From positions 909,380 through 973,379 of the forward strand of contig CAVOHG010000008.1 in NCBI GenBank assembly GCA_963695655.1: 64,000 nucleotides of DNA, given 5' to 3'. The notes beneath the pieces are model-generated. The model made no database searches. It saw only the letters and a list, made by a program, of their open reading frames with translations, and was not told the DNA's origin. The stretch comes from an uncultured Acidobacteriota bacterium (GTDB lineage Bacteria; Acidobacteriota; Vicinamibacteria; Vicinamibacterales; 2-12-FULL-66-21). Below, piece after piece: positions 1 to 64,000 of this stretch. The position numbers were made by a program, and so were the translations under genes. How positions within the stretch are numbered: position 1 is the first letter of the stretch; the number at the start of each line of letters is the position of its first letter.

Positions 1-1057
1 GCGCAGCCGGGCCGTGACGACGCGTTCGGCGTTCTTGGCAATTACCCGCTCGTCGGCCGGACGCGTGTTCACAATCGCCAGAAACGCTTCCCTCAGCTCG
101 CCGCCGTCGGTGACGACGGGAAAGTAGTGCTGGTGATGAACGAGCGTGGTGGTCAGGACTTCCTGCGGCAGCGCGAGGAAGCCGCGGTCGAAGAACCCGG
201 CGACGACGCCGGGATATTCGACCAGGTCGGCGACCTCTTCGAGCAACGCCGCGTGCTGCTTCAACTGGACGCGGCCGCCGAGGCGCCGCGCGTGCGCCTC
301 GAGATCGCGCGCGATGCGATCGCGCCGTTCGGTGTGCTCGAGGACGACGAAGTGTTCGGCGAGCCGGGCCCGGTACTCGTCGAAGCTGCGAACCTTGATC
401 GACCGCCCCGCACGCCCGCTCGTCGCCAGCACCCGATGCCCATACGTCAGGGCGCCGGTCTCGACATCGAGGACCTGGGCCCCGGCTGCTCCCGGCGTGC
501 GCCCGATCGTGAACGGCACGACGCGCCCGCCATACAGGAACAGCAGCCAGCGGATCGGCCGGCCGAACAGCAGTTCTCCGCGGCCGTCGTCGAGCTTCGC
601 GTCCCAGTGCATCTGCTTGGGGAACGCGAGATCCCGCAGCACGCCCCCGAGCAGTTCCGGAAGCGTGTCGACCGCGCTCTTGCCGCGGTGCCGCTTGTGA
701 TACGCGAGGTACTCGCCCTTCGGCGGTCGTGACGCGGGTCAGCTCTTCGAACGCCACGCCCTGCTTCTTCGCGAACCCGAGCGCCGCCGGGGTCGGCGTG
801 CCGTCGGCACCAAACGCCGCGGACACGGGAGGCCCGCTGATGGTCTCGTCGAGATCCTCCTGGCGCTCGGCGATCTTGCCGACGCGAGCGGTGAGCCGGC
901 GCGGGGTGCTGAAGCTTTCGATCGGCACACCGGGCGAGGCGATCCGGAGCGCGGTCAGCCGCGCGCCGACATGCTCGGCCAACTGCCTCGTGAGCGTGGG
1001 CATCCAGCCGGCCGGCAGCTCCTCGACGCCGATTTCAATCAGGAGTTCTCTATCCAT
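1..1057 (-). CDS. glyS: glycine--tRNA ligase beta subunit, N-terminal part (3' end beyond window); frame broken once near 715-722
   Basis: Manual minus-strand translation from ATG at 1057 gives [20 protein letters not shown]...[13 protein letters not shown]. After a 1-nt shift it continues [38 protein letters not shown]...HHQHYFPV. The start overlaps the glyQ stop (ATGGATAG), as in the glyQS operon. Confidence 0.85.
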
Positions 1058-1937
1058 TCGAGGGCCGTAACTGCGGCGGCTCCTCGCCGACCCAGAATTT
1101 CGCAATCGCCACGGCCATCTGCCGGACGCGGAGGATGTACGCGGTCCGCTCCGTGACGCCGATCCCGCCGCTCGCGTCGAGCAGGTTGAACATGTGGGAA
1201 CACTTGAGGCAGTAGTCGAGGGCGGGCAGCGCCAGCCCGCTCCGGAGGAGGGTCTGCGACAAACCGTAATACTGATCGAAGAGGTTCCGGTGAAGCGCGT
1301 GCAGCTCCGCGGCCGGCATGTCGATCTGCCCGAACGCGTACTTCGACTGTTCGACTTCGTCCCGATGCCGCACTTCACGGTAGGTCACGCCCGGAGCCCA
1401 CTCGAGATCGAACACGTTGTCGACGTCCTGGAGCGCCATGGCGAAGCGCTCGAGTCCGTAGGTCAGCTCGACCGAAATCGGGGCGAGGTCGACGCCGCCG
1501 GCCTGCTGAAAATAGGTGAACTGCGTGATCTCCTGGCCGTCGAACAGCACCTGCCAGCCGATCCCCCAGGCGCCGAGCGTCGGCGACTCCCAGTTGTCCT
1601 CCTCGAAGCGCACGTCGTGGGCGCGAAGATCGATGCCGCAGGCTTCAAGGCTTTGCAGATAGAGGTGCTGCACTTCGTCAGGCGCGGGCTTCAAGATGAC
1701 CTGGAACTGCTGGTGCTTGAACAGCCGGTTGGGATTCTCGCCGAAACGGCCATCGGCCGGACGCCGCGACGGCTGCACGTAGGCGACGTTCCAGTGCGAC
1801 GGGCCGAGCACGCGGAGAAATGTCTCGGGATGCATCGTGCCGGCGCCCATCTCGATGTCGAGCGGCTGCTGCAGCAGGCAGCCTCGCGAAGCCCAGAACT
1901 CGGACAATTTGAAGATGAGCTGTTGCAGTGTGACCAT
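1050..1937 (-). CDS. glyQ: glycine--tRNA ligase alpha subunit
   Basis: Intact 295-aa [23 protein letters not shown]...[11 protein letters not shown]...[12 protein letters not shown] is the highly conserved GlyQ sequence. Confidence 0.97.
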
Positions 1938-1950
1938 TCAATATCAAACG

Positions 1951-2021
1951 TTTCCAGTTACCGGTCGCCAGTCGCCAGTGAGTCAGGATTGCCTTTCCTG
2001 GCAACTGGAAACTGGTAACTG
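1951..2021. repeat. heptanucleotide repeat element, CCAGTNN family, two inverted arms
   Basis: Left arm is ccagtta ccggtcg ccagtcg ccagtga. Right arm is ctggcaa ctggaaa ctggtaa in opposite orientation. Lies between the recO stop and the glyQ start. Confidence 0.8.
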
Positions 2022-2032
2022 CCCGCTGGCCG

Positions 2033-2786
2033 CTACCGGTCTGAACCCCGCATCTCTCGCAGCACCCGCGCGGACTTCAAATCCTTGTCCAGGTGCACGG
2101 TCAGCAGCCGCCTGTGCACGGCTTCGAGTTCGCGTGCCGCTTTCGCCTCCGAGCAGCAACGAGTCCAGCGCGTCCGGCGCTGTCGCACTGGCCGCCTTCA
2201 GGAAGCGCAGGGCCTCGACACCAACCGGCGCGCCCCCGCTCGGCGCACACGCCCGGCACACGAACAGCTCGTCCCGGAGCGGCATGACGGCACCACCGGC
2301 CAGAGGTTCGCCGCAACCCGGACACGCACCGAGCGCAGGGTAGACGCCCTGCAGGCGCAGGATCCAGGTACTCGAAATACCTGGCCAGCGCGGTCGACCG
2401 GCACTCCGGTCGCAATCGCGTCCGTCACCGACGAACCAAGCCGGTACAAGCCGTTCGTCGGCATGGGCTTCCGGCGCCCACTCGTCGATGAGCTCGGCGA
2501 AGTACCCGACATGCCCGAGCGCGTCGCCGCTCGCCGCCGACAGCGGCGACCGGGTCAGCTCGACGTAGTTGATCCGGACGAGGTCGCGCTGCTCACGCTC
2601 GTAATACGCCACTCCGGCCCGCGTCATCGGCTCGAGCGCACCGATGAACTTCGACTTTGCCTTGCGCGCTCCCTTCGCGACGCCGCGCTTCTTGCCCCGG
2701 TCGCGCGTCAGGAACACCACGATCCGGTCGGATTCGCCCAGCTTGTAGGTACGAAGGATCAGCGCTTCGGACGTGTAAACGGGCAT
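2033..2786 (-). CDS. recO: DNA repair protein RecO, frame broken about four times (near 2449, 2389, 2366, 2150)
   Basis: N-terminus MPVYTSEALILRTYKLGESDRIVVFLTRDRGKKRGVAKGARK. Continuation is spread over three frames: YRLGSSVTDAIATGVPVDR / ALARYFEY / WILRLQGVYPALGACPGCGEPL (zinc finger) / EAKAARELEAVHRRLLTVHLDKDLKSARVLREM. Length is 3n+1. Confidence 0.8.
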
Positions 2787-2842
2787 TCAGGATGTCAGTC
2801 TTCGTACAGCCTGTGTGAACTCCTGCACTGCAGCCACTCATT

Positions 2843-4246
2843 CTACCCCGGCTGGTGCAGGTACTTCAGCATCACGGTCGCGAGCCCCAGGAACGAGAAA
2901 AAGCCGAACACGTCGGTCAGGGTCGTGATGAACACCGCCGACGCGAGCGCCGGGTCCACCTTCATCGCCCGCAGCGCCAGCGGAATCACCGTCCCGGCGG
3001 TTGCGGCCACGAACATGTTGATGACCATCGCCATCGCCAGGATCGCCGCGAGCACCCGGTCGCCGCTGAAGAGCCAGACGACGACCGCGCCGACGAGCCC
3101 GCACGCGATGCCGTTCCCGACGCCGACCGAGGCTTCCTTGAACAGCGCCTTGCGCGAGTTGCCCCACGTCAGTTCGCCGAGCGCGATCCCGCGCACGATC
3201 ACCGTCAGCGTCTGCGTCGCCGCGTTGCCGCCCATGCCGGCGACGACCGGCATGAACACCGCGAGGGCGACGACTTTGTCGATCGTTCGCGAGAACAGCG
3301 CGACGACGGAGGCGGCCAGGAATGCGGTCGCGAGGTTGACGATCAGCCACGGCAGCCGCTTGCGCAGCGAATCCCACGACGAGGTGAAGACGCGATCGTC
3401 GCCGGCCACACCGGCGAGCCGGTAGACGTCCTCGGTCGCTTCGTCCTTGATGACGTCGATGACGTCGTCGACCGTGATGACGCCGACGAGCTTGTTCTCT
3501 TCGTCGACGACAGGGATCGCGAGCAGGTTGTAGGAGGCCACCTGCCGCGCGACCTCCTCCTGATCCATGTCCGCGCGCACGCTGATCAGATCGGTGGTCA
3601 TGATCCGCTTGAGCGGCGTATCAGGCGCGACGAGCAGGAGCCGGCGGAGGGAGACGACGCCGACGAGATGGCGGCGGACGTCGATCACATAGAGATAGAA
3701 GACGACTTCGACGTCGCGGGAGCCCTGGAGCGCAACGATCGATTCCCCGGCGGTCATGTCCTCGGCCAGCGCGAAGACCTTCGGGTTCATGATGCGCCCG
3801 GCGGTCTGCTCCTTGTACTCGAGCAGTTCACCGACGTCGCCGCCGGTCGGCCGCTTCTGCATCAGCTCGAGCACCGAAGCCGACAGCTCCTCGGGCAGAT
3901 AGTCGATGAGGGCGGCGGCGTCGTCCGACGGCAGGTCCTGCAGCAGCTTGCCGATTTCTTCGGCGGAGCGGTCGGCGAGCAGCGCCGCACCGGCTTCGGG
4001 ACCGAGCTCGCTCAGTCCCTCCATCGCGAGCCGGCTGTTGCGGTCGGCAAGCACCGAGAATGCGGTTTGCCGTTCGCGTTCCGGCAGCTCTGAAAAGAGC
4101 TGCGCGAGATCCGCCGGATGCTGCTTCTGAAGCAGGTTGACCAGGTTGGCCGTCGCCCCCATGCGCATGAGGCGCTTCACGGAGTCGAGCACGACATCGA
4201 GCTTGCGCTGGGGCATAGGAGTATCCGCGCTATGAGTGGGAACCAC
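2843..4246 (-). CDS. mgtE: magnesium transporter MgtE
   Basis: Intact 467-aa ORF with MgtE N-domain, tandem CBS (LVGVVSLRRLL, LVGVITVDDVIDVI) and C-terminal TM domain (GMGGNAATQTLTVIVRGIALGE). True start may be the internal MPQRKL. Confidence 0.95.
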   Translation of the reverse strand: MVPTHSADTPMPQRKLDVVLDSVKRLMRMGATANLVNLLQKQHPADLAQLFSELPERERQTAFSVLADRNSRLAMEGLSELGPEAGAALLADRSAEEIGKLLQDLPSDDAAALIDYLPEELSASVLELMQKRPTGGDVGELLEYKEQTAGRIMNPKVFALAEDMTAGESIVALQGSRDVEVVFYLYVIDVRRHLVGVVSLRRLLLVAPDTPLKRIMTTDLISVRADMDQEEVARQVASYNLLAIPVVDEENKLVGVITVDDVIDVIKDEATEDVYRLAGVAGDDRVFTSSWDSLRKRLPWLIVNLATAFLAASVVALFSRTIDKVVALAVFMPVVAGMGGNAATQTLTVIVRGIALGELTWGNSRKALFKEASVGVGNGIACGLVGAVVVWLFSGDRVLAAILAMAMVINMFVAATAGTVIPLALRAMKVDPALASAVFITTLTDVFGFFSFLGLATVMLKYLHQPG

Positions 4247-4299
4247 TCAATTTAACACATCGACCCGCGCGCGCAGTCGGATGTTCGCCTCCGGAAGTA

Positions 4300-4331
4300 C
4301 AAAAAAACACGGTGGCGATTCGCCACCGTGT
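4300..4331 (-). terminator. rho-independent terminator downstream of the 4374-5290 gene
   Basis: Perfect 11-bp stem acacggtggcg / cgccaccgtgt with a 3-nt loop. On the minus strand it is followed by a run of 7 T (aaaaaaa at 4301-4307 on plus). Confidence 0.8.
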
Positions 4332-4373
4332 TCCGATTCTCCGCGCCGATGACACGCGACCGTCGGTCAGGCG

Positions 4374-5290
4374 CTACTCCGGGCTCTTGATCTCCGACTT
4401 GCGCAGGTTGTGCTCCGCCGGGACGACGAACAGCGACGCGTCCGGTTCCGCCCGCACGATGTTGACCAGCCGATACACCGTCTCGCCAGTTCGCGGATCG
4501 CTGTGCTTCGTGAGGACGAGCACCTTCAGCTCCGGAGAAAACCATTCCTCCGACACGACCTTGATCGGCTGCAGGTTCCCGATCGCACCGGCAGGGATGG
4601 TCGTCGTCGTCAGCGTGCCGGTTGCGGTAACGCCTTCGATCGTCGAGGTGCCCAGGTCTTCATGCGCGACCTGTCCGTTCCGTGACACCGTCCGAGACGG
4701 TGCGCTGGAGCATGAACGTCGGTCCGCGCGTGAGCTTCGGCCTCCGCCTTCGTCTCCCGGCTCGACTCGCTTTTCGAACATGACGTCGCCGCCGCCGAAT
4801 GCCGCGATGTTGCCCTCTGAACTCCACGACGTCCGGAGGGCCGTCGTGTCTCGAGACGATCTTCGTCTCCGGGCCGGCCATGGTTTCGCGCATGTTCTGC
4901 TCGAACACGTAATTCGTGCCCGTCTGCGGGTCGACGATGAACGTGCTTTCGACGGCGCCGCTCTCTGCGATCTGATCGCGACGGGTCCGGCCGTCGCTGT
5001 CGCGATAGACGCGCGTCGTCACTTTGCGATTGATGCGGTTGCCATCCGGCAGCGTCTGCGTCGACTCGGTCACGGCCTCGGCCGAATACGGCGCGCCGGC
5101 TGTCGTCCGCATCTCGACCGGCATTCTCTCCTTCATCCTGCCGACGACTCTCAGTTGCCCCTCGCGCATCACCGACTGGCTCGGCCGGACTGCTTGTCGG
5201 ACCACGTCCTGGCGGATGCGGACTGTCGTCAGACGTCTGCGCGGCGACGGGCGACGCACACCCGACCAGCAGCACTAACGGCGATCGCAT
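4374..5290 (-). CDS. putative lipoprotein of unknown function, frame broken at least 3 times
   Basis: Start MRSPLVLLVGCASPVAAQ (lipobox LVGC). The body is recovered from three frames: PYSAEAVTESTQTLPDGNRINRKVTTRVYRDSDGRTRRDQI...; VMFEKRVEPGDEGGG; STIEGVTATGTLTTTTIPAGAIGNLQPIKVVSEEWFSPELKVLVLTKHSDPRTGETVYRLVNI. Confidence 0.5.
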
Positions 5291-5294
5291 GATT

Positions 5295-5912
5295 TTTCAT
5301 TGTCTGCTCCGTGAAGATGATGACGAATTCCGAGGAACTGGTGACGACCCGGATGGCGCGAGGTTCGCCGTCCTGGCCGACGAGCACATCTGCCTGGACC
5401 GGACTTCTTCCTGCCGGCGGCTGAGATGTCCACTCCGAATGCGACAAGCGCGGAGAGCTCGAGATCCATGCGGACGATCGAGCCACTCTCGAACGTCGGG
5501 AGACTCGCGGCTCCCGGGAGCGCGATGAACGCGGCCGGCTTGACCGCCGGCGCATCCTGCCGACCCGAACGAACAGCCGGTCGAGACGGCTTCGGCCGTA
5601 TGCCGCCGCTTACGTGCGAAGCGTCGCGGCGCCGCACTCGCGTCAGCCACCCCGGTGCGCTGGAGACCGACGCGATGTTCTCGACTGCCTGCGAAGCCGT
5701 GGGAGGCGCCTCCGTCACAACCTGCGACGGTCGAGGAACGACGTGCAGGCTTCGCCACGTCGCACCGGCTGCAGCGGCAGGATCGCGAGCGCCGCAGCAA
5801 TGCCGATCCATCGTGCCCGGTGGCGCCGGACCGGGCCGGCCTGGTGGTGATGCTGTGAAAAGGCGTCCAGCAGCCGCCGCTCCATGTGGGCCACGGCTTC
5901 CGGACTCATCAC
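5295..5912 (-). CDS. putative anti-sigma factor, fragmented; 3' end uncertain
   Basis: MMSPEAVAHMERRLLDAF followed by a TM segment (WIGIAAALAILPL), immediately downstream of the ECF sigma gene. C-terminal pieces (LPGAASLPTFESGSIVRMDLELSALVAFGVDI, PVQADVLVGQDGEPRAIRVV) lie in other frames. Confidence 0.45.
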
Positions 5913-5957
5913 TTCGCCAGCATCTGCGAGAGGGTACGGAACGTCGATTCGGCGCGG

Positions 5958-6567
5958 TCATGCGATGCACCTCTTTCCTGGCGTGCCGGCGCTGTCGGCA
6001 CGCAACTTTGCCGCGAGCAATGCACGCCCGCGGTGGAGCCTCGAGCGCACGGTCCCGACGGCACACTCGAGGGCGGCGGCCGCATCCGCGTAGTTCAGCT
6101 CCTGGAGGTCACAGAGGGCGACGACTTCCCTGTAGTGCAGCGGCAGGGTCATCAACGCGCTGCGCAGATCGCGGAACTGCTCCGCCCGAGCGAGCGCCTC
6201 GAGCGGATGCGGGGTGTCGTTCTCCACCTCGATGTCCGGCTCACCGTCGTCTGTCTCGACCAGCGCGACCAGCCTGCTGTCGCGCGCCAGCCGTCTCCGC
6301 GCGTGATTCCGGGCGATGCCGCACAGCCACGGCAAAGACACCCGAGCGGCCCGGCACGTATCGATCGGCCTCCCGGATCAGCGTCATGAAGGCGTCCTGC
6401 GTGACGTCCTCTGCCATGGCCGGCGACCCGGTGAGGTGAAGAGCGAACCTGTAAACCTGCGGTTGCCGTCGCCGGAAGAGCGCCGTGAACGCGGCGGCGT
6501 CGCCCGCCGCCATCTTCTCCAGCAGCTCGTCGTCGGCAGGTTCGCCGGCGAAGGGTTCGCAGGTCAT
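5958..6567 (-). CDS. ECF-type RNA polymerase sigma-70 family factor, one frameshift near 6335
   Basis: Region 2 is in ORF 6241-6567 (AAFTALFRRRQPQVYRFALHLTGSPAMAEDVTQDAFMTLIR). Region 4 is in ORF 5958-6341 (LPLHYREVVALCDLQELNYADAAAALECAVGTVRSRLHRGRALL). Length is 3n+1. Confidence 0.8.
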
Positions 6568-6640
6568 ACGGTGCTGGATTCGACGCCCACACCGGGTATT
6601 CAGTTTGAGGGGCGGGAAAGTTCCCGGAAGTTGAAGGAGG

Positions 6641-7608
6641 CTACGATCGAGATCGGCTGGGCCGGCCGGCGCGCGGCTTCCTCGAGCCCCGTGGCTGGTG
6701 GGACGTGCGTGCCTTGCCCTCTGATTTCGGCACGCCGATGTCGTCGAGCGCGCGGTCGTTGTCTCTCCACGCGGCGTTCACCTTCACGCGCAGGTCGAGG
6801 AAGACCTTGGTGCCGAAGAATTGTTCGAGATCGTGTCGGGCTTCGGTCCCGATCCGCTTGATCATCTCACCGGCGCGCCCGATCACGATCGGCTTCTGTG
6901 AATCGGTTTCGACGTAAATGGTGCAATACAGTCGAAGAATGCGATCGCGGTCCGCCTCGTCGAACTGATCGACGACGACCGCGGTCGAAAACGGCAGTTC
7001 GGCACGCGTGTTCTGGAGCACCTTCTCGCGCACGGTCTCGGCGACAATCGTCCGTTCGGGCTGGTCGGTCAGGTAGTCGGCCGGGAACCCGGGCTCGCCT
7101 TCCGGCATCTGCTCGAGCATCAGACGTTCGAGGCGTTCGACGCCGTCCCCGGTGGCGGCAGACACCGGCACGATCGCGGCGAACTCGTGCCACTTCTGCA
7201 CCTCCTCCATGAGCGGCAGCAACCGCGCCTTCGCGACCAGGTCGATCTTGTTGAGGACGAGCACGACCGGGATGGTCACGTTCTTGAGAAGGTTCGACAC
7301 GTACTCGTCCCCGTGGCCCGGGACGGGTCGCGGCATCGAACACGAGCACGACGAGGTCCACCTCGCGGAGCGTCTCGACCGCCGCGTCAACCATCCTGCA
7401 CGTTCAGGCGGTGGAGCGGACGATGGATGCCGGGCGTGTCGACGAACACGACCTGCCCGTCCTCGTAGGTCTTGACCGCGAGGATGCGGTGCCGGGTCGT
7501 CTGCGGCTTGTCGGAGACAATGGCGACCTTGGTGCCGATGATCCGGTTGAGCAGCGTGGATTTGCCCGCATTCGGGCGGCCGATGAACGAGACGTACCCG
7601 GTCTTCAT
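6641..7608 (-). CDS. era: GTPase Era, two frameshifts (near 7395 and 7325)
   Basis: [42 protein letters not shown] (G1 motif), then [21 protein letters not shown], then [10 protein letters not shown] ... a KH domain ([23 protein letters not shown]), in three frames. Confidence 0.9.
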
Positions 7609-7614
7609 TCCGGC

Positions 7615-8891
7615 TCAGCGCTCGACTTCCGCGGCGGCCGGCGTCGCCGCCAGGCGCACGCGTACCTTGTGGATGCGGCGGCGCTCGGCCTCGAGGACTT
7701 CGACCTGGAGTCCGTCGAGCTCGAACGATTCGCCGACGGCCGGGACGCGGCCGACGCGCGTCAGCACGTAGCCGCCCACGGTCTCGAAGCCGTCCGGGTC
7801 GATCTCGACGCCAAGCCGATCGCGAACTTCGTCGATGTTCACCTTCGCGCTGAACACGAACGACCCATGTGCCCTCGTCGACGATCGGCTCGCTTTCGAC
7901 GTCGTACTCGTCGCGGATCTCGCCGACGATCTCCTCGAGCAGATCCTCGATCGTCACCAGCCCGGCGGTGCCGCCGTATTCGTCGACGACGATCGCGATC
8001 TGCACCTGCTTGCGCTGGAACTCCTTCAGCATCTCCGGAACGCGCTTGGTTTCGGGCACGAACGTCGCCGGCCGGACCAGCCGCTGCAGATCCCGATCGA
8101 GCCGCATCGTCCCGGTTTCGGCGCCGGTGAGACGAATCAGGTCCTTCACGAACACCATGCCGGCGATGTTGTCGAGATTCTCGGTGTAGACGGGGATGCG
8201 GGAATACTCCTGCTCGCGAAACAGCGCGCGGAGATCGTCGAGCGTGGCGTCGGCCCGAATCGCCACCATGTCCGGCCGCGGCGTCATCACTTCGCGGACG
8301 AGCGTGTCGCCGAAATCGACGATCGACTGGAGCAGCTTGCGCCGATCGCCCTCGATCAGGCCCTGGTCGTCGACCGGGTCCGTCTCCTCCGGGGCAATCC
8401 CCGAATCGGTGGCAGTCGGGGCATTGTTGACAGGAGGATCGGTGCGCTCGCGCCTGCCCTCCGCGGTGATGAGCTTCACCAGCGGTCCGGTCAGCGGGTG
8501 GAGGAATCTGGCGACGACATCGAACGGCGGCAGGAGCACCTCGAGCACGCGCTCCGGATTGCGGCGCACGATCAGCAGCGGCAGCACGTGCGCACAGACG
8601 AGTATGAACAAGGCGAGGAAGACAAGCAGCAGGCCGATCGACTTGCAGCCCGGCGCGCCCGGTGAGGAGCACGATGAACATCGTGGACAGCGAGAAAATG
8701 ATCCCGAGGAGCAGCCGTGCGGGGAGGAACAGCTGTATCGGGTCGTCGAGATAGAACCCGAGGCGGTCGGCACGGCCGCCGCGTTCCGCCATCAGGCGGA
8801 GCGAGAGGCGCATGAGGGCGCTGAAGGCCGTCTCGATGATGCCGACGTAGACAGCGGCAATCGCGAGCAGGAACAGGAGAAGCGGGCTCAC
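7615..8891 (-). CDS. corC: HlyC/CorC family transporter (DUF21-CBS pair-CorC_HlyC), two frameshifts (near 8645 and 7862)
   Basis: GTG start overlaps the ybeY stop (GTGA). TM N-terminus SPLLLFLLAIAAVYVGIIETAFSAL, CBS region VREVMTPRPDMVAI...IPVY...AIVVDEYGGTAGLVTIEDLLEEIVGEIRDEYD, C-terminal domain in ORF 7615-7857. Confidence 0.85.
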
Positions 8892-9356
8892 GGCCGTGAC
8901 CGCTCGATCAGGCCAGCGGCAAGCCCGCCCTTCCGGCGCAGGCGCGCCTCGAGCCGTGCCATCCGGCCATTGTCCTTCGTGTCGTGATGGTCGAAGCCAA
9001 GCAGGTGGAGCAGGCCGTGCAGCGCCAGCACGCGCAGTTCGGTGTTGTACGTGTGGCCCGCTTCGCGCGCCTGGCGTCTGGCGACGCCGGTCGCGATGAC
9101 GATGTCGCCGAGTTCCGGCACGGCGGAGCCGAGCCCGGCCGCCTCCGGAACCTGGAAACGAGAGCACGTCCGTCGCCGCGTCCTTGTGCCGGTACAACCG
9201 ATTGAGTTTCCGGACGTGGGCGTCGGAGACGAGCGCTACCGCCACTTCGCCGCGCACGCGTGGCGGCGCGACGGCGGCAAGCCATCGCGCGAGGCCGCCG
9301 TCCGCGACCGCGCGGCCGCGCCCGTCGGAAATCGCGACCGTGAGCCCGGGGCTCAT
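8888..9356 (-). CDS. ybeY: rRNA maturation endoribonuclease YbeY, one frameshift near 9125
   Basis: N-part MSPGLTVAISDG...LNRLYRHKDAATDVLSFP. C-part has the zinc motif HGLLHLLGFDHH. Length is 3n+1. Confidence 0.85.
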
Positions 9357-9405
9357 CGCTCGGCCACGCTCGCCAGGGCGCCGGAGGCGCCGCGGCGGCT
9401 GACGT

Positions 9406-10355
9406 TTACTGTCGGGATCCACCGTAAGCTTCGTACGCTTTCACGATCTGCTGCACGAGCGGGTGTCGCACCACGTCCTTCTCGTCGAAGTGGTGAAGGA
9501 TATACCTTCGACGTTGCCCACGATCTTCATCGCCTCGACCAGCCCCGATGCCTTGGCGTTCGGCAGGTCGATCTGGGTGATGTCGCCGGTGATCACGGCC
9601 TTCGATCCGAACCCGAGCCGGGTCAGGAACATCTTCATCTGCTCGGACGTGGTGTTCTGCGCTTCGTCGAGAATGACGAACGCATCGTTGAGCGTGCGGC
9701 CGCGCATGAACGCAATCGGCGCCACTTCGATCGTGCCGCGTTCGAGCAGGCGATCGGCCCGCTCGATTTCGAGCATGTCGTAGAGCGCGTCGTACAGCGG
9801 CCGGAGGTAAGGATTGACCTTCTCCTGGAGATCGCCGGGCAGAAAGCCGAGCTTCTCGCCGGCTTCGACCGCAGGCCGCGCCAGGATGATCCGGCTGACC
9901 TTCTTGGCGAGCAGATAGGAGACGGCCTGCGCCATTGCCAGGTAGGTCTTGCCCGTGCCGGCCGGTCCGATGCCGAAGACGATGTCGTGCTTTTCGATCG
10001 CGTCCAGGTAGCGCCGCTGGTTGACGCTCTTGGGCATCACCTGCCGCTTCCCGGACGTGCGGGCGGCACCGCGGAGGAAGTAGTCCGACAACTCGACGGT
10101 CTCGTCCTGCGAGACAAGCTGAGACGCCGTCTTCACGTCACCCTTCCCGAGCTTGTAACCGCCCCGGATCAACCCGGCGAGCTGTTCGAGCACCCGCTCG
10201 GCACGGGCGACGTCCTGGGCTTCTCCCTCGACGATCACTTCGTGACCGTTCGTGCGAATCCGGACGGAGAACTGCCCTTCGAGTTGTTTGAGGTTTTCGT
10301 CGTAGGTTCCGTAGAGTGACTCGGCTCCTTCGTCGGGCACCGAGACCTTGCGCAT
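9406..10355 (-). CDS. phoH: PhoH-like ATPase (YbeZ), one frameshift near 9497
   Basis: Walker [22 protein letters not shown]. The listed ORF ends aberrantly ([12 protein letters not shown]). Shifting one nt restores [25 protein letters not shown] with a stop at 9406. Confidence 0.9.
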
Positions 10356-10451
10356 GACGGTGGCAGGAGGGATAGCGTAACTCCTTGTAAAGACTGCCTG
10401 TTACTACGCTGATTCTACCATTGTTCGCGACCCGGCCTCAGGTACCCGGCC

Positions 10452-12218
<1,767 letters not shown>

Positions 12219-12227
12219 GCTCTCGTT

Positions 12228-12274
12228 CAGGGTTCGGCGGGTTCGGGGTTCAGGGTTCAGGTTCCGGGTTCGCC
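12228..12274. repeat. heptanucleotide repeat array, GGGTTCR family
   Basis: gggttcg gcgggttcg gggttca gggttca ggttccgggttcg. It overlaps the last codons of hisS. Confidence 0.75.
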
Positions 12275-13595
12275 AGACGACAGGCGGGTCACGACATCGC
12301 GCACCTGTGTCCGCGGCATGGACACCTGCTCACCGGTGCTCAGGTTCTTGATCGCCACCTCGCCACGGGCGATCTCGTCGGCGCCGAGGATCGCCGCGAA
12401 CGGTATCGATCTGGTCGCCGCATACTTCATCTGCTTTCCGAGCTTGTCGGGCTCGGGGTAGACCTCGACGCGCACGCCGTCGTGACGCAGTTCGGCCGCA
12501 AGCGCAAGCGCATCGGGGATCGTCGCTTCGTCGAAGAGCGATACGAGCAGATCCGCCGAGGCGCCGTCGATCGACGGCGGGAACATCGCCGCGCTCCCCC
12601 ATGACGACGAGGATCCGCTCCAGCCCGAGCGAAAACCCGCAGGCCGGGACCTCTTCGCCGAGGAACATGCCAATCAATCCGTCATACCGCCCACCACCGC
12701 CGAGGCTGCCGGCAAGGTCGGGCACGGCCACTTCCATGATCGCGCCGGTGTAGTACGACAGGCCACGCGCGAGGCTGACATCGAGCTCCACATGGGAGGC
12801 GGCGCTGCCGCGCGAGCAGAGGTGCATGATCTCTTCGAGCTCCGCAGCCCCCCGGACCGCCGCCGGATCGGCAGCGACGATCTCCGCCACGCGCGTGAGC
12901 GGCAGACGCGCCTTGAACGTGTCCACCACCCCTCGCGCCGCCGTCGCCACGAGGCCACGCTCGACGAGCTCCCGCTCGACGCCGTCGGCGCCGATCTTGT
13001 CGAGTTTGTCGATGGCGACGAGCGCCGACCCATGGAGCGCAGGAGGAACACCCGCCGCCGACAGCAGACCCGTCAGCAGCGCGCGGTGATTGAGCCGGAT
13101 CTTGAAATCGCGGAAACCAAGCGCGTGCAGCACGTCGCTGACCGCCGCACACAGCTCCGCTTCGACCACCATGGACCGCGAACCGATCGCGTCGACGTCG
13201 CACTGGAAGAACTCGCGGAAGCGGCCCCTCGCCGGCCGGTCCGCACGCCACACCGGCTGGATCTGATACCGCTTGAAAAACTTCGGCAGCTTGCCGCGAT
13301 ATTCCGCGACGACGCGCGCGAGCGGGACGGTGAGATCGTAGCGAAGCGCCAGGTCGGTCTCGCCGGAGGATTCGCGCTCACCGCGGCGAAGCACCTTGAA
13401 GATCAGCTGGCTGCCTTCTTCGCCGTACTTGCCCGTCAGCGTCTCGATGTTCTCGAGCGCCGGCGTCTCGAGCGGCTCGAATCCATAACGCCGGTACACA
13501 GCCGAGATGACGCCGATGACGTAATCGCGCCGGCGCACGTCCTCGGGCAGGAAGTCGCGCATGCCGCGCGCCGGCCTCGTCTGCTGCGACGCCAT
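12257..13595 (-). CDS. hisS: histidine--tRNA ligase, one frameshift near 12600
   Basis: [51 protein letters not shown]. The anticodon-binding domain continues in ORF 12257-12673 ([32 protein letters not shown]). Length is 3n+1. Confidence 0.92.
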
Positions 13596-14140
13596 CAGCG
13601 CCCGGGAGCGGCGTCGGTTCCGCCCATGTAATCGAGGCGATAGCCAACGTACCGCTCGGCGTAGTCGCGAATCGACGCGACGTCGTCGTCGGTCAGCTCG
13701 CGGCGCACTTTTCCCGGACTGCCCATGACCAGCGAACGGGGTGGAATCTGCGCGTTCTCGGTCAGGAGTGTGCCGGCAGCGACGATGCAGTCGTGGCCGA
13801 CGTCGACGCCGTTCAACAGGATGGCGCCCATCCCGACCAGGATCCGGTCCCCCAGGGTGCAGCCGTGCACGATCACCCCGTGCCCAATCGTGACATCGTC
13901 GCCAATGGTCGTGGCGTGCGTCCCGCGCATGACGTGCACGATCGTGCCATCCTGAACGTTGCTCCGGCGCCCGATGCGGATGCGGTGCACGTCGCCGCGG
14001 ATCACGACATTCATCCAGACGCTGCTCGCCTCGCCAATCTCGACATCGCCGATGACCTGGGCGCTCTCGTCCACGTACGCCGTCTGATGCACCACCGGAA
14101 GGCGCCCCTTATAGCTCCGAAGCATCTCTAGATGATACAC
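13595..14140 (-). CDS. gamma carbonic anhydrase family / left-handed beta-helix (hexapeptide) protein
   Basis: Intact 181-aa ORF with hexapeptide repeats and YrdA/PaaY-like sequence (SVWMNVVIRGDVHRIRIGRRSNVQDGTIVHV...IGHGVIVHGCTL). Confidence 0.85.
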   Translation of the reverse strand: MYHLEMLRSYKGRLPVVHQTAYVDESAQVIGDVEIGEASSVWMNVVIRGDVHRIRIGRRSNVQDGTIVHVMRGTHATTIGDDVTIGHGVIVHGCTLGDRILVGMGAILLNGVDVGHDCIVAAGTLLTENAQIPPRSLVMGSPGKVRRELTDDDVASIRDYAERYVGYRLDYMGGTDAAPGR

Positions 14141-14158
14141 GGGGGGACGAGGGTTTCA

Positions 14159-14227
14159 CTTACCAGTTACCAGTTCCCAGTGCACCACTGGGACTGGAAA
14201 CTACTGGAAACTGGAGACTGGAGACTC
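14159..14227. repeat. heptanucleotide repeat element, CCAGTNN family, inverted arms
   Basis: ccagtta ccagttc ccagtgc followed by the inverted gactgga aactactgga aactgga gactgga gactc. Lies in the divergent region between the gamma-CA-like gene and moaA. Confidence 0.8.
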
Positions 14228-14290
14228 GCCATTGCTGGAACTTTTCCGCGTTGGAACGTACTGAGTTGGAACTGTCATAATCAGAGAGTG

Positions 14291-15313
14291 ATGCCCCTCG
14301 TCGATCGCTTCGCGCGGCCGCTGCGCAGCCTTCGGATCTCCGTCACCGATCGCTGCAACCTGCGTTGCCAGTACTGCATGCCCGAGCCGGAGTACGTGTG
14401 GCTGCCGCGCGAGAGCCTGTTGACCTTCGAGGAAACGGCCGACATCGTCGACGCGTTCACGCCGCTCGGCGTCGATCGGGTACGGATCACCGGCGGCGAG
14501 CCGCTGCTCCGGCGCGATCTTCCGGTCCTGGTCGAATCACTGGCGGCGCGCGGCGCGATTACCGATCTCGCGCTCACGACCAACGGCGTCCTGCTCGCCG
14601 GCCAGGCGCAGGCGCTGCGGGCGGCGGGCCTTCACCGCATCACCGTCAGCCTCGACACGCTGCAGCGCAATCGCTTCCAGTCGCTGACACGAATGGACGA
14701 CCTCGATGCCGTGCTCGCCGGAATCGATGCGGCCGCCAGCGCGGGATTCGCGGGACTCAAGCTCGACACCGTCGTGATCCGCGGAGTGAACGATGACGAG
14801 CTCGTCGCCCTGCTCGAGTACGGCCGCCGCATGGGAGCGGAGGTCCGCTTCATCGAGTACATGGATGTGGGCGGCGCGACCCGCTGGACGCGCGAGGCGG
14901 TTGTGCCCCGTCGCGAGATCCTCGCGCGCGTCGAAGCCCATTACGGTGCGGTGATGCCGATCGACGAGCAATCGTCCGCGCCAGCCGCCCGCTTTCTGCT
15001 GCCCGATGGAACGAGTTTCGGGATCATCTCGTCGACGACCGAACCGTTCTGCGCTTCGTGCGACCGCAGCCGCCTTACCGCGGACGGCGTCTGGCTGTTG
15101 TGTCTGTATGCGGCGACCGGCACCGATCTGCGGCGCCCGCTCCGCGCCGGCGCGACAGCGGCCGATCTGCAGCGGCTCGTGGCCGCGGTGTGGTCCGTGC
15201 GTGCCGATCGGGGGGCCGAGGAACGCCTCGAGGTGGACCGTGAGACGACGCTCATCCCGGTCCGCACGCTCAAGCGCGATGCGCACCTCGAGATGCACAC
15301 TCGCGGCGGATAG
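14291..15313 (+). CDS. moaA: GTP 3',8-cyclase MoaA (radical SAM)
   Basis: MPLVDRFARPLRSLRISVTDRCNLRCQYCMP (CX3CX2C) and C-terminal cluster CASCDRSRLTADG. ATG at 14291 is preferred over the upstream in-frame ATG at 14132. Confidence 0.93.
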   Translation: MPLVDRFARPLRSLRISVTDRCNLRCQYCMPEPEYVWLPRESLLTFEETADIVDAFTPLGVDRVRITGGEPLLRRDLPVLVESLAARGAITDLALTTNGVLLAGQAQALRAAGLHRITVSLDTLQRNRFQSLTRMDDLDAVLAGIDAAASAGFAGLKLDTVVIRGVNDDELVALLEYGRRMGAEVRFIEYMDVGGATRWTREAVVPRREILARVEAHYGAVMPIDEQSSAPAARFLLPDGTSFGIISSTTEPFCASCDRSRLTADGVWLLCLYAATGTDLRRPLRAGATAADLQRLVAAVWSVRADRGAEERLEVDRETTLIPVRTLKRDAHLEMHTRGG

Positions 15314-15317
15314 AGCT

Positions 15318-15760
15318 TCGCGGGATTCGGGATTGGGGATTGGGGATTTGGGATTGAGGATTGAGCGAGTTCGACTATCCGGTTTCCAGTACCCAGTACC
15401 TCGGTTTCTTCCGCCTGAAGGCGGAAGCTACAACGACGATGCGCCACCCGAATCCCGAGTCGAACCCGAGTCCCGAGCCCGAATCTCGAGTCCGAACCCC
15501 GAGTCCCGAATCCCGAGTCCAGAACCCCCGAGTCCCGAGTCCCGAGCCCCGAGTCCGAACCCCGAGTCCGAACCCCGAGTCCCGCCGAGGCCCGAGTCCC
15601 GAGGCCCGAATCCCGAATCGCGAGCCCCGACCCCCGTGTCCCGTGTCCGTGCCCCGAACCCGAACCCGAACCCGAACCCGAACCAGAACCCGAACCCCGA
15701 GTCCCGAACCCCGAACCCCGCGTCCCTGATCCCCGATCCCCGATCCCTAATCCCGAGTGC
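15318..15760. repeat. large compound heptanucleotide repeat region (GGGATTG arm, then about 320 bp of the inverse CCGARTC/CCGAACC type)
   Basis: gggattc gggattg gggattg gggattt gggattg aggattg at 15318-15365. ccgaatc ccgagtc gaacccgagtc ccgagcc ... cccgaac ccgaac ccgaac ... gatcccc gatcccc gatccct aatcccg at about 15440-15760. Also contains the palindrome at 15408-15427. Confidence 0.85.
15408..15427. repeat. 20-nt perfect palindromic hairpin element, copy 1 (cttccgcc tgaa ggcggaag)
   Basis: 8-bp GC-rich stem with a 4-nt loop. The same sequence recurs at 17631, 28154 and 40687. Confidence 0.85.
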
Positions 15761-16073
15761 GTCGCCCCTGCCTGGTGACGCCCAAATCGTGGAGCTGCTT
15801 CGGAGTGGCGCTGGCGGGCAGATCGCCGATCCGAATGGGTAGGACGTAGTCGGCCCCGAGCAGGACGCCTCGGACCCGGGGGTCGACAGGCTTCACCCGA
15901 TCGAGCCATTCCAACCGCAGTGCGAACGGCCCTTCAGGGCGGGCCAGGATCAGGCCATCGCTCCCCTCCTGCACGATGCCGGTCAGCACGGCCCAGTCAT
16001 CCTCTTCGTCATCGTCCTCGCCCATGATCAGGAGGGACAGCTGCATGCCGATCAGATCTGATAAGTCCACCAT
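15747..16073 (-). CDS. hypothetical small acidic protein
   Basis: 108-aa ORF (MVDLSDLIGMQLSLLIMGEDDDEEDDWAVLTGIVQEG...). No recognisable family. Its 3' end runs into the repeat region. Confidence 0.4.
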   Translation of the reverse strand: MVDLSDLIGMQLSLLIMGEDDDEEDDWAVLTGIVQEGSDGLILARPEGPFALRLEWLDRVKPVDPRVRGVLLGADYVLPIRIGDLPASATPKQLHDLGVTRQGRRTRD

Positions 16074-16096
16074 GGCACCAGTTCGGAAAATCGCCG

Positions 16097-17524
16097 CTAC
16101 GGTTCGACCCTGAAGGCCAGATACATGAGCGTACTCTCGCGCTCGATCAGGAGGACCGCCGCGCTCCCCGGCTTCAGGGCGGCGGCCGCGACCTTCAGAT
16201 CCTCGACGCCGCCGATCGGCTTCGCGTTACACGCATAGATCACATCGCCAGCTTCGAGCTTTCCCTGCTGCGAATACGGGGTGTCTGGCAGAACACGGGC
16301 CACGACCGCTCCCCTGGCGCGCCGGAGCTGCGGCAGGAGCTGCGCGACGGGAGGCGTGAGATCAAGCGCCACGACAGCCAGGACCGGAACGGATTGCTGC
16401 GCCCCGATCAGCGCCTCGAGCTGACCGGTGTCGTTCACACGCTCCGCCACCGGCACCCGCATCGTCAGCGATCGGCTGCCCCGGCGGACCTCGATCGCGA
16501 CCTGCTCGCCGATGCCGCGGGTGTAGACGTTGATCCTGAACTGCCGGCCGTTCTCCATCGGCTTCCCGTCGAGGGAGAGGACGATGTCGCCGGGTTCGAG
16601 GCCCGCCTTCGCCGCCGGGCCACCCGGCGTCACGTCGGAGAGCATGACGCCGGCGTCGAATGTCATGCCGAGCGCTTCCGCCATCAGCGGTGTGATCGTC
16701 TGCGTGCTCACACCGATTTCGCCGCGACGCACGCGCCCGTACTTTCGAATCTGGGCGAAGACGTTGCGCACGATGTTGCTGGGCGCGGCAAATCCGATCC
16801 CTTCACTCCCGCCGGACTGACTGTAGATGAGCGTATTGACGCCGACCAGCCGCCCTTCGGTATCGACCAGGGCGCCGCCGCTGTTACCCGGATTGATGGG
16901 GGCGTCGGTCTGGATGTAGATCATCGGATCTTCAGGCGTCAGTTGCCGGGCGACGGCGCTGACGACACCCATCGTCACCGACGAGTCGAGGCCGAGCGGG
17001 CTCCCGAACGCCAACACCAGCTCTCCCGGGCGCAGCGCATCGGAATCGCCGAACGGCAGCGCCGGCAGGCCGCGCGCGTCAACCTTGACGACCGCGATGT
17101 CGGTCTCCTGATCGATCGCCACGACCCGCGCCCCCGCGATCCGGCCGCGGCGCTTGAGGATCGAACGTCCCGGCGCACCACCGGTCGCATCGAACGGGAG
17201 CTCCACTTCGACCCGCGTCGCGTTTTCGACGACGTGGGCGTTGGTGACGATGAAGCCTTCGGGATCGACGATCACACCGGAGCCGCTGCTGCGTTCGAGC
17301 TGCGGCTCGCCGGTCGCGACCCGGTTCTCCTCATCCGGCGCCGCGTAGCCGGTGACAAAGATCTGCACGACCGTCGGGCTGACCCTGGCGGACAGCTCCT
17401 GGAGCGATCGCGACAGATCCGCCAGCGGTGGAGCGGCGGTGTGGACAGTGGCCGCCTGGGCCGACGCGCGACAGGTCGGCAGCACGCAAAAGCACACGAC
17501 AAGGAGGGTCCGCAGAATCGGCAT
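16097..17524 (-). CDS. periplasmic serine endoprotease, HtrA/DegP/DegQ family with two PDZ domains
   Basis: Signal peptide, trypsin-like domain with TNAHVV, DIAVVKV and the catalytic GNSGGALVD, then two PDZ-like segments. Confidence 0.93.
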   Translation of the reverse strand: MPILRTLLVVCFCVLPTCRASAQAATVHTAAPPLADLSRSLQELSARVSPTVVQIFVTGYAAPDEENRVATGEPQLERSSGSGVIVDPEGFIVTNAHVVENATRVEVELPFDATGGAPGRSILKRRGRIAGARVVAIDQETDIAVVKVDARGLPALPFGDSDALRPGELVLAFGSPLGLDSSVTMGVVSAVARQLTPEDPMIYIQTDAPINPGNSGGALVDTEGRLVGVNTLIYSQSGGSEGIGFAAPSNIVRNVFAQIRKYGRVRRGEIGVSTQTITPLMAEALGMTFDAGVMLSDVTPGGPAAKAGLEPGDIVLSLDGKPMENGRQFRINVYTRGIGEQVAIEVRRGSRSLTMRVPVAERVNDTGQLEALIGAQQSVPVLAVVALDLTPPVAQLLPQLRRARGAVVARVLPDTPYSQQGKLEAGDVIYACNAKPIGGVEDLKVAAAALKPGSAAVLLIERESTLMYLAFRVEP

Positions 17525-17540
17525 GTCGATGCTGATCGTA

Positions 17541-17607
17541 TCAGTTCACAGCTATCAGCTATCAGCTGTCAGCAGTTAGTAATCAGCTTCAGCTTCAGCT
17601 GTCAGCG
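17541..17607. repeat. heptanucleotide repeat array, CAGCTRT family
   Basis: cagctat cagctat cagctgt cagcagt tagtaat cagcttc agcttc agctgt cagcg. Lies in the divergent region between the HtrA gene and the propeller gene. Confidence 0.8.
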
Positions 17608-17630
17608 TCCGGCTTCCGGCCTTCAGGTAT

Positions 17631-17650
17631 CTTCCGCCTGAAGGCGGAAG
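17631..17650. repeat. 20-nt palindromic hairpin element, copy 2, followed by two tandem 19-nt units
   Basis: cttccgcctgaaggcggaag, then aagctacgggtaaagacgc twice (17648-17685). Confidence 0.85.
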
Positions 17651-17802
17651 CTACGGGTAAAGACGCAAGCTACGGGTAAAGACGCCAAGCGACACCTAGC
17701 GGTCTACAACCGAGCGAACCCCGAACCCCCCGCCTACGCCGCGAAGCGGCGACGGCGCGGCCCGTGTTGACACCGCGTGGCAGATGCAGTGCAATCCGCG
17801 CC

Positions 17803-18810
17803 ATGCGGATTCTCACGTTCGTCGCGCTGGCGCTTGCCGTCGCGTGGAGTTCTCCCCAGGGCACCCGCGACGGCAGCCCCGAGGACAATCTGCCACCCGG
17901 CATGACGCGGCTCTCGCACTTCGGCGAACGGGCGTCGTGGTCGCCCGACGGGACGCGCATCGCGTTCATGGAGAAGAGCTTCGGCGACGCGTACGAAGTG
18001 GACCTCGCGACGCGGAACATCCGGTTGCTGACGCATTACGCACACCCGGGATTTCTGCGAGTGCAGTTCCTGCCGAACGGCGACTACTTCCTGATCGGCG
18101 CACGCACGTTCACCGACATCAGCACGACGCGGTCGCGCGACCAGGAGATGTGGATCCTGAAGGCGGATGGAAAGCCCGGCGATCACGCGGTGCCGCTCGA
18201 CCACAAGATTTCTGAAGGGGTGGCGATCTCGAGGACGACGATGAAGATCGCCTGGTCCAACACCCGTGGGCAATACCCCGACGAGTTCAAGCCGAACGAA
18301 TCCGTCATCTACACGGCGGACGTCGTGTACGAAGGGGGCCAGCCCCGGCTTGCGAACAAGAAGGAAGTCATTCGCGCGATGGCGCCGGAGTGCACGCTCG
18401 AGGCGCAGGACTTCCGGCACAACGACACCGAGCTGATTTACACCTGCTATCGGACGCCGTACGCGGACGTGCTCGGGGTCGACCTGAAGACCGGCGCGAC
18501 GACGGTCTATCGCAAGGAAGCCACCGAGTACAACGAGGTCGAGGGGATTTTTCCCAATGGCGAGTACACGCTGGTCGAATCGAGCCGCGACCAGCTCGAA
18601 CAGAACTCGAATTACATCGACATCTGGAAGCTGAAGCTCGAACCGAACAGCCGGGACTTCACCCGCGTGACGCACTGGGGTGAGTACCGCGGCTTCAAGG
18701 CCTCGAATCCGGTCGTGAGCGGCGACGGCCGCCGCATCGCGTTTCAGTCGGCACGCAGCAAGGATCCGGCGGGCGTGGGTTACGGCATCTTCGTGCTCGA
18801 GACCCGCTGA
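17803..18810 (+). CDS. secreted TolB-like / PD40-type beta-propeller protein
   Basis: Signal peptide MRILTFVALALAVAWS. Repeated SWSPDG.RIAF-type motifs (ASWSPDGTRIAFMEK, SGDGRRIAFQSAR). Confidence 0.7.
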   Translation: MRILTFVALALAVAWSSPQGTRDGSPEDNLPPGMTRLSHFGERASWSPDGTRIAFMEKSFGDAYEVDLATRNIRLLTHYAHPGFLRVQFLPNGDYFLIGARTFTDISTTRSRDQEMWILKADGKPGDHAVPLDHKISEGVAISRTTMKIAWSNTRGQYPDEFKPNESVIYTADVVYEGGQPRLANKKEVIRAMAPECTLEAQDFRHNDTELIYTCYRTPYADVLGVDLKTGATTVYRKEATEYNEVEGIFPNGEYTLVESSRDQLEQNSNYIDIWKLKLEPNSRDFTRVTHWGEYRGFKASNPVVSGDGRRIAFQSARSKDPAGVGYGIFVLETR

Positions 18811-18825
18811 CAGACAAGAGCATTC

Positions 18826-19951
18826 ATGACCATGCATCGCAGGGAGTTTCTCGAAACGGCGGCGATGGCGGCCGGCGGACTGCTGGCGAGCACCGTACCG
18901 ATCGGCGCCCGCACGGGCGCGAGCGGGCGATTCCTGTACGTCGCCACACCGGGGATCCGCAACTACCTCGAGTACGGCGGGATCGGGATCCTCGTCTACG
19001 ACATCGACCACGATCACCGGCTGGTGCGTCGCATTCCGACGTTTGCCATTCCGGCCGGCGAGGCGCCGGAGAACGTCAAGGGGATCGCGGCCAGTGCGAA
19101 GACGCGTCGTGTCTACGTGACGACACACAAGCGACTGGCGTGCTTCGACCTCGAGACCGACAGGATGGTGTGGAGCCGCGAGTATCCCGGCGGCTGCGAC
19201 CGGCTGGCGATCGCCCCTGACGGCCACCTTCTCTATGTGCCGTCGTTCGAGGGACCGCACTGGCATGTGCTGAAGGCCGCCACCGGTGAGGTGGTTACGA
19301 CCGTCGTCACCAACTCCGGGGCGCACAATACGATCTACGGGCCGGATGGCCGGCATGTCTATCTGGCGGGGCTGAAGTCGCCGATGCTGATGGTGGCCGA
19401 CAGCCACACTCACAAGGTCGTGCGATCGATCGGGCCTTTCGGCAACATGATCCGCCCGTTCACCATCAACGCCGAGCAGACCTTGTGCTTCGTCAACGTC
19501 AACGAACTGCTCGGGTTCGAGGTCGGGGACGTCGAAGAGCGGACGGATGCTGCACCGGGTCCAGGTCACGGGCTACGAAAACGGGCCGGTCAAACGGCAC
19601 GGCTGCCCCAGCCACGGCGTCGGTCTCACGCCTGACGAGAAGGAGCTCTGGCTGTCGGACGGTCCGAACAGCCGGCTGCACATCTTCGATGCGACCGTCA
19701 TGCCGCCCCGGCAGGTCGCCACGATCGCGCTTCGCGATCAACCCGGCTGGGTGACGTTCAGTGTCGATGGCAAGTACGCCTACCCGTCGACCGGCGAGAT
19801 CATCGACACATCGACACGACAGGTGGTCACGACGCTCAGCGACGAAAAGGGCGGCCAGGTGCAGAGCGAAAAAGTCGTCGAGGTGGCGATGGCGGGCGGA
19901 CGCCCGACGGGCACCGGCGATCAGTTCGGCATCGGGCGGCACGCGCGGTAA
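18826..19951 (+). CDS. Tat-signal beta-propeller protein (YncE-like), one frameshift near 19540
   Basis: MHRREFLETAAMAAGGLLAS (twin-arginine-like). Repeated propeller strands (RFLYVATPG, RRVYVTTHK, APDGHLLYVPS, GPDGRHVYLAG). Continuation is in ORF 19547-19951 (GLTPDEKELWLSDGPNSRLHIFD). Length is 3n+1. Confidence 0.65.
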
Positions 19952-19967
19952 CATCGTCCGGGTGCGG

Positions 19968-21134
19968 ATGCGAGCTCCACGGCGGCTCACGCCTGCGCTG
20001 CTTCTCGTCTTGTCAACGCTGTCCCCGGCGCTCGCGGCGCAGCAGGTCCGAGCGGCTGCCGGGCAGACTGAGGGCGCGTCCGGGCGGGACGCGTATGCAC
20101 GGGCGATTGGGCTCGAGCGACAGGGAAATGACTCGGCCGCGCTGGCGCTCCTCTGGTATGCCTCCGGCGCCGCGCCCCACGATGCCGATATCCAGAACGC
20201 GCTCGGCGAAGCACTCGTCCGAATCGGCGCGCTCGACGCCGCGATTGACGCTTTCCGCCACGCACTCGCCGAACGCGCGCCATTTCAAAAAGCCGCGAAC
20301 AACCTGATCCTGACGCTGGTCAAGGCTGGCCACGGCGAGGAGGCGGTGATGCGGGCGAAGGCCCTCGTCGCCGAAGCGCCGCGCGACGCGGACCGCTACT
20401 TCACGCTTGGGCTTGCCGAGTCAGAACAGGACGTCGACGCTGCCATCGCGACGTTCCGCCGCGTGCTCGAACTCGACCCCGGCCATACGCTGGCACGCTA
20501 CAACCTGGCGCTGGTTCTCAAGCGCGCCGATCGGCTGCCTGAGGCGGTCGAGACTCTGACGCGCGCGATCGAGATCGAGCCGCGGCCGGAGGCGTTCTAT
20601 ACGCTGGGCGTGATCTACTGGCAACAGGGAGACTCTGACGGCGCGACGCGCGTGCTGCGACGGGCGACCGCGATGGATCCGCGCTACGCCGACGCGTATT
20701 ACACGCTTGGTGCGGTCCTTGCCGCGCGGAAGGATTGGAACGGTGCATCGGATGCGCTCCGCCGCGCGATTGCGATCAGGCCGGAGATGCCCGGCGCACA
20801 CGACACGCTGGCGCGCGTGCTTCAGCAGTCCGGCGATGCGGCCGGCGGCACGGCCGAATTCGCCGAAGCTCAACGGCTCCGCACGCGAGCTGCCCTCGAG
20901 CAGGAGGCAGGCGTGTGGACGGCGGTCGGGAGCCGGACCGCCGAAAGCGGAAACCTGGTCGGCGCGCTGGACCAGTTCCGCCGCGCCACCGCCGTGTTCG
21001 AAGGATATGCCCCGGCGCACTACCAGATCGGCCTGGTGCTCCAGCGGCTCGGCGAACCGGACGCGGCGCGGGCGGCATTCGCCAGGGCCGCTCAGCTCAA
21101 CCCCGGCCTCGTCCCTCCGACGCCGTCCCGCTAA
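19968..21134 (+). CDS. secreted tetratricopeptide (TPR) repeat protein
   Basis: Signal peptide MRAPRRLTPALLLVLSTLSPALAAQ, then 8 or more TPR units (e.g. YYTLGAVLAARKDWNGASDALRRAIAIRPEMPGAH). Confidence 0.85.
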   Translation: MRAPRRLTPALLLVLSTLSPALAAQQVRAAAGQTEGASGRDAYARAIGLERQGNDSAALALLWYASGAAPHDADIQNALGEALVRIGALDAAIDAFRHALAERAPFQKAANNLILTLVKAGHGEEAVMRAKALVAEAPRDADRYFTLGLAESEQDVDAAIATFRRVLELDPGHTLARYNLALVLKRADRLPEAVETLTRAIEIEPRPEAFYTLGVIYWQQGDSDGATRVLRRATAMDPRYADAYYTLGAVLAARKDWNGASDALRRAIAIRPEMPGAHDTLARVLQQSGDAAGGTAEFAEAQRLRTRAALEQEAGVWTAVGSRTAESGNLVGALDQFRRATAVFEGYAPAHYQIGLVLQRLGEPDAARAAFARAAQLNPGLVPPTPSR

Positions 21135-21171
21135 GAGTCCCATTTTTCGGCGTTTGCCCCGTGTTTGCTCC

Positions 21172-21200
21172 TTGTGTCTGCACGAGACCGGTTGTATAAC
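21172..21200 (+). promoter_or_regulatory. candidate sigma-70-type promoter for the TonB-dependent receptor gene
   Basis: TTGTGT-N17-TATAAC, about 95 nt upstream of the ATG at 21295. Pattern match only. Confidence 0.3.
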
Positions 21201-21294
21201 CTTAGCCGTCACGGACAGGAGTGGTGGCCATACCCTTCTCCTGCCGTGTTCGTGGTTACCCGCAAGGTTCACAGTCCGCGTTCGGAGGAGATCG

Positions 21295-24200
21295 ATGAAA
21301 ACGATTCGTGCGTGTCACAGCGTCTTGTGCATCGCGCTGCTGCTGGCTTTTGCCAGCGCTACAACGGCCCAGGAGTTCCGGGCCACCGTGAAGGGCCAGG
21401 TCGTCGATTCGAGCCAGGCGGCCCTGCCTGGTGCGACGATCACCGTCCGTAATCAGGACACCGGCGAGCTCGGCACCGCCACGTCGAACGGCGAAGGCAA
21501 CTACACCGTCCCGTTTCTCCGTCCCGGCCTGTACAGCGTGACGGTGGAAATGGAAGGGTTCCAGAAATACACGCGGAGCGACATGCGGCTCGAAGTGAGC
21601 CAGGTCGCGGTCATCAATGCGCAGCTCGGCGTCGGTGGCCTGGCCGAGAGCGTCAATGTTTCCGCCGAAGCGCCGCTGCTCGAGACGAGCAACGCGAACC
21701 GCGGCACCGTCATCGACCAGGCCCGCATCGCCGAGCTGCCGCTGCAGTCGCGCAGCCCGATGGCGCTCGCGACCCTCGTGGCCGGCGTCAACTACAACGC
21801 CCAGGCGGTCTACCTCCGTCCCTTCGACAACGGCGCGCTCGCCGACTGGTCCATGAACGGCGGGCAGAACCGCAACAACGAGTTTCTCCTCGACGGCGCG
21901 CCGAACAACGCCAACCAGGGCGGCAACAACATCGCCTACGTGCCGCCCGCCGAAGCCGTGCAGGAGTTCAAAGTCTCAACCAACTCTTATGACGCGCAGT
22001 ACGGCCGGACGGCCGGCGGCGTCATCAACATGTCGCTGAAGTCGGGAACGAACAACTTCCACGGCGTCGGCTACGACTTCATGCGGCGCAAGGGCCTCGC
22101 GGCCAACTCGTTTCTCCTCAACTCGCGCAGCGCACCGAAGACCGACCAGTACATCGATCAGTACGGCTTCAGCGTCGACGGCCCGATCATCAAGAACAAG
22201 ACGTTCTTCCTGTTCACCGGGGAGAAGTACCGGGAGGGCACGCCCAACCCCTTGTTCAGCACGGTGCCGACGCCGGCGATGAAGAACGGCGACTTCAGCG
22301 GCCTGGTCGATGCCTCGGGGCGTCTCATCACCATCTACGACCCGGCGACCGGCCGCGACGTGAACGGCTTGTGGGTCCGCGATCCGTTCCCGGGCAACCG
22401 AATCCCGGCGAATCGCATCTCGCCGACAGCGCAGATACTGTCGCAGTACTTCCCGGACCCCAACGGCACCACCACGGGCGTCGCGCCGTGGCAGCAGAAC
22501 CTCCAGTACCCCGACCACTTCAACAAGGACATCTTCTGGAACTGGGTCGGTAAGGTTGACCACAACTTCAGCGCGAACGACCGCGTGTTCTTCCGGTGGG
22601 GAGAGAACAAGCGTAACGAGATTCGCAACACCAGCGCGATCAAGGACGGCGTCGCGCAGGACGGGCAGCTTCCCCTGTGGCGCGCCAACCGCGCCCTGGT
22701 CGGCGACTGGGTGCACGTGTTCGGCGCCGGGACGGTGTTCAACCTGCGCAGCAGCTACACCTATTTCCTGGAGTGGAGCTACTCCACCGACGGGCTCGGT
22801 TTCGATGCGACGCAGTTCTGGCCGGCGAATCTCGTCAACCAACTGCCGAGCAAGCAGATCGGGGGGATCTTCCCGCGCATCGAGTTCACCAATAATGGCA
22901 ACAATGAGTTCGTGAACCTGTCGCGCGGCTCGGCCCCGAACCGGAACAAGATCTATACGCTCCAGCCGAACGTCTCGCTGAACCGCGGCGCCCACAACAT
23001 CCGCAGCGGCCTCGACGTGCGGTGGACGAACGTCTTCGCCGAGAACTACAACAATTCGGGCGGTCTCGTGCAGTTCACCCCAAACTTCACGCGCAGCACG
23101 CTCAACAGCACGAGCGTGCTCGAAGGCAACTCCTTCGCGTCGTTCCTGCTGGGCGCGCCAGCCAGCGGCCAGGTCGATGTCAACCCCATTTCGCACTACC
23201 AGTGGTTCTTCGCCGCCCCCTGGATCCAGGACGACTGGCGGGTCAACAACAAGCTGACCGTGAACCTCGGCTTCCGCTGGGACTTCAACGGCGCGGTGCA
23301 GGAAGCGGACAACAAACTGAATTACGCGTTCGACCCGACCATCGTCAACCCGGTCTCGGCGCTGGTCGGAAAGCAGGTACTGGGCGGGATCAGGTTCGCC
23401 GGGGTGAACGGCGCTCCGACCCAGCCGTGGAAGTACGACAAGAACAACTACCAGTTCCGCACCGGCATGGCCTATTCACTCAACAGCAAGACCGTGTTCC
23501 GTGCCGGATGGGGGAAGTACTTCCTCAATCCGACCAGCCAGTCGTTCAACGCCGGGTTCGCGATCCAGAATCAGATCGTTGCCTCGAACGACGGCGGCCG
23601 CACGCCGACCTACGTGCTGGGGAACCCCTGGCCGAACGGCATCCAGGATCCTCCGGGAAGCTCTCTCGGCCCGCTCACCTTCCTTGGGCGCAATCCGAGC
23701 TTCTCGAATCCTGACTTCATCGTGCCGAACGTCCACCAGTTCTCGATCGGCATCGAGCGCGAGCTGCCGGCGCGGATCTCACTCGACGTGACCTACGCAG
23801 GCAGCCGGAGCCACGACATCGAGGGGAACTTTGGCGGTTACAACGAGCCGTCCGCGGCCTACCAGGCGCAGTGCGACGTGACCAAAGGCGGCAGCCGCAC
23901 CCTCTGCGACCAGCAGGTGACGAACCCGTTCTTCCAGGTTCCCGGCTTCGAGGGCACGAACCGGTTCACGAGTCCGACGCTCTCCGCGTTCGAGCTCGCC
24001 CGGCCGTTCCCTGCGTTCACGAGCTTCAACATGAACCAGCAGAACCTGGGCAGGATGACCTACGACTCGATGCAGTTCGTGGCGAACAAGCGCTGGGCGA
24101 AGGGCGTCACCATCAACGCCGGCTATACCTGGGTGCCGCGGTGGACTGAAACCGGAGCGAACACGACCACCGGCATCGGTAACGCCTACGTCGACGAAGT

Positions 24201-24843
24201 CTCGCTGCTGCAGAACAGCGCCCCGTACTTCTCGCAGCGAAAGCACCGCATCACCGCCTCGGGGGTGTGGGAACTGCCATGGTTCCGCAACGAGCGCAGC
24301 GTCGCCGGTTACCTGCTCGGCGGGTGGTCGATCGCGCCAGCGTTCGTCTACCAGTCGGGACAGCCGTGGGATATGCCCGGTAACGTCGATCTCGCGCCGG
24401 GCGTCGATCCCAAGGACATTGCCGTGCCGGCCGATAAGCAGGGGCGGTATATCTACGGCGTGAAGCCGTGCATTGGCCAGCGGAACGCGGCGACGGGCAA
24501 TTACGACCTGCTGTCCGTGTCGACGGCGTACGGCTGCACCCAGCCCGACTTCCTGATCCGTGAGACCTACCAGCGCCGCACGGCGATGTTCCGCTACGAC
24601 GAGTTCCGGCGGCCATCGTATTGGCAGCTCGACATGAACTTCGCCAAGAGCACGCGCGTCACCGAACATACCCGGATGCAGATCCGCCTCGAAGCGTTCA
24701 ACGTGTTCAACAGCCCGATGTACGACGAGCGCAACTACAACCAGACCACGAGCTCCGCGGACTTCGGCCGGATCGACCGCAACACGGTTGCCCAGTCGAA
24801 CTTCCAACGATTCGTGCAGCTGGGATTCCGCTTCGTGTTCTGA
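21295..24843 (+). CDS. TonB-dependent receptor-like outer membrane protein with N-terminal carboxypeptidase-regulatory-like domain
   Basis: GGAGG Shine-Dalgarno. Signal peptide MKTIRACHSVLCIALLLAFASATTAQE. CarboxypepD_reg (GQVVDSSQAALPGATITVRNQDTGELGTATSNGEGNYTVPFLRPGLYSVTVEMEGF), plug-like region, and a long barrel ending in the terminal F (LGFRFVF). Confidence 0.85.
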   Translation: MKTIRACHSVLCIALLLAFASATTAQEFRATVKGQVVDSSQAALPGATITVRNQDTGELGTATSNGEGNYTVPFLRPGLYSVTVEMEGFQKYTRSDMRLEVSQVAVINAQLGVGGLAESVNVSAEAPLLETSNANRGTVIDQARIAELPLQSRSPMALATLVAGVNYNAQAVYLRPFDNGALADWSMNGGQNRNNEFLLDGAPNNANQGGNNIAYVPPAEAVQEFKVSTNSYDAQYGRTAGGVINMSLKSGTNNFHGVGYDFMRRKGLAANSFLLNSRSAPKTDQYIDQYGFSVDGPIIKNKTFFLFTGEKYREGTPNPLFSTVPTPAMKNGDFSGLVDASGRLITIYDPATGRDVNGLWVRDPFPGNRIPANRISPTAQILSQYFPDPNGTTTGVAPWQQNLQYPDHFNKDIFWNWVGKVDHNFSANDRVFFRWGENKRNEIRNTSAIKDGVAQDGQLPLWRANRALVGDWVHVFGAGTVFNLRSSYTYFLEWSYSTDGLGFDATQFWPANLVNQLPSKQIGGIFPRIEFTNNGNNEFVNLSRGSAPNRNKIYTLQPNVSLNRGAHNIRSGLDVRWTNVFAENYNNSGGLVQFTPNFTRSTLNSTSVLEGNSFASFLLGAPASGQVDVNPISHYQWFFAAPWIQDDWRVNNKLTVNLGFRWDFNGAVQEADNKLNYAFDPTIVNPVSALVGKQVLGGIRFAGVNGAPTQPWKYDKNNYQFRTGMAYSLNSKTVFRAGWGKYFLNPTSQSFNAGFAIQNQIVASNDGGRTPTYVLGNPWPNGIQDPPGSSLGPLTFLGRNPSFSNPDFIVPNVHQFSIGIERELPARISLDVTYAGSRSHDIEGNFGGYNEPSAAYQAQCDVTKGGSRTLCDQQVTNPFFQVPGFEGTNRFTSPTLSAFELARPFPAFTSFNMNQQNLGRMTYDSMQFVANKRWAKGVTINAGYTWVPRWTETGANTTTGIGNAYVDEVSLLQNSAPYFSQRKHRITASGVWELPWFRNERSVAGYLLGGWSIAPAFVYQSGQPWDMPGNVDLAPGVDPKDIAVPADKQGRYIYGVKPCIGQRNAATGNYDLLSVSTAYGCTQPDFLIRETYQRRTAMFRYDEFRRPSYWQLDMNFAKSTRVTEHTRMQIRLEAFNVFNSPMYDERNYNQTTSSADFGRIDRNTVAQSNFQRFVQLGFRFVF

Positions 24844-24894
24844 CGGTTTCCCGCTTTCGGGTCTCAGGGATCCGAGGCATCGACGACCATGTTC

Positions 24895-24934
24895 GGGGCT
24901 CCAGGTTTTCGGACCTGGGGCCCCGAATTCTTTT
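24895..24934 (+). terminator. candidate intrinsic terminator after the receptor gene
   Basis: 12-bp stem ggggctccaggt / acctggggcccc (1 mismatch), 6-nt loop, followed by gaattctttt. Confidence 0.55.
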
Positions 24935-24982
24935 CGGTCAGCCGAACCCTGATCTCACCGGTTCTTCCCTCAGAATAGGCAG

Positions 24983-26371
24983 ATGCCTGTACTGGCCCTG
25001 GCCGCGGCGCTCGGACTTGCCGCCGGACTTCTCGCTGACTCTCCTGAAGCGGCATCAAGAACGATTGCATGGGCCGATCTTGCACCGCTGCAGACCACGC
25101 TCGAGGCGCACGGCGTAACCGCCGCCTCCTTCGGCGCGTTCGTCGAGAAGACGCACGCTGACAGCCTGCGCCGCGTGCGCGAGGGCGACCTCGACCATCT
25201 GGTCTTCTACGCGCTGCAGTCGACACACTTCACCAGCCTGGCCCCCATCGAGCCGGCGCTCAGTGCCAAGGCCCTGGTCGACAACCTCGATGCCGTCGGT
25301 CGAGACGCATTCCTCAAGGGACGTCCTGACATCGAGCCGCCCATTCCACAACCCGTCCGCCAGCGGGTAGCGGCACTGTTGCGCGCGCTCGATTCACCCG
25401 GGAGCGATTCGCGGCTCACCTACTTCCAATCGCTCGTGCAAACGACATTTACCGATCGTCAGAAACGTCAGGCTGGCGTCCTTCGCGAGTACCTGCGGGC
25501 GATGCGCTTCATCTACCAGAAGGAGTTCGTTGCGCAGCGTGCCGGCGCGGACGCGGTCGCCGCGCTCTATCGCACCCGTGGCCTGAGCACGGACACCGCC
25601 GTCGAAGCCGGCTACGTCGTCTACAACGGCCTCGGTATCGTTCGCGCGCTCGATCCGGAACGGCGGATTCGCCGGGTGCTGATCGTCGGCCCCGGGTTGG
25701 ACCTTGCGCCGAGAACAGGACTGCTCGAAGCCGGTCCGCCAGAGAGCTATCAACCCTGGGCGGTCATCGACGCTTTGCTCGCGCTCGGGCTTTCACGCGC
25801 AGATGACTTACAGGTGGTGGGTGCCGACATCAATATCCGGGTCGTGCAGCATCTCGCGCGTTCGCACGCGGCGCCTCCGGTGCTGACGCTGGTCAGCGAA
25901 ATCGCCGAGAGCGATACGGTCAAGCTCTCTGCCGAGTATCGCGATTATTTTGCCCAGCTGGGCGGCGCGATCGGCACCATCACCCAAGCCCGGACCGAGA
26001 GCACGAAAACCTCCGGGCGTCTAATCAAGACTGTGCAGGTCGGTGCCAGGTCGGCCTCGGCCCTCAGCGCGGCCACCGTCGACATCGTCACCGAGCACCT
26101 CGAGGCACCGGCATTCGACCTGATCATTGCGACCAACATCCTGCCGTATTTCGACGACCTGCAGTTGATGCTGGCGATCGGCAACGTCAGCCGGATGCTT
26201 ACGCCCGGGGGTGTGTTCCTTCACAACGAAGCCCGTCCGATACTCGGGGAAATCACCGGGGCACTTGGACTGGAGTTCGAGCAGTCGCGTCAGGTCGTCA
26301 TCGCGACCGTCCGCGGAGCGGCGCCGCTCGCGGACAGGGTGTGGATTCATCAGAGGGCGACGGGGAAATAG
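24983..26371 (+). CDS. hypothetical secreted protein with C-terminal Rossmann/SAM-methyltransferase-like region
   Basis: Intact 462-aa ORF. RRVLIVGPGLDLAP ... FDLIIATNILPYFDDLQLMLAIGNVSRMLTPGGVFLHNE resembles class I methyltransferase motifs I and post-II. The N-terminal 230 aa are unassigned. Confidence 0.45.
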   Translation: MPVLALAAALGLAAGLLADSPEAASRTIAWADLAPLQTTLEAHGVTAASFGAFVEKTHADSLRRVREGDLDHLVFYALQSTHFTSLAPIEPALSAKALVDNLDAVGRDAFLKGRPDIEPPIPQPVRQRVAALLRALDSPGSDSRLTYFQSLVQTTFTDRQKRQAGVLREYLRAMRFIYQKEFVAQRAGADAVAALYRTRGLSTDTAVEAGYVVYNGLGIVRALDPERRIRRVLIVGPGLDLAPRTGLLEAGPPESYQPWAVIDALLALGLSRADDLQVVGADINIRVVQHLARSHAAPPVLTLVSEIAESDTVKLSAEYRDYFAQLGGAIGTITQARTESTKTSGRLIKTVQVGARSASALSAATVDIVTEHLEAPAFDLIIATNILPYFDDLQLMLAIGNVSRMLTPGGVFLHNEARPILGEITGALGLEFEQSRQVVIATVRGAAPLADRVWIHQRATGK

Positions 26372-26430
26372 TTACCAGTTACCAGTTACCAGTCACCAGT
26401 TACCAGGCGCCAGTTGCCAGTCGCCAGACT
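26371..26430. repeat. heptanucleotide tandem array, CCAGTNN family, about 8 direct units
   Basis: gttaccagtta ccagtta ccagtca ccagtta ccaggcg ccagttg ccagtcg ccagact. Confidence 0.85.
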
Positions 26431-26500
26431 GAGACAGCCGAACAGCCGGGAAGCTGACCTGGACCTAACCTTGAAAACCGTACAACGTGAAACCGAGCCT

Positions 26501-26532
26501 TATAACCCTATAACCAAATAACCCTATAACCT
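26501..26532. repeat. four tandem octamers TATAACCN immediately upstream of the oxidoreductase gene
   Basis: tataaccc tataacca aataaccc tataacct, ending 20 nt before the ATG at 26552. Confidence 0.7.
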
Positions 26533-26551
26533 CTGACTCCCCCGATCGAAT

Positions 26552-28141
26552 ATGTCAAAACCTGACGAGATTATGGCGACCGAACCCAAAGCTGTTTCCA
26601 GACGCGACTTCTTTACGACGGCTGCCGGCGTGGGCGCCGCGCTGATGATCGTGCCCCGCCGTGTCCTCGGGCGCGGATTCCAGGCGCCAAGCGATACGGT
26701 CAACGTGGCTGTCGTCGGCATCAACGGGATGGGGGCGGTCAACGCGCGGGCGGTCATGAGCCAGAACATCGTCGCCATCTGCGACTGCGACGACAGTCTG
26801 CTCGACGGAAAACTGGCGGAGTGGACGAAAGCCGTGCGATCGCCGGCGCCGCCGAGAGCAGCGGCGCCCCCGAAGCCTGAAACGGCGTGGAAGGACTTCG
26901 GCCCGACCAGGGCGCAGCTCGCCGCGGACGCACGGTGGGCGAAGACGGACGAAAAGGCCACGCTCCAGCGCTTCGTCGACGAGCAGATCCCACGGCTCCA
27001 GCGCCACCGCGACTACAGGCAGATGCTCGCGAAGCAGAAAGACATCGACGCCGTCATCGTCGCCACGCCCGACCACATGCACGCGATCATCGCGTCAGCC
27101 GCGATGGATGTCGGCAAGCACGTGTACGTGCAGAAGCCGCTCTGCTGGTCGGTACACGAAGCCAGGCACCTGGTGAAGAAAGCCGCGGACACGAGAGTCG
27201 TGACGCAGATGGGCAACCAGCGGCACTCACAGGACGACCAGCGCCGCGTCGTCGACTACATCCAGGGCGGCGCCATCGGGGACGTTGCCGAAGTCCATGT
27301 CTGGACAAATCGCCCGTACGGGTTCTGGCCGCAGGGAATCCCCCGGCCTGCACCGGCTCAGGAATCCGCACGACAGGGCTGGGACAACCGGGCGGTCGAT
27401 CAGCGTGTCGCGGCTGCGATGGCGGGCAACTACCCCGTTCCGGGTTCACTCGCCTGGGATCTGTTTCTCGGCGTCGCGCCGGAGGTCCCCTACCATCCGA
27501 TTTACCATCCGTTCAACTGGCGCGGATGGGTCGACTGGGGTGTCGGCGCGCTCGGCGACATGGGCGCGCACCTGATCGACTTTCCGATGTGGGCGCTCGA
27601 GCTCGGGCTGCCGACGATCATCGAGACCGAAGCCACGCCGTTCAACGGCGCAACGTATCCGAGTGCGACGACGACCTACTACCAGTTCGCCGCACGCGGG
27701 AACAAACCCGCGGTGAAACTCACGTGGTACGACGGTGGGCTCATACCCGCGGCGCCGGAAGAACTGAACGGTGACAAGCTGAATCCCGCGGGCGGGGTTC
27801 TGTATGTCGGCAAGAAGGGCAAGCTCCTGCAGGAGAGCGCCTCGCAGGCGCGGCTTCTCCCTGCGTCGCGCCACAACTCGTTCGGCCCGCCGCGCGATCG
27901 CCTCGTGCGCATCCCCCACGAGGAGCACGAGATGAACTGGATACATGCGATCAAAGGCAAGGACACGATCTCCTGCCCGTTCGACTACGCCGCGCGACTC
28001 ACCGAGACGATGCTCCTGGGGATCGCTTCGCTCCGCGCCGGCACCAAGTTGTATTACGACGCTCCCGCCATGCGCGTCACGAACAACGCTTCCGCCAACC
28101 AGTTCCTGACGAGGGAGTACAGGAAGGGGTGGGCACTATAA
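26552..28141 (+). CDS. Gfo/Idh/MocA family oxidoreductase with Tat signal
   Basis: [23 protein letters not shown]-binding [14 protein letters not shown] ... [12 protein letters not shown]. Typical glycoside 3-dehydrogenase-like family layout. Confidence 0.9.
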
Positions 28142-28153
28142 GGGGTGCGGTGG

Positions 28154-28173
28154 CTTCCGCCTTCAGGCGGAAG
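28154..28173. repeat. 20-nt palindromic hairpin element, copy 3 (loop inverted: cttccgcc ttca ggcggaag)
   Basis: Same stem as the other copies. Lies between convergent genes. Confidence 0.85.
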
Positions 28174-28200
28174 ATCCACGTGCCGAAACGTGCCACGGAC

Positions 28201-28237
28201 GGCGACTGGTGACTGGCCACTGGTAACTGGTAACTAC
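28201..28237. repeat. heptanucleotide array, CCAGTNN family in reverse orientation
   Basis: gactggt gactggc cactggt aactggt aactac. Confidence 0.8.
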
Positions 28238-28242
28238 TCAGT

Positions 28243-28989
28243 TCACTCCGTCACCTGCGTCAGGAACGGAAGATGATCTGACGCGGCGACGGCCGCCGGA
28301 CCGGTGATGATTTCGCACGCGGGGATGCGGTCGACGTAGGCTCCCGGTACGAACAGGTAATCCAGGCGCACGTGCGGCGCCCAGGTCGGGAACGTGTAAC
28401 CAGGATCGGATCCGTGGAGGCTCCGGTATGCATCGACGTAACCCGCGTCGAGTATCAGCTGGATGGTCCGCCACTGGATGCTCCCTCCACTCAGCCATAC
28501 CAGCGCGCGCAAACGATGAGGCAACTTCCGGAAGTCGAGCAGATCACCGGGCGCGAGAGTGTTGAAATCACCGGTGAGCACGTGGAAGCCCTGCTGGTGA
28601 CGACGGATCGAGGCCAGGAGCGCGCGGAGCTCGAACACGCGCCGCTGTTCGGTCCAGGCCGAGTAGAGCGCGCTCAGGTGGAGACCAAAAATTCGAAGCT
28701 CGCCTCGCCCGGGTTCGATTTCAAGGAATGCGTGCCGTGAGAATCGCGGACGGTGCCACTCGTAGTGGCGCACGCGTTCCCGGCTCATGAACGCCAGCGA
28801 CTCTCCGCGGCGCGACGCCCATTGCACCATCCCGGCGTCAGCCGCGAGCCGCTCGACGACGGAGGGGTCGGTGGCCTCCTGAAAGACGACCAGATCCGGG
28901 CGGGCTTGCGCGATGGCGGCGCTGAGATGCGCCTCCTTGCCTCGGCCGCCCCGGCAGATGTTGTAGCTCAGGATCCGCAGCGTGCTCAC
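28243..28989 (-). CDS. endonuclease/exonuclease/phosphatase (EEP) family protein
   Basis: LRILSYNICRG ... DLVVFQE ... VLTGDFNT ... ASDHLPF: canonical EEP catalytic motifs. Confidence 0.85.
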   Translation of the reverse strand: MSTLRILSYNICRGGRGKEAHLSAAIAQARPDLVVFQEATDPSVVERLAADAGMVQWASRRGESLAFMSRERVRHYEWHRPRFSRHAFLEIEPGRGELRIFGLHLSALYSAWTEQRRVFELRALLASIRRHQQGFHVLTGDFNTLAPGDLLDFRKLPHRLRALVWLSGGSIQWRTIQLILDAGYVDAYRSLHGSDPGYTFPTWAPHVRLDYLFVPGAYVDRIPACEIITGPAAVAASDHLPFLTQVTE

Positions 28990-29492
28990 GACTCCGGCGT
29001 CCCGTCATCCTTCTCGATCAACGTCAGGTAGGGCTGGCCCAGGAGCTCGCCGCGAAAGTAGATGACCGCGTCGCGCGATCCCTGGATATTCACCGGGCGG
29101 CGCACCATGTCCATCAGCTGCTTGCGCAGCGGCACGAGCGTTGGCGCGATGTCGGGATCTTCTTCGCTCAAGGGTCTGGAGTGAACGCCGGGAACGAAGA
29201 AACCGGTCAGCTTGTACAACGCCATCACCTCGTCGCCGCCGACGAGCGTGAGATCGAGATCGCTCGTGCCCGGACCATCCGAGTCGAACGGCGCTCCATC
29301 CTTCCAGCGCTGGCCGGTAACGGCGCTCCCGCGCAGGATGACGCCGGTGCCTGGCGGGATCGCCTGGCGGACGATGTCCACGAATCGATCGAACTGCTCC
29401 TGGCTGCCGCCGAACGCCAGCCGGATCACGTTCTCGCGCTTCTGGTCTGTCGTCAGCTCCTCGGCGGCCGAGCTTGGGTCCTGTTTCTCCAC
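28986..29492 (-). CDS. hypothetical protein, possible minimal nucleotidyltransferase (Pol-beta) fold
   Basis: 168-aa ORF. ILRGSAVTGQ...TSDLDLTLVG resembles the hG[GS]...D.D NTase signature, but the spacing is longer than usual. 4-nt overlap (ATGA) with the EEP gene. Confidence 0.4.
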   Translation of the reverse strand: MEKQDPSSAAEELTTDQKRENVIRLAFGGSQEQFDRFVDIVRQAIPPGTGVILRGSAVTGQRWKDGAPFDSDGPGTSDLDLTLVGGDEVMALYKLTGFFVPGVHSRPLSEEDPDIAPTLVPLRKQLMDMVRRPVNIQGSRDAVIYFRGELLGQPYLTLIEKDDGTPES

Positions 29493-29531
29493 TGTCCCCC
29501 CTGCCCTGCCGTCTGCAACCCGTGCGCCGAT

Positions 29532-30851
29532 CTACAACTCGGTCAGCGGTGGTGCCGGACGGGCGACAAACGCGCCCGGGTGCCATTTGTGGGCGAATGC
29601 ATCTGCAGCATCAGCCTGGACGAGAGCCCAGACGCTGCCCCCGAACCCCGCACCGAAGCTGCTCGATGCGAACGCGCCCAGCCGCCGCGCGGATGTGGCC
29701 AGCGCGACTGTTTCCTCGACCTGATTGGCGAGCAGCGCTTCAGCGTCTGCCTGCGAGGCTGCGGACAGATCGCCAAGAGCCGGGATGTCAAGGCTCTTGA
29801 CAGCACCGATTGCGAGAGGTACGCGCGCGTCTTCGCGGACGAAGTGCTCGAGCCGATTCAGCAGCAAGTCTGCCGCCCAGCCGTCGACATTCGAATGCTG
29901 CGCGAGCTCGCGCATCCGGCCGGCCGCGTCCGCAGATGAATTCAGCGCCGCAGCAAGCGACCGAGACGCGGCCCCGGCGGCATTCCATAACCGAAGCAAC
30001 ACCTGTGCTCCGTCCGAGAGCCTGTTGTATGGGCCCTTCGCCCCGCCGGTCTTGTCCGCGGCCACACCCGAAGGAGTCAGGACAAAACGCCAGTCGTCCG
30101 GCAGTCTCACATCCAGAATGTGGCGCATTGGTACGAACGTGAAGGCGGACAGTGAGCCCGCGTTTCCAGTGACGATGGCGGCGTGATCCTCACTGCCGCC
30201 ATGTGTGCCCACGCCCGAGTCACCCGCCAGCGTCCCAAACGACAACCCGTTCTCGATGCATGCATAGTACGAGGCCGCATCGAGAGGACTGCGAATGTTC
30301 TCACGCCACTCTGTTCGATGCTGCAGGCGCGCCACGCGTCCGAGGGCGGCAGCCACGCCGACCATCAGGGCGCTCGAACTGCTCATGCCGGATGCTCTCG
30401 GAAGATCGCTTGCGATCACCAGCTCCGCTGCCATACTCGCTGCCGGAAAATTGCGAGACAGGCGGTTGATGACCGTGTGCACGTAGTGGCGCCAGCCTGC
30501 CGACGCTGCCTTCACTTCTCCGGCTCGGCCCGCGGGCGGGGGGTTGATCTCGAACGAGGCGCTTTGGGACCGTCCCGCATCGAAGACGTTGATCTTCGTG
30601 CCGGGACGGCCACTGGCGGCGATGACAAAGCCGCGCGGAACGGCAGCCACGAGCGTGCGTCCGCCCGCGTAGTCCGTGTGCTTTCCAAACACTTCGAGAC
30701 GCCCCGGCACCCAGAACACATGCTCGGGCGGGCCCACACCGAGCGTGTGGAAACGTGACAGCACGAGGTCAAAGAGCGTCCGCCTGGACTCGAGGTCGCG
30801 GCTGTCCAGACCGAGTTGGCCAAGCCTCTCGGCGGCGTCGGCAGGAGTCAT
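29532..30851 (-). CDS. GHMP family sugar kinase, galactokinase-like
   Basis: Galactokinase signature PGRLEVFGKHTDYAGG. GHMP motif LPRASGMSSSSALMVGV. Confidence 0.85.
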   Translation of the reverse strand: MTPADAAERLGQLGLDSRDLESRRTLFDLVLSRFHTLGVGPPEHVFWVPGRLEVFGKHTDYAGGRTLVAAVPRGFVIAASGRPGTKINVFDAGRSQSASFEINPPPAGRAGEVKAASAGWRHYVHTVINRLSRNFPAASMAAELVIASDLPRASGMSSSSALMVGVAAALGRVARLQHRTEWRENIRSPLDAASYYACIENGLSFGTLAGDSGVGTHGGSEDHAAIVTGNAGSLSAFTFVPMRHILDVRLPDDWRFVLTPSGVAADKTGGAKGPYNRLSDGAQVLLRLWNAAGAASRSLAAALNSSADAAGRMRELAQHSNVDGWAADLLLNRLEHFVREDARVPLAIGAVKSLDIPALGDLSAASQADAEALLANQVEETVALATSARRLGAFASSSFGAGFGGSVWALVQADAADAFAHKWHPGAFVARPAPPLTEL

Positions 30852-30903
30852 GCGGCGGTGAGATACCTGATTCGCATTCGCTTAGGGATCACCCAGTCTC
30901 TCG

Positions 30904-31743
30904 TCACAGGCGCACGACGACATCGGCGAGCCTGCGGGACACTTCGATCGCGTCCCCTCGCTTCGACAGATCAAGTACTCCGCCTGAGGCGCGCAGCACA
31001 CGAAACGGCACGCCTCGATCCACCGCGAGCCCCACCGCCTCCGGCAGCTCGAACTCGCCCCGCGCCGACCGGGCGACATCACGACATGCCGCAAAGATTC
31101 GGGCATCGAAGGACCAGCAGTTCATGCTGATCAGATCATCGTCTCTCCACCGCCTGGCGAAGGTCTCAGCGCCGTGACCGGGCTTTTCGACAATGCCGGT
31201 GAGCACGCCGTGACCGTTGACCCGGAGAATCGCAAAGGCGTTGATCCGCTCGACCGGGATGTTGCCTGAGTTCACCAGGTCGGCGGGTTCGAAGGCGGCG
31301 AGGCCTGGCTCCCCCAGCCGCGCCAGATCCAGCAGTGCCTGACGAGGATACAGATTGTCGGCGTTCATGGTCAGGAACGACTCACCGCCGGTCCACTGCT
31401 CTGCCGCAAGAACAGCATTGGCCGTGCCGAGCGCCTCCGGCTGCACGACAAAGCTCAGCGCAAAACGCGACGGCCGCACCTCCACCGAGTACCTATCCAG
31501 CAGTGACTCATGGTCGGGCGCGACAACGAGCGCCACGTGGGTGACACCGGCATCCGCCAGCCCGCTCAACACGTAGTCGAGAAACGGGCGGCCGTTGATC
31601 GGCATCATCGTCTTGAGACCACGGTCGGCTGCCTGCTCCTGCGCCTCGGTCAGCCGCGCGTCCGGATCGGCGGCCTTCATCCGGGAACCAAGCCCGCGTG
31701 CGAGCACGACAGCGCGGGTCGTCGCCAGCCTGCTGTCCGCCAC
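30904..31743 (-). CDS. sugar-1-phosphate nucleotidylyltransferase (NTP_transferase family)
   Basis: AVVLARGLGSRMK ... KTMMPINGRPFLDYVLSGLADAGVTHVALVV: typical N-terminal pyrophosphorylase motifs. Confidence 0.85.
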   Translation of the reverse strand: MADSRLATTRAVVLARGLGSRMKAADPDARLTEAQEQAADRGLKTMMPINGRPFLDYVLSGLADAGVTHVALVVAPDHESLLDRYSVEVRPSRFALSFVVQPEALGTANAVLAAEQWTGGESFLTMNADNLYPRQALLDLARLGEPGLAAFEPADLVNSGNIPVERINAFAILRVNGHGVLTGIVEKPGHGAETFARRWRDDDLISMNCWSFDARIFAACRDVARSARGEFELPEAVGLAVDRGVPFRVLRASGGVLDLSKRGDAIEVSRRLADVVVRL

Positions 31744-31744
31744 C

Positions 31745-32554
31745 CTAGCTCACACTTTCCGCGCTGTAGCGCGCGATGAGGCCGGTGCGAACGGCACTGC
31801 GGTAGACCCGTGCGAACAGCACGCATGCCCCCAGCAGGTAGCACACTGCGAGCGTCGCCCCAATGGCCAGCGGCAGCGCCGACGCGCGCCCTCCCAGTAC
31901 GATGCCGCGCATCCCTTCGAACACGTACGACGGCGGCAGGGCCCGCGACACGATTTGCATCCAGGGTGGGAGCGTCGACAGCGGGTAGAAGACACCGACA
32001 AACGGCGACAGCATGCTTGGAATCGGCCACACGAACCACTCGGCCGACGGACCCAGCCGCAGGACGAGCGCGCATCCGACGATGCCGAGTGCGATGCCGA
32101 AGATAAACAATACCAGCACGAACAGCGCGAGTGGAGCTCCATATCCAAGGAGCGACAATCCGAACACAGAAGTGGACAGCAGCAGCATCACGCTCAAGCC
32201 GATCGTGCTCGTCGCGATGCTCGAAAGCACGAGCCCCGCCAGGTACTCGGGGATCGACAGCGGTGACGCAAAGATGTTCAGGAAGTTGCGCGACCAGACG
32301 TCCTCGAAGAAGGCCATCGTCACGCCCTGCATCACGCGGGTGAAGAAGTCCCACATCAGGACGGCCCCGAGGAGGACCGGCACGAAGTTGAATCCCGGTG
32401 ACGTTACCGTGTTCAGGTATCTCGTGATGAACCCCCACAGCACGATGTCGACCGCCACCCAGGCGAACATCGGCAGCACCCGCGACATGCTGCCTCGGAC
32501 CAGGTAGACCTGGCGAAGTGCGATCGCAAGTGCGCGCCGCGGCTGCATCGTCAT
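31745..32554 (-). CDS. ABC-2 type transporter permease
   Basis: 269 aa with six predicted TM segments. 4-nt overlap with the upstream ATPase gene. Confidence 0.85.
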   Translation of the reverse strand: MTMQPRRALAIALRQVYLVRGSMSRVLPMFAWVAVDIVLWGFITRYLNTVTSPGFNFVPVLLGAVLMWDFFTRVMQGVTMAFFEDVWSRNFLNIFASPLSIPEYLAGLVLSSIATSTIGLSVMLLLSTSVFGLSLLGYGAPLALFVLVLFIFGIALGIVGCALVLRLGPSAEWFVWPIPSMLSPFVGVFYPLSTLPPWMQIVSRALPPSYVFEGMRGIVLGGRASALPLAIGATLAVCYLLGACVLFARVYRSAVRTGLIARYSAESVS

Positions 32555-33288
32555 CGTTCGAGTGAGAGCGGTTCACGGGCAACGGCGATGAAGAGATCCT
32601 CGAGCGACTCCTTGCCGTGCTCGCGGGGGAGCGTCTTCGGGTCTCCTTCGAGCAACATCTGCCCCCGTGCCATGAAGAGCACGCGGTCGCAGACGTCTTC
32701 CACCTCGTACATGTTGTGCGAGGTCCACAGCACGCCGCACTGACCCGAGGTCACGAAGGCACGAATCGTTGCACGGATGTCCTGCGCCGTTGCCGGATCG
32801 AGCGACGCTGTCGGTTCGTCGAGGAGCAGCAGAACGGGCTGGTTCAGCATCGCCTTCGCAACCGACACGCGTGTCTGCTCGCCGGAGGACAGCACGCCGC
32901 ATCTGGTGTTTCGGAATCGAGCCAGGTCGAACTGCTGGACGAGCGTGTCGATGCGGGCGGTGAGGTCGCGGACGCCGTAGAGCATGCCGAAGAAGCGCAG
33001 GTTTTCGCTGACGGTCAGGTTCCCAGGCAGCGGCGCATAGACCGCGGCAAAGTTCGTCCGCATCAACGCGGCGGCACGATTGGTGGCGAGGTTCTGGCCG
33101 TCAATTCGAATCGAGCCGGCACTTGGCTCGAGGACGCCGAGGAGCATGTTGATGGTAGTCGTTTTCCCGGCACCATTCGGTCCGAGCAGCCCGAGGATCT
33201 CCCCTCGCGCAACCTCGAACGACAGCCGGTCGACGGCGGCCGTCGCGCCGTACGACTTGGACAAATCCGACACCGCAAGCACGGTCAC
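32551..33288 (-). CDS. ABC transporter ATP-binding protein (DrrA/CcmA-like)
   Basis: Walker A GPNGAGKTT, signature LSSGEQTRV, Walker B LLLLDEP. Confidence 0.93.
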   Translation of the reverse strand: MTVLAVSDLSKSYGATAAVDRLSFEVARGEILGLLGPNGAGKTTTINMLLGVLEPSAGSIRIDGQNLATNRAAALMRTNFAAVYAPLPGNLTVSENLRFFGMLYGVRDLTARIDTLVQQFDLARFRNTRCGVLSSGEQTRVSVAKAMLNQPVLLLLDEPTASLDPATAQDIRATIRAFVTSGQCGVLWTSHNMYEVEDVCDRVLFMARGQMLLEGDPKTLPREHGKESLEDLFIAVAREPLSLER

Positions 33289-35357
33289 AGCGTCGATTCC
33301 GCACCGTCCGAGCCGGGCTTGCGGCCGAGCAGCGACGCGATCGTGTTCAGGCTGTCGACCATCAAATCGGTCTCATCACGCACCAGGTCGTTGGTCGCGG
33401 CGTTCAACGCCAGCTGCGTCTGCCGCAGCGGCGGAAGCGGCGGCGGAACGGTCCCGGACCGCAGCGCGGCACCGAGGACGACGAGGCTCTCAGCCATCTG
33501 ACGCGACAGCTGTTCGATGCCCTGGACCGGCTGTGCGACCCCACCCTCGAGGCCGGCGTGCAGTGCCAGACCGGCAAGTGCGTAGCGCCTGATGGCTGCG
33601 AGCAAACCGAGCGCCACCGGCGACCGGATCGCATGTTTCGCAGCCGGCTCGGCCAGCATACGCTCGACGATGGCTTCAGCGTTCGAACGGGTCAGGCGGC
33701 CGGCGGCACGATTCTCCGCCAGCGCCTGCAAGTCGGCGTGGGGCGGGTCGGCATAGGCCGCAAGCAGCGCTTCGACATAGCGGCTGTGCGCCTCGAGCAG
33801 CGCGGCAAGCGCCGGCCGCACTTCGGTCGCGGTCCACGTCGGCCACAGCCAGTAAAACCACAGTGCGAGCAGCCCTCCCGCCGCCGTGTATTCGACGCGG
33901 TAGGTGACCGCGGTCAGCTCCGGCACGCCGGCCAGCATCAGCAGAAACACGACGTAACCGGTGATGCAAATCGTGAACAGCGCGTAACTCGTGCGAACGA
34001 GCGCATAACCCGACCATACACAACAGAGCACCAGCGCTGCCAGTCCATGCGGACCCGGCGCGACGCTGTACGTAATCAGGGTCGCAACCCCGCCGCCGAG
34101 CAGCGTGCCGGCGATTCGCGAAATGCCGCGGGCAAACGTGTCGTGGAACTCCGGCTTGAGAACCAGGACTGCCGTGAGCGGGAGCCAGTATCCGCGCGGG
34201 AGGTCAGGGATCCGGTAGAGCGCGGTCGCCACCGCCAGTGTCACGCCCAGTCGAAGCCCATGCCGGAATGCGGTCGAGTCACGGGTGAGGTTCGCCCGCA
34301 GCGTAAGGACGGCATCGCGCACCGGTGGCCGGCGCCGGAGCGGCAGGACCCGCGTCACGCGCGGCACCGCAATGTCCCGCGGCGATGACGCAAGGACGCC
34401 CGTCGTCCGCCACGCCGCCCGCAACTGCCCCAGGAGGGGCTGAATCATGGTCAGTGCCGACAGCTGCGTCGCACACGTGTCGAGCGCTTGCCAGAGTTCG
34501 GGCGGCTCCACAGGATCGCGCGCCTCGGCCAGGGCGTTCGCAATTTGAGTGAGCGCCAGGCTCAGCATCCTTGCCATCGTCAGCGCGCAGGCGCGGTCAC
34601 TTTCGTTCAGCCGGCGCTGCTGCGTCGCGAGGCTCGCCAGGCTGGCGCGGATGCGCTCCGCCTCGTCGAGGAGGGCCTGGAACACCAGCACGTCGCTGGA
34701 TTTTGCAAACGGCTGTGGATCGTTCAGCGGCGAGGCCGTGCCGGCGAAGGTGTGAGGCTCCGGGGCGGTCGAGACCGGTTCGGGGATCGACGCGGCGTAG
34801 CCGGCCAGGCTGCGGAACGCGGCGGCGAGACTTCGGCGTTCCGCCGAGAAGCGGCGGAGCGGCCAGACGATGACGACGAGGACGGTCTGGACCAGCCCGC
34901 CAGCGAAGACGAGTGCCGCGCGCATTGCCGCGCCGCGGAGATCGGACGGGTATCCTCCGGCGAGCACGATCGCAACAATCGATTGCAACCCGACGAAGGA
35001 CGCCGAGGGCCCGAGCGCGACAATCAAGCCACCGCCGAAACCCCACGCGGCCGCCACACCGATGGCCGCGAGGTTCCCCTGCCCTGCCAGGGATCCGCAG
35101 AAGATCGAAACCGACATGCCCAGGGCGGCAAACAGCATCACCGCCGCCCGGCTGCGATACGCGCCCTGAAACGATCCGAACCCGACGGACACGGCGCCAA
35201 AGGCGCCGAAGACCGCGACTGCAGGCTGGTGGAGAACGAGCCCGACGACGAGCGGAACCGCAACGCCCAGCGTGCACCTCAGCGCGGCAACGCCCTCGAA
35301 CTGGCTCCAGTCCACGAGTATCGCGGAGCTGAGAATCCGCCCGAAGGTGCCGCTCAT
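33285..35357 (-). CDS. FUSC (fusaric acid resistance / aromatic acid exporter-like) family membrane protein
   Basis: 690 aa. Two blocks of multiple TM helices separated and followed by long helical cytoplasmic regions, the layout typical of YccS/FUSC. 4-nt overlap with the ABC ATPase gene. Confidence 0.75.
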   Translation of the reverse strand: MSGTFGRILSSAILVDWSQFEGVAALRCTLGVAVPLVVGLVLHQPAVAVFGAFGAVSVGFGSFQGAYRSRAAVMLFAALGMSVSIFCGSLAGQGNLAAIGVAAAWGFGGGLIVALGPSASFVGLQSIVAIVLAGGYPSDLRGAAMRAALVFAGGLVQTVLVVIVWPLRRFSAERRSLAAAFRSLAGYAASIPEPVSTAPEPHTFAGTASPLNDPQPFAKSSDVLVFQALLDEAERIRASLASLATQQRRLNESDRACALTMARMLSLALTQIANALAEARDPVEPPELWQALDTCATQLSALTMIQPLLGQLRAAWRTTGVLASSPRDIAVPRVTRVLPLRRRPPVRDAVLTLRANLTRDSTAFRHGLRLGVTLAVATALYRIPDLPRGYWLPLTAVLVLKPEFHDTFARGISRIAGTLLGGGVATLITYSVAPGPHGLAALVLCCVWSGYALVRTSYALFTICITGYVVFLLMLAGVPELTAVTYRVEYTAAGGLLALWFYWLWPTWTATEVRPALAALLEAHSRYVEALLAAYADPPHADLQALAENRAAGRLTRSNAEAIVERMLAEPAAKHAIRSPVALGLLAAIRRYALAGLALHAGLEGGVAQPVQGIEQLSRQMAESLVVLGAALRSGTVPPPLPPLRQTQLALNAATNDLVRDETDLMVDSLNTIASLLGRKPGSDGAESTL

Positions 35358-35376
35358 GATCGCGGACGCGTGCGCC

Positions 35377-37083
35377 TCAGTATGTAAGGGTCAACAGCGA
35401 GACGCCCTGGCGAGGGAGGGAAAATGCCAGCGAAAGGCGTCCGCCAACGATGCGCGAACGGGATGGCGCGCCGAGTACCTCCAGCCGTCCAGCGCGCTCG
35501 AGTGCCTTGTATTCCGCGGGGGCGGGGGGCTGCGGCGACCCTGCGTTCTTCCACTTTTCGTACGCATTGCTGTGAGCAGCATCGACACGATAATGGGTGA
35601 CGAGCGGGCGGCCGTCCGGCAGACCCTCGAGCGTCAGCTCCACGTGTGCATCGGGCGCCGGGACATCGTCATCATGATAGTTCCAGACCAGCACGGATAC
35701 CGTTCCTGCGTCCTGTGCCGCGAGCGCATGGATGTCAGGCGCGACACGCACGCCCTCGTCGCGAATCTGCTGAACCGGCGAGGCGCTGGAACTTTCCACG
35801 TGCAGGCGCTGGCCGTGCATCATCCCGAGCATGCGAAACACGTTCAGCACCGGCTTGTCGATGCCGTTCGTCGCCAGGTCGCGAAACCCGGCGAAATAGG
35901 GCTGGTCCTCGAACTCGAATGCCCACGTGACCGTCCCCCGCAGACTGATTTTGTGCAGGTCCGCCAGCTCGTAGGTGCGGGCTATCTGTGCCGCCGTGTA
36001 ACTCGAGTACACCGTCCCGTTTCGATACGCGTTCTCGGGATTAGTACGAACCGAACACGCAGCGCACCCCTCCGGGTCGGACTCACCGATGATGATGGGG
36101 GTGTCGCGGAGCTCCGGGAACGACGCCACAATCTCGAAGCCGTTTGAAATCGCCTTCAGCTGGTTGCTGATCGCCATCCGGACGTGGCCGTCGACCACCC
36201 GTGGGGCGCCTTTTGCGTGGAAGCTGATGTAGTCGAGCGGAGCACCAGTCCTGCCGGTCGCAAAGTTGGTCCCGCGCAGGCAGTGCTCGAGAAAGTTCCG
36301 AAGTATCTGCTGCGTGCGAACACCGTTCGGTCCCGTCACCGTGGGCCCGCCGATGCGTGCCGCCGGGATTGCCCGCTTCAGACCGTCAGCAGCGAAGTCG
36401 TACAGCTTCTGATAATCCTCTGGCGTACCATGCCAGTAGCCGATGTCCGGCTCGTTCCAGACCTCCCAGTACCAGCTCTCGACCTCACGTGCGCCGTACC
36501 GCTCGGCGGAGTGGCGCGCCCATTGGAATACGAGCTCCCGCCACTTGTCGTAATCCTTCGGCGGGTAGGACCATCCGGTGTAAATCCGGTTGTAGTCGAC
36601 GCCCGGCGCCCAGTCGTGTTTGTACGGAATCGGTGTCGTCGAGAGCGCCTGCGGCATGAAGCCAATCTCGACGATTGGTTTCATCCGGCGTTCGACAAAT
36701 GTGTCGAAGATGCGATCGACGATTCGCCAGTCGTACTGTGGACGTCCGTCGGAAGTTTCGGTGTACGCGTTAGTGGACCCCCACTTCAGCGCGGGCGTGC
36801 CGTCGCCCGTCGTCAACAGGTTGTGGGTCCGGACGAACACCGGAGCGGAGCTGAGTGCCGCCAGCTCCGACAGGAGCTTGCGGCCATCCTTCATGTATGT
36901 GTAGTTCGGCTCGTCGTACCCGAAGAACGCCCACGCCGGGGTCATCGCGCCGACGGCGCGGCGTGCATCGACGCGAATCGCGACAACTGGATCCTGCGCA
37001 CCGAGCGGCAACACCAGCGCCGCGGCGGCAACCAGCGCCACCAGCACGATTCGCCGCGAGTGTCGTTCAGATTCCACGAGCAT
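35377..37083 (-). CDS. glycoside hydrolase family 39-like (beta-xylosidase / alpha-L-iduronidase type)
   Basis: Signal peptide. WYWEVWNEPD (acid/base NEP) and IIIGESD (nucleophile region), as in GH39. Confidence 0.8.
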   Translation of the reverse strand: MLVESERHSRRIVLVALVAAAALVLPLGAQDPVVAIRVDARRAVGAMTPAWAFFGYDEPNYTYMKDGRKLLSELAALSSAPVFVRTHNLLTTGDGTPALKWGSTNAYTETSDGRPQYDWRIVDRIFDTFVERRMKPIVEIGFMPQALSTTPIPYKHDWAPGVDYNRIYTGWSYPPKDYDKWRELVFQWARHSAERYGAREVESWYWEVWNEPDIGYWHGTPEDYQKLYDFAADGLKRAIPAARIGGPTVTGPNGVRTQQILRNFLEHCLRGTNFATGRTGAPLDYISFHAKGAPRVVDGHVRMAISNQLKAISNGFEIVASFPELRDTPIIIGESDPEGCAACSVRTNPENAYRNGTVYSSYTAAQIARTYELADLHKISLRGTVTWAFEFEDQPYFAGFRDLATNGIDKPVLNVFRMLGMMHGQRLHVESSSASPVQQIRDEGVRVAPDIHALAAQDAGTVSVLVWNYHDDDVPAPDAHVELTLEGLPDGRPLVTHYRVDAAHSNAYEKWKNAGSPQPPAPAEYKALERAGRLEVLGAPSRSRIVGGRLSLAFSLPRQGVSLLTLTY

Positions 37084-38245
37084 TCTGGGTGCCGAACGTG
37101 AACACGGTCTGCGACGAGTACGTCTGCCCCGGCTTCAGTATCGTCGTCGGAAACGCCGGGTGATTCGGGGAGTCAGGGAAGTGCTGTGTCTCGAGACAGA
37201 AGCCACTGCGGATGGCGTATACGGTCGTGTTTTTGCCCTTGAGAGTGCCGTCGAGAAAATTGCCCGAATAGAACTGCACGCCGGGCTCGGTGGTTGCGAC
37301 TTCGAGCGTGCGACCAGTCGAAGGCTCGACGACACGGGCCGCCGGCTCCAGCCCCGCACCGGTTCGATTCAGCACCCAGTTGTGATCGTAACCATTTCCG
37401 TTCTTCAACTGGGAATTCGCCTGCGCGATGCGGGCGCCGATTACCGTCGGCTTCCGGAAGTCGAACGGCGTGGCGTCCACCGGTGCGAGTTCGCCGGTGG
37501 GAATGAGCGTGGGGTCCACCGGTGTGTAACGGTCCGCATTCAGCATCAACTCGTGCTGGAGGATGTCGCCCTTCCCCGCGAGATTGAAGTACGAATGCTG
37601 CGTCAGGTTCACGGGAGTGGACTTGTCGCTCGTCGCTTCGTACTTCACGACCAGCTCATTCTTGTCGGTCAGAGTGTAGGTGACGGTCGCGTTCAGATTA
37701 CCCGGATAGCCCTCCTCGCCGTCCGGGCTCAACCGTGTGAATGCCACGCCTACACCGGCCGGCCCATCGAGCGGGCGGGCGGTCCAGACGTTCTTGTCGA
37801 ATCCCTTGACCCCGCCGTGCAGGTGGTTCGGCGGATTGTTCACCGCGAGCTTGTACGTCCGCCCGTCAAGCACGAACTGCCCTTTGGCAATCCGGTTTCC
37901 GTAGCGTCCGACGACAGCACCAAAATACGGCGAGTCCTTGAGATAGCCCGCCAGCGTGTCGAACCCGAGGACGATGTCGCCGATCGCACCGTTGCGATCG
38001 GGCACGCGTATGCTCGTGATGATCGCGCCATACGTCATCGCCCTGACCTCGACACCGTTTCGGTTCGTCAGTGTATACAGCTCGACGGCTGTCCCATCCC
38101 CGGTCTGACCGAACGCCGAATGCGACACGCCTCGCTTCGAGCCCGGTGGTCCGGGCACCTGGCCGCCATCCGCACCGGCGACGACCTGCGCGACGACAGC
38201 CGCGCCCAGGAGGAACAATGACCCTGACACCATTCTGATTCCCAT
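37067..38245 (-). CDS. galM: aldose 1-epimerase (galactose mutarotase), secreted
   Basis: GAIITSIRVPDRNG...DIVLGFD...YFGAVVGRYGNRIA...NHLHGG...LETQHFPDSPN: canonical mutarotase motifs. Confidence 0.92.
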   Translation of the reverse strand: MGIRMVSGSLFLLGAAVVAQVVAGADGGQVPGPPGSKRGVSHSAFGQTGDGTAVELYTLTNRNGVEVRAMTYGAIITSIRVPDRNGAIGDIVLGFDTLAGYLKDSPYFGAVVGRYGNRIAKGQFVLDGRTYKLAVNNPPNHLHGGVKGFDKNVWTARPLDGPAGVGVAFTRLSPDGEEGYPGNLNATVTYTLTDKNELVVKYEATSDKSTPVNLTQHSYFNLAGKGDILQHELMLNADRYTPVDPTLIPTGELAPVDATPFDFRKPTVIGARIAQANSQLKNGNGYDHNWVLNRTGAGLEPAARVVEPSTGRTLEVATTEPGVQFYSGNFLDGTLKGKNTTVYAIRSGFCLETQHFPDSPNHPAFPTTILKPGQTYSSQTVFTFGTQNARGI

Positions 38246-38262
38246 CAGGTCTCCACGAAGCT

Positions 38263-38339
38263 AACAGCTGTCAGCTATCAGTACAGTTCCAAGACTAACC
38301 TGAGCTGATAGCTGAATGCTGATAGCTGATAGCCGAGAG
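38263..38339. repeat. heptanucleotide repeat element, CAGCTRT family, inverted arms
   Basis: acagctgt cagctat cagtaca ... then the inverted gagctga tagctga atgctga tagctga tagccga. Confidence 0.8.
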
Positions 38340-40565
38340 CTATTTCCCCTTCTCGATCACTTCGACGATTCCGGCGTCGATGAACTGGCCGCCTCGCACC
38401 TGTTTTGTATGGATGGCGAGCACGTTGGATGCGCCGTGATGCAGCTGCGCGGCGGCGGCGGCGTCCAGGGGAATGTAGGCGTACCCGCCAACCGCGCCGG
38501 GCAGAGTGCTTACGAGCGTCCCATTCACAAACACCTCGGCGTCGTCGTCGTGATAAATGCGCAGGTGCGGATTGATCAACGCCCGGGACGGCATGTCGAA
38601 GGTCCGACGGATCCAGATATCCGGCGTCAGCCACGGCGTCCCGACGCGTGCACGCGGGGTATCAGGCTTGCCGAATCCCCCGTTGCCCCTCTGCCATCCT
38701 CCGTCATCGAACGCGGCTGTCGACCAGGTCGGCGGCGGAGCAGTGGTCGTGTATCGCCACTGCTGGGCGGAGCGATCCGATGAGAGAACGACGTCGCGGA
38801 CGACCGGCGGCGAGGCGAGCGCGGCATGAAGGGCGAGCGCGTCCTGGGGAAGCTTCACGACGGCACGGTCGTAGGTCATCATTCCATTGACCTCGATCTC
38901 GACATCGGTTGTCTGCGTGTATATCGCGGCAGCGAGGCCTTCCCCGACCATGATGCGCAGCTGATACATGAGATCCCGGTACGCCTGCCCGAGTTCGTCG
39001 GTGTTCTTGTAGGTCCGGTATCCCCAGTTCCCCTTGTCGATCCACGTGTGGCCCTCGAGCGGCAGCCCCAGGCCGCCGAATTCTCCGAGAACGGCGGCGC
39101 GCTTCTCTTCGAGCAGCGGCATCGCCGGGCCAGGGTACGAGTGCACGTCAGAGACGTCGCCGACGCCTGTGTCGGTCCACCCGCTCGTGTTGTTGACCAG
39201 GCGGCTCGGGTCGCGCTGTTTCAGCCACGCGACGTACTTCTCGGTTTCATGCTGCCCCCAGCCTTCGTTGAAGGGCACCCACATGACGATCGACGTGTAA
39301 CTCTTCAACGCGTCCACGACGTGCTCGAGCTCCGGTGCGAACGCGGCGCGGTTCTCCGCCGGCTTGTCCGGGCCGCTCGGCATGTCCTGCCACACCAGCA
39401 TGCCGAGGCGGTCACAGTGGTAGTACCAGCGCGCCGGTTCGACCTTCACATGTTTGCGTATGAGGTTGAACCCGAGCGCTTTCGATCGTTCGATATCCGA
39501 TCGCAGTGCTTCGTCCGTCGGCGCAGTATAGAGGCCGTCGGGCCACCATCCCTGGTCGAGCAGTCCGTATTGAAAGAGCGGCTTGCCGTTCAGGAACAGG
39601 CGATTGACGCCGGCTGCATCGCGCGCGACTGCAACCGTGCGAATCCCGACATAGCTGCGGACCTCGTCACGTCCGAGCCGCACCCGCAGCGCGTACAAGA
39701 AAGGACTCTCGGGCGACCAGAGTTTCGCGGCCGGGATGCGCAGGACGAGCGGCTCTCCCGCCGTGCCACTGATCTCGGCCACGACGCGGGAACCCTCGAG
39801 CGCTGACACCCGGGCGACACCTGCCCCGGCAGTCGACGGGACGACACGGACTGACACCGTACCCTTCGCCGCATCCGGAACGAGTTCCAGGCTGCTGATG
39901 TATGCCGCAGGGACGGGTTCGAGCCAGACCGTCTGCCAGATGCCGGTGACCGCCGTGTACCAGATGCTCTTCGGTTCGAGCACCTGCTTGCCTCGAGGCT
40001 GCGTGCCGCGATCGGTCGGGTCAGTCACTCCGACGACGAGCACCTGGTCGCCGGACGGCTTCAGGAACTCGGTAATGTCGAACGAGAACGGATCGTAGCC
40101 GCCGGTGTGGGTGCCGACACGCCGGCCGTTCACCATCACCTGCGTTTCCCAATCCACGGCGCCAAAGTGCAGCAGCAGTCGTGACCCCCGCGCCAGGGCT
40201 GGTGCGCGGAACGTTCGTCTGTACCAGAGTCGCTGCGTGTCGCTGACCGCCGCTCCCACGCCGCTCAACTGCGACTGGATCGCAAAAGGCACGAGGATGC
40301 GCCCTGCAAACGCCTGTGGCTCGGGTGCGGCGGCATCGAGCACGGCGTAGTCCCACTCGCCGTTCAGGTTCTGCCACGCGGAGCGCACCATCTGCGGTCG
40401 TGGATACTCCGGCAGCGCCCGGGCGGGCGTTACATCGGCGGCCCACCGGGTTCGAAGCTTCGTCGCGCCCGGCTGCGCAGATGCCGAGGTGAACGCGCCG
40501 CTCGCCAGGAGGACGAGAACCGCCGCGGCCAGGCGCCGGACCGGAGGAATCGATGAATGGATCAT
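38340..40565 (-). CDS. glycoside hydrolase family 2 protein (beta-galactosidase/beta-glucuronidase-like) with extra C-terminal domain
   Basis: Signal peptide MIHSSIPPVRRLAAAVLVLLASGAFTSASA. GH2 sugar-binding and TIM-barrel regions (LHFGAVDWETQVMVNGRRVGTHTGGYDPFSFDIT; NLIRKHVKVE; VMWVPFNEGWG). Confidence 0.85.
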   Translation of the reverse strand: MIHSSIPPVRRLAAAVLVLLASGAFTSASAQPGATKLRTRWAADVTPARALPEYPRPQMVRSAWQNLNGEWDYAVLDAAAPEPQAFAGRILVPFAIQSQLSGVGAAVSDTQRLWYRRTFRAPALARGSRLLLHFGAVDWETQVMVNGRRVGTHTGGYDPFSFDITEFLKPSGDQVLVVGVTDPTDRGTQPRGKQVLEPKSIWYTAVTGIWQTVWLEPVPAAYISSLELVPDAAKGTVSVRVVPSTAGAGVARVSALEGSRVVAEISGTAGEPLVLRIPAAKLWSPESPFLYALRVRLGRDEVRSYVGIRTVAVARDAAGVNRLFLNGKPLFQYGLLDQGWWPDGLYTAPTDEALRSDIERSKALGFNLIRKHVKVEPARWYYHCDRLGMLVWQDMPSGPDKPAENRAAFAPELEHVVDALKSYTSIVMWVPFNEGWGQHETEKYVAWLKQRDPSRLVNNTSGWTDTGVGDVSDVHSYPGPAMPLLEEKRAAVLGEFGGLGLPLEGHTWIDKGNWGYRTYKNTDELGQAYRDLMYQLRIMVGEGLAAAIYTQTTDVEIEVNGMMTYDRAVVKLPQDALALHAALASPPVVRDVVLSSDRSAQQWRYTTTAPPPTWSTAAFDDGGWQRGNGGFGKPDTPRARVGTPWLTPDIWIRRTFDMPSRALINPHLRIYHDDDAEVFVNGTLVSTLPGAVGGYAYIPLDAAAAAQLHHGASNVLAIHTKQVRGGQFIDAGIVEVIEKGK

Positions 40566-40641
40566 GCCCGCGGATTGTAAGCGAAAAAGAAAACGGCCGC
40601 GCGGGGTACCGCACGGCCGTCGTCGCATTCAGTTTGGGGTC

Positions 40642-40708
40642 GCTTCCGCCTCAAACCTCTGTAGCTTCCGCCTCAAACCTGTGTAGCTTCCGCCTTCAGG
40701 CGGAAGCC

Positions 40709-40721
<13 letters not shown>
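40642..40721. repeat. 22-nt tandem repeat (x2), then a third unit split by palindromic hairpin copy 4 (40687-40706)
   Basis: gcttccgcctcaaacctctgta / gcttccgcctcaaacctgtgta / gcttccgcc-ttcaggcggaag-cctcaaacctgtgta. The stop codon of the radical SAM gene lies inside the third unit. Confidence 0.85.
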
Positions 40722-42820
<2,099 letters not shown>

Positions 42821-43007
42821 ATGCCTCCGCAACACTCTTCTCGACGACGTGCGCGGGTGCCCGTGCGGCCCGCACACCAATCCAGCAAAAGAATATCGGG
42901 GGCCCCGTTCTCCCGTGCGCAAATTCAGCCAAATGGGCGATTTGTGGGGTGAACGGGCGGTATGCGGCGCGGGCGGGCGCAATCCGGAGCGGCAAGGCGA
43001 TCGAAAA

Positions 43008-43613
43008 TCAGGCTTTAACGTGCTGAGTCCTTACGGACTTAGCGGATCGCAGCTGCCATGCGAGGCGAAAACCCAGCAGGAGCGCCACGGCGGTTGCGTA
43101 GTAGACCGGCGGACCGATCACGAGCTTCACCTTCCAGACGTAATGAATCGATGCGGTAATGGCACTTATATAAATCAGCCGATGGAGCATCTGCCAGCGA
43201 CGGCCGAGGCGCCGAATCCAGCCTTTGGTCGACGTCAGGGCGAGGGGGATCATGAGGACGAACGCGATGAAGCCCATCGTGATGAACGGCCGCTTCGCCA
43301 CATCGGCCATCATCTGGTCGAAGGCAAAGGAGAGATCGAGCACGAGGTAGGTCAGGAAGTGAACGAACGCGTAGAAGAACGCGTACAGACCGAGCATCCG
43401 GCGATACTGCACGACGCGATTCCAGCCCGTGAGCCGTCGCAGGGGGGTAACCGCCAGCGTCGCGACCAGGAACCGCAAAGCCCACGTGCCGGTCTCGAGT
43501 TGCAGCGTTTCGGCCGGATTGACGCCCAGGTTGTTGGTGAAGCCAAGGTAGACCAGGTACAGGGCCGGCGCCAGGGAGAGCGCGAACACCAGCCGCTTGA
43601 TCGCCCTCTGCAT
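43008..43613 (-). CDS. msrQ: protein-methionine-sulfoxide reductase heme-binding subunit MsrQ
   Basis: MQRAIKRLVFALSLAPALYLVY...LRFLVATLAVTPLRRL...LGLYAFFYAFVHFLTY...HRLIYISAITASIHY: YedZ family with conserved His residues. Confidence 0.9.
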   Translation of the reverse strand: MQRAIKRLVFALSLAPALYLVYLGFTNNLGVNPAETLQLETGTWALRFLVATLAVTPLRRLTGWNRVVQYRRMLGLYAFFYAFVHFLTYLVLDLSFAFDQMMADVAKRPFITMGFIAFVLMIPLALTSTKGWIRRLGRRWQMLHRLIYISAITASIHYVWKVKLVIGPPVYYATAVALLLGFRLAWQLRSAKSVRTQHVKA

Positions 43614-43620
43614 CGCGGCG

Positions 43621-44613
43621 TCAGTAGTTCTTGCGCAGATCCATGCCGGTGTACAGTGACGCGACCTGGTCGCCGTAACCATTGAACATCAGGGTCTTGT
43701 GGTTCTTGAAGTAGCCGGGGATGCGTCGTTCCGTGGCCTGGCTCCAGCGCGGATGATCGACCTGCGGGTTCACGTTCGAATAGAACCCGTACTCTTCCGG
43801 GTTCGACACCTGCCAGGCGGTCTTCGGCTGCCGGTCGACAAACCGGATCCGCACGATCGACTTGATGTTCTTGAAACCGTATTTCCACGGCACGACCAGC
43901 CGGATCGGAGCACCCTGCTGGTTGGTCAGGGTTTTCCCGTACATGCCCACGGCGAGGATGGTCAGCGGGTGCATCGCTTCGTCGAGGCGCAACCCCTCTG
44001 TATAGGGCCAGTCGAGACTCGGCGTCTGCTGCCCCGGCATCTGCGAGGGGCGCAGCAGAGTCGTGAACTCGACGAACGTGGCCTTGGACGTGGGTTCCGC
44101 ACGCTTGATGACGTCGGCGAGCGGAACGCCAATCCACGGGATCACCATCGACCAGGCTTCGACGCAGCGGAACCGGTAGATGCGCTCTTCGAGCGCACTG
44201 GGCTTGACCAGGTCGTCGACGCTGTACTCGGCCGGCTTGCTGCAGTGGCCGTCGACTTTGATCGTCCAGGGGCTGGTCTTCATCATCCCGGCGTAGCGCT
44301 TGGGATCGCTCTTACCGGTGCCGAATTCGTAGAAATTGTTGTAGCCGGTGATTTCGTCGAACGTGTTCAGTGCCTCGTCAGTGGCAACTGCCCTGGCCTT
44401 GTAACCGGTCAGCGGCGTCTGTGCAGCCGCGAAAGCGCCTCCTCCACTCTGTTCGGCCGCCGAAGACGGGCTCGAACAGCCGGCCAGCCACGGCGCAGCC
44501 GCGGCCGCCATCGCCGCCGCGCCTGCGATCCGCATGAACTCGCGGCGCCGCAGATATATGTGCTCGTCCGTGATTTCAGATGAGGGAATCCGGCCACTTT
44601 TTCTTATCGGCAT
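43621..44613 (-). CDS. msrP: protein-methionine-sulfoxide reductase catalytic subunit MsrP (molybdopterin)
   Basis: Tat signal [58 protein letters not shown]: YedY family. Confidence 0.92.
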
Positions 44614-44755
44614 GATGAACCTTCCCATTCCGCAACGGGCGCGTGCAGGCTCCGGGCGTTGCGCTTGCATTAGCATTGTACCGGGCGGCCACCGCCGACG
44701 CGAGCCGCGGGGCCCTTCCTGGTCGCCCACCTGCTGAAACACCGCAGGACTGCCA

Positions 44756-45493
44756 ATGCTTCCCTCGACACTCTGCGCACCGATATTGGAGAATGCACGA
44801 ATGAGCAGTGAAACTGAGGCCGAGTGGCCACGCCTCCTGCGCCACGCGGCTCACGAGCTGCGCACGCCGCTTGGGGTCGGCCTCGGATACCTCGGGTTCA
44901 TCCTTTCCAGTTCGGACGGGCCGCTGACCGCACGGCAACGACAATTCGTTTCCGAATCGCAGAAAGCGCTCGGACGGCTCAAAGCCATTACTGATGAGAT
45001 GAGCGAATTGGCCAGGCTCGAGGCCGGCGAAGTGAAGATGCGGTCGGAGAAAATCGACATGGATCGCCTGCTGCTCGAAGCCGTGGCTGCGTTGCCCCCG
45101 CTCGAGGATCGGACTGTGGCGATTGATGTCACGACGAGCGGCGACCGCGACGGCGTCCACGGCGATTTCGTCCGGCTCCGGACTGCCTGCACGTGGATTC
45201 TGTACGGCCTGCGCCGCGAGCTGGTGACGAGCAGCACGCTCTATGTGAACGAAAGTCGACGCCTCTACAAGGGACGGTCCGCATCATGGATCACCATCGG
45301 CGACAGCGACCAGGTCGAGCGGCTCGCCGCCGCAGCTCCGGAGACGCTCGCCGCGTTCGATGAATGGCGCGGAGGATGCGGACTCAATCTGGCGATTGCC
45401 CGCCGCATCCTCGAAGCACACGGTGGTGCAGTGTGGTCACCGGCCGAAGGCGTCAGGGCAGGCGCGGCGGTTGTCCTTCCGCACCATCACTGA
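44756..45493 (+). CDS. soluble histidine-kinase-like protein (HisKA plus degenerate HATPase), no sensor or TM domain
   Basis: H-box [17 protein letters not shown]2-like [20 protein letters not shown]-box and G1-box are not recognisable. The start could be the internal MSSETEA at 44801. Confidence 0.6.
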
Positions 45494-45928
45494 TCCCCGC
45501 TAACCCCGCACCCGCAAAGCCCTGACTTATCCCTTGCCCGTCAGCAGTAGCGATACTGACCGGCCGCCCAGATCTCTCGATCATCAGCTCTCCAGAACTT
45601 GAACTGATCCCTCAGCGGGCGCGCAACGCCTCGAGGTCAACAGCCTGTAACACGCAACTTACGTTGTTGTCGCATGCACAGGGCACAAGCAACTGAATCG
45701 GTTTCATACGCGTCAATTTGCGAGATCTACATCTTCGGTCGTTTGGCTAGTGTTTTTCGTGATTCCCAAGCCCTGGTCAATTGGATCCTGTCTGATATTC
45801 ATCCAAAACGTGGGCTCATGGGGACAGAAGTGTAATCCCTGCCACAGAATTGCACACGGGTTCACACAACCATTCCCAGCTCTTCCGCATAAACGGCAGA
45901 GATTCGCCGATTGCCGACTGAACAGTTG

Positions 45929-45944
45929 TGGCACCCCACTTGCC
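45929..45944 (+). promoter_or_regulatory. sigma-54 (-24/-12) promoter for beta-helix paralog P1
   Basis: TGGCACcccacTTGCc, a perfect TGGCAC-N5-TTGC, 120 nt upstream of the ATG at 46064 in a 570-bp lower-GC intergenic region. Confidence 0.75.
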
Positions 45945-46063
45945 CAATCCGGGGCGCCGGCTGGGATGGAACTCTCGACAAGCGCCGGCTTTCTTAAACC
46001 ACCAACTGAATCATCGCGTCGCGGGTAAGAGACCCCGCTCGGCGCGAACCAAGGGAGTCTCCG

Positions 46064-48199
46064 ATGCCGGCAGCCGTGTGTCTTCGCACCGCCGCAGTCG
46101 CGGTACCGAATCCTGGTTTCAGCACCATCTTCCGCATCGGACTTGTCACCCTCCTCACGTTTGCCGCCGTCGTCACGATCTCTCCGACATCCGCTCACGC
46201 CGCCGACGTGGTTCTCGATGCCGCGTCGGGCACGCGGGCGGGCGCCTTCGTCGTCGTCAACGACAGCGCCGCAGCTGGCGGCACCGCGGCCGCGCTGCCG
46301 AACAAGGCACGGGCGAAGGTCGTCACGGCGGTGGCGGCACCTGCTGACTACCTCGAGCTGACGTTCACGGCGGATGCGAATACGCCCTATCACCTGTGGG
46401 TTCGCATGCGCGCCGAAACCAACTCGTACGCGAACGACTCCTTCCACGTCCAGTTCACCAACGTCGTCACCGGGGCCATCGGGACCACCTCGTCACAGGT
46501 GGTCAACCTCGAGGACGCCAGCAAACTGGGCGTGACCGGGTACGGGTGGCAGGACAACGGCTACGGCGCCGGCGTACTCGGCCCTGACATCGTGTTCTCA
46601 CGCGCCGGCACGCAGCGGCTGCGCATTCAGAACCGCGAAGATGGATTCGTCATCGATCAGATCGTGCTTTCGTCGGCTACCTACCTGCGCAAATCGCCGG
46701 GCCTGCTGAAGAACGATCAGACGTGGGTGCAGGACTCGCTGCAGCGGTCGCCGATCATCCAGGTACCAGCCGGGGCCGATCTGCAGGCCGCGCTGAACGG
46801 CGCCCGATCGGGCGACACGCTCGTGCTCGAGTCCGGCGCGCGCTACGTCGCGAATATCGACCTGCCGCCGAATGACGGCCCCGAGTACATCACCATCACT
46901 TCGGACGCCAACGTACCGCCCCCGGGAACGCGTGTGTCGCCGAACCTGCTCGGGCAGCTCGCCACCATCCAGTCGCCGGACGGCTGGCCGGCCGTCGTGG
47001 CGCGAACGGGCGCCAACTACTACAAGTTCGTTGGCGTCGTGTTTCGCGGCGTCGAAGGCGTTGCCAGCGGACTCGACACGACGAGGGACATCGTCAGCGT
47101 CGGCGACGGGACGGAGACGGACTCTGCGCTGCTGCCGTCGCATTTCGTCTTCGATCGTGTTCTCATCCGGGGGGATGCGATTTACGGCGCCAAGCGCGGC
47201 ATCCTCGGCAACGGCCACGACATCACGCTCATGTACAGCGACGTACGGACCATCTTCCGAAATGGCCAGGATACGAGCGGGTTCGGCTGCTACAACTGCG
47301 GCAAGACCTACCGCATCAACCACAACTGGATCGAGGCCGGAACCGAGGTCATCCTGTTTGGCGGCGCCGCATCGCCGGCGCACACGGTGGCTGAGGACAT
47401 CATCATCGAGGACAACGTCCTGACCCGTCCGCTCGCGTGGAAGGCGCTCGCCGGGCCAACCTACAACGTGAAGAACATCCTCGAGCTGAAGGAAGGCATC
47501 GGCGTGACGGTTCGGCGGAACTACCTGGAATACAACTGGCCGCCCTCGCAGCCGGGTTATGCGGTGCTGATCACGGCGAAGGATTCGAAAAAAATCGACC
47601 GCGTCCTCTTCGAAGACAATGTCGTCAAGAGCACGGCCGGGGCGATGAACATGCTCGGCTGGGACTACGCGACGAAGCTGCTTGCACCGACGTCGAACGT
47701 GACCGTCCGGAACAACCTCTTCGTGGTCTCGAAAAAGGACTACGGCGGGACCGGCTACTTTCTGCTGATTGGGTCAGCGCCGCGGAATATCCTCTTCGAC
47801 CACAACACCATCATTCACGACGGGACGACACTGGTGAACGCTTACACCGGCACCTACATCGGAGGGGACGGAAAGACGCATACCGATGGCACGATCGACG
47901 GCTTCGTCTGGACGAACAACCTGTCGCTCAATGGCCAGTACGGGTTCAACAGCTACGGGAGCATGAACGGCGCCGGCCTGCTGGCTGCGTTCCCCGGCAT
48001 CGTGATGCATGACAACGTCCTGGCGGGTTATACCGGCAAGTCGTACCCGGCGAACAACGATTACCCGAGCGCTGCCACGTTCATGTCGTACTTCGCGGAC
48101 TTCGCCGGTGCGGACTACCGCGTCCTGGCTACCGCGCCGCTAGGATCGGACGGCAAGAGGGTGGGCGCGGACGTCTCCCGTCTGCCGTCGAGGAAATAG
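46064..48199 (+). CDS. secreted right-handed beta-helix protein, paralog P1 (N-terminal lectin/CBM-like domain plus beta-helix)
   Basis: Signal peptide ...TISPTSAHA. CBM-like domain about 46205-46708 (YHLWVRMRAETNSYANDSFHVQF...GYGWQDNGYG...RIQNREDGFVIDQIVLSS). Beta-helix with motifs shared with P2-P4 (GADLQAALNGARSGDTLVLESG; AKRGI; WIEAGTEVILFGG; YFLLIGSAPRNILFDHNTI). Confidence 0.75.
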   Translation: MPAAVCLRTAAVAVPNPGFSTIFRIGLVTLLTFAAVVTISPTSAHAADVVLDAASGTRAGAFVVVNDSAAAGGTAAALPNKARAKVVTAVAAPADYLELTFTADANTPYHLWVRMRAETNSYANDSFHVQFTNVVTGAIGTTSSQVVNLEDASKLGVTGYGWQDNGYGAGVLGPDIVFSRAGTQRLRIQNREDGFVIDQIVLSSATYLRKSPGLLKNDQTWVQDSLQRSPIIQVPAGADLQAALNGARSGDTLVLESGARYVANIDLPPNDGPEYITITSDANVPPPGTRVSPNLLGQLATIQSPDGWPAVVARTGANYYKFVGVVFRGVEGVASGLDTTRDIVSVGDGTETDSALLPSHFVFDRVLIRGDAIYGAKRGILGNGHDITLMYSDVRTIFRNGQDTSGFGCYNCGKTYRINHNWIEAGTEVILFGGAASPAHTVAEDIIIEDNVLTRPLAWKALAGPTYNVKNILELKEGIGVTVRRNYLEYNWPPSQPGYAVLITAKDSKKIDRVLFEDNVVKSTAGAMNMLGWDYATKLLAPTSNVTVRNNLFVVSKKDYGGTGYFLLIGSAPRNILFDHNTIIHDGTTLVNAYTGTYIGGDGKTHTDGTIDGFVWTNNLSLNGQYGFNSYGSMNGAGLLAAFPGIVMHDNVLAGYTGKSYPANNDYPSAATFMSYFADFAGADYRVLATAPLGSDGKRVGADVSRLPSRK

Positions 48200-48232
48200 G
48201 GACGTGTCGCGGCTCGAGGAGGGTCGATGGCT

Positions 48233-49276
48233 TCAGGCTGCAACCTCTCCCTTCAGAACCGACGAGTGGAGAAACTGGTGCCATCGGCGGCGGACAAACC
48301 CGCGATAGGCTGGCCGCAGGCTTCCGACATCGCGCTCCGCCAGCTGCGCAATATGGCAGACGGCGTGCTGAAGCAGCATCAGCGCGAAGAGCGGATCAGC
48401 GGCGGAACCTGCCGGATCGAAACTGCGGAGCAGCGCCTGCTGCACGTCGGCCACATGGTCCGGCATCAGTCGCCGCCACGAGAGCCGGTCGAAGTGGAAA
48501 AAGAGGTGAGAGACATCGTGGTGGCGGGCTCCGGACTTGGCCATTGCGAAGTCCAGGATCGTCACGCGGCCGTCGGTGCCCACGATGATGTTGGTCGGGG
48601 TGAGGTCGGCGTGGATCGCGACGAGTGGTGGCGCCGGGAGACTCACACGCGCGGCGAGCTGGTCGAAGACCCGCAGGGCGAGGGCACGATCGCCCGCCGT
48701 CAGCATGCTGTCCGCAAGCTTCACGAGTCGAATGTCCAGGTACTCCCGGCGTTCGTCGAGGGAGAGGTTCCCCTGCACCGCAGTGACCTCCTGATACGTG
48801 CGCACCCATGCGCCGACGCGCTCTGCGGCGGAGACGGCGGCTGCGCGCGGACCCGCCCCCCAGAGGGACTGGCGCAGAACCTGATCAAGGGTGCGCCCCT
48901 GTACCTGTTCGGTGACGATCGTCAGGTGCTCGGGAAGAAGCGCCAGTGGTCGGAGCGCGTTCAATCCGGGCTTGCCGGTGAACGCCTCGTGCAGCTTTCG
49001 GGTTGCTCGATATTCGCGCTCGACGAACCGCCGGAGTTGCGCCAGCTCCTCCGGACCGGACCGACGCGGCTTGAACGTCTTGATAAAGGCGTACGTGTCG
49101 GCGCCCAGCGCCCTCACCCGCACCCGCAGCAGCGCCGAAAACGGCCGCTCGTGCCGCTCGAGCGCGTGGATCGTCGCGCCCCCATCGCCGAAATACTCCT
49201 CCGCGCCTGCCGCAAGCGCGGCCAGCACAGGTTCGAAGCCGGCGACCGCCCCTGTACGGGCCCTCTTGGCGATCAT
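48233..49276 (-). CDS. aminoglycoside phosphotransferase / choline-kinase-like (APH fold) kinase
   Basis: VAIHADLTPTNIIVGTDGRVTILDFAMA: Brenner/catalytic-loop and DFxxx motifs of the APH/ePK-like fold. Confidence 0.75.
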   Translation of the reverse strand: MIAKRARTGAVAGFEPVLAALAAGAEEYFGDGGATIHALERHERPFSALLRVRVRALGADTYAFIKTFKPRRSGPEELAQLRRFVEREYRATRKLHEAFTGKPGLNALRPLALLPEHLTIVTEQVQGRTLDQVLRQSLWGAGPRAAAVSAAERVGAWVRTYQEVTAVQGNLSLDERREYLDIRLVKLADSMLTAGDRALALRVFDQLAARVSLPAPPLVAIHADLTPTNIIVGTDGRVTILDFAMAKSGARHHDVSHLFFHFDRLSWRRLMPDHVADVQQALLRSFDPAGSAADPLFALMLLQHAVCHIAQLAERDVGSLRPAYRGFVRRRWHQFLHSSVLKGEVAA

Positions 49277-49288
49277 GGGCAGACTGCG

Positions 49289-50497
49289 TCAATACGCGTG
49301 GTGAAGCTGGTCAAAGGAAGACGCGGCGTCAGCTGCGGACGCGGAACCGCGCATGCCCGCGGTGTCGGGCTTGCGGCCCACCAGAAGCGGCCGGGCAAAT
49401 CCCGGAAACGCGTGAACTTCTACGTCGGAGTAACCATTGTCGATCATCAGCTGACGCAACTGGGTTGTCTGCGCCGGCAGATTGAATATGGCGTCGTTGG
49501 CCTGCAACACAAGCGACGCACCCATGCCGGCGGCCTTCGCGATGATTCGCGCCATGTCCTCTTGCGGCAGGTAGTACAGCGAACAGAATGCGGTCACGAC
49601 GTCAAACCTGCCGAGGTCGGCCGTCAGGAAGATGCGCATATCCCCGGTCAGTACCTCGATCCGGTAGTTGCGCATGTCGCGCCAGGCGAGGATTTTCGCG
49701 TTGGTGCGCGCGAAGTCGGCGATCGCGGGCGTGAATTCCACGGCGACAACCTCCGCGGCTCCGGCGCGAAGCATCGCGAGCGGCATGGACCCGTTGTTCG
49801 AACCGAGATCGAGCACGCGCCGCCCTTTAATCAGCGGTCCGACGATGCGGCCGTTGAAGAAATCCCAACGACCGGTTCCGCTGTCGGTTGAGGCGAACTG
49901 ACCGATAGCAAGCCCGCCGCCGAAATCGATCGGCGCGTAATCGCGATAGCCTTGCGGGACATTCGCCTTGAGCGATCGCAGCTCAGACCGTGCGTCCGAT
50001 TCAGTGAGCAGAGTGGCGCCGTACCGCGCGTTGTAGGCCCGGCGGTCCGCATCGCGTTCGGCGAAGAAGTACGATCCGCGGTGTTTATGAAAACGGGCGC
50101 CCGACAGATCGCCGAAACGCGCACGTCCGTCCGGGCCGGTGGCAAAACGATGTCCGCCTCGCACTCCGGTGATCCCGGCGCCATGCGCACGGTCCATCAG
50201 AGTGGCGACATCTGCGGGAGACGCGGAACCTGGCGAAGGCGGGGCCTGCGCGTCAGCGAGGAGGTCCGCATGACGAAGCTGCTCGACGGACGCCGGTGGC
50301 GCAGTCACCCGTCCGGCAGCTTCGAATATGCGCCGGGCTGCCGCGGGAGCCGATGGTCCCCAACCGAAACGATACAGCGCCCGGGGGATGGCGAAGCCCG
50401 TCAGCAGATATCGGAAATACCCCACCCCACGGCGTCGTCCGACCGTCACCACCCCGCGCGCATCCGCCAACAAGCCCATCTGCACCTCACCCTTCAC
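49289..50497 (-). CDS. class I SAM-dependent methyltransferase with about 200-aa unassigned N-terminal region
   Basis: RRVLDLGSNNGSMPLAMLRAGAAEVVAVE (motif I) ... FDVVTAFCSLYYLP. Confidence 0.75.
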   Translation of the reverse strand: MKGEVQMGLLADARGVVTVGRRRGVGYFRYLLTGFAIPRALYRFGWGPSAPAAARRIFEAAGRVTAPPASVEQLRHADLLADAQAPPSPGSASPADVATLMDRAHGAGITGVRGGHRFATGPDGRARFGDLSGARFHKHRGSYFFAERDADRRAYNARYGATLLTESDARSELRSLKANVPQGYRDYAPIDFGGGLAIGQFASTDSGTGRWDFFNGRIVGPLIKGRRVLDLGSNNGSMPLAMLRAGAAEVVAVEFTPAIADFARTNAKILAWRDMRNYRIEVLTGDMRIFLTADLGRFDVVTAFCSLYYLPQEDMARIIAKAAGMGASLVLQANDAIFNLPAQTTQLRQLMIDNGYSDVEVHAFPGFARPLLVGRKPDTAGMRGSASAADAASSFDQLHHAY

Positions 50498-50550
50498 GGA
50501 TTGAGGTGCAAGCGGCGCGCCAGAAGCTCAGGCGGGAGACACGGCGGCGG

Positions 50551-52464
50551 TTAGCGCAAAATCCGAACGCTCGACGGCGGACGCGGCACGGGCCCGCTCA
50601 CGATCGGGGGTGGGGCGGCCGGCACCGCTGGCAGCGCCGTGATGTCGACACCGATGTTGGTTCCGTCCGTTGCCGCGCCGGCGAGGATCCCACCGGCCAC
50701 AGCCCTGTAGTCAAATGCGGCAACGTCAACGAAGGCCGAAGGAAAGGTGCCGCTGAACACATTCCCCGACGGGTAGAGCGCCGCGCTCCCACCCTGCAGC
50801 CAGTTGCGCTGAAAGAACACGCCGGGAAAATACCTCGTCAGCGTCGGGTTCCCGTACGACGATGATGCCCCGTTCATGCCGTACTTGTTGTGGCGAAGGG
50901 CATTGTTGGCGAACCGGAAGCCCAGGATCGTCCGTGGGACCGTCGCTGTGCCGCCGTAAACGTACACCGCCGTCGTCCCGTCGAAGTCGATCGTGTTGTG
51001 TTCCACCGTCACGTTGCGCGGCTCGTCGCCAATCAGCAGGAACCAGCCGTTTCCTCCGAGCGCGGTCGTGACGCCGTAGAACAGATTGTGCGCAATGGTC
51101 ACGTCGGTGGTCTGGCGCGTCGGTCGCGACGGGATGTCATACCCCAGGAGGTTGATGCCAGCCGCGACGTTCCGAACAATGTTGAATCGGAACGTCACGT
51201 TGTCCACACCGCACCACGTGCACGCGCCTCCGGAATTTCTCGGCGTGAAGACGATCGCGTAGCCGGCTTGCGCCTGCTGCCAGTGATTCTCGAACACGTT
51301 CTGTTCGACGACCACGTTCCGGGCATTCTTCAATTCGAACACGTTCTTGACGACCCAGTAGGTCTCGCCCGACGTCGGCACCGCTTCGGCGGTCCCCGGC
51401 GAACCCCGGTCTGTGAACTCGGTCCCGGTCACGGTCCAGTACATGGACTCGCTCCCGCTAACGCGTCCGTAGACCCGATACTCCGTCGCGTCGTTCACGC
51501 GCTGCCAGGCGATCCGGATTCCGGCGCCGGTTGCGGCGGACACGGTCGCAACAGTTTCGGCTGACGCCAGCGACCGTCCGGTTGTTCCCTGACCGACCGG
51601 CCGCCGCGCTACCACGCGATAAGCGTACGCCCCGGGCCCCAGTGTCCCTCCGCCGGTCACTGCGGCGGCCGACACTGCGATCGGCGCCGGCACGATCGGA
51701 TCCCTCCAGGCCATCGGACGCGAAAGTTGGTTCTTGCGGAAGGTGATGCCGGTCGGCACCAGGTCGGTAATGGCGGGATCCGATCCGCCGAACATCACGT
51801 TCTCGCCTGCCGCCTCCAGGTAATTGTTTTCGATCGTGAATGGTCCGGGGCCGTTCCATCCGGCAATCGCCTGCGTGTCCATGCCGACACCCTTGCACTC
51901 GGAGACGTACGAGTCCCGAATGGTGACGGAGGCGGCGTTGAGTGCGATGCCGCGCTTCTGTCCGAGGAGCGGATCGCCATGCACGTACAGATGATCGAGG
52001 ATCAAGTCGTGCGGAATCTGATCCGCGGAGTTCTGTGCGCTCGATCCGTCGCCGAGCTGGATGACGTCGCCGCTGCCGTCGACATTGGCCGCGAAGGCGA
52101 GATAGCTGAGACGCCAGTGGTGCGCAGAAGGAGCCGTGCGAATCGCCGCCATGGTGTTCGGCGAGCGGAGTGTCGGCAGCAGTCGCAGGTGTGACGGGCC
52201 GATCCGGGCGCCGTCGGCGGGCAGCTGCGTGTCGGCGGTTGCGGAACGTACTCTGATGAAGCCTGCACCGCTGGTAACCGGCAACACGAAGTTGCCGACA
52301 TATTCGGCTCCCGCGTCGAGCAGAATCACGTCGCCCGGCTTCGCCGCGTCCAGTGCCGCCTGGAGATCCCCCCCCGCGGCAACTCGGACTGTGGCCGCCT
52401 CGGCGCTCACGGTCCAGAGCACGATCCCCGCCACGGCCAGCATCGCACGCGTGCGCGCGGTCAT
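50551..52464 (-). CDS. secreted right-handed beta-helix protein, paralog P2 (with FN3-like insert)
   Basis: Signal peptide MTARTRAMLAVAGIVLWTVSAEA. GGDLQAALDAAKPGDVILLDAG; HGDPLLGQKRGI; DTQAIAGWNGPGPFTIENNYLEAAGENVMFGG. Insert YRVVARRPVG...IRIAWQRVNDATEYRVYG. Confidence 0.75.
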   Translation of the reverse strand: MTARTRAMLAVAGIVLWTVSAEAATVRVAAGGDLQAALDAAKPGDVILLDAGAEYVGNFVLPVTSGAGFIRVRSATADTQLPADGARIGPSHLRLLPTLRSPNTMAAIRTAPSAHHWRLSYLAFAANVDGSGDVIQLGDGSSAQNSADQIPHDLILDHLYVHGDPLLGQKRGIALNAASVTIRDSYVSECKGVGMDTQAIAGWNGPGPFTIENNYLEAAGENVMFGGSDPAITDLVPTGITFRKNQLSRPMAWRDPIVPAPIAVSAAAVTGGGTLGPGAYAYRVVARRPVGQGTTGRSLASAETVATVSAATGAGIRIAWQRVNDATEYRVYGRVSGSESMYWTVTGTEFTDRGSPGTAEAVPTSGETYWVVKNVFELKNARNVVVEQNVFENHWQQAQAGYAIVFTPRNSGGACTWCGVDNVTFRFNIVRNVAAGINLLGYDIPSRPTRQTTDVTIAHNLFYGVTTALGGNGWFLLIGDEPRNVTVEHNTIDFDGTTAVYVYGGTATVPRTILGFRFANNALRHNKYGMNGASSSYGNPTLTRYFPGVFFQRNWLQGGSAALYPSGNVFSGTFPSAFVDVAAFDYRAVAGGILAGAATDGTNIGVDITALPAVPAAPPPIVSGPVPRPPSSVRILR

Positions 52465-52593
52465 GGGACCACCACCAAGTCACACATCCGCCGCAGCGCG
52501 GCGGCCGTCCTTCTGGACATCCACATGCACTTCCCCCGGGGTCCGTGTTGGTTGAAAACCGCAACCGCAAGACGGCAGCGGCAACCGTCGAGG

Positions 52594-52609
52594 CGCAAGG
52601 CCGATGCCT
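52594..52609 (-). promoter_or_regulatory. candidate sigma-54 promoter for P2-methyltransferase-kinase operon
   Basis: Minus strand reads aGGCATcggccTTGCg (GG-N10-GC spacing correct), about 130 nt upstream of the start at 52464. An AT-rich tract with a small hairpin (gcaaaaa ggaa tttttgc) lies just upstream. Confidence 0.6.
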
Positions 52610-52858
52610 TGGCGGGGCGAGAAGCAAAAAGGAATTTTTGCTGGTCTTTTTGCGCGTTTAGCCGGTGTGTGGCGTAGGAAAAGGCGGGATGTTATTACAG
52701 ATTTGTCGAGGGGTTCACTGAACTGCCCTCGCGACGTGCGCTGGAATCAACGAACCGGCGGGGCCCTGTGGAGGACCCGCGAGCCAAAAGGGCTCGCCGG
52801 TCGGAATGGTCTGTTCGACTCGGCGATCGGTGGCGCGGAGTTCGGGACGTGTCTCTGA

Positions 52859-54439
52859 CTATTGCCGCCGTCGCGATGTATCGCCGGTGGACTCGCTCGA
52901 TGCCGGCCGCTGCCGGCCACCTGGAGCGGCGGCCGAAATGTCGGCACCGAGGTCGTGGCGGTCGATGCCGCCGAGCCGATAGGGGGTGCTCGAAGCGAGC
53001 CGGTAATCCTGATCGGCAAAGTTGACGAACTGGCGCGCGAACTCTGCTTCGCTCGGGAACTCGTTACCCGGCGGGTACCGCGTCGCGCGGCCGCCGGCGA
53101 TCACATTGCGTGTGAAGACGGCATCGGGAAAGAACGTATCGAGCGTGTCCTGCCCGATCGCGCGACCCTGCCCATGGACGCCGTTGGCGTTGTGGAGCGT
53201 GAGATTGTTCGTGAAAGTGAAGTCCTCGATCGGCGTCGGGTTGCTGCCCGACCCTCCATACGCGCTGATGATGTCGCCCCTCTGGATGATCGTGTTATGG
53301 TCCACGACGATGTGCATCGGTCCGTTGCCGATCAGCAGGAAGAAGCCGTTCCCTCCCCAGCGCGCCTGATCGAAACTGTAAAACTGGTTGTTCAATATCC
53401 GGATCCGCTGCGCCAGCCCGCTCGGACCTGCGTCGTCGTGGCCGGAGATATTGATCGCGGCCGCAATGTTACGGACCACGTTGAATTGGAAGGTCACATC
53501 CTCGACCACCGCCCAGGACGCCTTCCCCCGTTCACCGCGCGGTGTGAGGACGATGGCGTAGCCCGCCTGCGCACCGGCCCAGTGGTGCTCGAAAACATTT
53601 CGTTCAATCAGGACGCGGCGCGCATTCTTCAGTTCGAGCAGATTCTTGACGTCCCAGCGCTCCTGGCGCCAGGATTCAGGTCGCGTGACATTGTTGCCGC
53701 GAAAGACGACGTCGGAGGGCACGATCCCCGAGATCCCGGGCTCCGCGCCGCCGAGCATGAAGTTCTCTCCCGCAGCTTCCAGGTAGTTGTTCTCGATCGT
53801 GAACGGCCCGGGACCATTCCAGCCGGCAATCGCCTGAGAGTCCTGGGACGCCGATTTGATGTCGGAGATGTACGACCCCCGAACGGTCGTCGACGCACTG
53901 TTCAAGCCGATTCCGCGCTTCTGCCCGTTGTCGGGATCCCCGTGGATGTAGCAGCGGTCGACCGTCAGGTCGTGGGGGACGTCGGACAGTGAATTCTGGC
54001 TCAGGGAGCCGTCGCCCAGATCGATGATCGTCCCGTTGCCTCCCTGGTTGGCCTGAAACTCGAGAAACAGCAGGCGCCAATGATGCGCCCGGGGTTCGGT
54101 GCGCATCGCTGGCTGCCCGTTGGAGGAATGCACCTTGGCGAGCGGCGCCGCGAGCTCGGGCGTCATCCGCCCGCTGCTCGAAACAGGATCTGTGGCGGTG
54201 GCGGTGCGGACGGTGATGACCTGACTGCCCGCTTTCGCCCGCAGGACGAAATTCCCGACGAATGTGGCTCCGGGCGGGAGGGTAATCGTGTCTCCTGGCT
54301 GCGCGCTATCGAGCGCCGCCTGTAAGTCTCCTCCGGCTCGGACCGGGATTGTGTCGGCGAACGCCCCGGGGGCGACGCCGAGACTGAGACTCGCCGCGAC
54401 AAAACAAACTCTGACGGCGGCGAAATGCTGATCAATCAC
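52859..54439 (-). CDS. secreted right-handed beta-helix protein, paralog P3 (minimal architecture)
   Basis: GTG start. GGDLQAALDSAQPGDTITLPPG; HGDPDNGQKRGI; DSQAIAGWNGPGPFTIENNYLEAAGENFMLGG; FFLLIGNGPMHIVVDHNTI. Confidence 0.75.
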   Translation of the reverse strand: MIDQHFAAVRVCFVAASLSLGVAPGAFADTIPVRAGGDLQAALDSAQPGDTITLPPGATFVGNFVLRAKAGSQVITVRTATATDPVSSSGRMTPELAAPLAKVHSSNGQPAMRTEPRAHHWRLLFLEFQANQGGNGTIIDLGDGSLSQNSLSDVPHDLTVDRCYIHGDPDNGQKRGIGLNSASTTVRGSYISDIKSASQDSQAIAGWNGPGPFTIENNYLEAAGENFMLGGAEPGISGIVPSDVVFRGNNVTRPESWRQERWDVKNLLELKNARRVLIERNVFEHHWAGAQAGYAIVLTPRGERGKASWAVVEDVTFQFNVVRNIAAAINISGHDDAGPSGLAQRIRILNNQFYSFDQARWGGNGFFLLIGNGPMHIVVDHNTIIQRGDIISAYGGSGSNPTPIEDFTFTNNLTLHNANGVHGQGRAIGQDTLDTFFPDAVFTRNVIAGGRATRYPPGNEFPSEAEFARQFVNFADQDYRLASSTPYRLGGIDRHDLGADISAAAPGGRQRPASSESTGDTSRRRQ

Positions 54440-54456
54440 TTATTGCTCACTTCGGG

Positions 54457-57429
54457 TTATCCAAATGCTGTGCCAGCGAGAGATGCGCGCGGTGACATAT
54501 ACCAGGGGTCATCCGGCAGCACTAACAGATTAAATCGAGGCGCGCTGGTTGATATCGCGCCCGGAGGTCCGCCGAGTGACCTCCGGGGGGCCGTAGACAA
54601 ATGGGTGCGGTCGAGCGCGAGTGGGTCCGCGACGTCTGGACTGATGTAAGGACCTGAAGCTGGCGCGACCAGGCTCGACGACGCGCCGCCAACCGTCGCG
54701 GTCGTCTGCCCGGTGTTCGACAACCCCTCATCATCGGTCACGGTCAGAAGCACTGGGTAGGTTCCGGGCCGCGCGTAATGATGAGAGGTGCTTGCGCCGG
54801 GCGCCGTGCCGATCGACGCCGGCACGACTGTCGTGTCGTTGCGGGTGGCGCCCGGTGCGGACTGGTAGTACTCGCTCGAGCTGAGGATCAACTGATCCCA
54901 GGCGATCCCGTCTTCGCGCGCCTGGATCCGAATGGTCTGGAAGCCTGACGCCGCGAAATAGATTGGCGGGGCGAGGCTGCCGTACGCGCCGTCATTCCAA
55001 CCCCAGCCCGAGACGCCGACGCCCTGGGCGTCCTCGAGGACGACCGCCATGCCCGACGTCGTACCGATACGCGCCAGGGGTGCTCCGGACTGATCGATCG
55101 CGCCGCTGAACTGCACGTACAGCGAGTCGTTCGAGTAGGAGTTCCCGGCTGCCTGCATCCGCATCCACAGCCGATACGGTACTCCGGCGGCAACCGCAAC
55201 TCGGAACTCCACGAAACTGCTGGGAGCGGCGAGCGCCGTCGTCAGTTTCGCCGCACCGCGATCCGGATTGCGCAGAGCCGTCCCCCCGGCGGCGCCGGCG
55301 ACCGATTCTTTCACCCACGCGGTCCCGTGGACGGCCGCCGCGGGCAGACTGGCCGCACGCACCAGCAGTTCGTCGCCCCATTGCCAGGTGAAATCCACGA
55401 TCGAGCCGTCGGGATCCGATGATGCCGTTCCGCTTACCGGCAGAGCCACACCGGCGAGGCCGGTGTAGGGACCGCCCGGACGTGCAACGGGCGCCTGGTT
55501 GGACGGGTCGGTCGGCGGCGGCGGGGGCGGTGGCGGTGGCGCATCCGTCGAACCCGGGACCCCCGCCATCGCTGCCGACAAGGCGGTAAAATCCACGCCC
55601 GGTGTGCGGCCCGAACAACCAGCGGACGCCACGGCGCTGCCGGCACGGAGCCGGTAGTCCTCGGCCGCGGGATTCTGAAATGACGCGGTCCACTCTGCCG
55701 TCGTGGGGAACGCGTTGGGCTTCGGATAGAGCGATGCCGAGCCTCCGGCCAGCACGTTACAGGAAACCGTTGAACTGGGGAAATAACGGGTGATCGTCGG
55801 TATGCCGGTGGTGGAACCGTCCCCCATTATCCCGTATTTATTGTGGAGCGAGATGTTGTCCGTGTAGACGAAGGAGGGAATCGTCCGCGTGCCGTATGCG
55901 TAAACGACCGAGCTGTTCGTATGCACGAGCGTGTTGTTGTCGATCGTGACCTCGGATGGGCCGTCGCCGATGAGGAACGCCTTGGCCAACCCGCCATACG
56001 TCGTGTTGTTGATGTCGTACATGAGGTTGTTGCGGACGGTGATGCGTTCGGTCCGCAGGGTGACGCCAGTGTCGTCGAACCCTGACAGATTCAGCACCCC
56101 GGCGGCGCGGCGGATCGTGTTGTTCTGGATGACGATGTCGCGTACGCGTGACCACGGCGCAGTATTGGCCGCGTTGCGGGGAGTCAGCACGATGGCGTAA
56201 CCATACTGGCCGGCCGACCAGATGTTTTCGAGGACATTGCCCTCGACCCGCACCCGTTCCGCGTTCTTCATTTCGAGGATGTTCTTCACCACCCACTTCG
56301 TGCCGGAACTGGCGGGTGTCCCGGACAGCTCGGACGCGCCGGTATATGTAAAGCTTGTCGCCGAGGACGGCGTATCGACATACACATTTTCCGCGCCCGG
56401 CGTCGTCGACCGGTAGATTCTGTACCGATCCGCCCCCGTCGTACCCGACCAGCTCAGTGTGACGGCGCGGCCGGCGGGCACTGACAAAGAGACTTCGGTC
56501 GAGGGCGCGGATAGCGCCACTCGAGTGCCCGTCGTCATCACTGCAACGACGCGGAAATAGTGGGTCGCGGCCTTGAGCACTCCCGTACCCGCGAGAGCGA
56601 CTTTGGCAGATCCGGGTGTGGCGAGGATGGCGTTTCGCCACGCGAACGGCTTGGTCAACGTGTTGCGACGCACCGAGATATCGGAGGGGACGAGACCCGT
56701 GATCGCCGGATCGGCGCCGCCAAACAGAATGTTCTCCGCCGCGGCTTCGATGTAGTTGTTGTCGATCGTCAGGGGCCCCGCGCCGTTGTAGCCGACGATG
56801 CCCTGGGAGTCGGCGTTCACCGCCTTGATATCGGAGATATAGCTGCCGAGGACAGAGAGTCGGACGCCATTGAGCGTCAGGCCGCGTTTCTGCCCCTTGT
56901 AGCGATGCCCGTGGACGTAAACGCGGTCGAGCACGACGTCGCTCGGCGGCGCGACCGACGTATCTTCACCGAGTTGAATCAGCGTCTCGTATCCGACGTG
57001 CTCGACACCGTCGAACTCGAGAAACCGCAGCCGGTATCCATGCGCGCCCGGCTCCGCGCGTAACAGGGGCGCCGTCTTGTAGGCGCCGCCTTTGCCGATG
57101 ATTCGAGCGAGCAGCGTTCGCGAGGTATTCGAGGCGGGCCGGTCGTTCGGCACCAGGCGGACACCCGCGGCGGGGAACACCGAATCGGCTGCATCCGACC
57201 GGATATCGATCCAACCCGTTCCGCTCTTCGCCCGGAGCACGAGATGGACGACGAAGGTTTCGCCGGCGCGCAGGAGCACAGTGTCTCCATAGTGGGCCGC
57301 ATCGACGGCCGCCTGCGGACTTGTATAGGTGCACCCGGACGCGCACACGCTAAGGGTGGCCCCCCGCACGGGAGCAACGCAGATGCCCAGAATGCCGAGG
57401 GCAAGCGGAAGCAGCAACCGATGTCTCAT
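54457..57429 (-). CDS. secreted right-handed beta-helix protein, paralog P4 (beta-helix with FN3-like insert, poly-Pro linker, PKD domain carrying a nested lectin/CBM-like domain)
   Basis: 990-aa ORF. Signal peptide MRHRLLLPLALGILGICVAPVRG. DSQGIVGYNGAGPLTIDNNYIEAAAENILFGG. PPPPPPPPP at 55513-55539. PKD halves SSDPDGSIVDFTWQWGD and HHYARPGTYPVLLTVTDDEG flank a copy of the P1 CBM-like domain. Confidence 0.75.
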   Translation of the reverse strand: MRHRLLLPLALGILGICVAPVRGATLSVCASGCTYTSPQAAVDAAHYGDTVLLRAGETFVVHLVLRAKSGTGWIDIRSDAADSVFPAAGVRLVPNDRPASNTSRTLLARIIGKGGAYKTAPLLRAEPGAHGYRLRFLEFDGVEHVGYETLIQLGEDTSVAPPSDVVLDRVYVHGHRYKGQKRGLTLNGVRLSVLGSYISDIKAVNADSQGIVGYNGAGPLTIDNNYIEAAAENILFGGADPAITGLVPSDISVRRNTLTKPFAWRNAILATPGSAKVALAGTGVLKAATHYFRVVAVMTTGTRVALSAPSTEVSLSVPAGRAVTLSWSGTTGADRYRIYRSTTPGAENVYVDTPSSATSFTYTGASELSGTPASSGTKWVVKNILEMKNAERVRVEGNVLENIWSAGQYGYAIVLTPRNAANTAPWSRVRDIVIQNNTIRRAAGVLNLSGFDDTGVTLRTERITVRNNLMYDINNTTYGGLAKAFLIGDGPSEVTIDNNTLVHTNSSVVYAYGTRTIPSFVYTDNISLHNKYGIMGDGSTTGIPTITRYFPSSTVSCNVLAGGSASLYPKPNAFPTTAEWTASFQNPAAEDYRLRAGSAVASAGCSGRTPGVDFTALSAAMAGVPGSTDAPPPPPPPPPTDPSNQAPVARPGGPYTGLAGVALPVSGTASSDPDGSIVDFTWQWGDELLVRAASLPAAAVHGTAWVKESVAGAAGGTALRNPDRGAAKLTTALAAPSSFVEFRVAVAAGVPYRLWMRMQAAGNSYSNDSLYVQFSGAIDQSGAPLARIGTTSGMAVVLEDAQGVGVSGWGWNDGAYGSLAPPIYFAASGFQTIRIQAREDGIAWDQLILSSSEYYQSAPGATRNDTTVVPASIGTAPGASTSHHYARPGTYPVLLTVTDDEGLSNTGQTTATVGGASSSLVAPASGPYISPDVADPLALDRTHLSTAPRRSLGGPPGAISTSAPRFNLLVLPDDPWYMSPRASLAGTAFG

Positions 57430-57470
57430 CGTACTCCTGAAGAAGAGTCTGAACTTGAGACAGCGCTTGG

Positions 57471-57486
57471 TGCATCGGATGTGCCT
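57471..57486 (-). promoter_or_regulatory. candidate sigma-54 promoter for P4-P3 operon
   Basis: Minus strand reads aGGCACatccgaTGCA (GGCAC-N6-TGCA, GG-N10-GC spacing correct), about 45 nt upstream of the ATG at 57429. Confidence 0.6.
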
Positions 57487-57634
57487 GCCGTCGTAAAAGC
57501 ATTACTTACAATGCTTTACTGAAGTCGCGCTGATCTGGCTCGAGGGCTGCGTCCGGTAACGCAACTGAGCCTTATGTAGTACTTACCTCGCCGGGAGAAA
57601 AAGGCAGGACCGCGACGATATACCGATGCGCGAA

Positions 57635-57865
57635 TTAAGCGGCGCGCCGCACAGCCGCCGCGAGACCGATCAGCGCGGTGCCTACGAGCACCATCGCGGC
57701 CTCGTCACGCATTCCGGTGGCAGGAATCCCTACGCGCTGGACGGCTACCGGTGCCGCCGCATTCTCGCGCGGCTCAGCAGCCGCCCCGCGGCCGGCGGCC
57801 GCGACCGAAACGACCGCTGCCGCGGCCAGCACTGCAAACAAGACAACCACGAACTGCCTACGCAT
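57635..57865 (-). CDS. small secreted protein with C-terminal sorting-signal-like tail
   Basis: 76 aa from an internal ATG: MRRQFVVVLFAVLAAAAVVSVAAAG (signal peptide), a short Ala/Pro-rich core, then GIPATG-MRDEAAMVLVGTALIGLAAAV-RRAA. Confidence 0.45.
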   Translation of the reverse strand: MRRQFVVVLFAVLAAAAVVSVAAAGRGAAAEPRENAAAPVAVQRVGIPATGMRDEAAMVLVGTALIGLAAAVRRAA

Positions 57866-57976
57866 GACCCTGTGACCTCTGTCGTTCTCTGAATCGGCCG
57901 CCGGATATTTCCGCGACGCGCGGTGAGGCGACCTCATCGGTAATGCATGCGCTCACGCATCACCAACGTTCGACGC

Positions 57977-57992
57977 TACAAGCGACGTGCCA
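57977..57992 (-). promoter_or_regulatory. weak sigma-54-like site upstream of the small gene
   Basis: Minus strand reads TGGCACgtcgcTTGTa: perfect -24 element, but -12 is TTGT instead of TTGC. About 110 nt upstream of 57865. Confidence 0.3.
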
Positions 57993-58205
57993 GTCACAAC
58001 ACGAACATTAAGGCGCTATCGTGAATCTTGCGCTCCGCGGGCAGTGAGGACGTGGAATACTTTTTCCCAAGTTCGCCCAATCAGAGGATTCCAGGCTGTT
58101 GAGGTACGCTTTTTGAATACAAGTCGTATCCGAGTTGAGACTGTGTTACCTGAACTACCCATCGGCTGGGTCGTACACCCACCATATTTCCCTGCAGGGA
58201 GTTAG

Positions 58206-59720
58206 ATGAAGAACCCCTACGTCGCCATTGTGGACGACGACTCGTCGTTTGCGAACTACTTGCGGACGTTCCTTTCGCTGCGTGGTTACGAAGCTCGGTG
58301 CTACACGCGCGGCGACGAACTGCTCGCATCGATGAAGCAGACCGAGGCGCCAGACGTGATCCTGCTCGACGTCATGATGCCCGGTCTCGACGGCCTCGCT
58401 ACGCTGCGGGCTCTCAAAGCCTCCCGCCCCGAGGCGCAGGTCATCATGCTCTCGGGCCGGAACCAGGCCTCGACGATCGTGGAAGCGGTCCGCCTCGGAG
58501 CGGCTGACTACGTCGTCAAGCCGGACGATCCTGAAGGTCTCGGCGAGATTGCGCTCGACGTGGCGATCAAGAATGCGATCGAGAAGAACCGCCTCGTGAC
58601 CGAGCTCCTCGACCTCCGGCAGCAGCTGAGCGACGACGAGGATCGCGCGGTCTGGGGTAACTCCGAGAAGATGCGGGGGATCGCCACGGTGATCGAGCAG
58701 GTCGCGGATAGCGACGTCACCGTCCTCATCCGTGGAGAGAGCGGCGTGGGCAAGGAGCTGGTGTCGCGCGCCATTCACCAGCGGTCGACGCGACGCAACC
58801 GCCCGTTCGTCAAGGTCAACTGCGCCGCGCTTCCGGCCGAGCTGCTCGAAAGCGAGCTCTTCGGCCACGAACGGGGAGCGTTCACCGGCGCCGCCACGAC
58901 CCGAATCGGAAAGTTCGAACAGGCCGACACCGGCACGCTGATGCTCGACGAAATCGGCGAGATGAAGCCGGCGCTGCAAGCCAAGCTGCTCCACGTTCTG
59001 CAGGACGCCGAGTTCACCAAGCTTGGCAGCAACAAGCGGATCCAGGTCGACGTCCGCATCGTCGCCGCCACCAACCGTGACCTCGAGAAGATGATGCTGA
59101 GCGGCGATTTCCGGGAGGATCTCTATTACCGGCTCAAGGTCATCGAGCTGACCGTTCCGTCGCTGCGCGAGCGCCCTGACGAGGTCCCGACGCTCACCGA
59201 TTTTTTTGTCGCCCGATACTCACGCAAATACAACCGCCCGCTGCGGCCGATCTCGGATGAGCTTCGGCAGCTCTTTCTCCAGTACGACTGGCCGGGGAAC
59301 ATCCGCGAGCTCGAGAACATGATCAAGCGCGTCGTAATCCTCCAGGACGAGCATCTGGTCGTTCACGAGATCCAGCGGAACCTTCAGCGCCACGCGGCCA
59401 TGCAGGTCGCGGCAGTCGCACCCGTGACGATGGCGGCGGCCGTCGGCATCCCGGTCGCGGCAGGCGTTGGTGCGATGCCAGGCTCTTTCGGTCCGCCTGA
59501 GCTCGACACGGAATCGACCGACGAGCCGGAGTCGATTGAAGAAGGGAATGGATCGCTCGCTTCAGTCGCGAAGGCCGCATCGATGAAGGCTGAGCGCGCG
59601 GCGATCGAACAGACGCTCGGGCAAGTGCACTGGAACCGACGCAAGGCGGCTCAGATTCTGGGTGTGAGCTACAAGACGCTGCTCAATAAAATCAAGGAGT
59701 GTGGCATCAGCCGCGCCTGA
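58206..59720 (+). CDS. sigma-54-dependent response regulator (REC-AAA+-Fis HTH), NtrC/PrsR-like
   Basis: REC with DVILLDVMMPGLDG. AAA+ GESGVGKE. GAFTGA loop (ERGAFTGA). HTH NRRKAAQILGVSYKTLLNKIKECGI. An unusual ~70-aa Ala/Val/Pro-rich linker precedes the HTH. Confidence 0.93.
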   Translation: MKNPYVAIVDDDSSFANYLRTFLSLRGYEARCYTRGDELLASMKQTEAPDVILLDVMMPGLDGLATLRALKASRPEAQVIMLSGRNQASTIVEAVRLGAADYVVKPDDPEGLGEIALDVAIKNAIEKNRLVTELLDLRQQLSDDEDRAVWGNSEKMRGIATVIEQVADSDVTVLIRGESGVGKELVSRAIHQRSTRRNRPFVKVNCAALPAELLESELFGHERGAFTGAATTRIGKFEQADTGTLMLDEIGEMKPALQAKLLHVLQDAEFTKLGSNKRIQVDVRIVAATNRDLEKMMLSGDFREDLYYRLKVIELTVPSLRERPDEVPTLTDFFVARYSRKYNRPLRPISDELRQLFLQYDWPGNIRELENMIKRVVILQDEHLVVHEIQRNLQRHAAMQVAAVAPVTMAAAVGIPVAAGVGAMPGSFGPPELDTESTDEPESIEEGNGSLASVAKAASMKAERAAIEQTLGQVHWNRRKAAQILGVSYKTLLNKIKECGISRA

Positions 59721-59733
59721 GCCGTATCGCGAA

Positions 59734-59763
59734 GAGGGAATGATCGTTCGCGATCATTCCCTC
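59734..59763 (+). terminator. hairpin terminator between the two bEBP genes
   Basis: Perfect 13-bp stem gagggaatgatcg / cgatcattccctc closed by a TTCG loop, followed by a moderately T-rich tract (ctgttcttcc). Confidence 0.6.
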
Positions 59764-59894
59764 CTGTTCTTCCCTCTCGTCTACCTACAGTAAGCACCCA
59801 GCTTCCACATTCACTCCCGCTCACCTCCCCGACCACGTCAGTTAGCAGTCGCAACGCCGAGCGTTTTCCATACAACGCGAAACATTTTCTCTCG

Positions 59895-59910
59895 TGGCAC
59901 CCACCTTGCT
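59895..59910 (+). promoter_or_regulatory. sigma-54 (-24/-12) promoter for the second bEBP / EPS export operon
   Basis: TGGCACccaccTTGCt, a perfect TGGCAC-N5-TTGC, 60 nt upstream of the ATG at 59970. Confidence 0.8.
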
Positions 59911-59969
59911 GAACGACGAGCTGTGTACTTTCCCACGTCGACGCGTCGATTCTCCTGGAGCGGCATCCG

Positions 59970-61094
59970 ATGAACGATCGCGACAAGGCCGGCCGCGGCG
60001 AACCTGACGTGCCGGAGGGCGGCGAGCGCCGCCACGGCCGTCCCACGCGTGTCATCGGCGAGCTCCTGGGCACGAGCGACAAGATGCGGGAGGTGCGCGA
60101 TCTCATCGATCGCGTCGCTGACACCGACGTCACCGTGCTGGTGCGTGGCGAGAGCGGCACCGGTAAGGAGCTCGTTGCGCGCGCCATCCACGCCAGCTCG
60201 CCGAGGAAGAACCGCACGTTCGTGAAGGTGAATTGCGCGGCGTTGCCGTCCGAACTCCTCGAATCCGAGCTCTTCGGTTTCGAGCGTGGCGCATTCACCG
60301 GCGCGATTCAGCAGAAACCGGGAAAGTTCGAATTCGCGCACGAAGGGACGATGTTTCTCGACGAGATCAGCGAGATGCATCCGCCGCTTCAATCCAAGCT
60401 GCTGCAGGTGCTTCAGGACGGCGAGTTCGCGCGACTTGGCGGCCGCGAAGATGTCCACGTCGATGTTCGCATCGTCGCCGCCACCAACCGCGATCTCGAG
60501 GTCGCGGTCGCTGACGGCCACTTTCGCGAGGACCTGTTCTTCCGGTTGAACGTGGTCTGCATCACGCTGCCGCCGCTGCGTCAGCGGCGCGACGAGATCC
60601 CCGTGCTGACCGAACGCTTCCTGCGCCAGTACGCGGAGCACTACAACAAGCCCCCGATCACGCTGGCCGCCGAGACGATGCGGCTGTTCGGGGTCTACGA
60701 CTGGCCCGGCAACGTGCGGGAGCTCGAGAACCTGCTGAAGCGGGCGGTCGTTCTTGGTTCCGACGAATCGATCCGTCGTGAGCTTGCGGAAAACATCGCC
60801 GGACGGACGCCCGTGCCGGGAACGATCCCGGCGCTGCAGTCGCGAGCAGAGGTGGACGTCGCGGTCGCGCCGGCGGTGATCGCCGGGGCCGAGGGAGTGG
60901 CGCTGCCTCCCGCGCTCTCGGGGTCGCTCAAGGACATCGCGCGCCATGCCGCGCGCGAAGCCGAGCGCGAACTGATCTATCGCACGCTGCAGCAGACGCG
61001 CTGGAACCGCCGGGAAGCAGCGGAAATCCTGGGCGTCAGCTACAAGGCGCTGCTCTACAAAATCAAGGAAGCGGAGCTCGACAAGGCATCGTGA
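59970..61094 (+). CDS. sigma-54-dependent transcriptional activator lacking a receiver or sensory domain (AAA+-Fis HTH only)
   Basis: Only about 35 aa precede the AAA+ core (GESGTGKE, ERGAFTGA). HTH NRREAAEILGVSYKALLYKIKEAEL. Confidence 0.9.
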   Translation: MNDRDKAGRGEPDVPEGGERRHGRPTRVIGELLGTSDKMREVRDLIDRVADTDVTVLVRGESGTGKELVARAIHASSPRKNRTFVKVNCAALPSELLESELFGFERGAFTGAIQQKPGKFEFAHEGTMFLDEISEMHPPLQSKLLQVLQDGEFARLGGREDVHVDVRIVAATNRDLEVAVADGHFREDLFFRLNVVCITLPPLRQRRDEIPVLTERFLRQYAEHYNKPPITLAAETMRLFGVYDWPGNVRELENLLKRAVVLGSDESIRRELAENIAGRTPVPGTIPALQSRAEVDVAVAPAVIAGAEGVALPPALSGSLKDIARHAAREAERELIYRTLQQTRWNRREAAEILGVSYKALLYKIKEAELDKAS

Positions 61095-61570
61095 CTGCTG
61101 ACTCCTTCCTTGACGAGGATTTCCGGGTGCTGACCTCAGAAGCGTTCGACTTCGTGCTGAACAACGAGCTGAAGCGGGCGGTCAGGTCACAGAACTTCCT
61201 GACGCTCGTGCATGTCGAACCAACCGTGCGCGGCGCGCAGAACGGCGGCCACGGCGACCGCGACAAGGCCGTCCGCGAGATTGCCCGACTGATCAGCCGC
61301 GAAGTCCGCGAAACCGATCTCCTGGCGCACACCGCGAACGGCCGGCTGTCGATCGTGCTGCTCGACGCCGACATGCCGAACTCGATGGGGGTCATCGAAC
61401 GCCTGATGTCCCGTCTCGACCACTACGAATTCACGCAGCCGCTCGCCATCGAGGTTGCAGCCGCCTGTTGCCCCACGCACGGCGCCGACGTGGATTCGCT
61501 CCGTCGCGCCGCCGAAGCGCGGCCAGTTCACCCCCGCCGCGACACCCGCGGCAACGCTTCGAACGCCTAA
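61091..61570 (+). CDS. degenerate GGDEF-like domain protein (no GGDEF motif)
   Basis: GTG start overlaps the bEBP stop (GTGA). FDFVLNNELKRAVRSQNFLTLVHVE ... RETDLLAHTANGRLSIVLLDAD follows the GGDEF fold pattern, with ANGRL in place of GGDEF/GGEEF. Confidence 0.5.
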   Translation: MTADSFLDEDFRVLTSEAFDFVLNNELKRAVRSQNFLTLVHVEPTVRGAQNGGHGDRDKAVREIARLISREVRETDLLAHTANGRLSIVLLDADMPNSMGVIERLMSRLDHYEFTQPLAIEVAAACCPTHGADVDSLRRAAEARPVHPRRDTRGNASNA

Positions 61571-61584
61571 CCGAAGGTGAGTGT

Positions 61585-62307
61585 ATGAGGATCACAACCA
61601 CTGCCCCGTTCTCTATCGCGATTCTGCTGAGCATGGCGACCATGGCCGGTGCACAGACGAGCGCGGGGGCCGCGTCTTCGTCCTCGCGACCGGCGCAGCC
61701 GCCGGCCGACACCGCGGCCCCGGTGATGCCGGCCACGCCGGCGACGAACACGCCATCCGCGCCGACGACCGCGCCATCGTTGCCGCCGGCAAAGCCGGAC
61801 AACACCGCGTCAGCGAATACGTCACCCGACTACCGCCTCGTCCCCGGGGACAAGCTTCGCATCGAGGTCTACCGCGATGCGCAGCTGTCGCAGTCGCTCC
61901 AGATCCGGCCGGACGGAAAGATCACGATGCCGCTCATCGGCGACGTGTCCGCCGAGGGCCGGACCGCCACCGAACTGCGCGATTCGCTCGTGACCTCGCT
62001 CAAGGAATACAACACCAACCCGGTTGTGACCGTGATCGTGGTCGAGACCGTTCCGCCGGTGTTCTATGTGATGGGCGAGGTGAATTCGCCCGGGACCTTC
62101 CCGATCAAGGGGCAGGTGTCGGCGGTTCAGGCGCTGGCCATGGCCGGCGGCTTCAAGGACTTCGCAAAGACGAAGGACATCAGCGTGCTGCGTAAACGGG
62201 CCGGTGGTGGTATGCACGAAACCCTGAAGTTCAACTACAAGGACGCGCTCAGAGGTAAGGGAGAGCCGATCTATCTCCAGCCCGGCGACACGATCATTGT
62301 CCCGTAG
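61585..62307 (+). CDS. polysaccharide export protein (Wza/EpsE-like: Poly_export plus SLBB)
   Basis: Signal peptide. YRLVPGDKLRIEVY...IRPDGKITMPLIGDVSAEGRTATEL...VMGEVNSPGTFP...VQALAMAGG...LQPGDTIIVP. Confidence 0.9.
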   Translation: MRITTTAPFSIAILLSMATMAGAQTSAGAASSSSRPAQPPADTAAPVMPATPATNTPSAPTTAPSLPPAKPDNTASANTSPDYRLVPGDKLRIEVYRDAQLSQSLQIRPDGKITMPLIGDVSAEGRTATELRDSLVTSLKEYNTNPVVTVIVVETVPPVFYVMGEVNSPGTFPIKGQVSAVQALAMAGGFKDFAKTKDISVLRKRAGGGMHETLKFNYKDALRGKGEPIYLQPGDTIIVP

Positions 62308-62332
62308 GACCGGAGAGACACCGAGGCAACTC

Positions 62333-63524
62333 ATGCGAACGAACCTCGTCGTCCGAGCTGTTGGAATCGTGATTCTCCTCGCGCCTTGGCCGATTGCCGC
62401 GCAGGAGGTGGAGACCCTGTCCGGGAGCCTGCCGGGCTGGAGCGTCACGCCCGGCATCAGCGTTGGCGCGGGGTATGACTCGAACGTTGCATTGCAGAAT
62501 ACGCCTGCGGACACGGGACAGACGGTCTCCGACGAACTGATTCTCATACAACCCACGGCGCAGCTCGATTTCCTGTCGCCGCGGACCCAGTTCTCCAGCG
62601 GGTACCACGGAAACGTGCGGCGGTACTTCGAGCTGGATCAGCTGAACGGTTTCGACCAGCAGGGGTACGCATCGCTCCGACGGCTGGCATCCAAACGCGT
62701 GACTCTCGCGATGAGTGAGAACTACGCCCGGACTCCGACGACTGACGAACTCGAGCTCTATGGCGTGCCGTTCCTTCGGACGGGTGCGCGGCGTAATACG
62801 TTCGGCGGCGGTGTCGATACGCGACTGACGAAGTTCATGGACCTGTCTGTCGGTGTCGACCACACCTGGGTGGCGTTCGACCGCACGAGCAGCCTGCTGA
62901 CGGGCGGCTGGGTCGCGGGCGGGCGGGTCGCCCTGAGCCGCCGGATGCGCGAGCACCTCTCGGTCGGCGGCGAGTACCGGCTGCGCTTCGCGGAGATGAA
63001 CGAAGACACCCGCAACCTGACATTCCAGGACGCCGGCGCGACGGTTCGGATCGGGCTCGCCCAGCGGACGAGCGTCGGGGCCGCGGTCGGCCTCGCGTTT
63101 TTGAACGATCGGTCACTCGGGGAAAAGCGCCAGGGGCCATACGTACCGAGCCGACGTGACGCGGAACACGGAGCGCGTGACAATCGGCGCCGCATTCGAG
63201 CGGACATTTGTACCGTCGTTCGGCTTCGGGGGCTCGAGTCAGAGCGAAATGGTCCGCGGCTACGTCCGCATGCCGCTCGAACGGAACCGGATGTATGTGG
63301 AGGCAGCCCTGTCCTGGCGCCGCAGCGACCCATTCCTGAACGACGCGTTGGTTCTCCAGACGACCACGCTGCGCTCCGCCGTTGGATACTCGCTGGCGCG
63401 TCACCTGCGGCTCGAAGGCGTTTACGCGCTCAGCCGCCAGGACACGCCGGTCGCTGGCGGTGACGTCAACCGTTCGCGGATAGGTGTCCAGATCGTCGTC
63501 TCCCAACCCATGAGGATCCAGTGA
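62333..63524 (+). CDS. outer-membrane beta-barrel protein of EPS loci (PEP-CTERM-system-associated type), one frameshift near 63145
   Basis: Signal peptide MRTNLVVRAVGIVILLAPWPIAAQE. Alternating beta-strand pattern (GISVGAGYDSNV, TAQLDFLS, VGGEYRLRF). Continuation is in ORF 63156-63524 and ends with barrel-like strands. Length is 3n+1. Confidence 0.6.
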
Positions 63525-64000
63525 TGGAAGAACGTGCCTTTCACCCGCTCGACTACCTGACCGTCGTCAGCCGCCGCAAGTGGTGGCTGATCGTCCCGGT
63601 CGTGCTGGGCGTAATCGCCGGCATCACCCTCGCGCTGATGTGGCCCAAGGAGTACATCTCGGAGGCGAAAATCGGTATCGCCGCCCCGACACTTTCCCCC
63701 GAATTGCTGCGCGGCGTCAGTTCGCTCGACAAGGAGGAGCGGCAGCGCGCGATTTCGCAGCAGCTCCTCAGCCGGCAGGTCCTCGAGCGCGTGGCGCGCG
63801 AGGAGAAGCTCGACCCGAGCAAGCCGGTCGAGGACGTGGCGGGATGGCTGCGCAGCCGTGTGGTGGTGCAGGTCGACCAGCCGATCGGCCGCATGGAGAA
63901 CAAGAACGGTCTGGACAGCTTCGATCTTGGCTACGTCGACTCCGAGCCGAACCGCGCCCAGCGCATCACGAATCGCCTCGCGTATGTGTTCGTCGAGGAG
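63524..64000 (+). CDS. polysaccharide chain-length determinant (Wzz/EpsF-like), N-terminal part, continues beyond window
   Basis: ATG overlaps the preceding stop (TGATG). Open to the window end. Manual translation: MEERAFHPLDYLTVVSRRKWWLIVPVVLGVIAGITLALMWPKEYISEAKIGI...LLSRQVLERVAREEKL, a typical Wzz N-terminus. Confidence 0.8.
   Translation, partial: MEERAFHPLDYLTVVSRRKWWLIVPVVLGVIAGITLALMWPKEYISEAKIGIAAPTLSPELLRGVSSLDKEERQRAISQQLLSRQVLERVAREEKLDPSKPVEDVAGWLRSRVVVQVDQPIGRMENKNGLDSFDLGYVDSEPNRAQRITNRLAYVFVEE

Follow-up and report, generated by a model that had tools for sequence, protein, structure and literature searches.

Two sigma-54 activators encoded in tandem, here called bEBP1 and bEBP2, head the exopolysaccharide (EPS, or slime) gene cluster of a soil acidobacterium of the order Vicinamibacterales. 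The window, by which we mean the whole 64,000-nucleotide stretch of DNA analysed, carries in series the gene for bEBP1, a hairpin with a 13-bp stem, an exact sigma-54 promoter, the gene for bEBP2, a gene for a GGDEF-like protein and the EPS export genes (Table 1). Domain matches bear out the predicted export function, first for a Poly_export/SLBB gene that begins 12 nt past the stop codon of the GGDEF-like gene (it probably starts at the ATG at 61582, inside an ORF spanning 61468-62307) and then for an outer-membrane protein gene, which is frameshifted in the window and whose L014 orthologue aligns in two frames. The genes located 3ʹ of bEBP2 are closely packed. No sigma-70-like promoter was found in positions 57400-62400, and no histidine kinase is encoded near the locus. 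The best explanation for this arrangement is that it forms the regulatory head of an XrtA/PEP-CTERM-type EPS locus, wholly based on sigma-54.

Table 1. Genes and candidate control elements at the EPS locus, in window coordinates
Feature	Position	Strand	Basis
Small secreted protein (76 aa), signal peptide and conserved C-terminal tail	57635..57865	-	orthologue tail
Sigma-54-type promoter of small gene, TGGCACgtcgcTTGT, -12 = TTGT not TTGC	57978..57992	-	conservation
Dyad GGAATACTTTTTCC (family GGMAA-N4-TTKCC), candidate enhancer	58054..58067	.	conserved position
Candidate bEBP1 promoter GAGGTACgctttTTGAA, sigma-54 spacing (GG-N10-G), non-canonical -12	58101..58117	+	conservation in 67 loci
Half-sites GTTACC ... 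CTACCCAT in bEBP1 leader	58145..58162	+	YTACMCAY common to distal dyad of bEBP2 promoter
bEBP1 (504 aa), REC - AAA+ (GAFTGA) - HTH_8, NtrC/PrsR-like response regulator	58206..59720	+	domain matches
Hairpin, perfect 13-bp stem, TTCG loop; candidate terminator or 3ʹ-end stabiliser of bEBP1 transcript	59734..59763	+	sequence and fold test
Distal dyad TACCTACAGTAAGCA (TRCYYA-N3-TRRGYA), centre ~-132 from TSS; candidate enhancer (UAS) of bEBP2 promoter	59782..59796	.	conserved position
Proximal element TTTCCATACAACGCGAAA (TTTCB-N7-9-VGAAA, often then TTTCC), centre ~-48	59865..59882	.	conserved position
Sigma-54 promoter TGGCACccaccTTGCT of bEBP2/GGDEF-like/EPS operon	59895..59910	+	sequence match and conservation
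bEBP2 (374 aa), AAA+ (GAFTGA) - HTH_8, no regulatory domain	59970..61094	+	domain matches
GGDEF-like protein (159 aa), A-site lost (ANGRL), I-site R73, D76, R104 conserved	61091..61570	+	profile match, alignment, structure
Wza-like polysaccharide export protein (Poly_export and SLBB)	61582..62307	+	domain matches
PEP-CTERM-system-type outer-membrane protein gene	62297..63524	+	frameshifted in window near 63120-63170

The two activators and the hairpin between their genes

The original prediction assigned a receiver domain to the first activator and neither a receiver nor a sensory domain to the second, and both assignments hold. In bEBP1, Response_reg (residues 6-112) is followed by Sigma54_activat (150-315), an AAA lid and HTH_8. 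The receiver residues D10/D11, D55, S83 and K105 can be read straight from the translation, and, of the 56 loci with this domain, 55 show 85-100% identity across it, while the GAFTGA motif of bEBP1 is intact in 55/55 loci. Sigma54_activat begins at residue 33 of bEBP2, HTH_8 occupies residues 329-367 and GAFTGA is present; a domain search found no N-terminal domain, and 120 homologues measure 335-394 aa. These lengths, together with an in-frame stop 19 codons 5ʹ of the bEBP2 ATG that lies inside the -12 element with no other start between, rule out a mis-called start that hides an N-terminal extension. The two proteins are 50-53% identical across their AAA+ and HTH regions. Their recognition helices (SYKTLLNKIKE versus SYKALLYKIKE) differ at only two positions, and therefore any matching of DNA dyads to one protein or the other is weak.

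The hairpin that separates the two genes, GAGGGAATGATCG-TTCG-CGATCATTCCCTC, folds with a z-score of -3.1, and none of 200 shuffles folds equally well. Its predicted role as a terminator is less secure than its existence, because no U-tract accompanies it and only 43% of loci have a comparable structure, defined as a stem of 9 bp or longer located after the bEBP1 stop and before the bEBP2 promoter, versus 7% of shuffles. The bEBP1 transcript would end at this hairpin, although read-through into bEBP2 may contribute for the same two reasons.

Sigma-54 promoters and conserved dyads

The proposed perfect sigma-54 promoter ahead of bEBP2 is confirmed as an exact match to TGGCAC-N5-TTGC, a motif that occurs twice in the 64 kb versus 0.14 expected, both times 5ʹ of genes on the coding strand. 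Of 56 intergenic regions from relatives, otherwise divergent, 55 keep the form TGGCA[CT]-N5-TTGC, and this promoter accounts for ~54 of the 68 sites that match the strict 16-mer in 1.16 Mb. It most likely drives the entire tightly packed EPS operon rather than bEBP2 alone. Two flanking elements hold fixed positions. Among matches to the distal dyad in 1.09 Mb, 15 of 16 sit 97-108 nt 5ʹ of the promoter, and 18 of 33 matches to the proximal element lie at -21/-22 from it. In one sub-clade (L053, L054 and L062) the promoter abuts the bEBP1 stop and neither dyad is present. Six loci retain the promoter with a degenerate GAFTGA motif in bEBP2, and, given the intact motif of bEBP1, another activator must fire the promoter there.

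The sequence around bEBP1 holds two more conserved promoters of sigma-54 type, which were absent from the original prediction, as was the small PEP-CTERM-like gene. The -12 elements of both promoters read TTG[TA]A rather than TTGC. The bEBP1 candidate sequence gives 37 exact matches in 67 loci (both strands), all located 71-132 nt 5ʹ of the bEBP1 ATG; ~10 additional loci carry close variants. Matches to YTACMCAY fall at -41 to -50 from the same ATG in 11 of 50 cases. On the minus strand, TGGCAY-N5-TTG[TA]A is found in 33/52 loci, mostly 208-248 nt 5ʹ of the bEBP1 ATG. The small secreted protein encoded beyond it has no HMM match, but its tail (...VAVQRV..G[ML]RDEAAMVLVG[ST]ALIGLAAAVRRAA) is PEP-CTERM-like, with RDE replacing PEP, and ~22 of the 28 loci listed have an orthologue with this tail 3ʹ of that minus-strand promoter.

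The dyad between these divergent promoters is centred ~-95 from the transcription start site (TSS) of the small gene and ~-67 from the candidate bEBP1 TSS. Nine of the 12 GGMAA-N4-TTKCC matches in 1.09 Mb lie 5ʹ of the bEBP1 ATG, eight of them within -131 to -159, and in distant lineages the same dyad occurs at ~-130 5ʹ of short bEBP genes. The small-gene promoter is absent in 5/5 testable loci where bEBP2 is absent or degenerate and present in 33/47 others (hypergeometric estimate ~0.005, for events that are not phylogenetically independent), a pattern that favours bEBP2 as an activator of this promoter.

A GGDEF-like protein encoded beside bEBP2

The start codon of the GGDEF-like gene overlaps the bEBP2 stop codon by GTGA, as predicted. 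This overlap is kept in 59/67 loci, and a gap of 2-3 nt occurs in seven more, such that the two genes overlap or nearly abut in 66/67 loci, at distances from -4 to +3 nt. The encoded protein scores 26.8 bits against Pfam GGDEF, above the cut-off of 23.8, and adopts a GGDEF fold (TM ~0.7), with ANGRL at the GGDEF position. It has no membrane segment or additional domain, and its 159 aa form a single GGDEF fold. Across the family, to 27% identity, only R32, R73, D76 and P128 are invariant and R104 is nearly so; the inhibitory site (I-site, comprising RxxD and a second Arg) is thus the best-conserved feature, and the spacing between RxxD and the GGDEF position is canonical. Judged by its sequence, the protein is catalytically inactive but keeps a predicted c-di-GMP-binding site.

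Conservation of the bEBP-bEBP-GGDEF-like triad upstream of EPS loci had been suggested as a check of the proposal, and the triad is indeed conserved in 66/67 related genomes, as is the adjacency of a short bEBP2 gene to the GGDEF-like gene. At EPS loci of distant lineages, GGDEF-like relatives with 27-35% identity are likewise encoded after a bEBP. In eight distant contexts a bEBP is the constant neighbour (7/8), whereas the gene on the 3ʹ side changes from one context to the next and can be wza, NusG, an unknown of 450 aa or an unrelated convergent gene. Some of these lineages have a short bEBP with no adjoining sensor bEBP, and L070 pairs a short bEBP with a sensor bEBP whose sensor domain is GAF. 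The GGDEF-like gene is not simply a replacement for a missing domain, because in L048 and L075 it follows receiver-containing bEBPs. As far as could be found, the pairing of a domain-less bEBP with a GGDEF-like gene, recurrent in distant bacteria, has no earlier description in the literature. The conserved I-site and the adjacency to bEBPs in distant lineages fit the predicted role as a partner or c-di-GMP receptor, and we infer that the protein may bind c-di-GMP and contact bEBP2.

Possible regulatory wiring and related systems

We tentatively propose, as a distinct possibility, that bEBP1 fires the bEBP2/EPS operon and that bEBP2 has a c-di-GMP-sensing partner in the GGDEF-like protein. Phosphorylatable bEBP1 would bind the conserved dyad ~132 nt 5ʹ of the bEBP2 transcription start and, from this distal site, would activate the conserved sigma-54 promoter. 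The resulting operon would comprise bEBP2, the GGDEF-like gene and then wza, omp, chain-length, tyrosine-kinase and priming-transferase genes. As their genes overlap at the stop and start codons, bEBP2 and the GGDEF-like protein would be made in fixed proportion. The latter, predicted to be unable to make c-di-GMP, could bind this ligand in its retained inhibitory-site pocket and serve as a detachable regulatory subunit that toggles bEBP2 on or off. Through GGMAA-N4-TTKCC dyads, bEBP2 would in turn control further sigma-54 promoters, namely that of the divergent small gene and possibly also the bEBP1 promoter, the latter to create feedback. Such a cascade had been predicted from the gene order, and it gains from the promoters retained beside a degenerate bEBP2 GAFTGA motif, which argue that another activator (bEBP1) fires them, as a cascade requires; which bEBP binds which dyad, and the direction of control, are parts that we infer.

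Alternatively, bEBP2 could bind the upstream dyads and fire its own promoter by positive autoregulation only, leaving bEBP1 to regulate only the divergent small gene. This is unlikely, even though a classical layout places a sigma-54 target, here the small gene, divergently from its bEBP and L068, L072, L073 and L076 carry a dyad at -130 from a sigma-54-like site before a short bEBP gene with no adjoining sensor bEBP. The six retained promoters speak against it, and the distal dyad is unlike the GGMAA-N4-TTKCC dyad found before short bEBP genes elsewhere. Moreover, sigma-54 promoters have little basal activity, and therefore a pure self-loop requires some other input to start.

The GGDEF-like protein might instead be a c-di-GMP receptor that acts post-translationally on the EPS machinery and not on bEBP2, with its position beside bEBP2 reflecting operon order only. 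PelD, PssE, YdaK, PopA and SgmT are c-di-GMP receptors that likewise have a GGDEF fold with a lost active site and a kept RxxD inhibitory site, and they are often linked to polysaccharides; activation of polysaccharide synthesis by such receptors is established for PelD, PssE and YdaK. In Vicinamibacterales, the GGDEF-like gene lies directly 5ʹ of wza. However, the known receptors are built with membrane, receiver or kinase modules and function either post-translationally or as adaptors, whereas the present protein is a bare domain whose conserved partner gene encodes a sigma-54 activator. This difference, the overlap with bEBP2 and, in distant contexts, the constant bEBP neighbour beside varied 3ʹ genes make a direct action on the machinery improbable.

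It is more doubtful still that bEBP1 and bEBP2 form mixed hexamers at the same enhancers, with the bEBP1 receiver placing the ring under phospho-control. Co-assembly is known for HrpR/HrpS and FleQ/FleT, and the adjoining, paralogue-like genes, the near-identical recognition helices and the sensor/short pairing in L070 would suit it, but the two genes have separate promoters, a hairpin separates them in many loci and short bEBPs occur alone in distant lineages. A single read-through operon of bEBP1, bEBP2 and the later genes, with a non-functional or minor -24/-12 match, would agree with a hairpin that lacks a U-tract or is missing from many relatives and with the near-abutting genes of L053, L054 and L062, but is highly implausible given the conservation and rarity of the motif and its position-fixed flanking dyads.

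The proposed cascade resembles flagellar ones (FlrA to FlrC, FleQ to FleR, and FleQ to FleT in Rhodobacter sphaeroides), in which the gene for a second bEBP has a sigma-54 promoter that the first one activates. FleT is truncated and works together with the first activator. Here the target is EPS rather than flagella, and the second bEBP keeps its HTH, lacks an N-terminal domain and is paired with a GGDEF-like protein. Activators composed only of AAA+ and HTH, as bEBP2 is, include PspF and HrpR-HrpS, which are set by separate partners (PspA and HrpV) that bind the AAA+ domain. Such control of domain-less bEBPs in trans has been described (cited in PMC4641369). bEBP2 scores under the PspF cut-off, and the partner predicted for it differs in being a protein of GGDEF fold that carries a nucleotide pocket. 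In FleQ (with FleN), BerB, Nla24/EpsI and VpsR, c-di-GMP controls EPS transcription by binding the NtrC-family AAA+ regulator itself (PMC3424551, PMC5552954, PMC4877007, PMC6158489), and FleQ also needs FleN; here, a separate small protein, encoded beside the bEBP, carries the conserved c-di-GMP pocket.

In the PrsK/PrsR system, PEP-CTERM genes are preceded by a sigma-54 promoter and a motif for the activator PrsR (Haft et al. 2006, PMC1569441). The present locus shares with it a sigma-54-dependent response regulator at an EPS/PEP-CTERM locus, and small single-gene operons for sorting-tail proteins with a sigma-54 promoter and an activator motif tens of nucleotides 5ʹ. However, both bEBPs score under the TIGR02915 cut-off, the locus has no adjacent gene for PrsK or PrsT, and the tail motif is RDE rather than PEP. 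PrsK/PrsR was described in Proteobacteria, whereas the acidobacterial locus has an extra domain-less bEBP and a GGDEF-like gene under their own sigma-54 promoter.

Paired sigma-54 activators at the head of an EPS operon

The genes considered here most likely form a two-input sigma-54 circuit for EPS. A phosphorylation-controlled activator (bEBP1) would switch on an operon that opens with a sensor-less activator (bEBP2) and its probable c-di-GMP-sensing partner (the GGDEF-like protein), and that would run on into the EPS genes. The original prediction had proposed a possible cascade from the first activator to the second, with the GGDEF-like protein as a candidate partner or c-di-GMP receptor, and every feature it described was recovered in its place by ORF, domain, hairpin and promoter checks.

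Features of the activator region, with coordinates in the window
Feature	Coordinates	Strand	Description
Small gene	57635-57865	-	about 75 codons; signal peptide and conserved tail
Small-gene promoter, predicted	57978-57992	-	TGGCAY-N5-TTG[TA]A
Dyad GGAATACTTTTTCC	58054-58067		GGMAA-N4-TTKCC; between the two promoters, about -95 from the small-gene start
Candidate bEBP1 promoter	58101-58117		GAGGTAC-N5-(C)TTGAA, -24/-12 spacing
bEBP1	58206-59720		504 aa; Response_reg (residues 6-112), Sigma54_activat (150-315), AAA lid, HTH_8
Hairpin	59734-59763		perfect 13-bp stem with 7 GC pairs; TTCG loop
Distal dyad TACCTACAGTAAGCA	59782-59796		family TRCYYA-N3-TRRGYA; about -132 from the start
bEBP2 promoter, predicted sigma-54, TGGCACccaccTTGCT	59895-59910	+	exact TGGCAC-N5-TTGC; 5' of gene on coding strand
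bEBP2	59970-61094		374 aa; Sigma54_activat from residue 33, lid, HTH_8; nothing N-terminal
GGDEF-like gene	61091-61570		start overlaps bEBP2 stop (GTGA)

By domain content and motifs, both activators are predicted to be NtrC-family enhancer-binding proteins. Each matches PF00158 (E-values of 3e-72 for bEBP1 and 8.5e-71 for bEBP2) and PF02954 (HTH_8), the latter kept in orthologues, and a Walker A motif (GESGxGKE) and a GAFTGA loop can be read in both. The loop is intact in 55 of 55 bEBP1 orthologues and in 57 of 63 bEBP2 orthologues, and it has degenerated (GAVAGA, GSFAGP, GACPGA, GAFTVA and GAFPGA) in bEBP2 of the related loci L022, L046, L053, L054, L055 and L062. The bEBP1 translation retains receiver residues D10/D11, D55, S83 and K105, and conservation of this receiver is unusually high (85-100% identity in 55 of the 56 loci having one). 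Assignment to the named equivalogs PrsR, NtrC, AtoC, NifA or PspF was rejected, as every score fell below its cut-off: bEBP1 and bEBP2 reach 372.5 and 328.7 bits against PrsR (TIGR02915, cut-off 502.6), and bEBP2 reaches 286.2 bits against PspF (TIGR02974, cut-off 443.55). The two proteins are PrsR-like in context only.

The claim that bEBP2 carries no receiver or sensory domain would have failed had its start codon been mis-called. However, a stop lies in frame 19 codons 5' of the ATG, inside the -12 promoter element, no ATG, GTG or TTG occurs between the two, and the best 120 homologues are 335-394 aa long with an identical Pfam set. A wrong start is therefore rejected and the domain-less architecture upheld; the ATG also lies about 75 nt 3' of the promoter in close relatives. 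The HTH recognition helices of the two activators (SYKTLLNKIKE versus SYKALLYKIKE) differ at only two positions, and thus bEBP1 and bEBP2 might bind common sites or form mixed oligomers.

An rpoN gene and a cognate kinase are absent from the window and from the relative L077. Because no kinase adjoins bEBP1, a small soluble protein of 245 aa with a match to HisKA only (44756-45493, plus strand) is a candidate partner; its gene lies just 5' of a sigma-54-type promoter at 45929.

One genome per species was scanned for relatives, which are mostly metagenome-assembled and in some cases frameshifted, yielding 67 loci that encode a GGDEF-like protein of 50-97% identity; named homologues belong to Acidobacteriota or Vicinamibacterales. 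The proposed triad proved to be widely shared, with a short bEBP2 gene directly 5' of the GGDEF-like gene in 66 of the 67 loci and a receiver-type bEBP1 gene upstream in 56, most of the others ending at contig edges. Where bEBP2 meets the GGDEF-like gene, 25 loci have a 4-nt overlap of stop and start and 34 loci a 1-nt overlap, and in 7 the two codons are 2-3 nt apart.

The sigma-54 promoter that had been called before bEBP2 is likewise borne out as a sequence motif, both by its exact match and by the presence of TGGCA[CT]-N5-TTGC in 55 of 56 related bEBP1-bEBP2 intergenic regions, which are divergent apart from this motif. Exact TGGCAC-N5-TTGC sites number two in the 64 kb of the window (0.14 expected), and the strict 16-mer occurs 68 times in 1.16 Mb, about 54 of these being the bEBP2 promoter. 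No sigma-70-like promoter was found in 57400-62400.

Promoter-anchored alignments of the relatives were used to read conserved flanking elements. Matches to the distal dyad family lie 97-108 nt 5' of the bEBP2 promoter in 15 of 16 cases across 1.09 Mb, a position expected of an enhancer, for which this dyad is a candidate. A proximal element (59865-59893 in the window), TTTCB-N7-9-VGAAA, often followed by TTTCC and centred at about -48, occurs at -21/-22 from the bEBP2 promoter in 18 of its 33 matches and is too near for a classical enhancer. Inspection by eye for an IHF site gave no convincing WATCAANNNNTTR in this element. A 12-bp palindrome in the bEBP2 leader, TCGACGCGTCGA (59937-59948, plus strand), was also discarded as a conserved element, being kept in the closest relatives only.

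The hairpin between the activator genes had been called a terminator. The 13-bp stem is real as a fold (z-score of -3.1, with 0 of 200 shuffles folding equally well) and is suitably GC-rich, but the U-tract is absent: the tail CTGTTCTTCC contains 5 T in 10 bases, never more than two in a row, and relatives lack a U-tract as well. Of 53 loci, 43% have a stem of at least 9 bp in the stretch from the bEBP1 stop to the promoter, versus 7% of shuffles; these stems differ in sequence, vary in position and, again, lack a U-tract. The hairpin might plausibly act as a terminator or stabilise the 3' end.

The surroundings of bEBP1 contain two more predicted promoters of sigma-54 type, which the original prediction had overlooked. 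The TGGCAY-N5-TTG[TA]A motif of the small-gene promoter occurs on the minus strand in 33 of 52 loci, mostly 208-248 nt 5' of the bEBP1 ATG. Across the 67 loci, the bEBP1-promoter block was counted 37 times, and every copy lies 71-132 nt 5' of the bEBP1 ATG; close variants are present in about ten more loci. The consensus of the dyad that separates the two promoters, GGMAA-N4-TTKCC, has 12 matches in 1.09 Mb, of which 9 precede the bEBP1 ATG, 8 of these within -131 to -159. A half-site, YTACMCAY, is common to the bEBP1 leader and the distal dyad of the bEBP2 promoter.

The tail of the small secreted protein is conserved as ...VAVQRV..G[ML]RDEAAMVLVG[ST]ALIGLAAAVRRAA, with RDE (REE or PEE in some relatives) followed by a hydrophobic stretch and RR. 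Its layout resembles a PEP-CTERM signal in which RDE would replace PEP; the resemblance is one of layout only. An HMM-based identification as a PEP-CTERM protein was rejected, since the protein matches no NCBIfam or Pfam family, including the sorting domain TIGR02595. In proteobacteria, PEP-CTERM systems with PrsR include a single small gene with a sigma-54 promoter and an upstream activator motif (Haft et al., PMC1569441), an arrangement that the small gene, its promoter and the dyad mirror.

The GGDEF-like protein and its distant relatives

The GGDEF-like protein, 159 aa long in nearly all close relatives (76-97% identical), matches the Pfam GGDEF family weakly (26.8 bits against a cut-off of 23.8) and scores 31 bits against NCBIfam TIGR00254, under the 37.4 cut-off. 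Its AlphaFold (AF2) model (pLDDT of 82, pTM of 0.79) is predicted to adopt the GGDEF fold, with TM scores of 0.65-0.71 to solved GGDEF domains. The GG[DE]EF active-site motif is missing, being ANGRL in the window and EKGML, DDGEL or PNGQA elsewhere in the family, and this loss and variability argue against a cyclase.

Only R32, R73, D76 and P128 never vary in an alignment that extends down to 27% identity; conservation of R104 is 90% or higher. R104 lies 18 residues past the position of the final Phe of the motif, which we take to be the place of the second I-site arginine (PleD R390) by spacing and numbering. The R73-x-x-D76 motif precedes the GGDEF position by five residues, and its aligned counterpart in the GcbC domain with bound c-di-GMP (5euh) is RPAD. 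With an RxxD and a second Arg on the following helix, the protein has the sequence features of a putative I-site receptor. The cyclase c-di-GMP pocket is thus the best-conserved feature of a protein without a catalytic site.

In an exhaustive search, 645 representatives of 50% identity clusters matched the GGDEF-like family at an E-value of 0.001 or less, and eight contexts of distant members (27-35% identical) were inspected. The GGDEF-like gene directly follows a short bEBP gene (347-372 aa) in five of the eight (L068, L070, L072, L073 and L076). A receiver-type bEBP comes first in L075, the bEBP is cut by the contig end in L069, and no bEBP was called in L074. EPS genes are usually near, but the 3' neighbour is not constant: it may be NusG, Poly_export, an unknown protein of 450 aa or an unrelated gene. 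L070 contains another tandem pair, in which a GAF-bEBP precedes the short bEBP. Within the order, bEBP2 is missing from the L048 locus (8417-10471), where the GGDEF-like gene comes straight after bEBP1. These contexts together indicate that the conserved unit is a bEBP plus the GGDEF-like gene, the bEBP most often being domain-less.

The HTH signature (I/V)SYKxLLxKIK is common to all the distant bEBPs, which are themselves nearer to bEBP2 than to bEBP1. In L068, L072, L073 and L076, a sigma-54-like TGGGTA-N5-TTGC site 5' of the short bEBP gene is accompanied by a GGNAA-N4-TTNCC dyad at -130 to -132; L070 has GTGGTAATTGATTACCAC at -155 from TGGAAT-N5-TTGC; in L075, TGGTAT-N5-TTGCT precedes the receiver-type bEBP. 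All five matches to the dyad regular expression in 95.9 kb fall in front of these bEBP genes.

Two side observations concern the same contexts. In L048 (8417-10471) and in the distant L075 (3558-5471), the GGDEF-like gene comes immediately after a receiver-type bEBP gene, without an intervening short bEBP. A PilZ-domain gene, a second c-di-GMP-related neighbour, lies about 430-450 nt 5' of the short bEBP gene in L068, L072, L073 and L076.

A tentative reading is that I-site-only GGDEF proteins (140-165 aa) are a new class of c-di-GMP effector, serving as detachable sensor subunits of mostly domain-less sigma-54 activators. On this reading, to which we give somewhat less than even credence, c-di-GMP would gate sigma-54 transcription through a trans-acting GGDEF protein, and not by binding to the activator. 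The sensor would be encoded directly after the activator at the heads of EPS loci in Acidobacteriota and at least two distant lineages, with a common GGNAA-N4-TTNCC dyad, a generalization that we likewise advance with reserve. A literature search, itself incomplete, found general analogues only and no paper in which a bEBP is paired with a free-standing I-site GGDEF protein. A trans-acting sensor of this kind would be a new route from c-di-GMP to transcription and, beside PspA, HrpV and FleN, a new control of domain-less bEBPs.

Predicted regulatory links

Two comparisons among the related loci bear on which activator serves which promoter. The bEBP2 promoter is kept in the six loci with a degenerate bEBP2 GAFTGA loop, so another activator must fire it there, and bEBP1, with its loop intact throughout, is the obvious candidate; we infer that it does so. 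None of the five testable loci in which bEBP2 is absent or degenerate (L022, L048, L053, L054 and L062) has the small-gene promoter, which is present in 33 of the 47 others, a difference with a hypergeometric estimate of about 0.005 that nevertheless reflects only about three independent events. The sub-clade of L053, L054 and L062 lacks the upstream dyads as well as this promoter, and its sigma-54 promoter before bEBP2 sits immediately against the bEBP1 stop. Together with the GGNAA-N4-TTNCC dyads of the distant loci, these two arguments favour three predicted links: from bEBP1 to the bEBP2/EPS operon, from bEBP2 to the small gene and perhaps from bEBP2 to bEBP1. We infer as well the assignment of dyads to proteins and the regulatory sign that the GGDEF-like protein would have.

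The closest known systems each have one aspect in common with the proposed circuit. PrsK/PrsR resembles it in context, flagellar bEBP cascades in promoter logic, and PspF/PspA, HrpRS/HrpV and FleQ/FleN in having an AAA+ activator that is controlled in trans. For c-di-GMP control of EPS transcription the parallels are FleQ, BerB, Nla24 and VpsR, and for I-site receptors they are PelD, PssE and YdaK. The circuit is testable through a phosphorylation input (bEBP1) and a c-di-GMP input that probably enters by way of bEBP2 and the GGDEF-like protein, with three conserved sigma-54-type promoters and defined candidate enhancers at hand.

EPS genes and other neighbours

Soil aggregation is shaped by the EPS of Vicinamibacterales, an order that ranks with the most abundant bacteria in soil. 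For EPS regulation in this order, the literature search gave general analogues only. Genes for a Poly_export/SLBB protein and then an outer-membrane protein lie 3' of the GGDEF-like gene in the window. The tightly packed downstream genes of relatives encode Wza, the outer-membrane protein, Wzz, a ParA-like tyrosine kinase, Bac_transf, a flippase, an NTP-transferase, CofD and an AAA_22 protein. In the related locus L014, the priming transferase matches TIGR03013 (XrtA/PEP-CTERM) with 502.8 bits against a cut-off of 393; TIGR03027, TIGR03007, TIGR03018 and TIGR03016 are best matches yet fall below their cut-offs, and include those of the XrtA-family chain-length and kinase genes. Among the stretches that were read, none showed an exosortase gene. 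A frameshift near 63120-63170 interrupts the outer-membrane protein gene that follows wza (62297-63524, plus strand); its intact L014 orthologue matches in two frames, which reflects either a sequencing error or a pseudogene.

The sole other exact TGGCAC-N5-TTGC site in the window (45929-45943, plus strand) precedes an ORF (46064-48199, plus strand) for a secreted protein of 711 aa with a signal peptide, a CBM-like region and a beta-helix but no family match. The minus strand encodes a further three such secreted beta-helix paralogues at 50551-52464, 52859-54439 and 54457-57429, of which one contains PKD domains, and one-mismatch sigma-54-like sites lie 5' of two of them (52609 and 54475, minus strand). 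A sigma-54 regulon of secreted beta-helix proteins may adjoin the EPS locus. Elsewhere in the window, 43621-44742 (minus strand) encodes MsrP, the catalytic subunit of the protein-methionine-sulfoxide reductase (475 bits, above cut-off), which is unrelated to the activator finding. A radical-SAM protein (40709-42982, minus strand) has the tetraether lipid synthase Tes as its best NCBIfam match, at 315 bits and thus below the cut-off of 450, and is of interest for membrane-spanning lipids in Acidobacteriota.
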